Of a stretch of DNA of 64,000 bases, positions 1 to 64,000 are shown piece by piece. Both the position numbers and the translations under genes were made by a program. Location: contig CANRFY010000006.1 of the NCBI GenBank assembly GCA_947630015.1, forward strand, positions 13,481 through 77,480, in the 5' to 3' direction. Within the stretch, counting starts at the first letter, position 1. Each line of letters starts with the position of its first letter. This stretch comes from an uncultured Clostridia bacterium (GTDB taxonomy: Bacteria > Bacillota > Clostridia > Oscillospirales > CAG-272). The notes beneath the pieces are model-generated. The model saw only the letters and a program-made list of their open reading frames with translations, was not told where the DNA came from and did not search any database.

Positions 1-74
1 ACATGAAAATCGCGTCGTAATCAATACATATATGTAAAAAAGTGATAGAAATGACGCACAGCGTCAATCAATTG

Positions 75-103
75 TTGACATCGATTATTAAAAATGATAC
101 AAT
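75..103 (+). promoter_or_regulatory. sigma-70-type promoter candidate for the 154-2475 gene
   Basis: TTGACA (75-80), 17-nt spacer, TG-n-TACAAT (95-103), about 50 nt upstream of the start codon. Confidence 0.5.
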
Positions 104-153
104 GAAACGCTGTCAAATTTATGCCAAATATCTTGTAAAAAGGAGGTAACGTC

Positions 154-2475
154 ATGGACAGTAACTACGCAGCAAACGCAATAAAGGAGGTCGCGATGCG
201 AATTCGCGATCTGAGGGAGATACTGGAGATTACGGAGGATGCGGCGGCGGCGGCGACTGACGTTACCGTCGATCAGTACCGCGCATACGAGCGCGGCGAT
301 CTCGATTACTCGTTTACATTTATTTATAAATGCGCGCAGCTTTTCGGCGTCGATGTGACCGACATCCTCAAGGGATCGAGTCCGAATCTGACCGAATATT
401 CGGTGACGAAAGCCGGAGGCGGTCTGCCGATCGTCCGCAGAAAGGGATTCTCATACAACAATTTAGCGCCGCTTTTTAGGAATAAGATCGCGGAGCCGTT
501 CTTCGTCGTCGCGAGATATTCCGACGCGGAGCAGAACGAGCCGATCCATCTGTCGACGCATGAGGGGCAGGAGTTCGACTACATAATCAAAGGCACGCTC
601 AAAGCGCAGCTCGGCGATCACATCGAATACGTATCGGCGGGCGATTCCATCTACTATGACAGCTCGATGCCGCACGGCATGATCGCCGCCGACGGCGGCG
701 ACTGCGAATTCATCGCTGTTGTGATGAACGCGAAGGGCCTCGCATACGAATATCCGGACGAGGACAGGACGCCCGTATCTGTGCCGCAGACGAGGGAGGC
801 GGACACGGGCAAGACGGTCGCCGACGAATTCGTCGATGTGGAGCTGAACGAAAACGGCACGCCGGTGAAGATCGCGTTCAAGAATACGGAGCGCTTCAAC
901 TTCGCATATGACACGGTCGAAAAGCTCGCCATTGAGCAGCCGGACAAGTTAGCGCTTATCCATCTCGATTCGGACAAGACGGAGCGCAGGTACACGTTCT
1001 CGCAGCTTGACCGCGACGTCAACATGGCGGCGAATTATCTCGTTTTGCTCGGGATCAAAAAGGGCGATCGCGTGATGCTCGTTCTGCGCCGTCACTATCA
1101 GTTCTGGGTATCGATTCTGGCGTGCCACAAGATCGGCGCAATCGTGATACCGGCGACGACGCAGCTGATGAAGAAGGATTACGTATACCGCTTCAACGCG
1201 GCCGGTGTCAGCGCAATCATCGCGACGAGACGCGACGGCGTCCCGGGCCACATTGACGAGGCCGTGCCGGAATCGCCGACGCTGAAATTGAGGCTCGCGG
1301 CCGGAACAGGCCCCGCGGAGCCTGACGGCTGGCTCGATTTCGACGCCGCGATCGCATCCGGCATATATTCGGACAAATTCCCGCGCACGCCGGAGACTCC
1401 GTGCGGCAGCGACACGATGCTGATGTATTTCACATCCGGCACGACGGGATATCCGAAGATAGCGGCTCACGCGTACACGTATGCGCTCGGCCACTACATG
1501 ACGGCGAAATACTGGCACAACGTCGACAAAAACGGCATTCACTTCACGATCTCGGACACGGGCTGGGGCAAAGCCGTATGGGGCAAGCTGTACGGTCAAT
1601 GGCTGTCGGAGACGGCTGTATTCGTATACGATTTTGACCGCTTCCACGCCGACGACATCCTGTCCGTCATAAGCAAATACAAGATCACGACATTCTGCGC
1701 GCCGCCGACTATGTATCGCTTCATGATCCGCGAGGATTTGAAGGCATACGATCTGTCGTCGCTGAAATATGCGACGACGGCGGGCGAGGCGCTGAATCCT
1801 GAGGTATACAATCAATTCTTGGCTGCGACGGGCATCCATTTGATGGAGGGTTTCGGCCAGACGGAGACGACGCTCGCGATAGGAAATCTTGTCGGCTCGC
1901 AGATCAAGCTCGGCTCGATGGGAAAGCCGAATCCGCAGTATGACATGGACATCGTGGACGCGGACGGAAATCCCGTACCCGTAGGCGAGACGGGCGAGAT
2001 CGTGATAAAGACGGACAAGGCGGTGCCGATGGGGTTGTTCAAGTTCTATTACGGCTCCGAGGAGCTGACGCGTCAGTCGTGGCATGACGGACTCTATCAC
2101 ACGGGCGACACGGCATGGCGCGACGAGGACGGATACTACTACTACGTTGGCAGAGTCGACGACGTCATAAAGTCGTCCGGCTACCGCATAGGGCCGTTCG
2201 AGATCGAATCCGTCATCATGGAGCTGCCGTATGTGGTCGAGGTCGCGGTCACGGCGGCGAAGGACGAGGTCAGAGGCTTTGTGGTCAAGGCGACCGTTGT
2301 CCTCTCGAAGGATCAAAAGCCGAGCGACGCGCTCGTGAAGGAGATTCAGAACTACGTCAAGGAGCATACGGCGCCGTATAAGTACCCGCGCATCGTCGAA
2401 TTCGTCGACAGCCTGCCGAAGACGATAAGCGGCAAGATTCGCCGCAACGTCATCCGCGGCGAGAGCGAGGAATAA
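154..2475 (+). CDS. XRE-HTH + cupin domain fused to AMP-forming acyl-CoA synthetase/ligase
   Basis: 773-aa ORF with GGAGG upstream. N-terminus has an HTH (VDQYRAYERGDLDYSF) and a cupin (HEGQEFDYIIKG...PHGMIA). The rest is an adenylate-forming enzyme core (MLMYFTSGTTGYPK, YHTGD, ISGKIRR). Confidence 0.85.
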   Translation: MDSNYAANAIKEVAMRIRDLREILEITEDAAAAATDVTVDQYRAYERGDLDYSFTFIYKCAQLFGVDVTDILKGSSPNLTEYSVTKAGGGLPIVRRKGFSYNNLAPLFRNKIAEPFFVVARYSDAEQNEPIHLSTHEGQEFDYIIKGTLKAQLGDHIEYVSAGDSIYYDSSMPHGMIAADGGDCEFIAVVMNAKGLAYEYPDEDRTPVSVPQTREADTGKTVADEFVDVELNENGTPVKIAFKNTERFNFAYDTVEKLAIEQPDKLALIHLDSDKTERRYTFSQLDRDVNMAANYLVLLGIKKGDRVMLVLRRHYQFWVSILACHKIGAIVIPATTQLMKKDYVYRFNAAGVSAIIATRRDGVPGHIDEAVPESPTLKLRLAAGTGPAEPDGWLDFDAAIASGIYSDKFPRTPETPCGSDTMLMYFTSGTTGYPKIAAHAYTYALGHYMTAKYWHNVDKNGIHFTISDTGWGKAVWGKLYGQWLSETAVFVYDFDRFHADDILSVISKYKITTFCAPPTMYRFMIREDLKAYDLSSLKYATTAGEALNPEVYNQFLAATGIHLMEGFGQTETTLAIGNLVGSQIKLGSMGKPNPQYDMDIVDADGNPVPVGETGEIVIKTDKAVPMGLFKFYYGSEELTRQSWHDGLYHTGDTAWRDEDGYYYYVGRVDDVIKSSGYRIGPFEIESVIMELPYVVEVAVTAAKDEVRGFVVKATVVLSKDQKPSDALVKEIQNYVKEHTAPYKYPRIVEFVDSLPKTISGKIRRNVIRGESEE

Positions 2476-2487
2476 GTATGGTTTTTT

Positions 2488-2537
2488 TGCAGGGAGGGAA
2501 GGAAACTTCTTGAAAGAAGTTTCCTTCCCTCCCTGCA
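2488..2537. repeat. perfect 23-bp-stem hairpin, member of an interspersed hairpin-repeat family
   Basis: tgcagggagggaaggaaacttct / tgaa / agaagtttccttccctccctgca. The T-run lies 5' of the stem, so this is not a canonical intrinsic terminator. Confidence 0.7.
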
Positions 2538-2804
2538 CCCTCCCATCTTTCAAGAACTTTTATTACAGGTTTTATTTTTAGATAAAGCGAATATAATTAG
2601 CTATCTTCAGGGCGGACTTAAGATAAACACGATTTGGTCCGCTTTTGTGCGGGGAACATCTCCTCGCTTTGCTCGGAGCTGTCACACTTTCCGCGTAGCG
2701 GAAAGTAACCTTTCTACAAAAAGGTTACCCACAATAATAAAAGCTGCTCCCCAACTTTACATCTTCACGTCTATATGGTACAATACAACAAACGGAGGTA
2801 TAAT

Positions 2805-3629
2805 ATGAAAACATTTGCATTTATACAGCTTGACGAGTTGGTTTCGCGGCTGCAATCGATCGCCGTATCGATCGTAGGCAAGCTTATATTCGCGCTGCTC
2901 ATTTTCATTGTGGGGCGGTCGATAATAAAGCTGATAAAACGCTCGTTCAAAAAATGGCACGCGAAGAAAAATCTCGGCGAATCCGCATACGGATTCATGA
3001 CGAGCTGCATCAACATCGTGCTGAATCTGATCCTTGTGCTGACGATCGCATCTGTGCTGGGCGTGCCGATGACGTCGATAATCACGCTGATCGGCTCCGC
3101 CGGTCTCGCCGTCGGACTCGCGCTCCAAGGCGGACTGTCCAATTTCGCCGGCGGCGTGATGATACTGATCTTCAAGCCGTTCGAGGTCGGAAATTACATC
3201 GTCTGCGGCGCGGATGAGGGGACGGTGCAGAAGATAAACGTCTTTTACACGACGCTTGTTACGCCTGACAACAGGCACGTCGTGATCCCGAACAGCACCG
3301 TATCAAACAGCTCCGTCACGAACGTGACCGTCGAGGGCGAACGCAGGCTCGACGTGCCGTTCAGCGTGCCGACGAGCGCGGATATCGACACGGTGAGAGC
3401 GGCGCTCCTGCCGCTCGTGGAGGGCGACGGCAGAGTGACCGGACGGGAAGCGCCCGTTGTGCGCATCGTGGGATACGGCGCGGGCTGCTACAATTTCGAG
3501 CTGCGCGTATGGTGCAAAACGGAATCGTTCTGGGACCTCAAATTCGAGCTTTTGATAAAGGTGCCGGAGAAGCTGTCGGAATCCGGCATCGAGATCGCGA
3601 AAAACGCTGTCGCGGTGGCGAAGGAGTAA
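2805..3629 (+). CDS. mscS: small-conductance mechanosensitive channel (MscS family)
   Basis: N-terminal TM helices followed by an MscS beta-domain-like region (GDYIVCG..GTVQKINVFYTTLVTPDNRHVVIPNS). ATG at 2805 is preferred over 2775 because GGAGG lies 7 nt upstream. Confidence 0.8.
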   Translation: MKTFAFIQLDELVSRLQSIAVSIVGKLIFALLIFIVGRSIIKLIKRSFKKWHAKKNLGESAYGFMTSCINIVLNLILVLTIASVLGVPMTSIITLIGSAGLAVGLALQGGLSNFAGGVMILIFKPFEVGNYIVCGADEGTVQKINVFYTTLVTPDNRHVVIPNSTVSNSSVTNVTVEGERRLDVPFSVPTSADIDTVRAALLPLVEGDGRVTGREAPVVRIVGYGAGCYNFELRVWCKTESFWDLKFELLIKVPEKLSESGIEIAKNAVAVAKE

Positions 3630-3784
3630 CGGGCGGCGAAACAGAAGCTTTCGCGGCGTCAAACCGTGACTGTATGCGGATTGTGTCTGCGGTCAAATTT
3701 GCCCGCGCAAATTTGCGGGGTGGGCTTGCGGGCGCGGGCCGGCAGTGATATAATTATGCAAGTAAAGGATCGGAGGTGTGCATA

Positions 3785-4462
3785 ATGAGATATGAGATCA
3801 TAGGCGAGCCGCTGCCCGTCGTGATATGCTATGTGGAGAACGGCGAGTCGCTCATAACGGAGCGCGGATCGATGAGCTGGATGTCGCCGAACATGAACAT
3901 GGAGACGAAAGCGGGCGGATTCGGCAGCGCGATCGGGCGGATGTTCTCCGGCGAGGCGATGTTCCAAAACATATACACCGCCATGGGCGGCGACGGGATG
4001 ATAGCGTTCGCATCGAGCTTTCCCGGGACGATAATGCCGTTCCACATCGAGCCGGGGCAGGAGATAATCGCGCAGAAATCGTCGTTTCTGGCGTCCGAGA
4101 CGGGCGTTTCGCTGTCGGTGCATTTCCAGAAAAAGCTCGGCGCGGGCCTGTTCGGCGGCGAGGGCTTCATCATGCAGCGCTTGTCGGGCTGCGGCGTCGC
4201 GTTTTTAGAGATCGACGGATACTGCAAGCGGTACGATCTTGCGGCGGGCGAACAGCTCGTCGTCGACACGGGATATCTCGCGGCGATGACGTCGACGGTG
4301 CAGATGGAGATAAAGACCGTCGCGGGACTGAAAAACAAGCTGTTCGGCGGCGAGGGATTTTTCAACACAGTGCTGACGGGACCCGGGTCCGTATGGATAC
4401 AGTCGATGCCGATAAGCGCCGTCGCCGGCGCGCTGTCGGGATTTATCCCGCACGGGAACTGA
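3785..4462 (+). CDS. AIM24/TIGR00266-family protein
   Basis: MRYEIIGEPLPVV...GEGFIMQRLSGCGVAFLEIDG...GEGFFNTVLTGPGSVWIQSMP is typical of the family. ATG at 3785 has GGAGG 8 nt upstream. Confidence 0.7.
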   Translation: MRYEIIGEPLPVVICYVENGESLITERGSMSWMSPNMNMETKAGGFGSAIGRMFSGEAMFQNIYTAMGGDGMIAFASSFPGTIMPFHIEPGQEIIAQKSSFLASETGVSLSVHFQKKLGAGLFGGEGFIMQRLSGCGVAFLEIDGYCKRYDLAAGEQLVVDTGYLAAMTSTVQMEIKTVAGLKNKLFGGEGFFNTVLTGPGSVWIQSMPISAVAGALSGFIPHGN

Positions 4463-4469
4463 TCATAAA

Positions 4470-4497
4470 GAAAAAAAGGGCCTCCGGCCCTTTTTTT
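4470..4497. terminator. bidirectional intrinsic terminator between convergent genes
   Basis: A-run, gggcc-tcc-ggccc hairpin, T-run. Confidence 0.75.
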
Positions 4498-4507
4498 ATG
4501 TGAAAGC

Positions 4508-5113
4508 TTATTTTTTCTGCGTGTAATTCTTCGTGAAGAAAAGCACGTATGCGATCATCGAGGCGATCATGAATCCGCCGCAGACGATCATCAGCACGAG
4601 CTGCGCCGTCTCGGAATGGAGCGGGATGAAGAGCATGACGGCGAACATCGCGTTCAGCGCGACTGTGCAGACCTTGCCGTACCATTTCGCGCCGGAGACG
4701 ACGCCGGTGCGCCGCACGGCGAAAAATCCCGACAGCACGGTGGCGATCTCCTTGACGGCGAGCAGAGCGAACAGCAGCCACGCATACGGATGCGTGATCG
4801 CGATGCAGACGACGAGCGTCGCCTGCGTCAGCTTATCGGCGAGAGGATCGAGCATTTTGCCGATGTCGGAGATCATATTGAACTTGCGCGCGATTATCCC
4901 GTCGGCGAGATCGGTGACGTAGGAGACGGCGAGGATGAGCGCCGAATAGAGCATCGTTTTACGGACGATGTAGAGGTAAATGAACAACGGTATCAGGGCG
5001 ATGCGGAGAACGCTCAACGCGTTCGGCAGCGTCAGCACGTCAGACGATTTCGTCCGTCCCTTTATGACGGGATACTTATCGTTCGTGTGTCCGGCAGCAC
5101 TGTTATTTTTCAC
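4508..5113 (-). CDS. pgsA: CDP-alcohol phosphatidyltransferase (phosphatidylglycerophosphate synthase-like)
   Basis: Motif D-x2-DG-x2-AR-x8-G-x3-D-x3-D is seen as DLADGIIARKFNMISDIGKMLDPLADK; the protein is polytopic. Confidence 0.8.
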   Translation of the reverse strand: MKNNSAAGHTNDKYPVIKGRTKSSDVLTLPNALSVLRIALIPLFIYLYIVRKTMLYSALILAVSYVTDLADGIIARKFNMISDIGKMLDPLADKLTQATLVVCIAITHPYAWLLFALLAVKEIATVLSGFFAVRRTGVVSGAKWYGKVCTVALNAMFAVMLFIPLHSETAQLVLMIVCGGFMIASMIAYVLFFTKNYTQKK

Positions 5114-6173
5114 TTCCGGTATCCTTTCTGGGAGTTCTTTTCTTTATTTTCGGCGTCGAGCCTTGGGCGCCGGAGGCGCCTACGTGCGCGAGCGGATTCG
5201 CCGCGACTGCCTGCTCCATGCCCTCGTTTGAGACGTGGGTGTAGATCTGGGTCGTGTTGAGCTGCTCGTGGCCGAGTATCTCCTTAAGCACGCGGACGTC
5301 GACCTGTCCCGTCTGATACATCAGGGTCGCGGCCGTATGGCGCAGCTTATGTGTTGAAAATTTCTTGTATTCGAGTCCGGCCTCGCCGAGATATTTACCG
5401 ACGAGCCATTGAACAGTTTTGACGCTGATGCGCGTCCCGCGCGACGACAAAAACAGCGCGGATTCGCCCTTCTGCTTTGCGGGCTGGGCGTTTCTGATCG
5501 GGAAATACGCGCCGAGCGCGGATCGGCACGCGTCGTTTAAATAAATGATGCGTTCCTTATTGCCCTTGCCGACGACGCGGAGCGACCGAAGATCGCGGTC
5601 GATGTCGGGAAACGAGATGCCGACAAGCTCGGAAAGCCGCATTCCGGTATTCAAAAACAGCGTGATAATTGCGTAATCGCGCTCCTTCGTCTTGGAGAGC
5701 GGATCGTTTTTCACGGCCTCTAACAGATCGAGACTTTCGTCGAGCGTCAGATGCTTCGGAAGCGTCTGCTTTTTCTTGGGCGTGTCGATGTTGGCGGCGG
5801 GATTGATCGGGATCGCGGCGCGATGCTCCGATTTCTGCGTCAGCCATTTGTAGAACGCGCGGATCGCGGACAGCTTGCGCGCGCGCGCGCAGGCTCCGTT
5901 GCCGCGGTCGTTGTTGACGAACTGCATGAATTCAAGCACGTCGGCGGTCGTGATCGCGGCGACGTCGTCGAGGGTGACGCCGGAGACGTCGGCGTCGTTC
6001 ATGGCGTCCTCGGTAACGGGCCACACGGCGCGGCGCGCCGTTATGTAGCGCAGGAATGTGCGCAGATCGAGACAATATTCCTCGACGGTGCGGGGCGAGC
6101 AGCCCTGTATCGCGGTTTTATACGATGCGAATTCGCGCACGACGGGCGGAAGCTCCGCCATATTGAATGCCAC
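5103..6173 (-). CDS. tyrosine site-specific recombinase, XerC/XerD-like
   Basis: Catalytic C-terminus HKLRHTAATLMY...LGHEQLNTTQIYTHV, plus an N-terminal SAM-like core-binding domain. Confidence 0.8.
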   Translation of the reverse strand: MAFNMAELPPVVREFASYKTAIQGCSPRTVEEYCLDLRTFLRYITARRAVWPVTEDAMNDADVSGVTLDDVAAITTADVLEFMQFVNNDRGNGACARARKLSAIRAFYKWLTQKSEHRAAIPINPAANIDTPKKKQTLPKHLTLDESLDLLEAVKNDPLSKTKERDYAIITLFLNTGMRLSELVGISFPDIDRDLRSLRVVGKGNKERIIYLNDACRSALGAYFPIRNAQPAKQKGESALFLSSRGTRISVKTVQWLVGKYLGEAGLEYKKFSTHKLRHTAATLMYQTGQVDVRVLKEILGHEQLNTTQIYTHVSNEGMEQAVAANPLAHVGASGAQGSTPKIKKRTPRKDTGSEK

Positions 6174-6518
6174 AGTACGACTCCGATCAAAAGCATATAC
6201 TGCACATATTATACAAAATTTCCTTGTGTTTGTAAATAGAAATCCCCGAATTTATTTTTTTCGGCGGCGCGATTTCGCACGTGCGCGCAAAACGGCGGTG
6301 AATTTGCGCAGATGGAAGAAATTATTAACGCGAATAAATGCAGTGTGACTAAATTTAAAAGGCAAATCGGGTTAGCATATCTTAACAAAAAGCGAAAAAA
6401 TATTTCGTAAAAAAATCGTGAAACTGCGTAAAATGTACGAAATGTTCACACAACCGTCACAAAGGCGTTATATAATATCATAACAGTATCCAACGATACA
6501 TATCACAGGAGGAAATCT

Positions 6519-7979
6519 ATGAAGAAATTTGTTTGCCTGCTGCTCGTCTTGGCGATGGCGGCAGTCCCGCTTGTCGCTTGCTCCGGCGGCGGCGAAACGG
6601 AAACAAAAGGCCCGACGGGCGGCACTCAGAATCCTGCCGACACTGGCGGCGAGGAAAAGGACGTCCTTGACATCCCCGCGGGAACCGACCTCGGCGGCGA
6701 GGAATTCGAGTTCTTGACGGAACAGCTCGAGGACTGGGGCTATTACCCGCTCGACTTTGACGAACCCGATTCCGACGACCCGTATGCGAACGCGATCTAC
6801 AACCGCAACACGGCTGTGGAGGAGCTTCTCCACTGCACGCTGACAGGCTCGACGCCCGGCGACGGCGGCGCTGTCCGTAAAGCGTTCCAGACGGACGTTG
6901 ACGCAAGCTCCGGCGACTACGACTTCTCGTTCATGCCCGTCAACGAGGCCCTGACCGTAACAGGTAACGGACAGGCGCTCCCGTTCGACCAGCTCACCTA
7001 TGTCGACCTCAACAAGTCATGGTGGGACGCATCCTGCACTGAGCAGACGGCTCTCGTCGGCAGAAACTACTTCGCAGCCGGCGACATCATGATCGGCGAC
7101 AAGGACGTTCTCTGGGGTATTTACTTCATTAAGAATCAGCTCAACGCGATCCGTGCAAGCGACAAATATAAGGACCTCGAGCATCCTTACGACGCTGTCA
7201 CAAACGGCACATGGACATGGGATCTTATGATGAAGTATGCGGCTGCCGGCGCACAGGATAACGACGGTACCGACGTCATCGAGTTCAGCTCCCCGTCCGA
7301 CGTTTTCGGATTTGCTACGCACCACGAGGACTTCCCGGCATCGTGGCAGTCCGCGGGCCTGAAGATGGCTGAGATCGACGACGACGGCGCTCCGTATGCA
7401 ACATGGGGTACCGAGGAATTCTTCAACGTCTACGCCGATATCCAGAATCTGTTCAACCAGCCCTACACGTACTGGACGCAAACTCCGACAGAGCTGACAG
7501 ACCTGTTCCAGAAGAACAGATCGCTCTTCATCACAGAGGTTCTTTCGTTCGTTCGCAAGTACCGCAGCAACGAAGAGCAGTTCGGTATTCTTCCTTATCC
7601 GAAGTATAACGAGAGCATCGACCATTACAACACGTACGTCGCCGTCAACAGCGCGGTCCTCGTAGTTCCTACGACGCTTGAGAACGCAAACGACACCTCC
7701 ATCGTCCTCGAAACGATGGCGGCTAAGGGTTCCGAGCTTATCATGGAAACGTACATCAACGAGCAGCTCGGCTACAGATACGTACATGATGAGGAATCCC
7801 GTGAGTCCGTTATGATCATCCTCTCCGACCGCTGCTACGACATGGGCGTCTTCATGAACCTCGGCTATGATCAGCTGAAGGCTTCTCTTAAAGTCAACCC
7901 GTCCGCACAGTACGCGGCTCTGAAGAAGAACCTTGGCAAGACGATCAACGATTATCTCGGCAAGCTTCTTGATTCGTGA
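6519..7979 (+). CDS. lipoprotein, extracellular solute-binding-protein-like (orphan)
   Basis: Signal peptide plus lipobox (PLVAC|S). Aligns by eye with the 8159-9616 paralogue. No permease or ATPase gene is adjacent. Confidence 0.6.
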   Translation: MKKFVCLLLVLAMAAVPLVACSGGGETETKGPTGGTQNPADTGGEEKDVLDIPAGTDLGGEEFEFLTEQLEDWGYYPLDFDEPDSDDPYANAIYNRNTAVEELLHCTLTGSTPGDGGAVRKAFQTDVDASSGDYDFSFMPVNEALTVTGNGQALPFDQLTYVDLNKSWWDASCTEQTALVGRNYFAAGDIMIGDKDVLWGIYFIKNQLNAIRASDKYKDLEHPYDAVTNGTWTWDLMMKYAAAGAQDNDGTDVIEFSSPSDVFGFATHHEDFPASWQSAGLKMAEIDDDGAPYATWGTEEFFNVYADIQNLFNQPYTYWTQTPTELTDLFQKNRSLFITEVLSFVRKYRSNEEQFGILPYPKYNESIDHYNTYVAVNSAVLVVPTTLENANDTSIVLETMAAKGSELIMETYINEQLGYRYVHDEESRESVMIILSDRCYDMGVFMNLGYDQLKASLKVNPSAQYAALKKNLGKTINDYLGKLLDS

Positions 7980-8016
7980 CGATCGATCCCGCAAGACAGA
8001 GCGGTAAATATCGAAT

Positions 8017-8051
8017 AAAAAGGAACCGGAGCGATCCGGTTCCTTTTTTTG
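8017..8051 (+). terminator. intrinsic terminator
   Basis: aggaaccgga-gcga-tccggttcct hairpin followed by a T7 run. Confidence 0.8.
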
Positions 8052-8158
8052 TTCCGTGCCGTCACACAACTTTCACAAAATCGTCACATGGAGTTCACAT
8101 ATATAGGCGTATTTAGTGGTATTATAATATTATCCAATACAAAATTTATGGAGGCAGT

Positions 8159-9616
8159 ATGAAACGGTACATAGCGCTTTTACTCGTCATGTTGATGGTC
8201 TTGGTTCCGCTCGCATCTTGCTCGGATAACAGCGGCAAAGGCGGCACGAACGAGACGGGAGGAGCCGGCGGCACATCCGCGGACTCATCCGGCGGCGACG
8301 GTGATGAAGTTGACGAGTCGGAGGTTCTCGACGTTCCGGCTAATCTCGAGCTTGGCGGCGAATTCACGATCCTCGCGCCTACGGTTCTTGCGGCGAACTA
8401 CACGCTGATCGACTTTGACGAACCCGACAACACAGACCCGTACAGAAACGCGATCTACAAACGCAATTCGTCGGTGGAGGAATATCTCGGCATCGAGATC
8501 GTGGAGACGGAGGCGACGCTCGGCTCCGATCTTTACAACAAGTTCAAGACATCGACCGAGGCCGGATCACAGGACTTCGACGCCTGCTTCAATAAAATGT
8601 CGGAATCCTGCCAGGCCGTCGGCTCGGGTCTCTGCCTCCCTTATGACGATATGCTCTACATCGACCTTGAAAAGGCTTGGTGGAACAAGGACTGCTCCGA
8701 GCAGCTCGCTCTCGGCAACAAGCATTACATGATCTCGGGCGATATCGCGCTCTCCGACAAGGAATGCATCTGGTGCATATACTTCACAAAGGACGTCATC
8801 ACGGAGCTGAATATGACGTCTCCGTTTGAACTCGTCGAGAACAACGAGTGGACATGGGATAAGATGCATGAGATGGCGAAGAAGGCCATCATCGACGCGA
8901 ATGCAAACGACGTTCTCGATAAGGACAATCACGACAGATGGGGCCTGATCACCCACATCGAAAACTGGGGCGCAATGTGGCAGTCCGCGGGACTCAAGCT
9001 TATAGAGCTTGACGAAGACGGCGTACCGCAGATCGCATGGGACACGGAGGAATTCTTCAACGTCTACACGAAGATCCAGGAGATCATGGGCGATAAGACG
9101 TGCGTATCCCCCGACGACGATAAGTTCATCGTTACCGCGTTCCCGGCAGGCAAGGCTCTGTTTGCTACCGAGGTCGTCGCTCACTCCCGCAACTACGCGG
9201 AGAACGAGTACGATTACGGTATAGTTCCGTTCCCGAAGTATGATACGACGATCGAAAGATATCTGTCCTACGTCGCGGATTACTCCAACGTCGTTGTCGT
9301 CGGATTCGACAATGCAGACACGGACCGCACGAGCGCCGTTCTCGAGACGATGGGAGCTTACGGCCATACGATGCTGACGCCCGTTTACTACGAGGAGCAG
9401 CTGAAGTCCCGTTTCGCGCGCGACCCGAAGACGCCAGAAATGCTCGATATCATCTTCCAGAACAGAAGCTATGACCTCGGCGTGTTCTTCAACTGGGGCG
9501 ATGCGAACAACCAGCTCAGAAGCGCTACCGCTAACCCGTCGGCTCTTATCTCGAGCCTGCGCAAGAACATAAATAAGCAGATCCAGCAGGATCTTATGAA
9601 GCTCGATCTGTTCTAA
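8159..9616 (+). CDS. lipoprotein, extracellular solute-binding-protein-like (paralogue of 6519-7979)
   Basis: Lipobox PLASC|S. Shared blocks include IDFDEPDNTDPYRNAIYKRN and WQSAGLK..E.D.DG.P...W.TEEFFNVY. Confidence 0.6.
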   Translation: MKRYIALLLVMLMVLVPLASCSDNSGKGGTNETGGAGGTSADSSGGDGDEVDESEVLDVPANLELGGEFTILAPTVLAANYTLIDFDEPDNTDPYRNAIYKRNSSVEEYLGIEIVETEATLGSDLYNKFKTSTEAGSQDFDACFNKMSESCQAVGSGLCLPYDDMLYIDLEKAWWNKDCSEQLALGNKHYMISGDIALSDKECIWCIYFTKDVITELNMTSPFELVENNEWTWDKMHEMAKKAIIDANANDVLDKDNHDRWGLITHIENWGAMWQSAGLKLIELDEDGVPQIAWDTEEFFNVYTKIQEIMGDKTCVSPDDDKFIVTAFPAGKALFATEVVAHSRNYAENEYDYGIVPFPKYDTTIERYLSYVADYSNVVVVGFDNADTDRTSAVLETMGAYGHTMLTPVYYEEQLKSRFARDPKTPEMLDIIFQNRSYDLGVFFNWGDANNQLRSATANPSALISSLRKNINKQIQQDLMKLDLF

Positions 9617-9647
9617 ACTGCGGGGAAAACAGAATAAAGAACGAATA

Positions 9648-9678
9648 CGAAAGCGGCCGTCGGCCGCTTTCGTTTTTT
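9648..9678 (+). terminator. intrinsic terminator
   Basis: cgaaagcggccg/cggccgctttcg stem followed by a T6 run. Confidence 0.75.
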
Positions 9679-9787
9679 GCGCGCGCACGCCGCAAGAAAA
9701 ATTTAAAAAAATTGCGCGCAGGTATTTATTTTTCGCGGGAAACGTGGTAAAATATCACCTTGTTGAATACGTTAGGCAGGTGGTAAA

Positions 9788-11620
9788 ATGGTAAGAACAG
9801 ATTTGCGGAATATAGCGATTATAGCGCACGTCGATCACGGCAAGACGACGCTCGTCGACGAGATGCTGAAGCAGTGCGGCGAATATCATGAAAAGCAGCA
9901 GATAACGGAACGCGTCATGGATTCGGGCGATCTCGAACGCGAGCGCGGGATCACGATCCTCGCGAAAAATACGTCCGTCCAGTACGGGGACGTAAAGATA
10001 AACATAGTCGACACTCCCGGCCACGCCGATTTCGGCGGCGAGGTCGAGCGCATATTAAAGATGGTGAACGGCGTGCTTCTGCTCGTCGACGCGGCGGAGG
10101 GACCGATGCCGCAGACGCGGTTCGTCCTCGGACGCGCGATGGAGCTTGGTCATCGCGTCATCGTCGTCATAAATAAGATCGATAAGCCCGACGCGCGGAT
10201 TGCGGAGGTTCAGGACGAAGTCCTCGAGCTTCTGCTCGAATTGAACGCGACGCCGGAGCAGTTCGATTCGCCGATGATATTCTGTTCGGGACGCGACGGC
10301 ACAGCGTCGTTCTCGCCGGATGAAAAAGGCGTCGATCTCAAGCCGCTGTTTGATACGATACTCGAATATATGCCCGCGCCCGAGGGCGATCCAGACGGCC
10401 CGCTGCAAATGCTCGTGTCGAACATCGACTACAACGATTATGTCGGCAGGATCGGGATCGGCCGCATCGAGCGCGGCACGATAAAGGTCGGTCAGGAGGT
10501 CGCGATCGTGAATTATCACGATTACGATCCGGAGGCGAAGCCGAAAAAGACGAACGTGGTGTCGCTGTATCAATTCGACGGACTCGCGCGCGACGCCGTT
10601 ACGGAGGCGATGGTGGGCGATATCGTGTGCTTCTCGGGCGCGTCCGACATCACGATCGGCGATACGCTGACGGATCCGGCGATGCCGGAGCCGCTCGAAT
10701 TCGTCAAGATCAGTGAGCCGACGATCGAGATGACGTTCTCCGTCAATGACAGTCCGTTTGCGGGACGCGAGGGCAAATATGTGACGTCGCGCCAGCTCCG
10801 CGCGCGGCTGTACCGCGAGACGCTGAAGGACGTGTCGCTGCGCGTCACGGACGGGGATACGACCGATTGCTTCTATGTTGCCGGTCGAGGCGAGATGCAT
10901 CTGTCGATATTGATCGAGACGATGCGCCGCGAGGGGTACGAGCTTTGCTGCTCGATGCCGCGCGTGCTGTACCGTGAGATCGACGGCGTGAAATGCGAGC
11001 CGATGGAGCGCGTATCGATCGACGTGCCGGAGGCGAGCGTCGGCGTCGTGATCGAGAAATTGGGCGCGAGAAAGGGCGAGCTTTTGGAGATGAATCTCGT
11101 CGGATCGCGCATGAAGATCGAATATTCGATCCCGTCGCGCTGCCTGTTCGGTTACAGAAGCGAATTTCTAACCGATACGTGCGGCGAGGGCATATTGAAT
11201 ACGATATTCGACGGCTATAAGCCGTTCAAGGGCGATATAACGCTGCGATTCACGGGATCGCTCGTCGCGTCGGAGGCGGGCGAGGCTACGTCATACGGCC
11301 TCTATAACGCGCAGGATCGCGGCGCGCTCTTCATCGGTGTGCAGACCGAGGTTTACGAGGGCATGATAGTGGGCGAATGCCCGCGCATGGAGAATATCGC
11401 CGTCAACGTGTGCAAGAAGAAGCATCTGACCGCGATCAGATCGACGGGCGCGGACGAGGCGCTCAGACTGACGCCGCCGCGCGTGATGTCGCTCGAACAG
11501 GCGATCGAATTCATCGCCGACGACGAGCTTATCGAGGTCACGCCCAAGTCGCTGCGCCTGCGCAAGCGCATCCTCAATACGGAGCTGCGTTTAAAGGACG
11601 AGGCGAAGAGAAGAAAGTGA
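9788..11620 (+). CDS. typA: translational GTPase TypA/BipA
   Basis: G motifs [17 protein letters not shown] and NKIDK; 610 aa with EF-G-like domain order. Confidence 0.95.
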
Positions 11621-11676
11621 AGGGGGATTAGGGAGCGCGCCAGCGCTCCCTATGGTGTATAGCCTTTGAAAAAGGC

Positions 11677-11722
11677 TAAAAAAGAGTTAAGGGTCTCTTT
11701 GCTGGCCGGCAAAGAGACCCTT
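11677..11722. repeat. left copy of a perfect 46-nt inverted repeat (itself a hairpin)
   Basis: taaaaaagagttaagggtctctttgctggccggcaaagagaccctt is the exact reverse complement of 12550-12595. Confidence 0.85.
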
Positions 11723-12549
11723 GCGCAAAGGCGGAGCCTTTGCAATCCTACCTTTTACTTTTATTAAGTTTTTTCAAAGTTTTAGATTATATCAAAATTT
11801 TTCTTTTCTTGCAAAGATGCGGTTAGGGATGAGGACCCTTTCTTCAAAAGAAAGGGTCCTCCCCCGAACCCCCTCTCCAAAAGAACAACGCGCTGAAGCT
11901 AACTGCGAACAGCTCATCGCGGGGCGTTTGCTTTCACTTACGCGCTAAAATCCACGAAGTGAAGACTTCCGACGCCACCTTTTTTACGAGGTGAGCTTCT
12001 TTTCTTTAAAAAGAAAAGAACCTCCCTCGTACACCCTCAAGAAAAGAAACGCGTTGCCCGTTTCCTTGGCGAAAAGCAAGCAACCGCTGGTTGCCCTATC
12101 TCACCTACGTCAACCAAAGCGAAACTGGCGTTTCCCTTTGTGCGTCGGAGCTGTTCGCACTACGTGAGGATTATCTGGCCATCCAAGCCACATTTTGTTT
12201 GCGACTTTTACGCTTTCATCTCGACCCGTTCGCGGTGACGCCCTATCGCTTTTACCAAATCAATCCCGCGTTTGCCCTGAAATAAACCCTCACGGATGCA
12301 CGACATTGCGCGCCAACCGGCACGAGCCGTCTCGTATCTCATTGTGAGTAGGATCTGTTCGCACGACACGAGCGGAATCTGACGATGTCAGTAATCGATT
12401 AACCAAGACAGAATAAACTCGCTCTCGACGCGCCGCGCGGAGGCACGAACACATTTGCCAAAATAATATCGCGGTTTACGCCCCAAACGATTCTTTCCGC
12501 CGACTGGAGCCGAATTGACGCCACCGGCACGCCGCTTTCTGGGATTGTT

Positions 12550-12595
12550 AAGGGTCTCTTTGCCGGCCAGCAAAGAGACCCTTAACTCTTTTTTA
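12550..12595. repeat. right copy of the perfect 46-nt inverted repeat
   Basis: aagggtctctttgccggccagcaaagagacccttaactctttttta. Confidence 0.85.
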
Positions 12596-12642
12596 ACTTT
12601 GCAAAAGTTTTAAAATAGGAGTGGAAAGCGCCGCATGGCAAA

Positions 12643-13401
12643 TCACCGCAGGCGGGATTCGGTATCATCCCAATCCCGAAATCCGAATGCGATATGCTCC
12701 GGACGGTGCGCGTCGGAGGCGAGGATAAAGCGCCCGCCGCGCGCGCGGATATAATCGTAAATGTCGCGCGCCGGATACGGCGTTTTGCGGTATCCGCGCG
12801 ACACCGCGCCGGTGTTGATCTCAAACACCGCGCCGGTCGAAAGCAGCTTGTCCGCCGCCGCGCGCCACGCGGATATGTATCGCGGATCGCAAGTGTCGAA
12901 GTATTTGCCGTCGCCGTTGTAGACGGTGATGACGTCAAAATGGCCGACAATGTCGGCGCCCGTGACGTCGACGACGCCGCCGACAAGCTCATAATATGCG
13001 GCGGCGAACGCGTACCAGTCGCCGCCGAAATGCTCCTTGACGCCGCGGACGGCGGACGACTCCCAGTCCGTGTTGACGTAGCATCCGTTCACGCATACGG
13101 CGTGAACCGAGCCGATTGCGTAATCGAATCCGACGGCGCGTCCCGAGAAGTAATCCTGCTCGACGCCGCACAAAACGCGGATCTTTCCGCTGTATTTTTC
13201 CGCAAGACGGCGTATCTCGGCGCGGTATTCGAGCGCCGAATCAGGCAGGGTGCATCCCGGCTCGTCGTAGACAGTGTGGGAATGATCCGATATTCCGACC
13301 GTGTCAAGACCGGCCGCGATCGCGGCGAGGATCATGTCCTCCGCCGACGATTTGCCGTCGCTCCAATTTGTGTGAACGTGCAGATCGAAGCGCTGAGACA
13401 T
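12643..13401 (-). CDS. hisK: histidinol-phosphatase, PHP family
   Basis: [16 protein letters not shown]... PHP metal-binding motifs; last gene of the his operon. Confidence 0.8.
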   Translation of the reverse strand: MSQRFDLHVHTNWSDGKSSAEDMILAAIAAGLDTVGISDHSHTVYDEPGCTLPDSALEYRAEIRRLAEKYSGKIRVLCGVEQDYFSGRAVGFDYAIGSVHAVCVNGCYVNTDWESSAVRGVKEHFGGDWYAFAAAYYELVGGVVDVTGADIVGHFDVITVYNGDGKYFDTCDPRYISAWRAAADKLLSTGAVFEINTGAVSRGYRKTPYPARDIYDYIRARGGRFILASDAHRPEHIAFGFRDWDDTESRLR

Positions 13402-14057
13402 TACACCATCTTCTCCTGCTTGACCTTTTTATCGATGACGTGGCGGCTCGCAAGCTCGCGCTTTATGTCGTCGAGACTGATCCCCATCTCGACCATCAGC
13501 ACCATGACGTGATATGCGAGATCGGCGATCTCGTAGATCGTCTCGGCCTTGTCCTGCGCTTTGCCCGCGATTATGACCTCCGTCGACTCCTCGCCGACCT
13601 TTTTGAGGATCTTGTCGATCCCCTTTGCGAACAGATACGAGGTGTAGGAGCCTTCCGTCGGCGACGTCTTGCGCCCGCGCAGAAGCTCCATCAGCCCTTC
13701 ATACGAGAACGGCTCCGCCGCATCTTTTACATAAAGCTGATTGTGAAAGCACGAATCCGCGCCCGTGTGGCACGCGGGTCCGTCCTTTACGACGCGCACG
13801 ACGAGCGCGTCAAGATCGCAGTCGGCGGCGATATCGACGACGTGCTGATAATTTCCGCTCGTCTCGCCTTTAAGCCACAGCTCGCCGCGCGAACGCGAAT
13901 AAAAGCATGACAGCCCTTTTTCAAGCGTTATATCGAGGCTTTCACGGTTCATGTACGCGAGCGTGAGCGGCTTGCCGCTCTCCGCGTCCACGACGACGGC
14001 GGGGATCAGCCCGCGCTCGTCGAATTTGAGATTGTCGAGGATCGTTTTATCGATCAT
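13401..14057 (-). CDS. hisIE: bifunctional phosphoribosyl-AMP cyclohydrolase / phosphoribosyl-ATP diphosphatase
   Basis: The HisI part has [11 protein letters not shown]...CHTG. The HisE part has EESTEVIIA...[12 protein letters not shown]. Confidence 0.9.
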
Positions 14058-14086
14058 GATGAATTCGCCCTGCCTTTCTTTGCGGC

Positions 14087-14845
14087 TTATATGCGCGCGG
14101 GTATGGAGGCGCGCGCCATTTGATTTTTCAAGTCGTGAATTTTTACCTCGCCCGAATGGAATATCGACGCGGCGAGGCCGGCGTCGACGGTCGGGACGCG
14201 GCGGAACAGCTCAAGAAAATGCTCCGCGCATCCGGCGCCGCCGGATGCGATCACGGGTACGTTTACGGCGGCGCAGACGGCGGTCAGCATCGGGATATCG
14301 AAGCCGCCGCGCACCCCGTCTGTGTCGATGGAGTTGACGACAATCTCGCCCGCGCCGTCGCCGACGCCGCGCCTGACCCATTCGATCAGATCGAGGCCGG
14401 TATCGTCGCGTCCGCCGCGCGCGAATACGCGCCATCCGTCCCCGACACGCTTTGCGTCGACGGACAAAACGACGCACTGACTGCCGTACATCCGCGCCGC
14501 CTCGCCGATTATGGACGGCGTGCGGATCGCGCCGGAATTGACGCTGACCTTGTCCGCGCCGCATCCGAGAACGCGTTCAAAATCCGAAAGCGACGAGATG
14601 CCGCCGCCGACGGTGAGCGGGATGTGGATGTTCTTCGCCGCGTCGACGAGAATGTCCGAAAACAGCCGTCTGCCCTCGGCGGACGCCGTAATATCGTAAA
14701 ATACAAGCTCGTCCGCGCCGCATTCGCTGTAATAGCTGCCGAGCCTGACGGGCGAATCGACGTCGCGAAGATTCTCGAAATTGACGCCCTTCACGACTCT
14801 GCCGTCCTTGACGTCCATGCAGGGGATGATGCGTTTCGTTATCAT
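14087..14845 (-). CDS. hisF: imidazole glycerol phosphate synthase cyclase subunit
   Basis: [20 protein letters not shown]... Trimmed from the 353-aa ORF, whose Arg-rich first 101 aa overlap hisA. The ATG overlaps the hisA stop. Confidence 0.9.
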
Positions 14846-15573
14846 AACGGAGCCTCCGCCGCGCGCATCGCGTCCGCGATCTTGATCGCGCCCGTGTAAT
14901 AGGCGCGGCCTATGATCGCGCCGGATACACCGATCTCTCTGAGGCGCGAGATGTCCCCGACCGTCGAGATGCCGCCGGAGGCGATGATGTCGGCGTCGAC
15001 ATCGGCGCACAGACGGCGGTAAAATTCGAGATTGCAGCCCTGCATCGCGCCGTCGCGCGATATATCGGTGCAGATGAAGGAGCGGATGCCGCAGTCCGCA
15101 AGCTGACGGCACAGCGTGACGGCGTCGACGTCGGACGTCGACAGCCATCCGTCAGTGGCGGCCATCCCGTCGCGCGCGTCGATGCCGACCGCGATGCGCG
15201 AGCCGTATTTCCGAGCGGCGGCGAGCAGAAATTCGCGGTCGTTAACGGCTTTGGTGCCGATTATGACGCGATCGACGCAGGCGTCCATGTAGGCGTCGAC
15301 ATCCGCCATCGTGCGGATGCCGCCCCCGATCTGCAAGAACGCGCCCGTTTCGGCTTTTACGGCGCATACGGTGTCAAACGACGTGGGCGCGCCCGATTTC
15401 GCGCCGGCGAGATCGACCATATGGATGCCGTCGGCACCGGCGTCCGCGATCGCGCGGGCGGTTTTGATTATGTCGTCGCCGTAGACGGTGCGGGCGTCGT
15501 AGTCGCCGCGCAAAAGGCGGACGGCCTTGCCGTCAAGGATGTCTATGGCGGGGTAAATTTTCATTTTTTTCAT
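14842..15573 (-). CDS. hisA: ProFAR isomerase
   Basis: MKIYPAIDILDGKAVRLLRGDY...; (beta/alpha)8 HisA pattern. Confidence 0.9.
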   Translation of the reverse strand: MKKMKIYPAIDILDGKAVRLLRGDYDARTVYGDDIIKTARAIADAGADGIHMVDLAGAKSGAPTSFDTVCAVKAETGAFLQIGGGIRTMADVDAYMDACVDRVIIGTKAVNDREFLLAAARKYGSRIAVGIDARDGMAATDGWLSTSDVDAVTLCRQLADCGIRSFICTDISRDGAMQGCNLEFYRRLCADVDADIIASGGISTVGDISRLREIGVSGAIIGRAYYTGAIKIADAMRAAEAPL

Positions 15574-15579
15574 GGAGCC

Positions 15580-16200
15580 TCACAGTTTGTTGTACGCGTC
15601 GATGATGGAAATGCCGACGCGTCCGCTTTTTTCGGGATGGAACTGACAGCCGAAGACGTTTTCATGCGCGGCCGCCGCTGTCAGCGGCGCGCCGTATTCC
15701 GTCACGGCGGCAAGGGAATCGTCGGCGACGCGCGCGTGATACGAATGGACGAAATAGACGTACTGCCCCGACAGCGATCCGTCAAGGAGGCGGTTCGGCT
15801 TTGATATCGAAAGCGAATTCCAGCCGATGTGGGGGATTTTGTATCCGTCGGGGATATCGTCCGCGATCGGCACGATGTCGCCGCGAAGGAGTCCGAGTCC
15901 GGGATGCTCGCCGAATTCAAAGCTGCGATCGAATAAAAGCTGCATCCCGAGACAGATGCCGAGCAGATACGCGCCGCGTCCCGCCGCGTATTTCACGGCG
16001 TCGCCGAGTCCCGTATCGCGAAGCTTATCGGCGGCGTCGCCGAACGCGCCGACGCCCGGCAGAATGAGCTTTCCTGCGCGCGCGATCGCGTCGGGATCGC
16101 GCGATACGACGGACGAGCCGCCTACGGCGTCGAGCGCCGAGGCGAGCGAGAACAGATTTCCGACGCCGTAATCGACGATCGTGACGGGGACGGCGCTCAC
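15580..16200 (-). CDS. hisH: imidazole glycerol phosphate synthase glutamine amidotransferase subunit
   Basis: VTIVDYGVGNLFS...GICLGMQLL...FVHSY. A GTG start at 16200 overlaps the hisB stop. The long Arg-rich upstream extension of the ORF was rejected. Confidence 0.85.
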   Translation of the reverse strand: MSAVPVTIVDYGVGNLFSLASALDAVGGSSVVSRDPDAIARAGKLILPGVGAFGDAADKLRDTGLGDAVKYAAGRGAYLLGICLGMQLLFDRSFEFGEHPGLGLLRGDIVPIADDIPDGYKIPHIGWNSLSISKPNRLLDGSLSGQYVYFVHSYHARVADDSLAAVTEYGAPLTAAAAHENVFGCQFHPEKSGRVGISIIDAYNKL

Positions 16201-16796
16201 AGCAGCGCCCCCTTTGTGGACGGCACCGTATCGGCGGCGTCGGGATCGACGGCGACGGCGGCGCGGAGCGCGCGCGCGGCCGCTTTGAATACGCATTCGA
16301 TTATGTGATGGGCGTTTCTGCCCGCGAGCAGCTTTATGTGCATCGTGATATTCGCATGGCGGACGAACGCGAGCCAGAATTCCTCTGCAAGCTCGGTGTC
16401 GAAATCGCCGACCTTCTCCGCGGTGACGGGTGCGTCGTATGAGAGATGCGAGCGTCCGGACACGTCGACGGCGGCGAGGACGAGAGATTCGTCCATCGGG
16501 ATCGTGACGTCGCCGTAGCGGCGGATGCCGCGTCCGTCGCCGAGCGCCTCCGAAAACGCGTCGCCAAGCACGATGCCGACGTCCTCGACAGTATGATGAT
16601 AGTCGACGTTTGTATCGCCGACGCAGCGGACGGAAAGCGAAAAGCCGCCGTGGCGCGCGAAAAGCGTCAGCATATGATCGAGAAATCCGCATCCGGTGTC
16701 GATATCGGATGCGGAGCCGTTTAAGCCGAGCGTCAGCGAGACGTCGGTCTCGGCCGTTTTGCGGGAGATTTGCGATGTTCTGTTTCCGACTGTCAT
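16197..16796 (-). CDS. hisB: imidazoleglycerol-phosphate dehydratase
   Basis: IDTGCGFLDHMLT...HHTVEDVGI...HHIIE. The ATG at 16796 overlaps the hisC stop (ATGA). Confidence 0.9.
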   Translation of the reverse strand: MTVGNRTSQISRKTAETDVSLTLGLNGSASDIDTGCGFLDHMLTLFARHGGFSLSVRCVGDTNVDYHHTVEDVGIVLGDAFSEALGDGRGIRRYGDVTIPMDESLVLAAVDVSGRSHLSYDAPVTAEKVGDFDTELAEEFWLAFVRHANITMHIKLLAGRNAHHIIECVFKAAARALRAAVAVDPDAADTVPSTKGALL

Positions 16797-17842
16797 GGCA
16801 GTATCCTTTCTGTTGCACTGATGAATCGCTTCATATCGCCCATTTTGCCGATCGTGACGCGGATGAAATCCTCGGCTCTGCCGCCGAAATGGCGGACGAG
16901 GATACCCTCGCGCCGCAGTGCGGCGCACAGCTCCGCGCCCGAGATCGAATCATGGCGGCAGAATACGAAGTTTGCGGACGAATCGGTGACGAAAAATCCG
17001 AGGGCGCGCAGCGCGTCCTTCGTGTATTCGCGCGCGGCGATTATGCGGTCGCGGCATTCGATAAAATACTCGACGTCGCGGAGCGCGCCGACGCCGGCGG
17101 CGGCCGCCGTCCGCGTCACGCAGTACGGGTCGACGGCGAATTTGACCGATGAAAGATCGCGGATAAGCTCGCGGTCGGCGACGGCGAAGCCGAGACGCTC
17201 GCCGGCGAGCGAACGCGATTTTGAAAATGTGCGCGTCACGATCAGATTGTCGTGCGTTTTTATGAGCGGGACCGCGCTCCTCGTCCCGAAATCGACGTAA
17301 GCCTCGTCGATCACGACGATGTTGGAGCCGTTCGCTCCGACGATGCGCTCGATATCGTCGGAATGAAGCGCGACGCCGGTCGGCGCGTTCGGGTTCGGGA
17401 GGAACACGACGCCCGAATTCGACGCGGACGCGTCGCAGAACGCGTCGACGTCGACGGTGAAATCTTCTTTGAGCGGCAGAAGTATCGGCTCGACGCCGTA
17501 AAATCCCGAAAGAGTTTTATAAAATCCGTATGTGAGATCGGGGAAGATGGGACGCTTGTCGCGGCAAAAGGCGGCGAACGCGTAATTCAGCAGCGCGTCG
17601 GAGCCGTTGGCGCAGATGATCTCGCTTTTGTCGACCGAAAGCTCGCGCGAAAGCGCCTCGGCGAGTCTTTTGCATTCTGGATCGGGATACAGCTCGCCGC
17701 GGCAGACGGCGTCGGTGACGAACGACCGCGCCGTCGGAGACGGCGGATAAGGCGATTCGTTCGTATTCAGCTTCAGATATCCGCCCGCGGGCTGTTCGCC
17801 CGGGACGTAAGGCTCGACGGGACGCGATAAAAACCGGCTCAT
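16793..17842 (-). CDS. hisC: histidinol-phosphate aminotransferase
   Basis: LNTNESPYPPSP...TFSKSRSLAGERLG. The internal start MSRFLSRPVEPY overlaps the hisD stop. Confidence 0.9.
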   Translation of the reverse strand: MSRFLSRPVEPYVPGEQPAGGYLKLNTNESPYPPSPTARSFVTDAVCRGELYPDPECKRLAEALSRELSVDKSEIICANGSDALLNYAFAAFCRDKRPIFPDLTYGFYKTLSGFYGVEPILLPLKEDFTVDVDAFCDASASNSGVVFLPNPNAPTGVALHSDDIERIVGANGSNIVVIDEAYVDFGTRSAVPLIKTHDNLIVTRTFSKSRSLAGERLGFAVADRELIRDLSSVKFAVDPYCVTRTAAAAGVGALRDVEYFIECRDRIIAAREYTKDALRALGFFVTDSSANFVFCRHDSISGAELCAALRREGILVRHFGGRAEDFIRVTIGKMGDMKRFISATERILP

Positions 17843-19113
17843 TCCCCGCACCTCGCAGTCACGGAGCGCGCGTGTCCCGACAGCCCCTCCGATTCGGCGA
17901 ACGCGGCGATGTCGGCAGCTTTGAGCGCGAGCGCGTCGCGCGTATAATACGTGTACTGCATCTTCTTCACGAAATCGTCGACTGAAAGCGCGCTCGAAAA
18001 TCTCGCCGAGCCGCCTGTCGGGAGCGTGTGATTCGGCCCCGCCATGTAATCGCCGAGCGCCTCGGGGCAGTCCGCGCCGAGGAATACGGAGCCGGCGTTT
18101 TGTATCGACGGCAGAAGTCCGAACGGATCGCGCACGCAAAGCTCCAAATGCTCGGGCGCAAGCTCGTTTGAGATCGCGACGGCGTCGGCGATGGAGCCGG
18201 CAACGATGATCTTGCCGTTATTTTCCCATGAAGCGCGCGCGATCTCCTCGCGCGGCAGGACCGAGAGCCGGCGTTCGACCTCGGCGGCGACGCATTCAGC
18301 GAGCGATTCCGAATCGGTGAGCAGCACGGCGGACGCGTTTTTGTCGTGTTCCGCCTGCGACAACAGATCGGCGGCTATATGTCCCGCGACGGCGGAGCCG
18401 TCCGCGATCACGAGTATTTCACTCGGCCCCGCGACCATATCGATGCCGACGCGGCCGTATACCTGCCGTTTCGCCTCGGCGACGTAGGCGTTGCCGGGGC
18501 CGACGATCTTATCGACGCGCGGGATCGTGGCGGTGCCGTATGCGAGAGCGGCGACGGCCTGCGCGCCGCCGACCTTGTATATCTCGTCGACGCCCGCGAT
18601 CGCGGCGGCGGCGAGGATGACGGGCGCGACCTTGCCGTCGCGTCCGGGAGGCGTCGTCATCGCGATCTTGCCGACTCCGGCGAGCTTGGCGGGGATCGCG
18701 TCCATCAGCACCGTTGACGGATATGCGGCGCGGCCGCCCGGGACGTAGATGCCGACGCGCGACAGCGGGATCACGCGCTGGCCGAGAATGACGCCGTCCT
18801 CGTCGGCGATCATATAGCCGGAGCGGAGCTGGCGGCTGTGATACGATCTGATCGAATCGGCGGCGCGTCGCATGATGCGTTTCATCTCGCCGTCGACGGC
18901 GAGATCGGCGTCTGCAATTTCCTCCTCGGAGACGCGCAGGGCCGAAAGACGGCAGCCGTCGAAGCGTTCGCCGTAATCATAGAGCGCGTCGTCGCCGCGC
19001 GCGATAACGTCCGCGATGATGCCGCGCACGACGTCGGAGACGTCGAGGGTGGCGTCGGTGCGGGAAAGTATCTTATCGATGGGGTCGCGCCCGAGGCGCA
19101 GGATCTGTTTCAT
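17839..19113 (-). CDS. hisD: histidinol dehydrogenase
   Basis: 424 aa; SQAEHD and GPNHTLPTGGSARF motifs. Confidence 0.95.
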   Translation of the reverse strand: MKQILRLGRDPIDKILSRTDATLDVSDVVRGIIADVIARGDDALYDYGERFDGCRLSALRVSEEEIADADLAVDGEMKRIMRRAADSIRSYHSRQLRSGYMIADEDGVILGQRVIPLSRVGIYVPGGRAAYPSTVLMDAIPAKLAGVGKIAMTTPPGRDGKVAPVILAAAAIAGVDEIYKVGGAQAVAALAYGTATIPRVDKIVGPGNAYVAEAKRQVYGRVGIDMVAGPSEILVIADGSAVAGHIAADLLSQAEHDKNASAVLLTDSESLAECVAAEVERRLSVLPREEIARASWENNGKIIVAGSIADAVAISNELAPEHLELCVRDPFGLLPSIQNAGSVFLGADCPEALGDYMAGPNHTLPTGGSARFSSALSVDDFVKKMQYTYYTRDALALKAADIAAFAESEGLSGHARSVTARCGE

Positions 19114-19736
19114 TTATGATCATCCTCCGCGCGCACCGCGTTCGCGATGCGCATTATATCGTCTTTTTGGAATTTGCAGCTTGCGCGGTTCGCGACGAGG
19201 CGCGCGCTTATGGAAACTACGGTGTCGATGACGTGCAGATTATTTTCCTTGAGCGTCTGACCGGTCTCGACGATATCGACGATGACGTCCGACATTCCGA
19301 TCACGGGCGCAGTCTCGATCGAACCCGACAGCTTGATGATATCGATTTCGCGGCCGAGTCCGGCGTAATATTCGCGCGCGATATGGGGATATTTCGTCGC
19401 GACGCGCAGCTTGCGCGACACGTCGTCGTAGAAATCGGCGGGAGCCGCGACGGCCATTCGGCAGCGGCCGATCCCGAGATCGCAAAGCTCGTATACGTCC
19501 GGCGACTGTTCGAGGATCACGTCCTTGCCGACGACTCCGGCGTCGGCGGCGCCGCGTTCGACGTAGATCGCGACGTCGGACGGCTTGACCCAGATATAGC
19601 GGACGCCGTTTTTCTCGTCGTCGACGGTGAGCCGTCTGTCGCCAGAGCCTATCACGGGACAGTCGTATCCGGCGTCCCGCAGCAGCGAGGTGACTTTATC
19701 CCCGAGCCGCCCTTTAGGCAGCGCCAAATTCAGCAT
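19110..19736 (-). CDS. hisG: ATP phosphoribosyltransferase, short form
   Basis: MLNLALPKGRLGDKV...; about 208 aa with no C-terminal regulatory domain; preceded by hisZ. Confidence 0.9.
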   Translation of the reverse strand: MLNLALPKGRLGDKVTSLLRDAGYDCPVIGSGDRRLTVDDEKNGVRYIWVKPSDVAIYVERGAADAGVVGKDVILEQSPDVYELCDLGIGRCRMAVAAPADFYDDVSRKLRVATKYPHIAREYYAGLGREIDIIKLSGSIETAPVIGMSDVIVDIVETGQTLKENNLHVIDTVVSISARLVANRASCKFQKDDIMRIANAVRAEDDHK

Positions 19737-20821
19737 GATGTCGATACCGCCTTTCCGTTTTTGATCCTTACCGTGCGCCGCACGCGCACGGAATCCGCGT
19801 CGCATTCGCGGCAGATAAGCACGCGTTCGCCGCCCTCGCGCAGCGCGCGCGCCGCGGCAAGCACGTCGCCGATGCCATCGCCGTCGCCGTAGACGACGGC
19901 GCAGTCGGCGTCGCAGCGTTCGCCGGATCTACGGAGCGATTCGAGCAGATCGGTGTACACGGCGAAGCCGAGTCCGGACGCCTGCTTTTTCATTCGGCGC
20001 ATGAGGCCGTCGTACTGACCGCCGTAAAGCACGGCGGATGCAGCGCCGCGAAGATAACCGCGAAGCACGAATCCGTTGTAATAGCGGGTGTCGCCGACGG
20101 AGGAGAGATCGATCCTGACGTCGGGGGAGAATTTCCCGATCGCGGACATAACGCGCGCGAATTCGCCGTCGTCGACATGGAGCGCGCGGCAGATGCGCGC
20201 GATCTCGGGCAGCGCGTCGTCGGGCGAACCCTCGACGGAGAACAGCGACGTGATGAGCGAGCGCCCGTCCTCGTCGACTCCGAGGGACGAGAGAAGCTCC
20301 CATGTCTCGTGCATATTTTTCTTTCCGGCCGGTTCAAGCACGCGGTACCGATCGCCCTCGGGGACGCCGACGGCCTCGAGCGCGCGCAGAACGATCCCGA
20401 GATGGGACACGTCGAGCGCCGCCGCGCCTGTACTGCCGCCGAGGATTGCGAGCGAATCGGCGGCGAGCGTGATCACCTCCGCGATCGCGGTCTCGTCGAT
20501 GCTGCCGATCGTTTCGAGTCCGACCTGCGGGATCTCGCTGTATGTGCCGGAGGAGCCGATGCGATAGACGTTTTCGGCATAGTAGAGGCGGGAGCGCCCG
20601 ACGGCGCCGCCGCTGTGTCTGACGATGGAGAGGGTGACGTCGGGCTTCAGCGCCTTCAGTCTGCCGTCCGTGTCGGTGAAGGCGATGACGGCGGTGGACG
20701 CGAGGAAATCCTTATTCTTTGCGTAAAGATCGTATTCCTCGAATTTTTCCATTTTATATTGCGAATATCCGCAGCTCTCGTAGAGCGCGGACAGCGACGA
20801 TGTTACGGCTGATATATCCAT
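19730..20821 (-). CDS. hisZ: ATP phosphoribosyltransferase regulatory subunit (HisRS paralogue)
   Basis: 363 aa, class-II aaRS-like, directly upstream of and overlapping the short hisG. Confidence 0.85.
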   Translation of the reverse strand: MDISAVTSSLSALYESCGYSQYKMEKFEEYDLYAKNKDFLASTAVIAFTDTDGRLKALKPDVTLSIVRHSGGAVGRSRLYYAENVYRIGSSGTYSEIPQVGLETIGSIDETAIAEVITLAADSLAILGGSTGAAALDVSHLGIVLRALEAVGVPEGDRYRVLEPAGKKNMHETWELLSSLGVDEDGRSLITSLFSVEGSPDDALPEIARICRALHVDDGEFARVMSAIGKFSPDVRIDLSSVGDTRYYNGFVLRGYLRGAASAVLYGGQYDGLMRRMKKQASGLGFAVYTDLLESLRRSGERCDADCAVVYGDGDGIGDVLAAARALREGGERVLICRECDADSVRVRRTVRIKNGKAVSTSC

Positions 20822-20824
20822 TGA

Positions 20825-21142
20825 TCAAGTCTCCGTTTCGGACTGCCCGTTATTTGCGTTCTGACTTTTGATTCGCTCGATGGCGGCGCGGTAGCCGCCG
20901 CTCCCGTAGGCGAGACATCTGCTGACGCGCCCGATCGTGGCGGAGCTGATGCCGACGGCGCTCGCAATCTCCTGGTAGCTGTGTCCGTCCGCAAGCATAA
21001 TGGCGGCGAGCAGCCGCTGCGACATATCGGTCAGCTCCTTTACGGTGCAGAGATCGTCGAAAAACGCGTAACATTCTTCAACCGATCCGAGCGCGAGTAT
21101 CGATGAAAATAACGCGTCGAGACGTTCGTTGTGAGGAATCAT
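20825..21142 (-). CDS. yerC: TrpR-related YerC/YecD-family regulator (candidate HisR)
   Basis: 105 aa; LCTVKELTDMSQRL...SYQEIASAVGISSATIGRVSR; first gene of the his operon. Confidence 0.75.
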   Translation of the reverse strand: MIPHNERLDALFSSILALGSVEECYAFFDDLCTVKELTDMSQRLLAAIMLADGHSYQEIASAVGISSATIGRVSRCLAYGSGGYRAAIERIKSQNANNGQSETET

Positions 21143-21180
21143 GATGCTTTGTACCCTTCTTCCTTGCGTGATGCTTCACT

Positions 21181-21209
21181 ATGATATCACGTTAACGCAA
21201 TAAAGTCAA
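21181..21209 (-). promoter_or_regulatory. his-operon promoter candidate with overlapping palindromes
   Basis: On the minus strand: TTGACT, 17 nt, TATCAT. The spacer and -10 region contain the palindromes CGTTAACG and TGATATCA. Confidence 0.5.
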
Positions 21210-21251
21210 GATAAAATTGAAAAATCATTCGCAGATATTGCGGATGTGGTA

Positions 21252-21630
21252 TTCGGGGCTTCGCCCCAAACCCCACTTAGAGGGACTTTTGTAAAAGTCC
21301 CTCTAAGAACTCTTCAAAACTTTCCCTACATGGGTTATTTGGCGAGTGTGTTCGCCTCTGCGCCGCGCGTTTGTGCGCCGACGAAGTAGTCGCGCAAGCG
21401 CGAACACCGATTTTCGGGGCTACGCCCCAAACCCCACTTAAGGAACTTCTTATAAGAAGTTCCTTAAGAATCTTCAAGAATTTTTATGACAAAGGTTAAT
21501 TGGCAAGTGTGTTCAACTCTGCGCTGCGCGTTCGTGCGCCGACGAAGTAGTCGCGCAAGCGCGAACACCGATTTTCGGCGGCGCTGCCCCGTACCACGCT
21601 AAGAATCCTTCAAAAACTTTTCCTACAATG
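21252..21630. repeat. tandem array, about 2.3 copies of a 161-bp unit
   Basis: ttcggggc..ccccaaaccccac + hairpin + tcttcaa.. + gtgcgccgacgaagtagtcgcgcaagcgcgaacaccgatt recurs at 21252, 21413 and (lacking the hairpin) 21574. Confidence 0.85.
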
Positions 21631-21683
21631 CTTATTATGCCTTTGCTTGCTTTCACCGGCACGAGATTGCCCGACATACACAT

Positions 21684-21731
21684 AAAAATCCCTCGGAACG
21701 CCTTATAGTCAAGCATTTCCGAGGGATTTTT
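21684..21731. terminator. bidirectional intrinsic terminator (downstream of the tRNA remnant on the minus strand)
   Basis: aaaaatccctcggaa...ttccgagggattttt. Confidence 0.7.
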
Positions 21732-21736
21732 CATTC

Positions 21737-21779
21737 AGCTAGTGGTGGGGATTGAACCCACGACCTGTTGATTACGAAG
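21737..21779 (-). other. 3' half of a tRNA-Thr(CGU) gene; probable prophage att core
   Basis: Minus strand reads cTTCGTAAtcaac-aggtc-GTGGG-TTCAATC-CCCAC-CACTAGC-T: anticodon loop with CGT, 3' anticodon stem, T-arm and 3' acceptor strand. No matching 5' acceptor, D-arm or 5' anticodon stem lies upstream. Confidence 0.6.
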
Positions 21780-21848
21780 TATATTATCCACTACGGAAAA
21801 TTACTGTAATTGCTGAAAAATAAGCCAATTAAAAGTAAAGTCCCTATC

Positions 21849-22913
21849 TTAGTCCCTATCGCTATCAAACAAAAGATTCATCATATTTTCAGCAGCGTCG
21901 GTCTGATCCGGCGTATGATGCCCGTATATCTTATCTACCATCGCGGTCGAGCTGTGCCCCATCAGCACCTTCGCCGTAGTTATCGGTACGCCCGCACGCA
22001 ACATATCGGTACAATACGTATGGCGCAGGCAATACAGCGTCAGATCGTCGCCGACGAGGGCATCTTTTCCCTCATCTGTTGCGATCTTTTTCATGATTGC
22101 ATATAATCTCTCCCATCTACGCTTTATAGCCTGATGCGAAAGCGGAGCTCCTTTGTCCCGTTCAAACAAATAGGCGTCGCCCGGTCTGTTGCCCTTTAAT
22201 TTGCGCATATCGTCAAGAATTACTGCCGGCAATGGTATTAGCCGGACGCCCGATTTAGTTTTCGGTTCACCGATGTTGCCATCGCTTTTGAGCGCGCGTG
22301 AAACTGCCAAGCGCCGGGCGTCAATATCGACGTCAGAAACATACAGACCTGCCGACTCCTGCGGACGTATGCCAGTGAATAAAAGAAGCCTGCCCCATGT
22401 GCCGTGGTTGCATTCCTCGCATGCCCGTAAAAAGAACGTTCTTTCGCCGTCTGTGAGCGAACGATGCGTGCCCTGCTCGGCGTCGGGCGTTTTGATGTCG
22501 GTGCACGGATTGACGAAGATATATCGGTTGCTTACTGCTTTTGCAAACATCTCGGACATGTTTATTTTCAGCTTAGTGACATGCGATTTGCTCATGCCAG
22601 AACAGCGGTTGAGAATCTCTTGTATGTGCAATTCGCGCACCTCGGAGAGGGGTATGCTGCCGATGTACGGTATCACATAATTGTTAATTCGGCTTTTAAT
22701 AGACTCATAATACCTGTTTGATATCTTTCCCTGCTTATACATACTGAGCCACATCGCGGCCCAGTCGGCGACGGTCATGTTTCCCGGAGACGCCCGGTCT
22801 ATGCGCTCCTTTTTATCGGCGACCTTTTCCGCGAGCGCCCTCTGTGTGTTTGCGGAGACGTCTATCATCACGCCGTTGTATTTTGCCTGGTACCGATATT
22901 TTGCTCTCGGCAT
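21849..22913 (-). CDS. int: phage integrase, tyrosine recombinase
   Basis: 354 aa; LRHTYCTDMLRAGVPITTAKVLMGHSSTAMVDKIYGH; adjacent to the tRNA fragment. Confidence 0.9.
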   Translation of the reverse strand: MPRAKYRYQAKYNGVMIDVSANTQRALAEKVADKKERIDRASPGNMTVADWAAMWLSMYKQGKISNRYYESIKSRINNYVIPYIGSIPLSEVRELHIQEILNRCSGMSKSHVTKLKINMSEMFAKAVSNRYIFVNPCTDIKTPDAEQGTHRSLTDGERTFFLRACEECNHGTWGRLLLFTGIRPQESAGLYVSDVDIDARRLAVSRALKSDGNIGEPKTKSGVRLIPLPAVILDDMRKLKGNRPGDAYLFERDKGAPLSHQAIKRRWERLYAIMKKIATDEGKDALVGDDLTLYCLRHTYCTDMLRAGVPITTAKVLMGHSSTAMVDKIYGHHTPDQTDAAENMMNLLFDSDRD

Positions 22914-22999
22914 ATATTCGCCTCCTCTTGGTATTTTGCGCTCGCTATCCTTTATCAGCGACGTTGATTTGCTTTGCCTTTTTTTCTTGCCGTGTAAGA

Positions 23000-23689
23000 T
23001 TACTCTGTATATACGCCGACGGCGTACAAATATGCCACAAGCTCGTCGTAGTCAAAAACGAATTTGTCATATGCGTCATTATACTGCTGCAAAAAGTCAC
23101 TATACGTACCCGAAGGTTTGTAAACAATCTCATGAAGCTGCGTATAAGACAAAATACATTCTTGCATAAGGGGAAGAATATCCGGATCGGGAGATGCTTT
23201 TTCATAATTGTCATAATAATTATGCAACACAGAAGGTATTAGCAAATACGTTGTTCCATTCTCCCCTTTAGTCGTAGTGCTGAGATAATATGTAAAGCTG
23301 CTTTCTATGTCATCTTCGTCGCTTACGTTCATGATGTCGGCCATGCTTTTGTAAAAGTCTACTGTTGCGCTCATCAACGATGCACCATTTTGAAGAAGAT
23401 CGCAGTATTTATCAACATCAGTGTAATCGAATTTTTCGCTTTGAGTCGCTGTTTCTATCGGCGCCTCAGTATCGACGCTTTTTGAAACAGCATCGGTCAT
23501 GCCGGAAGTTTGTTCATCAGTCACAGTATCTTTATCTAACGTATCGATGGCTGTGACCGTCGTTGATTCGGTGCTAATATCGGTTTTGCTTTCAGTGTCT
23601 TTCGAGGAATTACCATTCGAATCGCATGCAGCAATCAAGATTGCCAGTAAAAGTGCAGATACTACAAATAAAATACGTTTGGTCTTCAT
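23000..23689 (-). CDS. prophage-encoded lipoprotein (moron; possible superinfection exclusion)
   Basis: Signal peptide plus lipobox LIAAC|D; visibly more AT-rich than its surroundings; lies between int and the repressor. Confidence 0.7.
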   Translation of the reverse strand: MKTKRILFVVSALLLAILIAACDSNGNSSKDTESKTDISTESTTVTAIDTLDKDTVTDEQTSGMTDAVSKSVDTEAPIETATQSEKFDYTDVDKYCDLLQNGASLMSATVDFYKSMADIMNVSDEDDIESSFTYYLSTTTKGENGTTYLLIPSVLHNYYDNYEKASPDPDILPLMQECILSYTQLHEIVYKPSGTYSDFLQQYNDAYDKFVFDYDELVAYLYAVGVYTE

Positions 23690-23823
23690 GTTTGTTCTCC
23701 TTTACATTTCAACACGGTTTTGTCGAAAATCATAGAATGTTATATTATTTCATTTCTCGCAGCCGCAGCTGCGGACAATATATAATTGACAGGCAAACAA
23801 GTTACATAGAAAGGAGCCCGTCA

Positions 23824-23985
23824 ATGAAAGCCGACAACTGGGAAGAAGTTCTCAAAATGATTGCAAAGCTGTCAAAAGACGATAAGAAAAAAATTATTGA
23901 GTTTTTGAATTATCTGTCAGATAACGAATGTAGTCAAGAGCCTGGGCGCGCTTTTCGCCGTGAAGATTTAAAAGCCGACGAATAA
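23824..23985 (+). CDS. small hypothetical protein (uncertain)
   Basis: AAAGGAG RBS 7 nt upstream of the ATG, but the 3' 92 nt overlap the convergent repressor gene. Confidence 0.3.
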   Translation: MKADNWEEVLKMIAKLSKDDKKKIIEFLNYLSDNECSQEPGRAFRREDLKADE

Positions 23986-24442
23986 TTTCAAGGTCGTATT
24001 CGTCAAAGTCGCTTTCGCTTGCGAAGGCGACTTTTTTATTATCAACCATGGCGTCCAATGAGCACCCGAGATCATCGGCTATTTGGCACGCCTCAGAAAG
24101 AGTTATTTCGGTTATTTCGCCAGAAGCAATACTTAAAAGATGATCGAAATCAACCCCGGCGTCGCTCGCGTCTGCCTTGTCAATTTTTAACAACTCGTTT
24201 TTCAACGACTGGCGAAAAGTTTCGGTCCACGGATCTGTTTCGGCACTGCCATACATCAAATACACCGGCGTGACACCAAGAGCTTGCGCGTACTTTGCAA
24301 TCATCGACTGGCTTATGTCTCTCTCTCCGTTTTCCACCTTAGATATTGCGGAGCGTCCCTCATATCCAACAAGTTTTGCTAATTGTAGCTGGCTCATTCC
24401 GCGCTCCTGTCGCAACCACTTTATTCTTTCGTATATTGTCAT
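23894..24442 (-). CDS. CI-like repressor (XRE HTH)
   Basis: IKWLRQERGMSQLQLAKLVGYEGRSAISKVENGERD; GGAGG-6nt-ATG; divergent from the cro-like gene. The long upstream ORF extension was rejected. Confidence 0.8.
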   Translation of the reverse strand: MTIYERIKWLRQERGMSQLQLAKLVGYEGRSAISKVENGERDISQSMIAKYAQALGVTPVYLMYGSAETDPWTETFRQSLKNELLKIDKADASDAGVDFDHLLSIASGEITEITLSEACQIADDLGCSLDAMVDNKKVAFASESDFDEYDLEIIRRLLNLHGEKRAQALDYIRYLTDNSKTQ

Positions 24443-24464
24443 AAGCGCCTCCATTTCTACAGTT

Positions 24465-24588
24465 ATTATATCATTATGTCGGAAAACTGTCAATCCAAAA
24501 TGGAAACATTTTTGTCTTTTTCGAAAAAAGTTGTTGACAAAATGGGGCGACTGTGGTATTATAGTCTTGTCCCCATTATGGAAACATT
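24465..24588. promoter_or_regulatory. divergent lysis/lysogeny switch: two consensus promoters plus repeated operator-like motif
   Basis: Minus strand: TTGACA(24493-24488)-17-TATAAT(24470-24465). Plus strand: TTGACA(24534-39)-17-TG-n-TATTAT(24557-62). ATGGAAACAT occurs near 24500 and near 24578, the first inside CAAAATG-gaaa-CATTTT. Confidence 0.65.
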
Positions 24589-24602
24589 GAAAGGAGGCTA
24601 TC

Positions 24603-24848
24603 ATGACAAATACGAACAAGCTCAAGGGACGAATGGTCGAAAACGGGTACACGCTTTCGGGACTCGCAGAAGCTCTAAACATCTCCCGCCCTGCGTTGCG
24701 CAAGAAAATAAACGGCTCGACCGACTTTAAGGTAAGCGAGATCGAGAGTTTATGTTCTGCGTTGAAAATCGACAGGAAAGAGATAACAGACTTTTTTTTC
24801 GCTGATGATGTCCCCATTTTGGAACGTATTGCAAACACCGCTCACTAA
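24603..24848 (+). CDS. Cro/antirepressor-type HTH protein
   Basis: 81 aa; MVENGYTLSGLAEALNISRPALRKKINGS; AAAGGAGG RBS; first rightward gene. Confidence 0.75.
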   Translation: MTNTNKLKGRMVENGYTLSGLAEALNISRPALRKKINGSTDFKVSEIESLCSALKIDRKEITDFFFADDVPILERIANTAH

Positions 24849-24886
24849 GAGCAGCATCGAAGTCAAAGTAGAAAGGAGAGGACACC

Positions 24887-25189
24887 GTGAAGCAGAAAGA
24901 AAAAAAGGGCGCATGGACGCCCAGCGACAAAGACCTGCTTGAGACAGACAGAAAAAGATCGTACTACAAGGAGTTGTGCGCGGTCTACGGAGAAACGCTG
25001 TCGATTGCAGAAGTAGCGGCGTTTATGGGGAGAAGCGTCGACTACGCTCGCCGTGCGATGAGAAACGTGCCTCGCATGGGCGGAACGTGCAATTTTCGCG
25101 CTTTGGACATTGCGAAAGAGCTTACCGTCCGCGAACTGCAACATGCCCCGAAAAAGAAAAGCAGATATGTCGCCAGCGAAAGGGGGTGA
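24887..25189 (+). CDS. hypothetical early protein (possible DNA-binding)
   Basis: GTG start with an AAAGGAGAGG RBS; 100 aa; basic. Confidence 0.5.
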   Translation: MKQKEKKGAWTPSDKDLLETDRKRSYYKELCAVYGETLSIAEVAAFMGRSVDYARRAMRNVPRMGGTCNFRALDIAKELTVRELQHAPKKKSRYVASERG

Positions 25190-25194
25190 AACCA

Positions 25195-25464
25195 ATGCAG
25201 AAGATTATGACTCGAAGCGGCTACATCGCGTACAAAACGACTGCGGAAGAAGTGAAGAAGCTCGGCAGCATATGCGTGTGTGACGAATGCGGCAGGAAAG
25301 CCGCGAGCGGCTACCTTGTCCCTGTGCTTAACCACTGGATGTGCGAATCGTGCTTCGACGAATGGCAGCGCGACGCGAGATATTATCCCGCAGATGTACC
25401 GATACAGAACCGCCGCGCGGCGTACTACGAATCAGTTATTCCATGCACGGCATTCGCTGTGTAA
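25195..25464 (+). CDS. small Cys-rich (zinc-ribbon-like) protein
   Basis: CDECGRK...CESC; RBS GGGGG upstream of the ATG at 25195. Confidence 0.5.
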   Translation: MQKIMTRSGYIAYKTTAEEVKKLGSICVCDECGRKAASGYLVPVLNHWMCESCFDEWQRDARYYPADVPIQNRRAAYYESVIPCTAFAV

Positions 25465-25481
25465 ATCAGAAAGGAGTTTGC

Positions 25482-26552
25482 ATGAAAAACGGAAGAAGCC
25501 TGACAGATCTCGCTCTTGAAATCGAGCGACAACAGCAGGCAAAGAAAGATTATATCGTCAGCACCGATGTAATCGAAATGAAGAGCGACGGAGAGGGCAG
25601 ATTTTCTCTCGACGTCGACGCTATCAACGGGACGTTCGGGATCAAGGACACCGCGCACGACCAGATAGGGCAGTATACAGAAATACCGTCCAAGTATTAC
25701 GACCGTATGCGCAAGGAAAGTCCGGAACTGCTGACGCTCAACGTGAATCACTGGCTGCACAGTACCCCCGAACGTAGAATGCTTCGGACGCTCGACGGCG
25801 ATGCGCGTGCGTTCCTCTCGTCTCGGTACAGACGCATTGACAACGCGCAGATTGCCGAAACGGTCCTGCCAATCATCATGCAGATGAAAGGCGCGAAAGT
25901 CGAGAGCTGCGAGATAACAGACACGAAAATGTATCTCAAAGTAATCAACCCGCGTATTCAGTCAAATGTTGATGTGGGCGACGCGGTACAGGCCGGCGTC
26001 GTAATCAGCAATTCGGAAGTCGGACGCGGCAGCGTAACGGTGAGCCCGCTCATATTCCGGCTCGTGTGCAGCAACGGAATGATTGCGCAGGACAGTCAAG
26101 TACGCAGATACCATATCGGCAAAGAAAACGACGTCGACCTCGATATGACGGTATTCACCGACGAAACGCTCGAAGCCGACGACAGAGCTCTCATGCTCAA
26201 GATTCGCGATGCAGTCACCGCGGCCGTTGAGCAGACACGCTTCGACCGTCTCGTAGAGCAGATGCGCGAAGCGAAAGATGCCAAAGTAGAAGCTCGGATA
26301 GTCCCCAAAGCGGTCGAGCTCACGTCAAAGCAATTCGGCGTCACGACGTTCGAAAGCGAGGGCGTTCTCGGGCACATGATAGGCGACGGTGAACTCTCGC
26401 TGTACGGCTTGGCAAACGCTATCACGCGTCACGCTCAGGACGTGCAGAGCTACGACAGATCCACCGAGCTCGAAGCAACAGGTTATAGAGTGCTCACGAT
26501 TGCCCCGCAGCTTTGGAAGTCTATCCTTTCCACGGCTCGGAAAGAGGTATGA
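25482..26552 (+). CDS. DUF932-family protein
   Basis: SPLIFRLVCSNGMI block is typical of DUF932; AAAGGAG RBS. Confidence 0.75.
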   Translation: MKNGRSLTDLALEIERQQQAKKDYIVSTDVIEMKSDGEGRFSLDVDAINGTFGIKDTAHDQIGQYTEIPSKYYDRMRKESPELLTLNVNHWLHSTPERRMLRTLDGDARAFLSSRYRRIDNAQIAETVLPIIMQMKGAKVESCEITDTKMYLKVINPRIQSNVDVGDAVQAGVVISNSEVGRGSVTVSPLIFRLVCSNGMIAQDSQVRRYHIGKENDVDLDMTVFTDETLEADDRALMLKIRDAVTAAVEQTRFDRLVEQMREAKDAKVEARIVPKAVELTSKQFGVTTFESEGVLGHMIGDGELSLYGLANAITRHAQDVQSYDRSTELEATGYRVLTIAPQLWKSILSTARKEV

Positions 26553-27118
26553 GCATGTATATCAGACGATGCCCCGATTGCGGTGCTAACCTCGATCCGG
26601 GCGAAACATGTGACTGCAAAAGAAAAGGGTCGCCCCACGCCAATGAGATCGACCCCGAGGACAAAACAGCAACGTCTTACCCTCATACTGTCATTATACC
26701 ACCGTCGCGCAAAGATTGCAAGCGTAACGTCTTACGTGACATAAGATTAAAAAAATCTGTACCGCCGAAAGAGATTGTTGAAACGATCCGCGCACTGTAC
26801 CCCGGATTTGACAAGACGCTGCTGTCTAAATGCGAGCACACGGAGAAGTACGGGATCGAGCCGTGCCGCCGAGCGGCGGACGCCGTACTCGAGAAATACT
26901 CCCCTGAAGAGCTCGAACGTGAGCGCCATCGGCGCAACGGATGCCACAGATTGAAGCATCAAATAAGCTGTCGCGTCGATGCGGCGACTCACGCCAGGCT
27001 ACACGAGCAAATACAGTTAGACGGCTTCGCGAGTGTGCAGGAATGGTTGACATATATAGTCGACCGCTACCTTGCCTCAACAGCCGGGAAAGGAGAAGTA
27101 GATGTACGACACGATTAA
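26549..27118 (+). CDS. hypothetical protein with N-terminal zinc ribbon
   Basis: CPDCGANLDPGETCDC; the start overlaps the upstream stop (ATGA). Confidence 0.55.
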   Translation: MSMYIRRCPDCGANLDPGETCDCKRKGSPHANEIDPEDKTATSYPHTVIIPPSRKDCKRNVLRDIRLKKSVPPKEIVETIRALYPGFDKTLLSKCEHTEKYGIEPCRRAADAVLEKYSPEELERERHRRNGCHRLKHQISCRVDAATHARLHEQIQLDGFASVQEWLTYIVDRYLASTAGKGEVDVRHD

Positions 27119-27329
27119 AGCAATCAAAGCGCAGCGCGACTACTGCAAAGCAAACGGCCTTCCCAACTTCGCGCCTGCGTTGAACGGCGAATGCTACCAC
27201 TGCGGGAAGAACATATACGAGCCTTGCAAGCATCTCGACGGGAGCGTTACAGATGGCATCACGGTCGAACGGGCGGGCAAGACCCTTATAACAGGATGCC
27301 CCCACTGCCGCTATTCGTTCGTCGATTGA
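27102..27329 (+). CDS. small Cys-rich hypothetical protein
   Basis: CYHCGK...CPHC; 75 aa. Confidence 0.5.
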   Translation: MYDTIKAIKAQRDYCKANGLPNFAPALNGECYHCGKNIYEPCKHLDGSVTDGITVERAGKTLITGCPHCRYSFVD

Positions 27330-27389
27330 ACGAAGCACAATACGATAATCCAATCAAAATCTAATTATTAAATTAACAGGAGAAAAGCA

Positions 27390-28364
27390 ATGATTAAGCA
27401 ACCTATCGACATGACGTTTTCCGACAAGAAATTTTCGATGATTATTTACGGGTCCCCCGGACTCGGAAAGACCACTCTTGCGCTGTCGGCGCCGGACCCG
27501 ATCCTGATTGATTTTGACCGCGGGGTTTCGCGTGTCAAAGCATATCACCGCAAGCCCACCATCATTTGCAACACATACGAAGAAGTGCTCAATGACATTG
27601 AGTCCCCCGACGTCAGAAGCTGTCAGACGCTCATAATCGACACAGGCGGCAGCTTTGTGACCTATCTGCAGGACTGGGCGATGAGAGATAACCCCGCCAT
27701 AAACAGGCAGAAAAACGGCGCTCTGTCGCTCAAAGGATTCGGCGCCGTAAAGCAGGAGTTTCAAAGAATCACAAACTACATACGCGACGTTCTGAACAAG
27801 AACGTCATATACGTGTTCCACTCCGACGAGCAAAAGGACAAGGACGGGAATCCTCAGCAAAGACTTCTCTGCGAAGGTGCTGCACGCAATATTGTTTGGC
27901 AGCCGTGCGACTTGGGCGGCTATATGCAGATGCTCGGGAACGACCGTACGATATCGTTCACGCCTACGCCTGAGTATTTTGCGAAGGGATGCTACGGCAT
28001 CGAGGGAACGCGGAAAATACCCCCGGTCGGTCCGAACGACAAAAACGACTTCCTCACGCGTCTGTTCGATGAAGCTCGTAACAACATAGCACACGAGAAT
28101 GATGCATTCGCCCCCCTCAAAGCACAGTACGACGCAACAATGGCAAAGGCAAAAGAGATAATCGACTCGATAAAGACGCCCGAAGAAGCGACTGAGGCGG
28201 CGAACACGATACCGAGCCTCGAGCACGCTCTTACATCCAAAAAGGAATCAAGCGCCATGCTTTCAGCAAAAGCAAAAGAGCTCGGCTATACGTGGGACAA
28301 AGAAAATAAAACATACTCGGTCCCTGCGGATCCGAACGCGCCTCAGACCCAGGAGACAGCGTGA
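27390..28364 (+). CDS. AAA_24 / Sak4-like RecA-fold ATPase (recombination)
   Basis: Walker A IYGSPGLGKTT, Walker B LIIDT; position and size are typical of phage Sak4-like proteins. Confidence 0.75.
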   Translation: MIKQPIDMTFSDKKFSMIIYGSPGLGKTTLALSAPDPILIDFDRGVSRVKAYHRKPTIICNTYEEVLNDIESPDVRSCQTLIIDTGGSFVTYLQDWAMRDNPAINRQKNGALSLKGFGAVKQEFQRITNYIRDVLNKNVIYVFHSDEQKDKDGNPQQRLLCEGAARNIVWQPCDLGGYMQMLGNDRTISFTPTPEYFAKGCYGIEGTRKIPPVGPNDKNDFLTRLFDEARNNIAHENDAFAPLKAQYDATMAKAKEIIDSIKTPEEATEAANTIPSLEHALTSKKESSAMLSAKAKELGYTWDKENKTYSVPADPNAPQTQETA

Positions 28365-28996
28365 TGAACAGATGCCTTATCACACAAACCTTACTGTCGG
28401 CGTGGAACTATATGCATGATTGCTATGAATCGTCAGCCGATACAGCGTATGACGATTTCCTGCGGACCTTGAATAGAGAGCCTAAGGATATGACGCCCGA
28501 AATGCAGAACGGCATAGACTTCGAAAACGAAGTATATAGAGCCGCCGCAGGTATGAACCGTTTCCCTCATCCGAAGTGGGAGGCGGGGATTCAGAAGGCA
28601 GCAGCTATCATTCGGTCCGCTCCCGTTCAGGTAAAGGTTCAACGCGAAATGACGCTCGACGATGGTATGACATTTCTTGTCTACGGCATACTTGATTCCC
28701 TCAAAGCCGGAACGATATATGACGTCAAATTTTCAAACAAAGGTTTTGCGTCCGCAGAGCTCGCTGGGAAGTACCTCGGCAGTGCTCAACACCCCGCCTA
28801 CCTTTTCATGGTGCCCGAAGCGTTTCAGTTTACGTATCTCGTTTCCGACGGGACGGACTTGTACACAGAAACGTATACAAGGAGCAATACACAGCCGATT
28901 CAGGAAATCGTGAAAGAATTCATTGACGACCTTAAAGCTCTCAAACTTCTTGACGTCTACATGGAAAAGTGGGGGGCACATGATAGGCAGGCTTGA
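28361..28996 (+). CDS. PD-(D/E)XK-like nuclease (putative)
   Basis: YGILDSL...IYDVKFS fits a D...(D/E)xK arrangement; coupled to the Sak4-like gene. Confidence 0.5.
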   Translation: MMNRCLITQTLLSAWNYMHDCYESSADTAYDDFLRTLNREPKDMTPEMQNGIDFENEVYRAAAGMNRFPHPKWEAGIQKAAAIIRSAPVQVKVQREMTLDDGMTFLVYGILDSLKAGTIYDVKFSNKGFASAELAGKYLGSAQHPAYLFMVPEAFQFTYLVSDGTDLYTETYTRSNTQPIQEIVKEFIDDLKALKLLDVYMEKWGAHDRQA

Positions 28997-29525
28997 ACAT
29001 CTTATGTCCGGTAGGAACGGTGAGCAAATAATCACGCTCACCGTTCACGCGGACTTCCGCGAGCAATTCGATGCGCTGAAAGACGCCGACGTGGACGTCG
29101 AGATTAAAAAGCACCGTCAAAAACGCTCGCTTAACGCGAACGCGTATTGCTGGGTACTGTGTGACAAGATAGCTGACAAGCTGTCTAATGACAAAATCCC
29201 GTATACGAAAGAGGATATATACCGCGAAGCTATATGTCAAGTCGGCGTGTTTAAGGATTTTCTGAATTTAACGCCCGAAGATGCAAAAACGCTGCAGCAC
29301 GCGTGGGAAATGCTCGGTACGGGATGGGTCACAGAGCAGGTCGACTACTCGCCGAACGGCGAGAATGTCACAATACGCTGCTATTACGGCAGCAGTCAGT
29401 ACAACACAAAGCAGATGTCACGTCTGATAGACAGCCTCGTGCAAGATTGCAGAGCGCTCGGCATAGAGACTGACACCCCGGAACAAATCAACAAAATGCT
29501 CTCCTTGTGGGAGCAGGAACGATAA
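28980..29525 (+). CDS. NinB/Orf-like recombination mediator (putative)
   Basis: KRSLNANAYCWVLCDKIA resembles the lambda NinB block NRSLDQNRKLWACLGDVS. Confidence 0.55.
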   Translation: MIGRLEHLMSGRNGEQIITLTVHADFREQFDALKDADVDVEIKKHRQKRSLNANAYCWVLCDKIADKLSNDKIPYTKEDIYREAICQVGVFKDFLNLTPEDAKTLQHAWEMLGTGWVTEQVDYSPNGENVTIRCYYGSSQYNTKQMSRLIDSLVQDCRALGIETDTPEQINKMLSLWEQER

Positions 29526-29540
29526 AGAAAGGAGCTCAAC

Positions 29541-29861
29541 ATGGAGCTGAATAAATGCCCGACATGCGGCAGAATAAAATACATTGCGACGCGTGAGGCG
29601 GAATGCTTCGATTGCAGGGAAAAGCGCTATGAGAACGAGTTGAAGCAAAGCATTCGTGACGGCAAAACGACGTCGACGGTTTTTGAAACACAAATCTATT
29701 GCCCGTACTGCGGTGAAATATACGAAGCAGACGGCGAAGTCGCCCACGAAGAAGGTACTCATGTCGTAGAGTGTATGAGATGCGGGAAGGAATTCACCGT
29801 TGAAACGTCAGTCAGATATTTCTATGACACGACACGGAAAGGAGAGGGCGACAATGGCTAA
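29541..29861 (+). CDS. hypothetical protein with multiple CxxC pairs
   Basis: CPTC, CFDC, CPYC and CMRC pairs. Confidence 0.55.
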   Translation: MELNKCPTCGRIKYIATREAECFDCREKRYENELKQSIRDGKTTSTVFETQIYCPYCGEIYEADGEVAHEEGTHVVECMRCGKEFTVETSVRYFYDTTRKGEGDNG

Positions 29862-30339
29862 TCTCAACATCAGCAAAGCTGTCGTCGGGGGGCATCTTAC
29901 CTCTTGCCCGGAGCTGAAACGAACGCCTAACGGCGTATTGGTTACATCGTTCACAATCGCGGTAAACAGACCGCCAAAGGACGACGGCACAGTGATAGCA
30001 GACTTCATTGACTGTGTGGCTTGGAGAGAAAGAGCTGAATTCGTAACAAAGTATTTCGGCAAAGGCAGCTCGATCTGCGTTGTAGGCACACTGCAAAAGA
30101 GGTCATACGCTGACAATCAGAAACAGCGCCGATATGTGACTGAGGTGATAGCAGACGATATTTACTTCGTCGACTCGAAGGCCGACGCAGGCGCTGCGGG
30201 AACGCAGCGAAACGCCGCGAGCGCTGCAAATTCGCAGCAGACCGGGGCGTATATGCCGCAAGAATATGTCAATCCCAGAACACCTTCCGCGTCTAATTAC
30301 AGTTACGGCGCGGACGAAGATGATGATTTGCCGTTCTGA
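29854..30339 (+). CDS. ssb: single-stranded DNA-binding protein
   Basis: OB-fold N-terminus, Gly/Gln-rich linker, acidic tail DEDDDLPF. Confidence 0.9.
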   Translation: MANLNISKAVVGGHLTSCPELKRTPNGVLVTSFTIAVNRPPKDDGTVIADFIDCVAWRERAEFVTKYFGKGSSICVVGTLQKRSYADNQKQRRYVTEVIADDIYFVDSKADAGAAGTQRNAASAANSQQTGAYMPQEYVNPRTPSASNYSYGADEDDDLPF

Positions 30340-30356
30340 TACATCGGGGGCGAGCC

Positions 30357-31109
30357 ATGATAGACAACGAATATGGTTTTTGCATGTTCTTCGACTGGGT
30401 AGACTCGCTCTGCTATTTGGACCCCGGAGACGCGTGGAGCGTAGTCTTAGCTCTGAAAGAGTATTATGTGACGGGTAAGAACCCTATCGACAGCGTAGAC
30501 GGACCATTAAAAGCTCTCGTATCTAACATGTATCAGCAAATATTGCGCGCCAAAGTAAAATCGGATGCCGGGAGAAAAGGAGCTGCCGCCACAAACAGCA
30601 AACGATATTCTACCGACAACGTGCCGAGCGCAGAGCGAACGCACACCGAACGCATACCGAACGCAGAGCGAACGCACACTGACAACACAGAAACAGAAAC
30701 AGAAACAGAAATATATAATATATCTCCCCCCTTACCCCCCTCTTCGGGGGGGACGAACGGTCAGAGAGAGATATTGTCGCTTGTAGACGGTGCGGAATTA
30801 TCGGACAAGGTAAAAGCGAAGCTGCGCGAATGGCTCGAATACAAAGGCAAAAGCGCTTATAGGCTCGCAGGAATAAGAGCTCTGATAACGCGCATCTGTA
30901 AAGCAGTCGAATCGCACGGGGACACCGCCGTGTGTAGCATAATCGACGACAGCATGGCGAGCGGGTACAAGGGCATTGTGTGGGACAGGCTCGACAGATG
31001 GCGCGGCGAAGCGTCTGCGGCTGACGGTGGAGATTTCAAAACACAAGAGTTTTTCGACTTAGCCGTACAAAGAGGTTTGAAGGAGCAACAGCATGAGGAC
31101 ACAGCGTAA
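30357..31109 (+). CDS. replisome-organizer-like protein with internal iterons
   Basis: Positioned after ssb; the central coding region carries phased DNA repeats (see 30629-30750). Confidence 0.55.
   Translation: MIDNEYGFCMFFDWVDSLCYLDPGDAWSVVLALKEYYVTGKNPIDSVDGPLKALVSNMYQQILRAKVKSDAGRKGAAATNSKRYSTDNVPSAERTHTERIPNAERTHTDNTETETETEIYNISPPLPPSSGGTNGQREILSLVDGAELSDKVKAKLREWLEYKGKSAYRLAGIRALITRICKAVESHGDTAVCSIIDDSMASGYKGIVWDRLDRWRGEASAADGGDFKTQEFFDLAVQRGLKEQQHEDTA
30629..30750. repeat. candidate phage replication origin inside the organizer gene
   Basis: CGAACGCA at 30636, 30647, 30658 and 30669 (11-nt phasing). An 18-mer is duplicated 33 nt apart. (ACAGAA)x4 at 30687-30710, AT-only stretch at 30711-30723, then a C6..G7 hairpin. 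Confidence 0.55.
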
Positions 31110-31701
31110 CACTCTGCATATCAAAAGCGGAGCAGTGATTATCACAGCAATATTCGCAGCTGCAATGATATATGTATCTGCAGCATGCAGTGACACTAAC
31201 GACGACCCGGCTACACCGAGCTGCACCGTGAATGTGGCGAAGCCTGAGCAGCCGAGCACGGCGCTGGATCACATCAACGTATGCACGTTTACGACGGTCA
31301 GCAGCTGGCAGCCTGACCCGGCAGACGTAGAGGCATGTGCGAAGATGCTCTACCGGGAATGCCGCGGCGTAGAATCCACTACGGAGCAGGCGGCGACATT
31401 ATGGTGTGTGCTTAACCGTGTAGACAGCGACGCGTACCCTGACACGCTTATCGACGTTCTCAGACAACCCGCGCAATTCGCATACGACTACGACACCCCC
31501 GTGTGCGATGAGCTCCGCGAGCTCGCCGAAGACGTGCTCACGAGGCATCACCGTGAGCAGCTTGGAGAGGAAAACGTCGGGCGGGTACTCCCCCGGGAAT
31601 ACCTGTATTTCGTCGGTGACGGTCAAAGAAATCACTTTATGCGCGAATGGAAAAGCGGCGAGTACTGGACGTGGGAATTGGAGTCACCTTATGAAGATTA
31701 G
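31093..31701 (+). CDS. SleB-like cell-wall hydrolase with lipoprotein-type signal
   Basis: MLYRECRGVESTTEQAATLWCVLNRV...QPAQFAY (Hydrolase_2 pattern); N-terminal hydrophobic segment ending SAAC|S. Confidence 0.7.
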   Translation: MRTQRNTLHIKSGAVIITAIFAAAMIYVSAACSDTNDDPATPSCTVNVAKPEQPSTALDHINVCTFTTVSSWQPDPADVEACAKMLYRECRGVESTTEQAATLWCVLNRVDSDAYPDTLIDVLRQPAQFAYDYDTPVCDELRELAEDVLTRHHREQLGEENVGRVLPREYLYFVGDGQRNHFMREWKSGEYWTWELESPYED

Positions 31702-32104
31702 ATTCACAGTCGAAGGCGATCCGTTCGGCAAGCAGCGTCCGAGACACAACAGGCAGGCAAACGTAACATATACGCCGGCTGAGACTAAGCAGCACGAGCA
31801 GGTTATAGCGTGGGCCTACAAACGGCAGTGCGGAGCGTTTAGGTTTTCGCCCGGCTCGTATGTCAGTATGTGTGTGATAGCGTACATACGTATTCCGAAA
31901 AGCGCAACAAAGGTCACAAAGAGCAAGATGCTCAGCGGCGAGATTCGCCCCACCGTCAAACCTGACTGGGACAACATCGGAAAGCTCGTCGCAGACGCGC
32001 TTAACGGAGTGGCATATGACGACGACAAGTGTATCGTTGACGCGCAAGTCAAAAAAATTTATTCAGACCATCCTCGCACAGACATAATCCTGCAAGGAGA
32101 ATAA
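31691..32104 (+). CDS. rusA: RusA-family Holliday-junction resolvase
   Basis: GDPFGKQRPRH...KPDWDNIGKLVADALNGVAYDDDKCIV. Confidence 0.85.
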   Translation: MKIRFTVEGDPFGKQRPRHNRQANVTYTPAETKQHEQVIAWAYKRQCGAFRFSPGSYVSMCVIAYIRIPKSATKVTKSKMLSGEIRPTVKPDWDNIGKLVADALNGVAYDDDKCIVDAQVKKIYSDHPRTDIILQGE

Positions 32105-32155
32105 TCAAAATCAAAGGTCGCCCCGCCAAACAAGGGGGCAAGACAAGGAGTATTT

Positions 32156-33535
32156 GTGGACAATGTTAATGACCGCAACAACAAAATCGTGTATCTGCCG
32201 ACGGACGTGCTTGTGCCGCATCCGCACAATCCGCGCACTGATCTCGGAGATCTGTCAGAGCTCGCGGACAGTATCAAGAAGGTCGGAGTGCTGCAAAACC
32301 TCACCGTCGTAGACAACGGGGACGGCAAGTATACCATCATCATCGGGCATCGCAGGACGGCAGCAGCGCTCATAGCGGGAGTTAAAACAGTCCCGTGCGT
32401 CATCGTTGACATGACGCCTGCGGAGCAGATGAGAACAATGCTGCTCGAAAATATACAGCGTTCCGATCTGACGGTATACGATCAGGCACGCGGCTTTCAG
32501 ATGTTAATAGAGCTTGGCGACAGCGTAGACACGATCTCGGACAAGACGGGCTTTTCGCAGACTACGGTGCGCCGCCGCTTGAAGATGATGGAACTCAACC
32601 AGGACAAGCTGAAAGAAGTCTCGTCGCGTCAGATCTCACTGACAGATTTCGACCGACTTGCAGAGATTGAAAGCCTCGAGAAACGGAACGAAGTTCTCGA
32701 ATCAATCGGTACGAATAACTTTGAGCAGAACATTACATGGGCGCTGAAACAGCAGACGATAGGCAAAAACCTGCCCCTTGCCAAAGCGGAGATAATAAAA
32801 CTCAAAGCACGTAAGATAGAACTCCACGATACATGGGGCGGTAAGTATGAGCAAGTCGTCGCCTCGTCCAGTATCGCAGAATGGAATCCGGGCGACGAGC
32901 TCGTTCCGGCCGACGTGATCCGAAGCGGAAAGCAGCTCTATTATGTGCTCGATGAGAAATACGGTCGGGTGAGCTTCTATACAGAACGCAAACGGGCAAA
33001 TCCGGTGAAGCGTCCGCAGAGCGAGATCGACCGCGAGAAGTATATAGCTGACACGCGCGAGAAATTAGAGGCGTTGTCGACGACGGCGAACGAGCTACGC
33101 AGGAATTTCGTTTCTCGGTCGAGGCTGACGAAAGCGAATGAACGGCTGATGCTTGACGGCGTCGTAAATGCCGTCATGCTATCGTATGACAAGTACTGTA
33201 GCTCGGGACGTGGCGAGCTGGTCATGCTTCTCGGCATGGAATGGGATTACGGACATGCCGATGAAAGCGATGCGAAGATGCGCGACTCCGTGAACGCAAA
33301 TTACGAAAAGTGCGTGCCGACGATCATTTACAGCGCATTCGGGAACATGGATTTCGAGCGCTTCTACACACGATATTCCGGCGCATTCCCGGAGTATCAG
33401 AAAAACAAAATGTTGACCGCCGTGTACGACTGGCTCGTGTCGGTCGGATATGAGATGTCGGACGACGAGCGGATGCTTTACGACGGCACACACCCGCTGT
33501 TCGTGGATAAGGATAAGGAGGATGGCAGCAAATGA
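32156..33535 (+). CDS. ParB/Srx-fold N-terminal domain protein
   Basis: LVPHPHNPR...GVLQNLTVV...IIIGHRRTAAAL (canonical GxRR); GTG start with an AAGGAG RBS. Confidence 0.8.
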   Translation: MDNVNDRNNKIVYLPTDVLVPHPHNPRTDLGDLSELADSIKKVGVLQNLTVVDNGDGKYTIIIGHRRTAAALIAGVKTVPCVIVDMTPAEQMRTMLLENIQRSDLTVYDQARGFQMLIELGDSVDTISDKTGFSQTTVRRRLKMMELNQDKLKEVSSRQISLTDFDRLAEIESLEKRNEVLESIGTNNFEQNITWALKQQTIGKNLPLAKAEIIKLKARKIELHDTWGGKYEQVVASSSIAEWNPGDELVPADVIRSGKQLYYVLDEKYGRVSFYTERKRANPVKRPQSEIDREKYIADTREKLEALSTTANELRRNFVSRSRLTKANERLMLDGVVNAVMLSYDKYCSSGRGELVMLLGMEWDYGHADESDAKMRDSVNANYEKCVPTIIYSAFGNMDFERFYTRYSGAFPEYQKNKMLTAVYDWLVSVGYEMSDDERMLYDGTHPLFVDKDKEDGSK

Positions 33536-35346
33536 GCGCAGGATCATCAATCGCTCCGGCTTCGATGGGCGAAGAGTTTTTCCCGACGCCGCGGGAGCTG
33601 ATCGACAAAATGCTTTCCGGGCTTGACTTTGCGTTCATTAACACAGTTTTGGAGCCGAGCGCGGGCAAGGGAGATATTGTTGAGAGATTGCTTGAAAAAG
33701 ACTATATGCCTTGGGGGGCATCCGACAATCGCTTCCGCCACATTCGCTGCGTTGATTGTGTTGAGATTAATCCGGAACTGAGGAGCATTCTCAGATACAA
33801 TTACGGCGACGGGAGGGCAAGCAAAGCTCAGACTGTACTACGCCAAATCAAAAAAATAGAAGATGAGCGCTCCCTGACAAGCGCAGAAAAAATGATGGAG
33901 AACGATGCCGCAAAGCAACGCGGTTTCGCAACGTCAGGCGTCGTTCATGTGGTCTACGATGATTTTCTCCGGTACGAGCCATTCAAAGAGTATGACCTTA
34001 TAATCATGAACCCGCCGTTTTCCGAGGGAGACAAGCATCTCATAAAGGCGATAGAAATACAGAAAAACGGAGGCGCGATCGTCTGTCTGTTGAACGCAGA
34101 AACGATTAAGAATCCGTACACAAACCAGAGGCAGCACCTTATCAAGCTGTTGAATGAGTACGGAGCCGAAATCAGATACATTCAAGGCGCGTTCGATCAT
34201 GCCGAAAGACGTACAGACGTAGAGGTGGCACTTGTAAAAATAGCTATACCGCGCAGGATCGCTGAGAGCGAATTTTACGAGCGCATGAAAAAGGCGGAAC
34301 ATATAGACGACGAAAGCTTTGCCTCAGCTTCAACGGACGTTGATGTGACGGACTACATAAAATCCGCTGTGGCACATTATCGAGTGGAAGTCAAGGCAGG
34401 CATAGAACTTATTCGACAGTTCAGAGCGCTTAAACCGTATATGAGAAGTTCTTTTGACGAAAAAGAGACCGGTACAATACTCCGTCTTACGGATTCGTGC
34501 GACAGAGGATATGATGACGTATCTGTCAACAGCTATGCGTCAAAGACAAGGCTCAAATACTGGAGAGCGCTGCTCTCAAATCCCAAATTCGTCGGCAAGC
34601 TGACAAGCAAATTGCAGGAAGAATACCGCAGAAAAGTTGACCGACTGCAAGAATATGACTTCAACGAGTTTAACATCGAGGCGCTTTCGGTGCAAATCAT
34701 GTCAGAGGTGCGGCGCGGGATCGAGGAAGAAATAGCGGCCATGTTTGACCGTCTTTCCGCTTCTCACAGTTGGTACGGCGACGATTCGACTAACCGTCAT
34801 TATTACGATGGATGGGCGACGAACAAGGCATGGAAAATCAACAAAAAAGTCATATTGCCGTGCTACGGAGTGTTTAGCGAGTGGAGCGGACGTCCTGAAG
34901 TATATAAAGCGGTTGACGTTCTGTCGGACATCGAGCGCATTTTCAATTTCTTCGATGGCAAAATGACTGCCGACGTCGATCTTGCAATGACCTTGAAAGA
35001 TAATTTTGCAGCCGGGATTACGAGAAACATTCGGTGCAAATTCTTCGAGGCGACGTTCTACAAAAAAGGGACCGTCCACATCGTGTTTTCGGATATGGAG
35101 CTTCTCGAACGCTTCAACATATACGCAGCGCGAAACCGCGGATGGCTGCCGCCGTCCTACGGCAAAAAGAAATATTCCAATCTGACTGACGATGAAAAGA
35201 AAGTCGTCGACAGTTTCCAGGGCGAGGCGGCGTACGAAAAAGTCGTCGCAAGAGCCGACTATTATCTCTCTACTGCTGTCAGCGGATATCTGGCAGACTC
35301 AGAATTAAGAACAGAAGGAGCAAAGAATGAAATTCAAACAGATTGA
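33532..35346 (+). CDS. orphan N6-adenine DNA methyltransferase with large C-terminal extension
   Basis: Motif I VLEPSAGKGDI and motif IV IIMNPPFS; no cognate endonuclease gene nearby. Confidence 0.8.
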   Translation: MSAGSSIAPASMGEEFFPTPRELIDKMLSGLDFAFINTVLEPSAGKGDIVERLLEKDYMPWGASDNRFRHIRCVDCVEINPELRSILRYNYGDGRASKAQTVLRQIKKIEDERSLTSAEKMMENDAAKQRGFATSGVVHVVYDDFLRYEPFKEYDLIIMNPPFSEGDKHLIKAIEIQKNGGAIVCLLNAETIKNPYTNQRQHLIKLLNEYGAEIRYIQGAFDHAERRTDVEVALVKIAIPRRIAESEFYERMKKAEHIDDESFASASTDVDVTDYIKSAVAHYRVEVKAGIELIRQFRALKPYMRSSFDEKETGTILRLTDSCDRGYDDVSVNSYASKTRLKYWRALLSNPKFVGKLTSKLQEEYRRKVDRLQEYDFNEFNIEALSVQIMSEVRRGIEEEIAAMFDRLSASHSWYGDDSTNRHYYDGWATNKAWKINKKVILPCYGVFSEWSGRPEVYKAVDVLSDIERIFNFFDGKMTADVDLAMTLKDNFAAGITRNIRCKFFEATFYKKGTVHIVFSDMELLERFNIYAARNRGWLPPSYGKKKYSNLTDDEKKVVDSFQGEAAYEKVVARADYYLSTAVSGYLADSELRTEGAKNEIQTD

Positions 35347-35938
35347 AAAGCTGCTCAAGCGTGAGCAGGACATCGTTATCGTAAGCACGCCGTCGTGTCA
35401 ATTTCTCGGCAGCAGTATGGCGCTCTACCCTATATATGGGCTCCCGGTGCTCACACAGCACAACATATTCGGCGTGCTCGATGTTTCAGACATCAAAAGC
35501 GAATCGTACTCCGTGCGGGAAATCGACGTCGAAAACAAAAATGTAAATCTGCCGATAGACCTTTCCGACAGCATCGCCGATGAAATACTTCTCGACAGAG
35601 GAAACATACAATTCGCGGTGAACGGACGAGCCGTCGAGCCGCTCACTTCCTCAAAAGGACTTATTCTGATAGACACAGACTATCTACGACCGTTCGACGA
35701 TACCCCGGGATATGAACTGTACGAGCGCACCGCGAGAGATGGGTCCATATACATCGCTGCGAAAAAGGGATTCTCTCTGCTCGGCATTATTCTCCCATTC
35801 ACAAAGCCTATCAACAAAAACTTCGCAGCCTCGATCCGCGAGATATATATGCAGCTCAACATCGCTATATCGTACGCCGAACGCATGTCGCGCAATCAGC
35901 AGATAAGTATAGACGCGGAGACCGACGAGGACGAATGA
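35327..35938 (+). CDS. hypothetical phage protein
   Basis: 203-aa ORF, GAAGGAG RBS, overlaps its neighbours. Confidence 0.55.
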   Translation: MKFKQIEKLLKREQDIVIVSTPSCQFLGSSMALYPIYGLPVLTQHNIFGVLDVSDIKSESYSVREIDVENKNVNLPIDLSDSIADEILLDRGNIQFAVNGRAVEPLTSSKGLILIDTDYLRPFDDTPGYELYERTARDGSIYIAAKKGFSLLGIILPFTKPINKNFAASIREIYMQLNIAISYAERMSRNQQISIDAETDEDE

Positions 35939-36330
35939 ACATGAAAATAAGAATGCTCAAAACGGTACGAGTCGACTACCCGCTTTGCTATCTGCATCCC
36001 GACATGGTGCTTTGGGAAGGCGAAGTATATGATGCGCTGCGAAGTATGAGCGGAGCGGTCAGCGCTATGTGTGAGAACGGTGCGATGCTGGGCGTTAAGC
36101 CGACAGAATTTGAAATTGTGAGAGCAGAGGAAAAGATGAAAGAGACGATAGAAGCCAGGGCGGTGAAAGTCGCCGCGAAGGTGATGCAAGCCGCAGGACT
36201 GTGCAGATGCGACACTCCTATGAATTGTCCCCGGCTGCACACGGATCCGAAAACGTGCGATGATTGCATTAGACGGTGGTTGTTAATCAAAGCCAAAAGA
36301 GAACTGGAAAGAGAGGACGCTGCGAAATGA
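35935..36330 (+). CDS. hypothetical phage protein
   Basis: 131-aa ORF, translationally coupled. Confidence 0.55.
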   Translation: MNMKIRMLKTVRVDYPLCYLHPDMVLWEGEVYDALRSMSGAVSAMCENGAMLGVKPTEFEIVRAEEKMKETIEARAVKVAAKVMQAAGLCRCDTPMNCPRLHTDPKTCDDCIRRWLLIKAKRELEREDAAK

Positions 36331-36560
36331 GATTTCCTACCGAAAAACAGATTGAAGCGATCCGAAAGGCATTTCCTCCCGGAACGCGGGTAGAATTGGT
36401 AGCTATGAAAGACCCCCAAGCGCCGCCAGTCGGCACCAAAGGAACGGTAGCCGGCGTTGACGATATAGGATCGCTCATAATGTTATGGGACAACGGCAGC
36501 GGGCTTAACGTCGCGTATGGCAAAGATTACGTCAGAAAGGTAAAGGAGGACACCGAATGA
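36327..36560 (+). CDS. small conserved phage protein (DUF4314-like)
   Basis: PPGTRVELVAMKDPQAPPVGTKGTVAGVDDIGSLIMLWDNGSGLNV; ATGA overlap. Confidence 0.55.
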   Translation: MRFPTEKQIEAIRKAFPPGTRVELVAMKDPQAPPVGTKGTVAGVDDIGSLIMLWDNGSGLNVAYGKDYVRKVKEDTE

Positions 36561-36808
36561 GAGGTGACAGCATAAACGAAAAAGACATGGAGCGGATCGC
36601 CGACGCCATCCACGACCTCGCCTCATTGACAGAAATCAGCTTTGAAGAAGCGAACATGGCAATCTACAGAGCGATGGGGCTGTTAAAATTCGACCCGCAG
36701 AGAGAAATCGCGCTGATCCGAATGAACCCTTCCCTGTCCCGGTTTCAAAAATGGAGATTGACAAGGCGCATCCTTTTAGACGCAAAGAGGAAGGAGAAAG
36801 CACGATGA
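36557..36808 (+). CDS. hypothetical phage protein
   Basis: 83-aa coupled ORF. Confidence 0.5.
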   Translation: MRGDSINEKDMERIADAIHDLASLTEISFEEANMAIYRAMGLLKFDPQREIALIRMNPSLSRFQKWRLTRRILLDAKRKEKAR

Positions 36809-37140
36809 AAAAAGAGGAGGCCATCGCTCAGCTGCGGGACTTGATCCGGGACAGGCAGTCGTTTCTCGACAAGTCCGAGCCGAACAGCGTGTTTCAGGAC
36901 GATATCGACGCGCTCGAATATGCCGTAAATCATTTGCAGGAACATGTTCAGAATTTGCCATGCTCACACGGCGAGGGCGTGACCGTGCGTCCTGACGGTG
37001 TGCATGAGCTGTCACCGCATGCGTACAAACTGACGCAGAGGCTACGCAACGTGACGGTGGAAGTGCTGACATGCGAGAAATGCGGTGATGTATCGGTAGC
37101 GTGGCATCGGCAGGACGATACGGAAGAGGTGGATGAATGA
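36805..37140 (+). CDS. hypothetical phage protein (C-terminal CxxC)
   Basis: ATGA overlap; LTCEKCGD. Confidence 0.5.
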   Translation: MKKEEAIAQLRDLIRDRQSFLDKSEPNSVFQDDIDALEYAVNHLQEHVQNLPCSHGEGVTVRPDGVHELSPHAYKLTQRLRNVTVEVLTCEKCGDVSVAWHRQDDTEEVDE

Positions 37141-37820
37141 AGCCGATATTATTCAACAGTGAGATGGTACGCGCGATACTCGACGACCGAAAGACGGCGA
37201 CAAGACGGGTGATTAAGCCGCAGCCGCTTTTCTTCACAGGAAGAAAATATATCTTTGCAGATGATGAAATTCCTAAGAAGTGGAAGGATTGTGACGATTT
37301 CGTTGGGACGTATCAATATCAGCCCGGCGATATCCTTTATGTGCGTGAGACGTTCGGCTACTCTGCATATGCTGCATGGGACGGTATAACGTATTACAGA
37401 GCAGACGCAGACGACGAAACAGAGCGAATTGTCAAAGCAGGAAGTGGTTGGCGCCCCTCAATACATATGCCGAAAGAGGCAGCGCGGATATTTCTGCGCG
37501 TCAACAAAGTGCGCGTAGAACAATTACAGGATATTGATGAAGATGGCGTAATAGCCGAGGGAGCAGAACCGCTGATAGTATGTTCTCGTGAGCATGGTAT
37601 CTATTATCCCGAAGGTGGTGCAGAAATGTGTTGGAATGTTCATACATGCTCAAATTGCCCTATATTCAAAAGCTATCCCGAATTGTTCGGAGAAAAAGTG
37701 TGGAATCGAACCGTTAAATCGGCTGATCTTTCACGTTACGGATGGGACGCAAATCCCTTTGTATGGGTGACCGAGTTTGAGCGGATAAGCAGAGAGGAGG
37801 CGCACAAAAATGGACACTGA
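37137..37820 (+). CDS. ASCH/PUA-like domain protein
   Basis: N-terminus ILFNSEMVRAILDDRKTATRR...PGDILYVRE...WRPSIHMP matches the ASCH pattern (compare YqfB ...ILAGRKTITIR). Confidence 0.6.
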   Translation: MKPILFNSEMVRAILDDRKTATRRVIKPQPLFFTGRKYIFADDEIPKKWKDCDDFVGTYQYQPGDILYVRETFGYSAYAAWDGITYYRADADDETERIVKAGSGWRPSIHMPKEAARIFLRVNKVRVEQLQDIDEDGVIAEGAEPLIVCSREHGIYYPEGGAEMCWNVHTCSNCPIFKSYPELFGEKVWNRTVKSADLSRYGWDANPFVWVTEFERISREEAHKNGH

Positions 37821-38712
37821 CAAAGAAAAACGCGCGATTGAATATCTCCGCACGTTTGAACCGCAGACAGAGCCGTATTATCTCTGCTACAGCGGAGGAA
37901 AAGACAGTGATTGCGTTCGCATACTCGCGGCACTTGCGGGCGTCAAGCACGAAATATGGCACAATCACACGACCGCCGACGCGCCCGAAACGGTCTATTA
38001 TGTGCGGTCAATACCGGGAATACATATCAGCTACCCCGAAAGAACTATGTGGCAGCTCATTGTCGACGAAATGTTCCCGCCGACGCGTCAAGCGCGGTAT
38101 TGTTGCGCAAAACTGAAAGAGCGCGGCGGACGCGGACGCGTAAAAATAACTGGAGTACGGTGGGCGGAAAGCAAAAACAGACGAGACAACGCGGGACTTG
38201 TGAGGATCAACGGGAAGCCGAAAAAAAGCGCAAAGACAGCCGCAGACGCTGGGGCGAAATTCATGATCTCGCCGAAAGAGAACGGAATTATTATGAACAA
38301 CGATAACGCCGAGACGCGAAAAGTAGTAGAAATGTGTTATCGAACAACGTCAACGACAATAAATCCGATCGTAGATTGGACAGACGCGGACGTCTGGGAG
38401 TTTCTGCATCATTACGGGTGCGCGTCAAATCCGTTGTATCAATGCGGCAGAAAACGAATCGGTTGTATCGGCTGCCCGTTGCAGAGCGACGCAGGAATGA
38501 AGCGAGATTTTCAAGAATATCCGAAATATCGTCAAATGTATGTTCACGCGTTCGACCGTATGATTGCAGCGCGGGAGGCGGCGGGAAGAATTAAACCCAA
38601 AGAAATCGAATGGACGGACGGCGAACACGTTATGAGATGGTGGGTCGGTGACGACGCGAGACAAATAACCGTTGACGATATCAACGCAATCGATGCATTA
38701 GATCATAACTGA
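37810..38712 (+). CDS. PAPS-reductase/DndC-like PP-loop protein
   Basis: PP-loop CYSGGKDS; C-terminal Cys cluster CGRKRIGCIGCP. Confidence 0.8.
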   Translation: MDTDKEKRAIEYLRTFEPQTEPYYLCYSGGKDSDCVRILAALAGVKHEIWHNHTTADAPETVYYVRSIPGIHISYPERTMWQLIVDEMFPPTRQARYCCAKLKERGGRGRVKITGVRWAESKNRRDNAGLVRINGKPKKSAKTAADAGAKFMISPKENGIIMNNDNAETRKVVEMCYRTTSTTINPIVDWTDADVWEFLHHYGCASNPLYQCGRKRIGCIGCPLQSDAGMKRDFQEYPKYRQMYVHAFDRMIAAREAAGRIKPKEIEWTDGEHVMRWWVGDDARQITVDDINAIDALDHN

Positions 38713-38723
38713 AAGGAGATTTT

Positions 38724-39428
38724 ATGAAACCTATATACAAACCGAAAGGCGCCGCAAAAGAATACGGCGATTACGCGCTCAACATTTACACGGGGTGTCC
38801 GCATAGATACTATTACTGCTTCGCTCCGCTTACTCTGCATTGCGACAGAGAAAAATTCCATTCGCATGTCGAGCCGCGTAAGAACATCGTCAAGGAAACG
38901 CGGAAACAAATCGAGCGCGAAGGAATAACGGGCAAGCTAATACATCTGTGCTTTGCGTGTGACCCGTACCCGATCGGATATGACACGTCGACAACGCGTG
39001 AGATAATAGAGCTGCTCAAAGACAGCGGAAATCATGTGCAGATACTCACAAAGGGCAACGGAGAACGCGACTTTGATTTGCTCGACGGTAATGACTGGTA
39101 CGGTATAACGTATTCGGGCGCAGAGGCCTGCCAAGAGATAGATGCTTTGTACCCCGCGTTCAGACGGCGAAGTTTAGAGAAAGCTCGGGAAAAGGGGATT
39201 AAAACGTGGATTTCCTTCGAGCCGGTGCTTGATGCTTACGAAGTGTTCCACTGGATCATCGAGTATCACGACATCGTTGACACTGTAAAAATCGGCAAGC
39301 TGAATTATTTCCCGTCGGATATAGACTGGAAGTCGTTCGGACGGGAGGCGGAAAGACTGTGCAAAAAATACGGTCTTGACTACTACATCAAAGACAGCCT
39401 GCGTGCAGAAATGGGAGAAACATTGTAA
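38724..39428 (+). CDS. radical-SAM-like (SplB/COG1533-type) protein with degenerate cluster motif
   Basis: ALNIYTGCPHRYYYCFAP aligns with the ..N.Y.GC.HGC.YCYA pattern, but the middle Cys is Tyr. Confidence 0.6.
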   Translation: MKPIYKPKGAAKEYGDYALNIYTGCPHRYYYCFAPLTLHCDREKFHSHVEPRKNIVKETRKQIEREGITGKLIHLCFACDPYPIGYDTSTTREIIELLKDSGNHVQILTKGNGERDFDLLDGNDWYGITYSGAEACQEIDALYPAFRRRSLEKAREKGIKTWISFEPVLDAYEVFHWIIEYHDIVDTVKIGKLNYFPSDIDWKSFGREAERLCKKYGLDYYIKDSLRAEMGETL

Positions 39429-39441
39429 GGGACGGCTGCGT

Positions 39442-39684
39442 ATGACAAAAAAAGAATTTATAGAGCAATGCTCCAGTCTTGGGTATTGTTCAAAAGCAGT
39501 TGCCAAACAGTACGCTGGGGCGAGAGAGCAATTCACGGACAATGATTTCATAGAGGTTTTTCGATTTGCAGAAAAACGCCACGCTATGGAACACGGAGAC
39601 AGTCCCCACGGCAAGCGCGTACTTGAAAACGGTGGCAGGACCACTAAACAGTTTACCGTCCACAACGGGCATAACGAACACTAA
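39442..39684 (+). CDS. hypothetical phage protein
   Basis: 80-aa ORF starting MTKKEF. Confidence 0.45.
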   Translation: MTKKEFIEQCSSLGYCSKAVAKQYAGAREQFTDNDFIEVFRFAEKRHAMEHGDSPHGKRVLENGGRTTKQFTVHNGHNEH

Positions 39685-39696
39685 AGGAGTATTGAA

Positions 39697-39981
39697 ATGA
39701 CAAGAAATCAGATCCTCGACGCAGCGAAACTCTGCGTTTCAGATGAACGAGAAAAAACATATGGCTCGCCGGAAAACAATTTTGAATGTGCAGCGCAAAT
39801 GATAAGCGGGTACCTGGGATATCCGGTTGATGCAGCGGACGTGGCAATCATACTCGCGCTCGTCAAGATATCGCGCATGACGAGCGGCGTCAATATTACC
39901 GACAACTACATAGACCTTGCGGGGTACGCGGCGATTGCGGGAGAACTCACGACGGACGACAGAAGTGGAGACGCGACATGA
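39697..39981 (+). CDS. conserved hypothetical phage protein
   Basis: AAAGGAG RBS; 94 aa. Confidence 0.55.
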   Translation: MTRNQILDAAKLCVSDEREKTYGSPENNFECAAQMISGYLGYPVDAADVAIILALVKISRMTSGVNITDNYIDLAGYAAIAGELTTDDRSGDAT

Positions 39982-40859
39982 GCAAAACAAAAAGCGAATT
40001 TTCGAAGCGTGGTTTATTCGGGGCGCGGGTGCATTGTCTCGGATATGTGGAAAAAACGCATAATCATTATTGGACCGACGAGAAAAGAGAGCAATGCGTT
40101 TGCTTCATGGGCGATAAGCAGGAAGAAGTCGACGGCGAGCATGACTGCGACTTGTATCGGTACGTTGATACCGCGTTTGACGGCATAGCGGTCGGGACTA
40201 CGATTTTATCGACAAAATTAAATGCATATTACGACACACCGTATTATGGGCGCGAGGGATATGTGGTTCACAAGTCGGAACCGGGAAAATTTGTGATTGT
40301 GTACTACCGCAATAACAGAAAAAGGCTTGTACCGCTTGACAAATTAGAGAAAGAGATAGTCACAATGCCGGAGACAAACAAAAGGCCGCGCCTATGCGAT
40401 ATACTCGGTGTAGAGGTGGACGAGCACTTCACGATTAAGGGCGCGACGTTAAACGGAACAGCGATAATATATTACATACAGCCGGACGGACGATTCGCAG
40501 CGATTCCGTCACGCGCTGTGGCATTGTCGGACTACATCATGGACGCGATCAACGATCCGGCTCTCGTCAAACATATTGAGCCGACTTTTTCGGATGATGA
40601 AAAGGGGTTTCTTAGCATTATGAAACGTCTTGGTTTCGAATGGCTCAGCCGAGATGTCGGCGAGCTGGTAACGTTTATCAGCTTTTGGGGATCACAGCCG
40701 ATAGTGCAGGTCCATAACGACAAAGTGACAATATTCGGCGGAGGCGGGAGCAATACTATCAGCATGCCCGTTGACTGTTTGCCGTGCGTAAAGCCTGGCG
40801 ACGTATACAGCATCGACGAGGTGCTGCAACGTGGAGGTACCGGCAATGAGCAATCGTGA
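39978..40859 (+). CDS. hypothetical phage protein
   Basis: 293-aa coupled ORF. Confidence 0.55.
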   Translation: MSKTKSEFSKRGLFGARVHCLGYVEKTHNHYWTDEKREQCVCFMGDKQEEVDGEHDCDLYRYVDTAFDGIAVGTTILSTKLNAYYDTPYYGREGYVVHKSEPGKFVIVYYRNNRKRLVPLDKLEKEIVTMPETNKRPRLCDILGVEVDEHFTIKGATLNGTAIIYYIQPDGRFAAIPSRAVALSDYIMDAINDPALVKHIEPTFSDDEKGFLSIMKRLGFEWLSRDVGELVTFISFWGSQPIVQVHNDKVTIFGGGGSNTISMPVDCLPCVKPGDVYSIDEVLQRGGTGNEQS

Positions 40860-41232
40860 CGATGCAACATACCCGTGCAACAAATGTCCGAAAAAAAGTC
40901 ATTGCGACAGAAAAACGTGTGCTGAATGGCAGAAATGGTTTTGCCCGAAATGGGCCGAAACGCGGAGAATGCTGTGCGAACGGCTCCACTATAAGTTAGC
41001 TGAGCGCGACGACGATATCAACGACTTCGCTCACCGCCTGAGAATACTCCGTGTCAGAGCGGGACTGTCGCAGCGCGTACTCGGCGAAATATCGGGGGTA
41101 AAGCAGGACCTGATATCCCGCCTCGAACTGGGAGTAAGTCAGCCGAACGCCGACGTAGCCGAATCGCTTGCGAAGCCGTTAAAAGTGTCGTCTGCATATC
41201 TGCTTACCGGGGAACGACGAAAAATTTTGTAA
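40846..41232 (+). CDS. Cys-rich N-terminus + XRE-type HTH protein
   Basis: CNKCPKKSHCDRKTC...; RLRILRVRAGLSQRVLGEISGVKQDLISRLELG. ATG at 40846 has GGAGG 8 nt upstream. Confidence 0.6.
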   Translation: MSNRDDATYPCNKCPKKSHCDRKTCAEWQKWFCPKWAETRRMLCERLHYKLAERDDDINDFAHRLRILRVRAGLSQRVLGEISGVKQDLISRLELGVSQPNADVAESLAKPLKVSSAYLLTGERRKIL

Positions 41233-41340
41233 CTCTTGTTCAAAAATAGTGAGACACGCTTGAAAAAGTGTGATAACATATAAGCGGGTCTCAACGAAGT
41301 CCTATACTCCGCCCGGCGCCGCAGCGGGTAATCTGCGGCG

Positions 41341-41414
41341 GCTGTTGCAGAGGTGGCTCCTATGCCAAGGTCTGACGCGTGGCAGCGCCGTAGGTTCGAC
41401 TCCTACCAACAGCA
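41341..41414 (+). ncRNA. tRNA-like element (74 nt) with intact acceptor and T-arm but non-canonical D and anticodon regions
   Basis: GCTGTTG...GTAGG-TTCGACT-CCTAC-CAACAGC-A. I could not draw a cloverleaf D-arm or a 5-bp/7-nt anticodon arm. Confidence 0.4.
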
Positions 41415-41538
41415 AAACCCGTCCGCGCGCGCCTGGTGTGTTGGTGTGATTAATGTGTTAAGGCGCGGTTGCCGACGACATCTGCTCAGGCGTAAAAGGG
41501 TGTCCGCTTATATACTGCGGCAGCAGGATGTCAACGAA

Positions 41539-41573
41539 CGGGGGAGCGGCAGCTCCCCCGTCACTATTTTCTT
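41539..41573 (+). terminator. terminator-like hairpin in front of the late activator gene
   Basis: cgggggagc-ggca-gctcccccg followed by tcactattttctt. Confidence 0.45.
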
Positions 41574-41592
41574 CGAAGGAGCAGCGATAGCA

Positions 41593-42000
41593 ATGACTGT
41601 ACGCGAATTGAGCAGGCTCTACTACCTGAATAAGCTGATCGACCGCAACACTGAACAATTGGCAAAGCTTGAAGCGCAGTTGCAGCCCGGCTGTCAAGAG
41701 ATAACGGGAATGCCGCGAAATCCCGTATATGCGAAAAGCACCGTAGAAGAAATAGTTATTCAAGTCGACGATTTAAGGAAACGCATTCAAAAAGAGCAGA
41801 TCGAATATCTGCGCGAAAGACGGCGAATCGAGAAATATATATCCTCGGTCGAGGACTATCAAATCCGTCTGATTATGTTGCTGCGTTTCGTCGACCTGCT
41901 CACATGGACGCAGGTGGCGCAGCGCATCGGCGGGAACAACACCGAGGACAGCGTGCGAAAAGCGTGCAACAGATTTTTGAAAAAATCTGCGAAATCATGA
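41593..42000 (+). CDS. late-gene transcriptional activator (RinA/ArpU/sigma-region-4-like)
   Basis: MTVRELSRLYYLNKLI...coiled N-terminus and C-terminal HTH (LTWTQVAQRIGGNNTEDSVRKACNRFLKK); located just before the packaging genes. Confidence 0.6.
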   Translation: MTVRELSRLYYLNKLIDRNTEQLAKLEAQLQPGCQEITGMPRNPVYAKSTVEEIVIQVDDLRKRIQKEQIEYLRERRRIEKYISSVEDYQIRLIMLLRFVDLLTWTQVAQRIGGNNTEDSVRKACNRFLKKSAKS

Positions 42001-42067
42001 TATGTTGTCCGATATGTCCGCTTTTTCTCGAATATAATGCTATCGTAAAATTCTAAATAATTGCCAG

Positions 42068-42105
42068 CCGCCCGGCGGGTCTTCCCACCGGGCGGTATTC
42101 TTATC
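42068..42105 (+). terminator. hairpin + U-rich tail after the activator gene
   Basis: ccgcccgg-12nt-ccgggcgg followed by tattcttatc. Confidence 0.45.
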
Positions 42106-42207
42106 GGGAGGAGGAGCATCACTGCAATGTCGCTCCTTGCATTGCAGTATTACATCAAAGGCGCCTGAACGCCAACAGTGCGCCGAAAATAAAGGAGGAG
42201 ATACCAA
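42106..42207 (+). promoter_or_regulatory. structured 5' leader of the transporter cassette (unclassified)
   Basis: 9-bp hairpin actgcaatg/cattgcagt whose loop (gctcc) can pair with upstream ggagc; second stem ggcgc/gcgcc abuts the AAAGGAGGAG RBS. Confidence 0.3.
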
Positions 42208-43584
42208 ATGTACGGTATCATTGTTCTCGCCGTATATACGGCGGTTATGATCGGGGTGACGCTGATCTTTTCCCGTAAAAGCAGCGCCGCCGAGGACTTC
42301 CACGTCGCGGACCGCAAACTCGGTACATGGCAGGCTGCTATGAGCATCGCGGCGACGTGGATATGGGCGCCTGCTCTTTTTACGTCTGCGGAAAAGGCAT
42401 ATACTAACGGTCTGCCGGGATTGTTTTGGTTTCTCGTCCCGAATGTAGCGTGCCTGATTATGTTTGTGCCGTTCGCAAAGCGCATTCGCAATAAGATGCC
42501 CGACGGCGTAACGCTGTCGGACTATATGGCGTCAACGTATCATTCGGAGAAGGTGCGAGGGGTCTATCTCGGGCAGCTTTCGCTTCTCTCCGTGCTGTCG
42601 ACGGGCGTGCAGCTGCTCGCCGGCGGCAAAATCTTGTGTACGATCACGGGGATTCCCTTTTGGGCAGTAACGATAATCCTCGCCGTGATCGCATATTCGT
42701 ACTCTCAGTTTTCCGGCATAAAAGCATCGGTGCTCACCGATTCCATGCAGATGATTTTGATGCTTGCGGCCTGCGCGGTATTCGTACCGTGGGCTCTTGC
42801 TAAGGGCGACGGCATGACAAATCTTATCAACGGCATAGGCGGCGTATCGGGCGAGTTTTCTAATCTGTTCGACAGCAACGGACTGTCAGTGCTGCTCTCC
42901 TTCGGAATCCCGACAGCGATAGGACTTATAGCCGGACCGTTCGGAGATCAGTGCTTTTGGCAGCGTGCTTTCTCGATCAGACGTGAGAAGATACGCTCGG
43001 CGTTTATCATCGGAGCGCTGCTGTTCGCCGTAGTACCCCTCTCCATGGGTCTGCTCGGTTATATTGCCGCGGGATCGGGATATGTCGCCGAAGACGCGGG
43101 TGTAGTCAACTTTGAGCTCATTTCTCATCTGTTCCCGAAATGGGCGATGCTCCCGTTTTTGTTCATGGTCGTGTCGGGTCTGCTGTCGACGGTCGACAGC
43201 AACATGTGCGCAGCGGCGTCGCTCACAAATGATTTCGGGGCAAGTCTGAAAACGGCGAAAGGCTCTATGATCGTCGTCCTGCTGCTCGGCATCGGTATCG
43301 CAAATACACCGGGGCTGACTGTGACTCACCTGTTCCTGTTCTATTGCACGCTCCGCACGACAACGCTACTGCCGACAGTCATGACTCTTATGGATCGTAA
43401 GCTTTCGGCGAACGGAATATTCTATGGCATTCTCTCGTCGGCAGTCGTGGGACTGCCGATATTCGCCGCCGGCAATATCGTCGGCAGCGCCGTACTCAAA
43501 ACGGTCGGCAGTCTCGCAACTGTGCTCATCAGCGGCATCGTGGCGGTCGTCGTCTCGAGGAAGGGGGCGGCATCATGTCAGTGA
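42208..43584 (+). CDS. sodium:solute symporter (SSS) family-like transporter
   Basis: 458 aa; many hydrophobic segments; N-terminal pattern FHVADRKLGTWQAAMSIAATWIWAPALFTSAEKAYTNG. Confidence 0.8.
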   Translation: MYGIIVLAVYTAVMIGVTLIFSRKSSAAEDFHVADRKLGTWQAAMSIAATWIWAPALFTSAEKAYTNGLPGLFWFLVPNVACLIMFVPFAKRIRNKMPDGVTLSDYMASTYHSEKVRGVYLGQLSLLSVLSTGVQLLAGGKILCTITGIPFWAVTIILAVIAYSYSQFSGIKASVLTDSMQMILMLAACAVFVPWALAKGDGMTNLINGIGGVSGEFSNLFDSNGLSVLLSFGIPTAIGLIAGPFGDQCFWQRAFSIRREKIRSAFIIGALLFAVVPLSMGLLGYIAAGSGYVAEDAGVVNFELISHLFPKWAMLPFLFMVVSGLLSTVDSNMCAAASLTNDFGASLKTAKGSMIVVLLLGIGIANTPGLTVTHLFLFYCTLRTTTLLPTVMTLMDRKLSANGIFYGILSSAVVGLPIFAAGNIVGSAVLKTVGSLATVLISGIVAVVVSRKGAASCQ

Positions 43585-44360
43585 AATATCTCGGGCGTAA
43601 GCAGTCTATAAGCAACGATGCGTGGCTCGAAGCTATGGCGCACATAGAGGAAACCGTCAGCAGATCGGAGATAGAGGAACTAAGCGCAAAGACCGTTGAC
43701 GCAATCAAGAACGTCGTCGGGGATAAGAAAGCCGCATACGCATGGAGCGGCGGCAAGGACAGCATCGCTCTCGGCAAAATATGCGAAGACGCCGGGATCA
43801 GCGACAGCATGATGGGCGTCTGCGATCTCGAATATCCTGCGTTCATGGCGTGGGTCAGCGACAATAAGCCTGCGGGATGCGAAATCATCAATACGGGCGT
43901 CAATATTGACTGGCTGGCGAAAAACCTTGATATGCTGTTCCCGCAGAAAAGCGACAAAGCCGGAAGATGGTTTGCCATCGTGCAGCACAAAGCGCAGCGC
44001 GAATATTTCAAGCGGCACGATCTCGATATTATGCTGCTTGGCAGACGCCGCGCCGACGGGAATTACACCGGGCAAGGCAACATGTATACCGACGGTAAGG
44101 GCGTGACGAGATACAGTCCTCTTGCGGAATGGAAACACGAGCATGTGCTCGCGTATATCCATTACAACGATCTCCCCCTCCCACCGATATACGAGTGGCG
44201 AAACGGATATTTGTGCGGCACGCATCCGTGGCCGGCGAGGCAGTGGACGGGGAACGTCGAAAACGGATGGCGGGAAGTATATGAGATAGATCCGTCGATC
44301 GTCGAAAACGCAGCGCAGAAAATCGAGAGCGCTCGTCACTTTCTTGAAGAAAGGGGGTGA
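43575..44360 (+). CDS. PAPS-reductase/DndC-like PP-loop protein
   Basis: PP-loop AYAWSGGKDS; overlaps the transporter stop by 10 nt. Confidence 0.8.
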   Translation: MSVKYLGRKQSISNDAWLEAMAHIEETVSRSEIEELSAKTVDAIKNVVGDKKAAYAWSGGKDSIALGKICEDAGISDSMMGVCDLEYPAFMAWVSDNKPAGCEIINTGVNIDWLAKNLDMLFPQKSDKAGRWFAIVQHKAQREYFKRHDLDIMLLGRRRADGNYTGQGNMYTDGKGVTRYSPLAEWKHEHVLAYIHYNDLPLPPIYEWRNGYLCGTHPWPARQWTGNVENGWREVYEIDPSIVENAAQKIESARHFLEERG

Positions 44361-45007
44361 TAAGCGTGAAGATAGTCAAGCGAAAGCTAAGTGAGCTTAA
44401 AAATCCGGAAAAGAACGTTCGCAGGCATACGCCGAAGCAGATAGACGAATTCATTCGGTCTATAAAGATGTTCGGTCAGATACGGCCGATAGTCATAGAC
44501 GAGAACGACGTCATTCTCGCAGGAAACGGTCTGCATGAAGCTCTAATAAAAAGCGGAGCGGAAGAGGCGGACTGCTATATTGCGTCCGGTCTGACGGAGA
44601 ACGAAAAGAAGAAACTCATGCTCGCCGACAACAGGATATTCGATCTCGGCGTCGACGACATAGACGTATTCGATCAGATAATCGCCGAGCTCGAAGGAGA
44701 CCTCGATATCCCCGGATATGACGATGATTTCCTCGAATCTCTCATCATGGACGATGCAGAGACGACCGAGGCGTTGTCCGAATACGGACGGATAGACGAG
44801 AGCGATGCCGAACGGATGCGCAGCGCGGCGACGACGTACGATACAGCCGCCGAGCAAAGACCTGCTCCGACATTCGAAGCGCCGGCGGCATCAGTCTCGG
44901 GCGAAATTCCTTCAACGGCTCCGGTGCCATATTCACAGCCGGCAAGCGCCAATGACGGCAGACCGTATGTGATATGCCCGAAATGCGGTGAGCGGATATG
45001 GCTGTAA
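44357..45007 (+). CDS. ParB/Srx-fold protein with C-terminal zinc ribbon
   Basis: LSELKNPEKNVRRH...IRPIVIDENDVILAGNGLHEAL; CPKCGERIW. The start could instead be the GTG at 44366. Confidence 0.7.
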   Translation: MISVKIVKRKLSELKNPEKNVRRHTPKQIDEFIRSIKMFGQIRPIVIDENDVILAGNGLHEALIKSGAEEADCYIASGLTENEKKKLMLADNRIFDLGVDDIDVFDQIIAELEGDLDIPGYDDDFLESLIMDDAETTEALSEYGRIDESDAERMRSAATTYDTAAEQRPAPTFEAPAASVSGEIPSTAPVPYSQPASANDGRPYVICPKCGERIWL

Positions 45008-46149
45008 AACGTATTCGCTCTGATATGGACGTGGTGACGGCAGCAAAGAAGCGCATCATCAACGCGTTTTCGAACGGCGTGATCGTCTACATGTCCTTCT
45101 CCGGGGGAAAAGACAGCTTGTGTCTTGCGGAGCTCGTCTACGAGCTCATAACCTCGGGCAAGATCGACGCCTCGCTTCTCGTCGTCATTTTCGTCGACGA
45201 AGAAGCTATTTTCCCCTGCATCGAGGAAACGGTTAAAGCATGGCAAAGAAAATTCCTGCTGGTGGGTGCCCGATTTTGGTGGTTATGCCTTGAGGTTAGA
45301 CATTTCAACTGCTTCAACCAGCTCACCGCAGACGAATCCTTCATCTGCTGGGACCGAACAAAGTCAGACGTGTGGATAAGGCGTCCGCCTGCATGCGCGA
45401 TCAGAACGCATCCGGCGCTGAGGCCGCGCGAGGACACGTATCAAATGTTCCTGCCGCGGGCGACACGGGACGGCATAATGATCTCAGGCGTCAGAGCGTC
45501 CGAGTCCGTCCAGCGGCTTCAATATATGGCAGCGCTCAACATGGGTGCAAAGGGTATCACGGGAAATCGGCAGATATATCCCATCTACGACTGGAAGACC
45601 AACGATGTATGGTTGTTCCTCAAAGACACGGGCGTAGAGATACCCGACATCTACATGTACATGTGGCAGGCGGGGATCGGGAAAGGGCAGCTCCGCGTGT
45701 CGCAGTTTTTCTCGTCCGACACAGCCTCATGCCTTGTGCGGATGAACGAATATTACCCAGATCTGATGGAACGCGTCATAAGGCGCGAGCCGAACGCATA
45801 TCTCGCGGCTCTCTACTGGGACAGTGAGATGTTCGGCCGTTCGACCAAGAATCGAAAAGCTCTCGAGGGCAAGGACGACCGCGACTATAAAGCGGAATTG
45901 ATCGACATGATCATAAAGCATCCGAGTGACTATTTCCACACAGATCATCAGAAGCACGTAGCAGAACGATACCGTCGAGTCCTTATAAAAGTAGACGGCA
46001 TGGCGCGTCCCCGCGACTATCGCAAGATGTATGAGGCGCTTATCGCGGGCGACCCGAAGCTGCGTACGTTACGTGCGATATATCAGGACGTAGCATGCTC
46101 ATACGCAGAGTATAGCAGGCGCTTCCGGAAAGGAGGCGCAAATGGCTGA
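44998..46149 (+). CDS. IbrA-like PAPS-reductase-family PP-loop protein
   Basis: PP-loop YMSFSGGKDS; 383 aa with a long C-terminal extension. Confidence 0.75.
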   Translation: MAVKRIRSDMDVVTAAKKRIINAFSNGVIVYMSFSGGKDSLCLAELVYELITSGKIDASLLVVIFVDEEAIFPCIEETVKAWQRKFLLVGARFWWLCLEVRHFNCFNQLTADESFICWDRTKSDVWIRRPPACAIRTHPALRPREDTYQMFLPRATRDGIMISGVRASESVQRLQYMAALNMGAKGITGNRQIYPIYDWKTNDVWLFLKDTGVEIPDIYMYMWQAGIGKGQLRVSQFFSSDTASCLVRMNEYYPDLMERVIRREPNAYLAALYWDSEMFGRSTKNRKALEGKDDRDYKAELIDMIIKHPSDYFHTDHQKHVAERYRRVLIKVDGMARPRDYRKMYEALIAGDPKLRTLRAIYQDVACSYAEYSRRFRKGGANG

Positions 46150-46660
46150 TGTATTCGCACCGCTCTCCACGCTGCAATGGGTAGACCGCGATCTGCTCAA
46201 GCCGAACGATTACAACCCGAACAAGGTGAGCCGGGAAAACTTAAAGCTGCTGACTCAATCCATTATGACAAACGGATGGACGCTGCCGATAGTCGTACGC
46301 CCGGACTACACCATCATAGACGGATTCCATCGCTGGACCGTAGCAGGAGAAGAACCGCTTAAATCAACCCTTGGCGGGAAAGTCCCGGTCGTGATCGTAG
46401 ACCATAAGGACGAAGCCGAAGACATATACGGCACAGTGACGCATAATCGCGCACGAGGAACACATCTGCTCGAGCCTATGAAAGCTATCGTAAAGAGATT
46501 GCTCGACGAAGGAAAGAGCGTAGACGAGATAGGAAAGCAGCTCGGCATGAAACCCGAGGAGATATTCCGTCTGTCGAGTTTCTCGCGTGATGATTTCCTC
46601 GCGATGATGTGCAAAGGCGTCACGCATTACAGTAATGCGGAGATGCTTGCGAAATTGTGA
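46142..46660 (+). CDS. IbrB-like ParB-fold protein
   Basis: LLKPNDYNPNKV...WTLPIVVRPDYTIIDGFHRW. Confidence 0.75.
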   Translation: MADVFAPLSTLQWVDRDLLKPNDYNPNKVSRENLKLLTQSIMTNGWTLPIVVRPDYTIIDGFHRWTVAGEEPLKSTLGGKVPVVIVDHKDEAEDIYGTVTHNRARGTHLLEPMKAIVKRLLDEGKSVDEIGKQLGMKPEEIFRLSSFSRDDFLAMMCKGVTHYSNAEMLAKL

Positions 46661-46963
46661 GCCGAGAGACGCACACATGCGCTCACAGCGCACGAAACGT
46701 CGTAGGCAGGTTGACGCTCGACCGACATGTTTCGTGGCGAATGAGAGCGTTGCAACGCGCGTCACGAACTCGTCAAGGTACTGTGACGCGTTTTGAAACG
46801 AGTGCGGGCTCGTTGACCCCAAAATGCACGTAGTTTGGATATAAAAATCGGGTACTTTAATTGAAAAATAGATTAAAGTGGGCGGGGATAATGTGTCAAA
46901 GAGCGTGATGGGTGGCTGGGACCCATGACACATATGCGGGAGAAATCTCACATATCACGCAAA

Positions 46964-47026
46964 GCTGTCGTAGCTCAGATGGCAAGAGCCGTATTAGGTG
47001 CGCGAGTTCAAGTCTCGCCGACAGCA
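46964..47026 (+). ncRNA. tRNA-like element (63 nt) lacking an anticodon arm
   Basis: GCTGTCG-TA-GCTC-AGATGGCAA-GAGC-cgtattaggtgc-GCGAG-TTCAAGT-CTCGC-CGACAGC-A. Only 12 nt occupy the space where about 22 nt (anticodon arm + variable loop) are expected. Confidence 0.45.
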
Positions 47027-47052
47027 TAGACAGGGACGAAAGGAGTGCAAAG

Positions 47053-47673
47053 ATGGCAAAAGCAAAGGCGATAGCCGAGATAAAAGACAATGCGGTGTAC
47101 GTCTTACAAGCCGGCACACCGACGTACGTCAAAACCGCTGATATCTGCGCCATGACGGGAAAGACAAATCAGTGGATCGGGCAGCTCGTAAGTCAAGGCG
47201 TCCTCTCGAAAAAACAAACGGCGCACGGTGCATTATTCGAGCTGACGTCGACCGTGAGAGCGTACTGCAACATGCTCGAGTCGAGAGGGAGCGAGAGCCC
47301 GGAAGAACAGGCACAGGAAAAGGCGCGCCGCTCGGCCGATCTCGCTCTTAAAAAAGCGAAAGCAACGATCGCGGCGATCGAGGCAAAAGAACGCTCCGGA
47401 CAGATGCACCGTTCGGAAGATGTTGCGGCTATGACCGAAGATCTGATACTGTTTATTCGCAACTCCCTGCTCGCGCTGCCGGGGCGGCTTGCTATCGACA
47501 TAACCTCTGCGAATGATTCGGCGGAAGTTGAAACTGTCATTAAGAGCGAGGTGTGCAAAATCCTCGAGGAGCTGTCAAATTACAGATATGATCCGTCGAA
47601 ATACAAGGAGAGGGTACGCGCGCGGCTCAACCTCTCCCCGGACAACGATCTGAACGACTATGAAGAAATCTGA
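47053..47673 (+). CDS. terS: terminase small subunit (Nu1-like HTH)
   Basis: N-terminal HTH VKTADICAMTGKTNQWIGQLVSQGVL; AAAGGAG RBS; overlaps terL. Confidence 0.7.
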   Translation: MAKAKAIAEIKDNAVYVLQAGTPTYVKTADICAMTGKTNQWIGQLVSQGVLSKKQTAHGALFELTSTVRAYCNMLESRGSESPEEQAQEKARRSADLALKKAKATIAAIEAKERSGQMHRSEDVAAMTEDLILFIRNSLLALPGRLAIDITSANDSAEVETVIKSEVCKILEELSNYRYDPSKYKERVRARLNLSPDNDLNDYEEI

Positions 47674-49633
47674 CGAGGAACGACGCCGCCCGGCAGATGA
47701 ACGCCGCGATTCCGACGCGAAGCGCCTCAACGCCGCAATATCGAAGACGCTCGCTCTGGCGAAGCCTCCCGAAAATCTCACCGTATCTGAATGGGCGGAT
47801 AAAAAAAGGCGTCTGTCACCCGAAAGCTCCGCAGAGGTCGGCATGTGGAGAACGAGCCGCACGCCGTATCTCAAAGAGCCGATGGACTCCTTCACGGACC
47901 CAAAAGTACATCATATCGTGATAGTTTCCTCGTCGCAGGTCGGAAAGTCAGAGACGATAAACAACATCATCGCCTATATCATAGACCAAGACCCGGGCTC
48001 GATATTATTTATTCATCCGACGACGATAGACGCAAAAGAATATTCTAAACTGCGAATAGCGCCGATGATACGCGATTGTAAGTCGCTGCGGTCGAAGGTA
48101 GCCGACCCGAAAAGCCGCGATTCTGCGAACACTATCCTGCAAAAGACATATCCCGGCGGCATTCTTACGATGTGCGGTTCGACCGAGGCTCACGCTCTCG
48201 CTTCTAAGCCGATAAGATATGTACTCGGAGACGAGCGCGACAGATGGGAAACGTCGGCGGGAAAAGAGGGCGACCCGTGGAGTCTTGCTATGGCGCGTCA
48301 GATCACATTCTACAACGCGAAATCCGTTGAAGTGTCCACGCCCACGATAAAAGGGGCGAGCGCCATTGAAAAATCGTATGCGCTCGGCACACAGGAGCGA
48401 TGGGAAACGAGATGCCCTCACTGCGGCGAATATAACGAGATCGTATTCGACAACATCAGATTCGAGAAAGAGGAAGGAAGTCTCGGAGACGAGAAGACAT
48501 ACAAAATCACGTCTCTGTACTATGTGTGCCCGTCCTGCGGCGGTATTTCGACGGAATCGGAAATGAAGCGTCAGCCGTCAAAATGGACCGCATATAATCC
48601 GGACGCATACGAGCGCAACGGTACACGGTCGTTTTGGTTGTCGTCGTGGGTCTCTCCGTGGGCGTCGTGGGAATCAACGATCCTGCTCTATCTGCAAGCT
48701 CTCGGCGACTCAAAGAAGCTGCAAGTCGTATATAACACACGGTTCGGTCAGTTATGGGAAGATCGCGGTGACATCGAAGATGAGGACAGCGTCATGGCGC
48801 GGCGCGAGGAATACGAAGCGGAGCTCCCGGATGGCGTATTGTGTCTTACGTGCGGCGTCGATACTCAGGACGACCGCCTTGAATATGAGATCGTGGGGCA
48901 CGGTCATTTCGGCGAAACATGGGGCATCAAAAAGGGTATTATCATCGGACGTCCCGACTCTCAGGCAACGTGGAACGGTCTTGACGAAGTGATAAATCAC
49001 ATATACAGATTCAAAAACGGTATAGGACTCCCGGTATCAATGACGTTCGTTGATGAAGGCGGTCATTTCACGCAGGAAGTACGGTGGGCGTGCCTCGCGC
49101 GTCAGGGGAAAAAGGTATTCGCCATCAAGGGACGCGGCGGCATGGATATCATGTTTACGTCGCCGCCGAAGAAGCAAAAAATCATGGTGAGCGGCACGGT
49201 GCTCGGAACGTGCTGGGTATTCGAGATAGGCGTCGACGCCGGGAAAACGCTTATTATGGATAATCTGAGAGTAAAAACGGCAGGACCGAAGTATTGCCAT
49301 TTCCCCCGCAATGGCGATTACGGCGCAGCATATTTCCGAGGGCTCTTGTCCGAGCATCTTGTGTACAAGGAGAAAAGCAAAAATCGGTGGCAGTGGGAGA
49401 AGATACCCGGGCACGAGCGAAACGAAGCTCTCGACTGCCGAAACTATGCTCTTGCGGCTGCGAAAGCGCTTTCGCCCGACTATGATATGCTCGAACGTAA
49501 AATCAGAACGGCGAAGCCGGGAGCAAAACCCGCCGGGCTTATTCCGTCGCCCAAGAACAGCACGACTGCGGCAGCAAAAGCTGATACGGCGCCGGCGCGA
49601 AAAAGCAGGAACAATTTTTACGATGAATGGTAG
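47660..49633 (+). CDS. terL: terminase large subunit, lambda GpA family
   Basis: 657 aa; SEWADKKRRLSPESSAEVGMWRTSRTPYLKEPMD...SSSQVGKSE (Walker A). Confidence 0.9.
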   Translation: MKKSDEERRRPADERRDSDAKRLNAAISKTLALAKPPENLTVSEWADKKRRLSPESSAEVGMWRTSRTPYLKEPMDSFTDPKVHHIVIVSSSQVGKSETINNIIAYIIDQDPGSILFIHPTTIDAKEYSKLRIAPMIRDCKSLRSKVADPKSRDSANTILQKTYPGGILTMCGSTEAHALASKPIRYVLGDERDRWETSAGKEGDPWSLAMARQITFYNAKSVEVSTPTIKGASAIEKSYALGTQERWETRCPHCGEYNEIVFDNIRFEKEEGSLGDEKTYKITSLYYVCPSCGGISTESEMKRQPSKWTAYNPDAYERNGTRSFWLSSWVSPWASWESTILLYLQALGDSKKLQVVYNTRFGQLWEDRGDIEDEDSVMARREEYEAELPDGVLCLTCGVDTQDDRLEYEIVGHGHFGETWGIKKGIIIGRPDSQATWNGLDEVINHIYRFKNGIGLPVSMTFVDEGGHFTQEVRWACLARQGKKVFAIKGRGGMDIMFTSPPKKQKIMVSGTVLGTCWVFEIGVDAGKTLIMDNLRVKTAGPKYCHFPRNGDYGAAYFRGLLSEHLVYKEKSKNRWQWEKIPGHERNEALDCRNYALAAAKALSPDYDMLERKIRTAKPGAKPAGLIPSPKNSTTAAAKADTAPARKSRNNFYDEW

Positions 49634-49646
49634 GTGATATAAGCAC

Positions 49647-49901
49647 ATGACACGAAAAGAAGCGATACAGTACCGCGACTATTATGCAAAGCTCATTCCG
49701 AAGCTCATGGAAGCTAAACTTGAGCTGCTCGACGGCAGAGTGAAGTCGTACACGATAGGCGACCGCTCTCTTACGAGATATGACCTCGCCGAGATCTCCG
49801 CCGAGCTCGACAAGGCGCAGAAAATGAAAGATGAGCTCGACGCTTTTCTGAACGGGCAAAAGAGAAGAAAGGCTGTCGGAGTTATACCACGAGACTTCTA
49901 A
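49647..49901 (+). CDS. gpW-like head-tail joining protein
   Basis: 84 aa; sits between terL and the portal gene as in lambda. Confidence 0.5.
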   Translation: MTRKEAIQYRDYYAKLIPKLMEAKLELLDGRVKSYTIGDRSLTRYDLAEISAELDKAQKMKDELDAFLNGQKRRKAVGVIPRDF

Positions 49902-49913
49902 ACCGGAGGTAAT

Positions 49914-51578
49914 ATGCCGAAAAAGAATTTATTTAACCGTCTTCGCAAAAACGGCGTTCAGTCAAAGTCGATCTCCCTCTCCCAGTATCGCAACGATATG
50001 CAGCGCGCATACGTAAAGGGGTACGGCGACGCAGGCGCGAGCTGGACGAAGCGCGCACTCAAAGGATTTACCGCCAAGAGCGGTGCGCCCATCGAAGACA
50101 TAGACATCAACAACAAAACGCTGAGGCAGCGCGGCAGGATCTTGTATATGGCGTCGCCCGTCGCTGCGGCGGCGATAAACACTAACCGAACAAAGATAGT
50201 CGGTCCGGGACTACATATGCGCTGCTCGATCAACCGCGACGTTCTCGGTCTCTCCGAGACGGCTGCCAAGGAGTGGCAGCGAACGACAGAGGCGGAGTGG
50301 AACATGTGGGCGGACAGCGCCGCAAACTGCGACGCGCTCGGCATGAACAATTTTTACGAGCTCCAACAGATGGTATTAAAAGCGTGGCTCATGTCCGGCG
50401 ACGTATTCGCCCTGTTCAAACGCTATGAAAAGGAGCCGTGGAATCCGTATACGTTGCGCCTATATCTCATCGAGGCCGACAGAGTGAGCACGCCGAAAAC
50501 GGTGTCGCTGTCGTCATTTCCTGTCAACAGCACAGAGGGCGAGAATTCATCGAACAAAAACAAGATACATGACGGTATCGAGGTTGACAGCAACGGGCGT
50601 GTAGTTGCGTATCACATAAGCAAGACGTACCCCGATCAGCTCACAAAGCTGCCCGTCGACAACTGGGTACGCGTAGAAGCGCGCGGAAAGTTGACGGGAC
50701 TGCCGAACGTGCTGCACATCATGGACGCCGAGCGCCCGGATCAATACCGCGGAGTCTCCTACCTTGCGCCCGTAATCGAGACGCTTTTGCAGCTCAGACG
50801 GTATACCGAATCGGAGCTGACCGCGGCGCTCGTGCAGTCGTATCTGACGGCATGGATAACGACAGAAACGAATCCGGCAGATTTCCCGTTTAACGAGGTG
50901 GGCGTCGGAGAGATCGACTACGGAGAGGGCGTCGGAAGTCAGATAAACGACGTCAGTCACAGCGAAAATGAATACGAGATGGGGCCCGGGCAGATCAATC
51001 ATTTGGCGCCCGGCGAATCCGTGACCCTCGGGAATCCGAACGTGCCGACCGCAGGCTTTGAGAATTTCGTTAAAACGATATGCCAGATGGTAGGTGCAGG
51101 ACTCGAAGTGCCGTACGACGTCTTGATGAAAGAGTTTAATGCGTCGTACAGCGCGTCGAAAGGCGCCCTCGAGGAGATGTGGGAAACGGCGAAGATGAGA
51201 AGATCGTGGTTCGTCTCTGATTTCTGCCAGCCGACATATGAAACGTGGCTTGCCGAAGCGGTCGCCATAGGGAGAATCAAGGCGCCCGGCTTCTTCGACA
51301 ATCCTCTTATTCGTGCCGCGTGGTGCGGCGCTCGATGGGACGGACCCGCTCAGACGCATCTTGACCCCGTGAAAGAAGCTACCGCGAACGAAATACTCGT
51401 GAAGCACGGTTGGAAATCGAACGAGCAGATCACGCGCGAGCAGTACGGCAGCAACTGGGAAGATAACGCCGAAATAATCCGTCAGGAAAACAAAGTGTTT
51501 GCGCCCGAGACGGATACGTCAAACGCATCATCAGCCGGTACATCGAACGAGCCGGACGACGGTGCAGGAAAGGAGTAA
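49914..51578 (+). CDS. portal protein, lambda family
   Basis: 554 aa; position and size. Confidence 0.85.
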   Translation: MPKKNLFNRLRKNGVQSKSISLSQYRNDMQRAYVKGYGDAGASWTKRALKGFTAKSGAPIEDIDINNKTLRQRGRILYMASPVAAAAINTNRTKIVGPGLHMRCSINRDVLGLSETAAKEWQRTTEAEWNMWADSAANCDALGMNNFYELQQMVLKAWLMSGDVFALFKRYEKEPWNPYTLRLYLIEADRVSTPKTVSLSSFPVNSTEGENSSNKNKIHDGIEVDSNGRVVAYHISKTYPDQLTKLPVDNWVRVEARGKLTGLPNVLHIMDAERPDQYRGVSYLAPVIETLLQLRRYTESELTAALVQSYLTAWITTETNPADFPFNEVGVGEIDYGEGVGSQINDVSHSENEYEMGPGQINHLAPGESVTLGNPNVPTAGFENFVKTICQMVGAGLEVPYDVLMKEFNASYSASKGALEEMWETAKMRRSWFVSDFCQPTYETWLAEAVAIGRIKAPGFFDNPLIRAAWCGARWDGPAQTHLDPVKEATANEILVKHGWKSNEQITREQYGSNWEDNAEIIRQENKVFAPETDTSNASSAGTSNEPDDGAGKE

Positions 51579-51580
51579 AA

Positions 51581-52792
51581 ATGTTCAACATAACACGCAG
51601 ATTCTACACCGTTCAGACAGCCGGAGAGGGCGAAGTCGAAATAAAGATGTACGGGGACATTGTAGAATCGCGCCCGCGAAACTACTATACGGGCGAGCCG
51701 GAGGAAGGCTCGTTCATCGTCCAGGACGAATTTCTCAACGACCTTGAAACGGTCGTCGCGAGCGGCGTAAAAACGATCACGCTGCGGATAAACAGTCTCG
51801 GCGGCGATGCAGGCGTGTCGGTCACGATACACAACCGTCTGCGCGAGCTGGCGGGGAACGGTATAACGGTACAGTGCATAGTAGACGGAGTCGCCATGTC
51901 CGGCGGCTCTCTTATTATGTGCGCCTGCGATCCGGTAAAGGTATATCCGTCGAGCATGGTCATGGTGCATAAGGCGCGCGCTCTGCTCATCGGCATGTAT
52001 AATTCCGACGAGCTGCGCGAAGAAGCGAGAAAAGACGACGCATGGGACGAAGCGCAGGTAAGCATATACAACCGCAAATGCAAGCAGAGCGACACTGTTA
52101 TATCGCACATGATGTCTGCGACGACGTACCTGATAGGACGCGACATCATTGAAAAGGGATTTGCCGACGAGCTGCTTGACGGCGACGGCTCTGTGACGGT
52201 CGCTGCGAGCGCCGACCGCCATCGTCTGATAGTGGGCGGCAGATCGATCCCGTTAATGAGCGGCGAAAAACTGCCAGAAGAAATTCATACGGTAACAACC
52301 GCGAATGCGGACGTTATAAATCAGGGCACAGAAGGAGGAGAAACTATGCCTAAAAATCTCAACGCCCCTCAGGAACCGACCGAGGGGGAAGCGGCGAACG
52401 CGGCCGACACGACGCAGGCCACGGAACCGACCGCAAACGGAACGGCAAGCGTTGACGCGGTGACGGCAGAACGCAGACGTATCGAGGAGATCGACGCAAT
52501 CGCGAATCTGTTCGACGCCGATACTGTACGCGAAGCGAAGTACGGCGAGCATCCCTGCTCGGCACAGGAAATGGCGTATCGCGCCGCAACAAAAGCGGCG
52601 GCGAAGGGCGAAGCATTCATGAAAAACGTGAATGCGGACTACACCGCATCCGGCGCCGGCAATGTGAGCGCGGCCGAAAACCCGCAGGCTAACGAGTCTG
52701 CAAAAGCGGGCGAAGAAACGCCCGAAGCAATCAGAGCTAACGCCAAGGCTGCGGTCAAGGCGTACATGGACGCGAAAGGAGTGAAAGCATGA
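51581..52792 (+). CDS. head maturation protease (ClpP/S49-like) with C-terminal scaffold-like tail
   Basis: ITLRINSLGGDAGVS...VDGVAMSGGSLIMCACD; Ala/Glu-rich C-terminus. Confidence 0.8.
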   Translation: MFNITRRFYTVQTAGEGEVEIKMYGDIVESRPRNYYTGEPEEGSFIVQDEFLNDLETVVASGVKTITLRINSLGGDAGVSVTIHNRLRELAGNGITVQCIVDGVAMSGGSLIMCACDPVKVYPSSMVMVHKARALLIGMYNSDELREEARKDDAWDEAQVSIYNRKCKQSDTVISHMMSATTYLIGRDIIEKGFADELLDGDGSVTVAASADRHRLIVGGRSIPLMSGEKLPEEIHTVTTANADVINQGTEGGETMPKNLNAPQEPTEGEAANAADTTQATEPTANGTASVDAVTAERRRIEEIDAIANLFDADTVREAKYGEHPCSAQEMAYRAATKAAAKGEAFMKNVNADYTASGAGNVSAAENPQANESAKAGEETPEAIRANAKAAVKAYMDAKGVKA

Positions 52793-53367
52793 GAAAGAAT
52801 CTTGTGGGATTTGTTGACAGCTGCCAGCAGGACAATCTTATAGCAAGGTTGTCTCCCCCGGCAGAAACGACAGGAATCATCTTGAAGAAGCTCGGCACTG
52901 CCGGCGTCGTGAAGCGCGGCACGCTGCTCGCCGCAGATGCGGAGGGCAAGTACAGTGTGTACGGCGGCCCGGGCAATTCCAAGACGCAGACTTTCAGCGG
53001 CGACAACGCGACGACGACGTTTACCGTAACGGACAAACCCGCAGCGATAGACAGCGTAAAAGTCGGCGGCGTCGACGCAACGGTATCGAGCTACAACGCT
53101 TATACCGGCGAATTAGAGCTGTCGGAGGCTCCGACCGAGGGGAGCGATAACGTCGTCGTGAGTTATTCGCTCGGCGGCGGCAGCATTCCGAGCATGATCC
53201 TCGCTGACGACGTGGAAGTCGGCGACGGCGCCGACGAAACGGGCGTCGCATATCGAAGCGGCAACTTCAACCGTAACGCCATCATCACCGCAGATGAATA
53301 TGTGCTTACGGCGGCTGACGAAGATACGCTTCGCAAGTACGATATCATCTTCACGCAGACGGTGTAA
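52789..53367 (+). CDS. head decoration protein (lambda gpD-like) with central insertion
   Basis: DNLIARLSPP...VKRGTLLAADAEGKY...ILADDVEVGDGADETGVAYRSGNFN, plus a roughly 60-aa Thr/Val-rich insert. Confidence 0.65.
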   Translation: MRKNLVGFVDSCQQDNLIARLSPPAETTGIILKKLGTAGVVKRGTLLAADAEGKYSVYGGPGNSKTQTFSGDNATTTFTVTDKPAAIDSVKVGGVDATVSSYNAYTGELELSEAPTEGSDNVVVSYSLGGGSIPSMILADDVEVGDGADETGVAYRSGNFNRNAIITADEYVLTAADEDTLRKYDIIFTQTV

Positions 53368-53380
53368 AAGGGGGTATTCA

Positions 53381-54472
53381 ATGGATATTTACAGCACCTA
53401 CTACATGCTCGCGGTGGTACACGAGCTTCCTTTGGAACATACCTTTTTCAAAAACAGGTATTTTCCCACGGACGTGTCGATGGACGTTTTCGGTTCGTCT
53501 CGCGTCCTCGCAGATTTCAAAGAAGAAGGCGCTAAGAGAGCGCCTTTTGTCGTGCCGCGTATAGGAGCTCTCCCCGCGGAACGCACGGGCTTCTCGACCT
53601 ACGACCTCGAACCCGCAAATATCGCTATCTCCATTCCGCTGACGCTCGATCAGCTCACGCGTCGCGGATTCGGAGAGTCGATACTCTCTGAGGCAACGCC
53701 CGAGGAAAGAGAACAGCGTTTCCTCGTGCATGACCTCGAGGACCTCTCGGCACGTATCAGCCGCACCGAAGAGCTTCTCGCGGTACAAACCATGATAGAC
53801 AACGGCACGACGATGCGCCACCTCACCGATAAGCCGGGCGTATACGAGGACGTCGGCGTAAAGTTTTACGATGGCGACGATAACCCCGCGAAATTCACGC
53901 CTTCGGCGAAATGGGAGCACTCAAAGTGGAGCAGCGCCGAGGGAAAGTGGACGCCCGGAAACTGGTACAACGACGTTTGTGCCATGATCAAGATGCTTAC
54001 TCAGAAGGGCAGACCCGCGCGCGAGATGATCGTCGCTCCCGACGTCGGCGACTTCCTCATGGAAGACGGCTGGATTCTCGCGCTGCTCGACAACAGACGC
54101 GTCGAAATCGGCTCCATCAATCCGAGCGAGCTCACCGAGTACATTCATCAGATCGGCACGTTCAATTTCAAGGGACATAATCTGAGCATCCTTGTGTCTG
54201 ACGGCACGTATGAAGAGGACGGCGAAGATAAGCCTTATGTTCCGAACGGTACCGCTATCGTGACTGCTCCGAACTGCGGACGCGGTCTCTACGGCGCGGT
54301 GACCCAGATGGAAAAGGACGAGAAATTCCACACATACGCCGGCACGAGAGTACCGCAGCACATCTGCACGCAGAGACCGCCCACGAAAGAGACGCAGCTT
54401 CAGGCACGTCCTTTGTTCGTCCCGAACAGACCGAATCCGTGGAGCGTCGCAAAGAACGTACTCGGAGATTGA
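53381..54472 (+). CDS. major capsid protein, lambda gpE-like
   Basis: MDIYSTYYMLAVVHELPLEHTFFKNRYFP...; 363 aa; follows the decoration gene. Confidence 0.85.
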   Translation: MDIYSTYYMLAVVHELPLEHTFFKNRYFPTDVSMDVFGSSRVLADFKEEGAKRAPFVVPRIGALPAERTGFSTYDLEPANIAISIPLTLDQLTRRGFGESILSEATPEEREQRFLVHDLEDLSARISRTEELLAVQTMIDNGTTMRHLTDKPGVYEDVGVKFYDGDDNPAKFTPSAKWEHSKWSSAEGKWTPGNWYNDVCAMIKMLTQKGRPAREMIVAPDVGDFLMEDGWILALLDNRRVEIGSINPSELTEYIHQIGTFNFKGHNLSILVSDGTYEEDGEDKPYVPNGTAIVTAPNCGRGLYGAVTQMEKDEKFHTYAGTRVPQHICTQRPPTKETQLQARPLFVPNRPNPWSVAKNVLGD

Positions 54473-54536
54473 CGCGAGAAAGGAATAGGCGATGATACGA
54501 ATGATATGCGGAGCCTGCCGCATAGGAGGTAGAGTC

Positions 54537-54902
54537 ATGCGCAGCTCCGACGGACCTTTTTCGGCTGATCCCGCCATCGAAAAAAGACTTGTGGCGCTGG
54601 GCGTCGCTGAATACGTCGGTCCGCCTGTTGCAACGCCGCCAAACGGCGGCGAAGGCAACGAGCAGGGGGACAACACGTCTGACAGCGAAAAAGCTCCTGA
54701 CGGCGAAGGAGACGCGCCCTCGTACGACAAGGACTCTACCATAGAGGAACTGCGTGCCATCGCAGATGTGTACTGCATTAAGCTCAGAAAAAATATGCCG
54801 AAGTCACAGATCATCGCAGCGCTTGACAAATTCTTTTCGGAGACGGGCGCCGATGGTTCTGACGACGAAGATCTGAAGCTTGAGGCGGAGTCGCCGGTGT
54901 GA
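54537..54902 (+). CDS. hypothetical virion-module protein
   Basis: GGAGG RBS upstream of the ATG at 54537; acidic. Confidence 0.45.
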   Translation: MRSSDGPFSADPAIEKRLVALGVAEYVGPPVATPPNGGEGNEQGDNTSDSEKAPDGEGDAPSYDKDSTIEELRAIADVYCIKLRKNMPKSQIIAALDKFFSETGADGSDDEDLKLEAESPV

Positions 54903-55270
54903 TGGGATTCAAAGATATGGTTGAGGAAGACAATAAGCGGGTATTCCTCAATCAATCAGAATTCGCGGACATCCACACGGTCAAATATGACGGCGACACA
55001 TACGCCGATATCCCGGTCCTGCTTATTAAAGCGAAAGAGCTCAAACGCCCCGTCACTATAACCGATCATATGCAGGGCGTGCATCTCGTCACCGTCACAG
55101 CGTATATGGCGCGGCGCGATCTGAACGGCGTTATCCCGGAACAGAAGCGGCGCATAAGTATCGACGACGGTGAAGCTCTCGGGGAAACATTTTTCCGGGA
55201 CTACCGCATAGTCACATCTGACTGTGAGAACGGCATGATAACGCTCGAATTGGAGGCGCATGACGAATGA
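54902..55270 (+). CDS. head-tail connector-type protein (putative)
   Basis: Assigned by position only. Confidence 0.45.
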   Translation: MGFKDMVEEDNKRVFLNQSEFADIHTVKYDGDTYADIPVLLIKAKELKRPVTITDHMQGVHLVTVTAYMARRDLNGVIPEQKRRISIDDGEALGETFFRDYRIVTSDCENGMITLELEAHDE

Positions 55271-55872
55271 ACGACATTTATTCCGGCGACCAAAAAGGAC
55301 TCGACGTATTTTTGATTGACGATGTGGGCGACGGCTCGATAGACAAAGCGACAAAAATGCTTGCAGGCATATCTCGCGGAGTAGAAAAAGCCGTCGGCTC
55401 GGCTATAAAACGTGCGGCTACGAGCGGTGAAGCGTTCGCCGCCCGCGCCGTGCGCGACGAATATTACGTAAACGCATCGGATTTCAAAGAATACACGAAA
55501 TCGTCGCGTCATATCATCACGGACAAAAGCGGGACGACCGTCGATATCGAATTCCACGGTCACCATATCCCTCTTTTGAAATTCGATACCCACATAGGGA
55601 AAGACGGGCACATAGTGGCCCGCGTAAAGCGTTCGTCTGTCCGCACGACTCTCGAAAAAGCGTTCGCGCAATCGGTCGGCGCACATACCGGCATATTCGA
55701 GCGCGAAGGAGATGAACGACTGCCGATACGTGAGCTGTTCGGACCGTCCACGCCTCAGATGATGTCTTACAACGACGATCTCGAGCAGGCGATAGGCGAT
55801 CATGTCAGAGAGACGTTCGATAAGCGTCTCGAACACGAAGTCAATGCAATTCTGAACGGGTGGAGGCGATAA
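55267..55872 (+). CDS. head-tail joining / tail completion protein (gpZ/HK97-gp10-like, putative)
   Basis: Position and size; ATGA overlap. Confidence 0.45.
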   Translation: MNDIYSGDQKGLDVFLIDDVGDGSIDKATKMLAGISRGVEKAVGSAIKRAATSGEAFAARAVRDEYYVNASDFKEYTKSSRHIITDKSGTTVDIEFHGHHIPLLKFDTHIGKDGHIVARVKRSSVRTTLEKAFAQSVGAHTGIFEREGDERLPIRELFGPSTPQMMSYNDDLEQAIGDHVRETFDKRLEHEVNAILNGWRR

Positions 55873-55873
55873 A

Positions 55874-56383
55874 GTGACGCGCAATAAACTGTTGGAAGAC
55901 CTCAAATTGTTTTGTATAGACTGTACTAAGCATCTTGAAATGCCTGAGTCTGTGCAGAAAGGCGACGAGGAACGTGTGAACAGACCGCCGGAAGTGTATA
56001 AAATGCGACTGCCGGACAGCTCCGCAGCGAAGAAATACGCGCCTTATATCATAATTCAGTTTGTAAACGGGGTCGATAAGCAGACGCACAAGCAACAGTC
56101 CGAATCAACGTCTTTGATCAGATTTATTTTCTGTGTGTACGACAAAAACGAAGAGGAAGGGTCCGCGATGCTCTTGAACGCAATGGACTGTGTGCGTATA
56201 GCGCTGTTAAAAAAAGTAGTCGTCGGCGATCAATTCGTGCTTGACACAGACCAGGGACTTGAAACGTTAATATATCCCGTCGGCATTGATACGGACACAG
56301 CGCCGTATTATGCGGGAGAGATGATCGGGACGTTCACGGGTCCGGCAATCGAAAGAGAGGTTTTACTTGACAAAATCTACTAA
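55874..56383 (+). CDS. hypothetical tail-completion-region protein
   Basis: GTG start with a GGAGG RBS. Confidence 0.45.
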   Translation: MTRNKLLEDLKLFCIDCTKHLEMPESVQKGDEERVNRPPEVYKMRLPDSSAAKKYAPYIIIQFVNGVDKQTHKQQSESTSLIRFIFCVYDKNEEEGSAMLLNAMDCVRIALLKKVVVGDQFVLDTDQGLETLIYPVGIDTDTAPYYAGEMIGTFTGPAIEREVLLDKIY

Positions 56384-56633
56384 AAAATCAGGCGCCGAGA
56401 ATATCGGCGTCTTTGTGTATCTCGGTCCGTCGATCCGCGGCGTTATCCAAAACGGCGCCATATTCCACGGTACCCGGGAGCAGATAGCGAATCAGCTGAG
56501 TGATGCGATAGAGAAGCGCCCGGCTATAAAGCGGCTCCTTGTGAGAGATACGGAAATCGCAGCAGTAAAAGCACAGTTAAACAGCAGCAAGGGAGCGCTT
56601 AGCATCGCATATAAGCGCTTGCTTGGCGACTGA
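56367..56633 (+). CDS. hypothetical protein
   Basis: TTG start, AGAGAGG RBS, 88 aa. Confidence 0.4.
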   Translation: MTKSTKKSGAENIGVFVYLGPSIRGVIQNGAIFHGTREQIANQLSDAIEKRPAIKRLLVRDTEIAAVKAQLNSSKGALSIAYKRLLGD

Positions 56634-56647
56634 GAGAGGAGAAAAGA

Positions 56648-58078
56648 ATGGCTACGCTTAATCATGGTATCAATACCTACAAGGACGATACCAATTTTTC
56701 AGTAGTAAAAACAGCCGCCGTGGGGATTCCCTTCTTTGTCGGCGCATGGCCGTGCCACAAGGGAGAGGGATATACCGGCAAGCCGCAGATCGCGTACAAC
56801 TTTTCAGAAGCTGAACAGTACGGCGGTTATAGCACGGAATGGCGCGACGGCGAAAAAAAGCCGAAGTGGGGTCTTTGCCAGGCAATGTATTCTCACTTCC
56901 GGCTGTTCGGAATGTCGCCCGCGATCTTTTACAACGTGTATGATCCGAGCAAGAACAAGAAATCGGTGACGGAAGAATCTGCGACGGCGGTAAATCATTT
57001 CATCAAGCTCAGCGGCGATGTGATCGACAACGGGCTGACGGTGAAAAGCGGTGTCGCAGAGCTGACACGCGAGACGGACTACGAAGCGTACTACGAGGAC
57101 GATCAATTCGTTATCGAATTGCTCCCGGACGGCGAGCATTACGGCGATTCCGAATTTACTCTGAGTTACGACATCGCGGACCTGTCCGACATCAGCACGG
57201 CGACGATAGAGGCAGCGATCGAGAAAGTCGAGGAATGCAAGGGCCGTTTCGGCATCGTTCCTGACCTGATATGCTGCCCCGGCTACAGTAAGTCGCCGTC
57301 CGTCGCTGCCGTGATGGCTGCAAAGGCACCGTCTATCAACGGCTTGTTCCGCGGCAAGGCTGTCGTAGACCTCGATTCGTCCTCTTCCGGCGCACGTACG
57401 TATCTTGATGTACTCACGTGGAAGAATCAGCACGGGTATACGGACGAAAACATGATAGTCGGCTGGCCGCTCGTGACCGTAGGCGACTACATTTTCGACG
57501 CGTCCGTGATCATCTGCGGACTTATCGCGCAGGTGGACCAGGGTAACGCCAGTGTGCCGTATGAATCTCCGTCCAACAAATCGCTCACGATCACAGGCTG
57601 CGTGAACGAGGACGGCGAAGAGGTAAACCTCTCGCCTCAGCAGGCGGACATGATCAGCTACAGCGCCGGCGTTGTAACGTTCATTAATTTCGACGGCTGG
57701 GTACTTTGGGGCAACTACACCGGATGCTGGCCGTCAAGCAGCGATGTTGCGGACTACTTCATCTGCACGAACAGAATGATGGACTACATCTGCAACACGT
57801 TCGTGAATTCGTACTGGAGCTATGTCGACAAGCCGCTTACGCGCGTTATGATAGACGCCATCGTAAACAGCTTCAATTCATGGCTCAACGGTCTCACACA
57901 CGACAACAAACTGTACGGCGGTGAGATACAGTATGTGCCCGAAAACAATCCCACCGCAAACCTTATCGGGGGCAAGCTCCGCCTTGACTGCAAGGTGGCG
58001 TCTCCCGTACCCGCACAGCAGATCGACATGCACGCCGAGTATGATGTTGATATGCTGACGGCAGCTCTCAACATTTAA
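56648..58078 (+). CDS. contractile tail sheath protein
   Basis: 476 aa; N-terminus MATLNHGINTYKDD...AVGIPFFVGAWP is typical of sheath proteins. Confidence 0.85.
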   Translation: MATLNHGINTYKDDTNFSVVKTAAVGIPFFVGAWPCHKGEGYTGKPQIAYNFSEAEQYGGYSTEWRDGEKKPKWGLCQAMYSHFRLFGMSPAIFYNVYDPSKNKKSVTEESATAVNHFIKLSGDVIDNGLTVKSGVAELTRETDYEAYYEDDQFVIELLPDGEHYGDSEFTLSYDIADLSDISTATIEAAIEKVEECKGRFGIVPDLICCPGYSKSPSVAAVMAAKAPSINGLFRGKAVVDLDSSSSGARTYLDVLTWKNQHGYTDENMIVGWPLVTVGDYIFDASVIICGLIAQVDQGNASVPYESPSNKSLTITGCVNEDGEEVNLSPQQADMISYSAGVVTFINFDGWVLWGNYTGCWPSSSDVADYFICTNRMMDYICNTFVNSYWSYVDKPLTRVMIDAIVNSFNSWLNGLTHDNKLYGGEIQYVPENNPTANLIGGKLRLDCKVASPVPAQQIDMHAEYDVDMLTAALNI

Positions 58079-58089
58079 GGAGGCTGAAC

Positions 58090-58602
58090 ATGAGAGTAGG
58101 AACAATAAACTTTTACGTATATGAGGACGGCGTCGACTATTACGGTCTTGCGAACGTGGCGCTCCCGTCGCTCACGTACAAGACGCTGACGGTCAACGGC
58201 GCCGGTATTCCCGGCGACATCGATTTCCCCGTTAAGGGGCAGCGAGACGCGGCGCAGATGACGATTACGTGGCTTGACGCCGAACGCGACGCATACAAGC
58301 TGTGCGAATATCGCTGTCATACGCTCGATCTCCGAGTGGCGCGTCAGGACTACGATTCAACGTCCGGCAAAATCAACGTCGTACCTCACAAGTACATCGT
58401 TGACGTTATGCCTATCACGGATAACGGCGGCACGATAGCGCCGTCGTCGCAGCAGGGCAAATCTGTCGTATGCACGGTACTGGCGATGAAGGAGTACATC
58501 AACGGCGAATGCGTGCGCGAATTCGACCCCGCTAATTTCCGCGATGTTGACGCGTCCGGAACTGACGTACTCGCAGACGTACGCGCAGCGCTCGGAAAGT
58601 AA
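58090..58602 (+). CDS. tail tube protein
   Basis: 170 aa, immediately after the sheath gene. Confidence 0.75.
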   Translation: MRVGTINFYVYEDGVDYYGLANVALPSLTYKTLTVNGAGIPGDIDFPVKGQRDAAQMTITWLDAERDAYKLCEYRCHTLDLRVARQDYDSTSGKINVVPHKYIVDVMPITDNGGTIAPSSQQGKSVVCTVLAMKEYINGECVREFDPANFRDVDASGTDVLADVRAALGK

Positions 58603-58663
58603 AAACATTGCAAAGCGCTCACAGATAATGTGAGCGCTTTGCTCATCATGACGGAGGAATGAA

Positions 58664-59023
58664 ATGAGCATCGAAGAAAAAGACACCGTTTTAGTCGAAG
58701 AAGGCGGCTTTCCCGCTGATAACGAATCTCTCGTGACCGTCGAATTCAAAGTACCCGTTAAGTACAACGGCAGCGAATATACCTCGCTGACGTTTGATTT
58801 TGAATCTCTGACCGCGAGAGACGACCTCGCCATCGAAAACGAGCTTGCAGCCATAGGCAAGGCTGCTCTCGTCCCTGCTATGTCGGGAGAATACATCATG
58901 CGTATGGCGGCGAGAGCGTGCACGCAGAAAGGCATCGGGTATGACCTTTTTGAGCAACTTTCGCTCAGAGATTTTACGAAGGTAAAGCGCGTGGCGAGAA
59001 ATTTTTTGCTTCAGTCCGAGTAA
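58664..59023 (+). CDS. tail assembly chaperone (G-like, 0-frame product)
   Basis: Lies between the tube and tape-measure genes and ends just after a slippery run. Confidence 0.65.
   Translation: MSIEEKDTVLVEEGGFPADNESLVTVEFKVPVKYNGSEYTSLTFDFESLTARDDLAIENELAAIGKAALVPAMSGEYIMRMAARACTQKGIGYDLFEQLSLRDFTKVKRVARNFLLQSE
59002..59008 (+). promoter_or_regulatory. candidate -1 programmed frameshift site (T TTT TTG)
   Basis: The heptamer is in the X_XXY_YYZ register of the 0 frame. The -1 frame stays open to the TAA at 59182-59184, just upstream of the tape-measure start. Confidence 0.55.
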
Positions 59024-59202
59024 CGGTCGGCAATGGCGGCGAATGGATACGGCGTACGTGCATGGTACTGTCTCAGAATACATATACGCCGATATCCTTT
59101 TGGCTGTCGATCCCTCTCCGTCAGCTTGGGGAATGGATAGAGACCAACAACGACCTGATAGCGGAAAAAAGAAGCCAACGTTAATCTTAAACGAGGTGCG
59201 CA

Positions 59203-62200
59203 ATGCCTAATCTATATGACATGACATTCCGGCTGAGCGCACAGCTCGGCCGCGAATTCAACACGACATTTTCCGCAGCGCAAAAGAAAATGTCGGAAAT
59301 GCAGAAAGATGTTGTCGCGCTGAATCGTCAGCAGTCTGACGTCACAGCATATCGCAAGCAGCAAGAAGCGATACAAAAGACCGAGCAGAAGATCGCAGAT
59401 TTGACCGCGATGTACAATAACGTGCAGCGCGAATTTGAAGAGACCGGCTCGAGCTCGTCCAACCTGCAAAACAAGATGATCGAGCTAAATCGTCAAATCG
59501 AAAACGCAAATCTGAAGCTTGGAGAGCAGACGGGCAAGCTGACAAGAAGCGGCGAATCTCTCAAAGCCGCCGGAGTCGACACGGACAAACTCGCTGATGA
59601 AGAAGCGCGCTTAAAAGCAGAGTCCGAAAAACTGCGTCAGGAAATGGGCGACCTGGCAGAACAGAACGCAGAAGCGGCCAAAGAAGCGGAAATATTCGGA
59701 GAAAAGGGCGCGACGGCATTTGAAGTGGTCGGAAACGCTCTGATCACTGCCGGCATCATAACCGGGCTCGGAAAGATATACGACGGCTACAAGGAATGCG
59801 TCAATATCGCAGCAGATTTCCAGGAAACCATGTCGACGGTCGAAGCGCTGTCCGGCGCGTCTGCCGAGGAAATGTCAAGTCTCGGCAGTATGGCGAAGGA
59901 GCTCGGTGCCACGACAAAATTTACGGCGACTGAATCCGCCGAGGCCATGACCTACATGGCGATGGCAGGATGGGACGCAGAACAGATGTTGTCCGGCATG
60001 GACGGCGTTATGCAGCTTGCAGCAGCGTCCGGCGAAGACCTTGCGATGGTATCTGACATCGTTACGGACAACCTCACGGCATTCGGACTGAAAGCGTCCG
60101 ATACGGCGCATTTCGCCGATATACTCGCCGCAGCTGCAACGTCGTCGAATACAAGCGTGTCGATCATGGGCGAGACGTTCAAAAACTCTGCGGCTCTCGC
60201 AGGCGCGCTCGGGTATAGCGTCGAAGATGTCGCCGTGGCAATCGGTCTTATGGCTAATGCGGGTATTAAGGGCAGCAACGCCGGTACCGCGCTTAAAAAC
60301 ATCTTTAACGGATTACTCGAAGGCGTCACTTTGACGTCCGAAGCATTCGGTGAAGTGGAGTATTCTGCTATCAACGCAGACGGTACGATGAAATCGTTCG
60401 GTGAAACGATAAACGATCTGCGTGGATATTTCGCTCAAATGACGGGCGCGGAGCAGCTTCACAACGCCGAGGCGATAGCCGGTCAGAGGGCGATGTCGGG
60501 ATTTGTGACCATACTCAATTCCACGCAGGCGGATTATGACGCGCTCACCGAGAGCATCAATAACTGTGCAGGCTCTGCACAGAAGATGGCGGATATAAAG
60601 CTTAACAACCTTAACGGTCAGGTGACGCTCATGAACTCTGCCGCCGATGCGCTCAAAACGACGATAGGCGAGGCGTTTATGCCGGAGCTTCAGGCGCTCG
60701 CAAAAGTGGGTACCGAGATACTTACCGACGTGCAGCAATTCGCCGAAGAAAATCCTACGCTCGTTAAAGGGCTGATCCTCATAACAGGAGAAATCGGCGC
60801 GCTCCTTATTGCCTACAAATCGTATCAGACGATCAAAGGCGCAATAAATACTCTGCATGCATTGAGCGCCACGCTCAAAGCAAAAGAAACCGCCGCGACA
60901 ATAGCACAGACAGCCGCAGTCGGAGCAGAAACCACCGCCACGACAGCGGCGACGGCCGCACAACACGGTCTTAATGCTGCGATGGCGGCTAATCCCATCG
61001 GTGCCGTTATAGTCGGCGTTACAGCACTCACGGCTCTTATTATAGGACTGACGGCGGCGACAAAAAAGGAAGTCGACGAATCCGAAAAGCTCACTGCCAC
61101 ATCACGAGCGCAATATAGCAGGATTCAGGAGCTTAACGCCGAGTACCGCGAAGCATGTGAGCTATACGGTGAGACATCGGAAGAGGCTCGTACTCTGCAC
61201 GGAGAGCTTGTACTGCTCGAGCAGGACTATGAATCTTCCAAGACGACGATGGAAGAATACAACAATCGCGTCGAAGAAACCATTGAATCGTACCGTAGCT
61301 TTGTTGATGAATACAATTCGAGCATTGAGGCAATCGACACGGAAAGCGATGTCACGCTTTCTCTTATATCGCGGCTCATGTCTCTTGAACAGCAGAGCGG
61401 CAAAACTGCTATTCAACAGAGCGAGATGAGCGCAATTGTCAGTCAGCTCAATAGTAGACTTCCTGATTTGAAGCTAAACTATGACGAAGTAACCGGTTCT
61501 TTGAATATGACTGCTGATGCTATCCGCGAAGTGGTGCAGGCAGAAATTGATCAAAAGAAGTATTACGAAACAGTAGAAGCAAAAGACGAAGCAGTTGAGC
61601 ACAGAGCTCGTCTCGAAAAGGAGCTTGCGGACGCTACCGAAGAAGCGACGGCAGCACAGGCAGAATATAACAAGTATGCTGAACAAACGGGACATTCACA
61701 AGCAGGTACGAGACAAGAATGGTGGCGCGCCATACTCTATACAATGGGGCTCTTAACAAAAGAAGATGCTGCCGCAGAAAAGAACTACCGCAATGCAAAT
61801 GCGCGATTGACAGAAGCTCAAAAGAGGGAAAAAGAGCTACGCACCGAGTACGAAAGCGCTGACAACGAAGTACAAGAATTGCTTTCGTTGATGGAAAAAT
61901 ACGAGCAGGCGCTCGGTATGTCAAATAGTGAGACGGAAGAAGCCGTCGAGATGACTGCTGACCTCAGTGATGCGCTCAATGTAGTCAGAGCGGGATATCT
62001 TGATGTGGACAAGGCGGCTGTTGCGTTTGGGATCGACCCGACAGTGCTGCAAGAAGCCGTTGACAGCGTGAACGAGTACGAAGAAAATCTAAACGCTGCT
62101 CTCGACGCTGTCGCCGACGGGTATTACACAGCGGAAGAAGCCGCCAAAGTATTCGGTGTGTCTGCTGAGTCGATCGAGGTAGCGGGCGAGATCGAAAATA

Positions 62201-63279
62201 TATCCTCTGCACTCGAAGATCTCGGCGAACGGTATCACGAAATAAAAGACGCTGCCGAACAAAGCATCAACGGGCAGTATGACCTTTGGGACACTGCCGC
62301 AGTCGTTATAACGACCAAAATCGAGGATATCAATACGGCTTTGGAGACCCAGCTCTCGTATTGGTCTGATTACAATACCGACCTCGCAGAATTGCTTGAA
62401 CGTGCTGACGATATAGAGGGTCTGCGCGACGTTATTGCGTCGTTCGCCGACGGTAGCACGGACAGCGTAAATGCAATAGCCGGTATGGCGGAGGCAAGCG
62501 ACGAGGACCTGCGCAAGATGGTCGAAAACTGGCAGGAAGTGCAGCGGCAACAGGAAGAAGCATCAAGCGCTATCGCAGAGCTTACAACCGGCTTCGCTTC
62601 TGAACTCGACGGAATGAGTCAGGAACTCGGTGCAGCTGTTGACGGCTTGAATCTTGACGATGAAGCTGCCGAAGCAGCGCAGGCTACTGTCGACGCTTAT
62701 GTGCAGGCAATAAGAGACGGAACGGACGATGCGGTATATCAGGCACAGAGACTTGCGAGCCTTGTGGCGGCGGCGCTCCAACAGAAAGAGCTAAGCGCAT
62801 ATGAATCTGACGGAGAAACGGTTGACGACACCGAAGCCGAGCAGGGACAGAGCAAAAAATACGCTACATACGGCGGTGGCGCTAACGGCTTACAGCGCGC
62901 TTCGCGTGTATATACAGCATACGCGTCCCAGTACGCGGTCGGGACAGACAACGCCTCGAGGGGCGTCGCTCTTGTCGGCGAACAGGGTCCGGAGCTTGTA
63001 GCATTTGACGGCGGCGAAACTGTATATACGGCGCAAGAGACACAGCGTATTTTGAGCGCGCTCCGCGTCAGCACTCCCGAAAGATATGAAGTCATGACGA
63101 GCGGAGAGGGCGGCGGCATATCAATTCAGATAGCGCCCCCGCATATCACCATTCAAGGCGGTCAAGGCGGCGAAGATATCGAAACGCAGCTGCGCAGATA
63201 TGCCGACGGTCTCGTTGAACAGGTGATGGACGCGCTTGACGACGCAGGCGTTGACGCTCGCAGAAGGGAGTACGCATGA
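59203..63279 (+). CDS. tape measure protein
   Basis: 1358 aa; coiled-coil-rich; Ala/Thr hydrophobic segment near aa 560-620. Confidence 0.9.
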   Translation: MPNLYDMTFRLSAQLGREFNTTFSAAQKKMSEMQKDVVALNRQQSDVTAYRKQQEAIQKTEQKIADLTAMYNNVQREFEETGSSSSNLQNKMIELNRQIENANLKLGEQTGKLTRSGESLKAAGVDTDKLADEEARLKAESEKLRQEMGDLAEQNAEAAKEAEIFGEKGATAFEVVGNALITAGIITGLGKIYDGYKECVNIAADFQETMSTVEALSGASAEEMSSLGSMAKELGATTKFTATESAEAMTYMAMAGWDAEQMLSGMDGVMQLAAASGEDLAMVSDIVTDNLTAFGLKASDTAHFADILAAAATSSNTSVSIMGETFKNSAALAGALGYSVEDVAVAIGLMANAGIKGSNAGTALKNIFNGLLEGVTLTSEAFGEVEYSAINADGTMKSFGETINDLRGYFAQMTGAEQLHNAEAIAGQRAMSGFVTILNSTQADYDALTESINNCAGSAQKMADIKLNNLNGQVTLMNSAADALKTTIGEAFMPELQALAKVGTEILTDVQQFAEENPTLVKGLILITGEIGALLIAYKSYQTIKGAINTLHALSATLKAKETAATIAQTAAVGAETTATTAATAAQHGLNAAMAANPIGAVIVGVTALTALIIGLTAATKKEVDESEKLTATSRAQYSRIQELNAEYREACELYGETSEEARTLHGELVLLEQDYESSKTTMEEYNNRVEETIESYRSFVDEYNSSIEAIDTESDVTLSLISRLMSLEQQSGKTAIQQSEMSAIVSQLNSRLPDLKLNYDEVTGSLNMTADAIREVVQAEIDQKKYYETVEAKDEAVEHRARLEKELADATEEATAAQAEYNKYAEQTGHSQAGTRQEWWRAILYTMGLLTKEDAAAEKNYRNANARLTEAQKREKELRTEYESADNEVQELLSLMEKYEQALGMSNSETEEAVEMTADLSDALNVVRAGYLDVDKAAVAFGIDPTVLQEAVDSVNEYEENLNAALDAVADGYYTAEEAAKVFGVSAESIEVAGEIENISSALEDLGERYHEIKDAAEQSINGQYDLWDTAAVVITTKIEDINTALETQLSYWSDYNTDLAELLERADDIEGLRDVIASFADGSTDSVNAIAGMAEASDEDLRKMVENWQEVQRQQEEASSAIAELTTGFASELDGMSQELGAAVDGLNLDDEAAEAAQATVDAYVQAIRDGTDDAVYQAQRLASLVAAALQQKELSAYESDGETVDDTEAEQGQSKKYATYGGGANGLQRASRVYTAYASQYAVGTDNASRGVALVGEQGPELVAFDGGETVYTAQETQRILSALRVSTPERYEVMTSGEGGGISIQIAPPHITIQGGQGGEDIETQLRRYADGLVEQVMDALDDAGVDARRREYA

Positions 63280-63491
63280 CGAAGGCATATTATACGGTGC
63301 AGGGCGACATGTGGGACAGCATAGCCTATAAACTCTACGGCGACACAAAACACACCGATACACTGATATGCGCGAATATGCAGCATCACCGCATACTTGT
63401 GTTTTCTGCCGGAATACGGCTTGACGTTCCCGACGTCGAACAGCGCCGCACGAACGACGACCTGCCGCCGTGGAAGAAGGTGAGCGGATGA
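63276..63491 (+). CDS. tail protein X (P2 gpX-like, LysM-like)
   Basis: YTVQGDMWDSIAYKLYGD...ANMQH...AGIRLDVP. Confidence 0.75.
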   Translation: MTKAYYTVQGDMWDSIAYKLYGDTKHTDTLICANMQHHRILVFSAGIRLDVPDVEQRRTNDDLPPWKKVSG

Positions 63492-64000
63492 GCGACATCA
63501 ATACGGCACGTAGGACCGACGCCGAGATAATAATATCGGGCGTAAACGTTACCGATTCGGTAAAAAAATATCTGATCTCGTTAACATATACGGATAACGA
63601 GGCGGACGAAACCGACGATTTGCAAATTCAGCTCGCCGACCGAGACAGCATATGGCTTGAAAAATGGCTGTCGCCCGTTATATCGGCAGCAGCGGCGACG
63701 AAAAGCCGGACAGAATCGGAAAAAGAACCGACACAGTACAAAGTCACCGCCAAATCCGGCGCATATGCGCGCAGCCGAGCAGGAACACAGTATTATGTCT
63801 ACGGCTCACTTGCGTACGGTACTATTATCACGGCGAAATCCGAATCGGGCGGCTGGGTCAACTTCACGTACTCCGGGAAGAACGCATACGTCCAGGCGTC
63901 GTGCTTGACGAAACTTAGCTCCGGCTCATCGTCGGCCGGCAGCGCGGACGGCAGCGCGACTAAGGGGCTGCGCATCGGAGCCGTTATCGTGCGTCAGAAT
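63488..64000 (+). CDS. P2 gpD-like late control/baseplate hub protein with SH3b-like insert (5' part; truncated by window end)
   Basis: Own translation: MSDINTARRTDAEIIISGVNVTDSVKKYLISLTYTDNEADETDDLQIQLADRD..., open to base 64000. The start overlaps the gpX stop. Confidence 0.7.
   Translation, partial: MSDINTARRTDAEIIISGVNVTDSVKKYLISLTYTDNEADETDDLQIQLADRDSIWLEKWLSPVISAAAATKSRTESEKEPTQYKVTAKSGAYARSRAGTQYYVYGSLAYGTIITAKSESGGWVNFTYSGKNAYVQASCLTKLSSGSSSAGSADGSATKGLRIGAVIVRQN

Follow-up and report, generated by a model that had tools for sequence, protein, structure and literature searches.

Known pairings of PP-loop ATPases with ParB-like proteins

The pairing of a PP-loop ATPase of the PAPS-reductase superfamily with a ParB-fold protein is common to the DndB/DndC, SspD, and BrxP systems. 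It is also seen in IbrA and IbrB, known from the ECOR-9 island of E. coli and from many phages, in which a PF01507+PF11922 protein is encoded with a ParB-like partner. In E. coli, the role described for IbrAB is co-activation of prophage genes, not enzymatic modification. In two other systems, a ParB-like protein encoded next to the enzyme is tied to activity on double-stranded DNA: 5mYOX experimentally requires it for such activity (PMC13229309), and DpdA needs its partner DpdB for double-stranded DNA modification, according to the passage of PMC12839542 that cites this work. We propose that a similar functional logic may apply to the prophage cassette analyzed here, which, instead of a dioxygenase (5mYOX) or a transglycosylase (DpdA), encodes a PP-loop ATPase together with two different ParB-like proteins.

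Organization and conservation of the cassette

Within the window, that is, the whole 64,000-nucleotide stretch of DNA under study, the cassette occupies positions 42208-46660 and consists of five ORFs on the plus strand, with the terminase genes directly downstream:

42208..43584, + strand: SSS-family (LeuT-fold) cation/solute symporter (PF00474, E 4e-24; phrog_20720, E 9e-176)
43575..44360, + strand: PAPS1, PP-loop (SGGKDS) protein of the ATP-pyrophosphatase fold, PAPS-reductase superfamily (PF01507 above cutoff; phrog_424)
44357..45007, + strand: ParB1, protein with a ParB-like N-domain (phrog_620 'ParB-like', E 2e-44)
44998..46149, + strand: PAPS2, IbrA-like protein with a C-terminal helical domain (PF01507 above cutoff; phrog_2302, E 9e-86)
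46142..46660, + strand: ParB2, IbrB-like protein of the ParB/Srx fold (PF02195 above cutoff; phrog_2159, E 9e-71)
46912..49633, + strand: terS (phrog_57) and GpA-type terL, downstream of the cassette; the true start of terS is probably near 47050

Consecutive cassette genes overlap by 10, 4, 10, and 8 nt, and no terminator-like site was found on the plus strand at the cassette junctions. An earlier note on this DNA had placed all five overlapping ORFs exactly and had likewise seen no obvious terminator-like hairpin at the junctions; the motifs that it quoted (AWSGGKDS, GNGLHEA, CPKCGERIW, FSGGKDS, and DGFHRW) are all present in the ORFs. Its description of the genes as two duplicated pairs had to be abandoned, as PAPS1 and PAPS2 are 22% identical (E 0.004) and BLAST detected no similarity between ParB1 and ParB2. 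The core of the cassette is instead the triad ParB1-PAPS2-ParB2 (ParB-IbrA-IbrB), to which PAPS1 is an optional addition, missing from approximately 12% of cassettes.

A search started from the SSS transporter identified homologues in no fewer than 163 viral contigs of IMG/VR; wherever a fetched SSS locus extended far enough downstream, the gene order was kept. Representative genomes of 99 species, almost exclusively Clostridia, retain the cassette as well. Recurrence of the identical order across hundreds of independent contigs puts the arrangement far outside what chance would produce. Of 137 distinct ParB1/PAPS2 junctions, 136 overlapped by 10 nt, and overlaps were conserved at the SSS/PAPS1 and PAPS2/ParB2 junctions in 128 of 135 and 133 of 148 distinct loci, respectively; together with the conserved order, these overlaps corroborate the previous suggestion of one translationally coupled unit. 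The 80 closest PAPS2 loci carry the SSS gene wherever upstream DNA suffices, with two exceptions, and a transporter precedes all 61 PAPS1 genes that have sufficient upstream DNA (an SSS gene in 58 cases and the mini-transporter described below in three). The gene neighborhood survey proposed in the earlier note thus revealed an essentially obligate transporter linkage in related loci, which refutes the alternative view of the transporter as an unrelated moron.

The cassette architecture, followed by terS/terL, is shared by the Faecalibacterium phage FP_Taranis (gp35-gp38; inducible relative Pioen). Taranis has the RinA-like activator, the leader RNA, a membrane transporter, the ParB (phrog_620) and IbrB-like (phrog_2159) proteins, and an IbrA-like protein (phrog_2302) with 43% identity to PAPS2, whereas PAPS1 is absent and a 333-aa mini-transporter replaces the SSS protein of the window. 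In both Taranis and locus L031, the cassette again precedes terS, although the terminases are unrelated. The published descriptions of Taranis and Pioen do not discuss the cassette genes, and full-text literature searches yielded neither a functional study of the module nor a description of any transporter-linked system of this type, in agreement with the earlier note, which knew of no described Dnd/Ibr-type system with a dedicated SSS transporter.

Putative upstream regulatory region

The region preceding the cassette contains a candidate late regulator gene, a promoter-like element, and a structured leader:

41353..42000, + strand: late-regulator-like gene of the ArpU/RinA type (phrog_36, E 1.7e-18), directly ahead of the cassette but outside it
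42033..42058, + strand: promoter-like element and box (TATAAT at 42033-42038; GTAAAATTCTAAAT at 42045-42058)
42067..42104, + strand: GC-rich hairpin (42067-42096) followed by a U-rich tract, intrinsic-terminator-like by RNAfold, within the leader
42099..42210, + strand: structured leader RNA with four elements, described by a covariance model

Homologues of the ArpU/RinA-type regulator hold the equivalent position in many related loci, and in Taranis the corresponding gene bears the annotation RinA-like activator. The TATAAT sequence resembles a -10 element with no good -35 element; diverged loci and Taranis retain both it and the GTAAAATTCTAAAT box. We infer that they form a late promoter that depends on an activator and may include a pause element resembling a -10 sequence. 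Almost every related leader has a hairpin with a T-run at the equivalent position, with stem sequences that differ. The leader comprises GGGAGGAGGAG (42106-42116), the hairpin H2 (42121-42148) with CUCC in its loop, the hairpin H3 (42160-42184) with a ACGCCAAC loop, and a Shine-Dalgarno sequence GGAGG (42194-42198) ahead of the ATG at 42208. The covariance model gave 34 hits in 1.25 Mb, all adjoining the transporter start codon, with 89-92% of cells paired and compensatory changes in 9-10 of 11 pairs, a covariation score matched by 0 of 500 shuffles; an Rfam search of the leader returned no matching family. The location of the cassette between the RinA/ArpU-like regulator and terS, behind a leader with promoter-like and terminator-like elements, suggests late expression. 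Hundreds of gut Clostridia phages open their late DNA-packaging operon with an importer-PP-loop-ParB unit.

Proteins encoded by the cassette

By sequence comparison, the SSS protein represents a phage-specific subfamily whose nearest characterized relatives are the urea/polyamine H+ symporter DUR3 and the choline transporter CHT1 (PDB matches with E 2.7e-14 and 2.7e-11, respectively), both longer than its 458 aa. All named NCBIfam SSS subfamilies scored far below cutoff, PanF being the best full-length match (71 bits). Conservation across 72 homologues reaches at least 97% at 143 of the 458 residues. The Trp-x-Trp motif of DUR3 TM1 (W51, W53) and its two proton-coupling acidic residues (D247, D330) are kept, whereas the residues that hydrogen-bond urea in DUR3 are replaced by hydrophobic ones (T98->A, N305->L, Y315->F, and W338->F). 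The second occupant of this slot, found in Taranis-like phages, is a minimal LeuT-fold transporter of 333 aa and approximately 10 helices (AF2 pLDDT 85.6), with CHT1 as its best structural match (TMq 0.64), no Pfam or PHROG family, and marginal homology to the window SSS (hhalign E 0.006). According to the hhalign alignment and the translations, the two types have no pocket residues in common. That two transporter types fill one slot argues for selection on transport itself.

The previously suggested IbrA/IbrB likeness was confirmed for PAPS2 and ParB2, which are true homologues of phage IbrA (28% identity over 322 aa, E 5e-26) and phage IbrB (38% identity, E 5e-31), respectively, encoded in the same order by overlapping genes; IbrA/IbrB genes are likewise phage-borne and often located near terminase genes or genome ends. 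The DUF3440 domain of IbrA-type proteins was undetected in PAPS2 by Pfam. Judged by its sequence, the cassette differs from the known IbrAB systems by a second ParB-like protein, strictly coupled to PAPS2, by the optional PAPS1, and by a dedicated transporter.

PAPS2 is predicted to be a PP-loop ATP pyrophosphatase or adenylyltransferase: Foldseek searches with its AF2 model (pLDDT 76.7) matched the FMN adenylyltransferase domain of human FAD synthase (top match), NcsA, PAPS reductase, TilS, TtuA, and CysD. The PP-loops are invariant across homologues, which, with the PP-loop fold of PAPS2, points to catalytic competence and argues for catalysis over pure DNA binding. PAPS2 has no invariant cysteine triad, as C97, C105, and C117 are unconserved in Taranis and loci L015 and L043. 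In profile searches, PAPS1 matched CysH structures weakly. A third PP-loop gene (37810-38712) is located upstream of the cassette in the same prophage.

Matches to the ParB-like N-domains found in DNA methyltransferases were obtained for both ParB1 and ParB2. In ParB1, for which Pfam gave nothing above cutoff, the N-domain matching the type II methyltransferase model (E 1e-13) has GNGL where the Arg-rich box is expected and is followed by an acidic, low-complexity linker and a C-terminal CPxCG motif. The CPKCGERIW motif noted earlier is thus real, but a full four-cysteine ribbon is not, since the conserved cysteines are just C207 and C210 and the Pfam zinc-ribbon match fell below cutoff. ParB2 carries the DGFHR and HNRARGTH motifs, with 77 of its 172 residues at least 97% conserved, and faintly matches SerK-type (serine-kinase ParB/Srx) proteins. 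The same prophage has a third ParB gene (32156-33535) upstream of the cassette.

Possible functions of the cassette

Our preferred, although tentative, interpretation is that the cassette modifies DNA, is expressed late, and draws on a co-substrate brought in by its transporter. As the first block of the prophage late operon, it would encode a single enzyme system for the chemical modification of phage DNA, acting during packaging or shortly ahead of it. The DUR3/CHT1-like symporter would take up a small solute present in the gut lumen, by our guess a small nitrogen-containing compound or an organic cation. ParB1 and ParB2 would bring the IbrA-like PAPS2 onto double-stranded DNA, and PAPS2 would spend ATP (yielding AMP and PPi) in adenylating either a DNA position or the imported compound, in preparation for linking one to the other. 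PAPS1, where present, may provide a second ATP-dependent activation of the imported compound. The modification may serve to evade host restriction or defence, or to aid packaging. In favor of this interpretation are the conserved, coupled gene order with its essentially obligate transporter, the replacement of that transporter by a second type, the methyltransferase-domain matches of both ParB-like proteins, the weak matches of PAPS2 to DNA-backbone enzymes, the dependence of 5mYOX and DpdA on ParB-like partners, the invariant PP-loops, and the late-operon position kept before non-homologous terminases. Several facts speak against it: by analogy, ParB/Srx-fold proteins can be small-molecule kinases and PAPS-reductase-fold enzymes small-molecule adenylyltransferases, ParB1 is devoid of the Arg-rich nucleotide-binding box, pocket residues differ between the two transporter types, and the role described for E. 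coli IbrAB is that of co-activators. Furthermore, IbrA/IbrB-type genes occur in many phages without a transporter, implying that the core chemistry needs no imported compound.

A less likely explanation is activation of a small molecule without covalent DNA modification, in which an imported metabolite would be phosphorylated by a ParB/Srx-fold kinase (as by SerK or sulfiredoxin) and adenylylated by a PAPS-reductase-fold enzyme (as by FMN adenylyltransferase or CysD), giving a nucleotide-activated compound or cofactor for some other use, such as decorating the virion or cell envelope, signalling, or anti-defence. The FAD synthase and CysD matches of PAPS2, the SerK-type matches of ParB2, the invariable adjacency of PAPS1 to a transporter, and the presence of vitamin and choline importers in the SSS family, including PanF, are consistent with it. 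However, the kinase and adenylyltransferase matches reflect the fold in general and score far short of the family cutoffs, both ParB-like proteins are much closer to the methyltransferase-associated domains, other phages carry the triad without any transporter, and the position before terS is conserved. DNA phosphorothioation or another sulfur insertion of the Dnd/Ssp/BrxP type, with sulfur from host IscS/NifS and ParB2 acting like DndB, appears improbable. In its favor, DndB carries a DGxHR motif, as does ParB2; the thiolases NcsA and TtuA are among the structural matches of PAPS2; PAPS2 weakly matches TIGR03183, and its matches in the defence database are solely DNA-backbone enzymes, both weak (BrxP, E 1.3e-9; DndC, E 1e-7). 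The Dnd likeness proposed earlier is weak: it holds for the pairing of a PP-loop protein with a ParB-fold protein, but the DndC model scores 19.9 bits against a 290-bit cutoff. Dnd-type Fe-S chemistry is unsupported by this score and by the absence of conserved Fe-S cysteines; unlike Dnd, the cassette lacks a cysteine desulfurase (DndA), DndD, DndE, and a restriction partner, and it adds an SSS importer with no obvious role in sulfur delivery.

A similarly low probability is assigned to the cassette proteins being regulatory or packaging accessories, either late-transcription co-activators or an aid to the terminase in finding cos/pac, beside an unrelated transporter moron. The annotation of IbrA/IbrB as co-activators, the location of IbrA-like genes close to a genome end or a terminase gene in numerous unrelated phages, and the placement between the late regulator and terS agree with such roles. 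In contrast, the transporter subfamily is found almost exclusively beside the triad, it overlaps the following gene in approximately 95% of loci, a second transporter type substitutes in the same slot, and the linkage is present in related prophages. The usual annotation of these genes as 'cysH / PAPS reductase', that is, sulfur-assimilation auxiliary metabolic genes, is very improbable despite the PF01507 matches and the use of PAPS reductase and cysH AMG labels by PHROG and in publications. In true CysH the PP-loop is degenerate, whereas the cassette proteins have the canonical SGGKDS and are paired with ParB-like proteins. The NCBIfam scores for CysH, APS reductase, and CysD are all 10-20 fold below cutoff. 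CysH-type sulfate reduction is also unsupported at the residue level, as the PAPS1-CysH alignment is limited to the nucleotide-binding core, without the C-terminal ECGLH motif and its catalytic cysteine, and PAPS2 has no invariant cysteine.

Organization of the cassette

The cassette consists of five plus-strand genes whose coordinates are those reported in the earlier note, with successive overlaps of 10, 4, 10, and 8 nt. Profile searches against Pfam and PHROGs bore out the domain calls made there, all of the motifs quoted were found in the cassette proteins, and the plus strand carries no terminator-like sites at the junctions.

42208-43584, plus strand: SSS, the transporter (PF00474, E 4e-24)
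43575-44360, plus strand: PAPS1, PP-loop protein (PF01507)
44357-45007, plus strand: ParB1, ParB-like protein (phrog_620 'ParB-like', E 2e-44; no above-cutoff Pfam match)
44998-46149, plus strand: PAPS2, PP-loop protein (PF01507, 42.9 bits against a 22.5-bit cutoff)
46142-46660, plus strand: ParB2, ParB-like protein (PF02195)
Downstream of the cassette: terS (phrog_57), then a GpA-type terL (Pfam/PHROGs)

Along its entire length, the transporter matches phrog_20720 (E 9e-176), a PHROG with no assigned function. Among distinct junction sequences, the ParB1/PAPS2 overlap was found in 136 of 137 and is always 10 nt, and the SSS/PAPS1, PAPS2/ParB2, and PAPS1/ParB1 overlaps were found in 128 of 135, 133 of 148, and 66 of 137, respectively. 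The ParB1-PAPS2-ParB2 triad is constant, and PAPS1 is absent from ~12% of cassettes. The PP-loop and ParB genes had been described as a duplicated pair; the three PP-loop proteins of the prophage proved mutually remote and ParB1 and ParB2 share no BLAST similarity, so the cassette is not of that kind. A 524-aa product (P0168), in which the N-terminal two-thirds of a ParB1 homolog is in frame with a PAPS2 homolog, was considered as a natural ParB1-PAPS2 fusion and rejected; it has an internal deletion, lacks the PP-loop, occurs on one contig only, and is probably a deletion derivative.

Conservation across phages and hosts

A scan of IMG/VR with the transporter recovered 163 contigs (59-76% identity), and the order SSS-(PAPS1)-ParB1-PAPS2-ParB2 was retained in all fetched loci of this transporter-seeded set with sufficient downstream DNA. 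The corresponding scan with PAPS2 yielded 274 contigs; among the closest 80 of these loci, an SSS gene was present in all but two of those where at least 3.2 kb of upstream sequence was available. Loci L111 and L150, in which no SSS gene adjoins PAPS2, have different or rearranged contexts. With PAPS1 as the query, 269 contigs were obtained, and an SSS gene lies directly upstream in 58 of the 61 informative loci. Across GTDB, sampled at one genome per species, the transporter is encoded in 99 genomes, nearly all of them Clostridia by record title, and the cassette is retained in essentially all of those with enough DNA. The hosts include Oscillospiraceae, Ruminococcaceae, Lachnospiraceae, Anaerotruncus colihominis DSM 17241, Agathobaculum, Flavonifractor, and Acetatifactor muris, as well as one Clostridioides difficile and one MAG contig labelled Bacteroidales. 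The earlier note had proposed a single unit and named absence of the linkage from related prophages as evidence to the contrary; the linkage recurs in the IMG/VR and GTDB loci, which argues for one conserved unit rather than a one-off arrangement.

The Faecalibacterium phage FP_Taranis has the same PHROG triad (620, 2302, 2159) as the window cassette. The same triad stands directly before terS/terL in phage vB_RanS_PJN03, with no membrane protein, and the ParB-ParB-PAPS gene arrangement is the same in Microcystis phage Mwe-JY13, by annotation and Pfam only. GenBank virome contigs gave eight other 'phage' SSS matches (23-26% identity), which we set aside; the two of the eight contigs examined carry ordinary SSS genes of 512-523 aa and no cassette.

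The transporter and its slot

The PF00474 match of the SSS protein covers residues 31-351 (85.6 bits against a 22.8-bit cutoff). Scores against the named NCBIfam subfamilies were low (PanF, 71 versus 328 bits; PutP, 65.5 versus 515.5; ActP, 32 versus 1099). Its nearest solved relatives by sequence are the DUR3 urea/H+ symporters (E 2.7e-14, in two stretches spanning the protein), followed by CHT1 (E 2.7e-11, full length). The site residues of AtDUR3 and their roles in the TM1 Trp-x-Trp motif, proton coupling, urea hydrogen bonding, and the Trp dyad have been published (PMC11840088), and we placed them on an HMMER alignment with the phage protein.

Residues of the AtDUR3 site and their counterparts in the phage SSS
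W93, W95 (TM1; Trp-x-Trp): W51, W53, kept
D312, E402 (proton coupling): D247, D330, kept
T98 (urea hydrogen bond): A56
N305 (urea hydrogen bond): L240
Y315 (gate/urea hydrogen bond): F250
W338 (TM7; Trp dyad): F273

On this alignment the DUR3 pocket is only partly conserved. The phage SSS is probably a proton-coupled, DUR3-like carrier whose aromatic/acidic pocket would be unlikely to accept urea, and an amine or organic cation would be our guess for its substrate. The yeast DUR3 takes up polyamines as well.

In FP_Taranis, the slot between the leader and ParB1 is filled by a 333-aa polytopic protein (gp35; locus L155, 5326-6327) with no Pfam or PHROG family, here called the mini-transporter. 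It belongs to a family of at least 866 phage membrane proteins of ~330 aa (including P0241-P0360; L366, L372, L381), whose neighbors are always ParB/PAPS genes. Some gene calls in this family extend into ParB or PAPS domains, indicating that the adjacency is general. The confident AlphaFold model of the Taranis protein (pLDDT 85.6, pTM 0.85) found its best PDB match in CHT1, a choline transporter of the SSS family (TMq 0.64, E 9e-5), followed by other LeuT-fold carriers, and the model suggests a minimal LeuT-fold transporter nearest to CHT1. BLASTP gave no match between SSS and the Taranis protein, and hhalign of the two families produced a long, collinear, and statistically weak alignment (probability 2-6%, E 0.006-0.026); the relationship is visible in the predicted fold only. 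The DUR3-type pocket residues are not shared by the mini-transporter, so a common substrate is not assigned to the two types.

At the three PAPS1 loci with no 458-aa SSS, a mini-transporter is in place and overlaps PAPS1. Each transporter type is therefore found both with and without PAPS1, and a LeuT-fold transporter precedes PAPS1 in 61 of 61 informative cases. These counts, together with the linkage of the transporter to the triad across the IMG/VR and GTDB loci, speak against the alternative, raised in the earlier note, of the transporter as an unrelated moron. That two very different transporters fill one slot is the strongest argument for a functional tie between transport and the enzymes.

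PP-loop and ParB-like proteins

In PAPS2, residues F34, S35, G37, K38, D39, and S40 of the PP-loop FSGGKDS are invariant and G36 is nearly so, and the motifs G-x-R-x-x-E-S-x-x-R and P-I-Y-D-W are also conserved. Its predicted structure (pLDDT 76.7) matched FAD synthase, the NcsA/TtuA thiolases, APS/PAPS reductases, TilS, GMP synthase, LarE, and CysD; the C-terminal helical domain had no structural match. By sequence, PAPS2 gave zero matches in the PDB as a single query and only generic PP-loop matches as a profile. The cysteines C97, C105, and C117 are near-invariant, with V105 and T117 in Taranis, T117 in L015, and A97 in L043, and these losses led us to reject PAPS2 as an Fe-S thiolase. The lack of a conserved cysteine speaks against sulfur transfer of the persulfide or Fe-S kind; amination-type or adenylyl-transfer reactions, like those of TilS, GMP synthase, FMNAT, and CysD, are then left as candidates. 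In PAPS1, SGGKDS is invariant; the nucleotide-binding core alone aligns with CysH structures, and the C-terminal catalytic cysteine is missing. A 'CGxH' sequence in PAPS1 was rejected as the CysH catalytic motif, since it pairs with the internal GYxSxGDxHT of CysH and not with the catalytic ECGLH.

Both ParB1 and ParB2 match ParB-like N-domains fused to DNA methyltransferases (phrog_498; PADLOC MTase_II). ParB1 carries GNGL at the position of the Arg-rich box of partition ParB, followed by an acidic/disordered linker, and its C-terminus has a conserved CPxCG with two cysteines only. ParB2 has the DGFHR and HNRARGTH motifs common to IbrB. Neither protein matched HTH_ParB in Pfam, TIGR00180 scores were under the cutoff, and no ParA partner was found. 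Chromosome and plasmid partition ParB proteins, which are CTPase clamps, combine an Arg-rich GxRRxRA nucleotide box, an HTH DNA-binding domain, and a ParA partner, a combination that the cassette pair does not show.

The earlier likening of PAPS2/ParB2 to IbrA/IbrB held up. PAPS2 shares 28% identity over 322 residues (BLASTP, E 5e-26) with the IbrA of an E. coli phage that has IbrA-IbrB alone, and for ParB2 the identity to phage IbrB is 38% (E 5e-31). The large IbrA/IbrB subunit has a PF01507-type PP-loop domain, as does PAPS2, and is followed by an adjacent, overlapping ParB-like gene, just as the ParB2 gene overlaps PAPS2 by 8 nt. PF11922 (DUF3440) is matched by phage IbrA at E 4.7e-33 and not by PAPS2 at E<=0.01, and the PAPS2-IbrA BLASTP alignment enters this domain by ~90 residues. 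By their BLASTP identities, PAPS2/ParB2 are an IbrA/IbrB pair; ParB1 is an additional subunit of the ParB-like kind, whereas PAPS1 and the transporter are accessories specific to the phages of gut Clostridia. The E. coli IbrA/IbrB proteins activate prophage (eib) gene expression, a genetic phenotype that is not known from outside E. coli.

Leader and genomic position

The cassette lies between a phrog_36 regulator, whose Taranis counterpart is RinA-like, and terS/terL. At L031, a locus of the Lachnospiraceae type, the cassette is directly 5' of terS-terL-portal genes from the unrelated families phrog_1889, phrog_2, and phrog_12, so its position is conserved across different packaging machineries. 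The leader has the following elements.

42033-42210, plus strand: leader region, within 208 nt upstream of the transporter start
Element 1: -10-like TATAAT, with no good -35
Element 2: conserved GTAAAATTCTAAAT box
Element 3: GC hairpin and U-tract (terminator-like)
Element 4: structured leader, with GGAGG-rich element; hairpin with CUCCUU loop; second hairpin with ACGCCAAC loop; the real Shine-Dalgarno (SD) sequence

The same architecture precedes the Taranis mini-transporter (L155, 5130-5328). Both hairpins are supported by RNAalifold and by pair counts: in a plain MAFFT alignment, 89% of the cells are paired, compensatory changes occur at 9 of the 11 pairs, and none of 500 shuffles scored as high as the real alignment. 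A covariance model of the leader had 34 hits in 1.25 Mb of loci, Taranis-type loci included, all ending at the transporter start codon. Its alignment, which is fitted to the model, gave 92% pairing cells and 10 of 11 compensatory pairs. In several groups, the SD region and the CUCC element are complementary and co-vary (CUCCUUU/AAAGGAG and UCCUCCA/UGGAGGA). Lachnospiraceae-type leaders (L031 and relatives) carry, ~130 nt before the SSS start, a clear promoter (TTGACG...TAAAGT) along with the GTAAAATTCTAAAT box and a terminator, followed by one simple hairpin formed between CUCCUUCG and the SD CGAAGGAG. This hairpin hides the SD, and sequestration thus appears to be general even without the longer leader.

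We read this layout, by analogy with lambda PR'/tR', as a late promoter that depends on an activator and has a terminator close by, together with translational gating of the transporter. The leader is a candidate new cis-regulatory RNA that may work through antitermination, as a translational switch or riboswitch, or in both ways. Rfam searches found no riboswitch or leader family in the whole window at gathering thresholds and chance-level hits only in 41200-42400 at E<=10, so no known riboswitch served as a clue to the transporter substrate. A short ORF in the window leader was rejected as a leader peptide, as it is not conserved in the related leaders compared. At the start of the regulator ORF (41341-41414), a tRNA-like Rfam hit stayed below the gathering score (22.4 versus 29 bits, E 0.07); ARAGORN called no tRNA anywhere in the window, and the hit is probably due to chance.

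Possible functions of the cassette

Judged from its gene order, the cassette is a unit with obligate linkage and predicted translational coupling at the head of a late operon, and by its domains it contains intact PP-loop enzymes, methyltransferase-type ParB-like proteins, and a dedicated predicted importer. The most economical model is DNA modification with an imported co-substrate, which we regard as a serious possibility that stops short of being probable. The imported compound would feed the modification system, and PP-loop adenylation would be the activating step. Experiments on other phage or bacterial DNA-modifying enzymes have shown a need for ParB-like partners, as for 5mYOX (PMC13229309) and for DpdA/DpdB (cited in PMC12839542). 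The main rival to DNA modification, a pathway that activates a small molecule and does not join the product to DNA, seems to us rather unlikely. Phosphorothioation is improbable, and the likeness to DndC/DndB suggested earlier proved weak: the score for the DndC equivalog TIGR03183 was 19.9 bits against a 290.4-bit cutoff, PADLOC DndC aligned with ~55 residues of PAPS2 only (E 1e-7), the cysteines of PAPS2, unlike the [4Fe-4S] cysteines of the Dnd PP-loop enzyme, are each lost in some family members, and scans of the prophage ORFs against Pfam, PHROGs, and PADLOC revealed no dndA (cysteine desulfurase), dndD, or dndE. The other PADLOC match of PAPS2, to BrxP, was also weak (E 1.3e-9); in BREX type 4, BrxP is accompanied by BrxC, PglZ, and BrxL, and the PADLOC scan, which covered nine prophage proteins, detected no other BREX component.

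A regulatory or packaging accessory role beside an unrelated transporter is of similarly low probability, given the two dissimilar transporters that share one slot. PAPS-reductase-like genes are among the most often reported 'auxiliary metabolic genes' (AMGs) of gut phages and are usually read as sulfur metabolism; phage IbrA/IbrB-like genes are usually labelled PAPS reductase/cysH AMGs. For the present cassette, a role in sulfur assimilation is very improbable. CysH, CysD, and DndC family scores of its PP-loop proteins were all far under the cutoffs (18-34 bits for the NCBIfam CysH/APS-reductase models, against 154-254 bits), and the C-terminal ECGLH cysteine of CysH has no counterpart in PAPS1, which lacks the motif, or in PAPS2, which has no invariant cysteine. 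The evidence speaks against the sulfur-metabolism reading for this large cassette group.

Taken to its full extent, the DNA modification model would have gut Clostridia phages import a small environmental metabolite, at a guess an amine or organic cation, through a DUR3/CHT1-like symporter of their own and bond it covalently to their DNA by PP-loop adenylation, by analogy with TilS or with thymidine hypermodification and its activate-then-displace logic; two ParB-like proteins would serve as guides, and a novel, maybe ligand-sensing leader RNA would gate transporter translation. This combination is unlikely to hold in all its parts; if true, it would be DNA hypermodification with a donor from outside the cell. 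Attachment of the imported compound to DNA would represent a new class of phage DNA modification and new PP-loop chemistry, give the IbrAB family its first biochemical role, and link gut metabolite supply to phage infectivity. The tightly integrated transporter-enzyme unit heads the packaging operon in phages of Oscillospiraceae, Ruminococcaceae, Lachnospiraceae, and Faecalibacterium from the human and animal gut. The cassette is widespread, well defined, and accessible to experiment, and it could embody new DNA-modification chemistry; cultured lysogens and the inducible phage Pioen, a relative of Taranis, make both cassette and leader directly testable. In the full-text literature searched, we found no description of the ParB-IbrA-IbrB triad, the transporter coupling, the mini-transporter family, or the leader RNA, nor any work on the function of phage cassettes of the IbrAB-like or PAPS-reductase/ParB type. 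The earlier note likewise knew of no Dnd- or Ibr-type system with an SSS transporter. Two Faecalibacterium phage papers do not discuss the Taranis-type cassette genes.

The host prophage and neighboring genes

The cassette-bearing element is a prophage with integrase, repressor, Sak4, SSB, RusA, and regulator genes, followed by packaging and structural genes.

21849-22913, minus strand: tyrosine integrase gene
23894-24838: repressor

The G+C content of the prophage is ~50%, compared to ~62% for the adjoining host DNA. It falls from 0.60-0.64 (window ~13000-21000) to 0.43-0.55 at ~21-24 kb, and since the drop coincides with the integrase and repressor, it probably marks the left prophage boundary.

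Upstream of the cassette, a third ParB gene, ParB3 (32156-33535), encodes a canonical-looking 459-aa protein with ParB_N and HTH_ParB, and overlaps by 4 nt the gene for a 604-aa protein (region 32156-35346) with a methyltransferase-like N-region and DUF4942. The two form another ParB/DNA-modifier pairing in the same phage, and Taranis has a similar ParB close to an N-6 DNA methylase. The third PP-loop protein, of the PAPS-reductase family (37810-38712; PF01507, E 9e-16), has a CxxxxxCxxC cluster, and 12 nt past its gene lies that of a radical-SAM-like protein (38724-39428) with weak PA0069/Rv2578c and 'radical SAM mobile pair B' matches. This pair may be a second nucleic-acid-directed system; some related loci likewise have one or other of the two genes ahead of the cassette. 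A 94-aa DUF6378 protein (39697-39981; E 2.7e-26) falls in phrog_474/phrog_1167, annotated as 'phosphofructokinase', a name that is implausible because of its small size.
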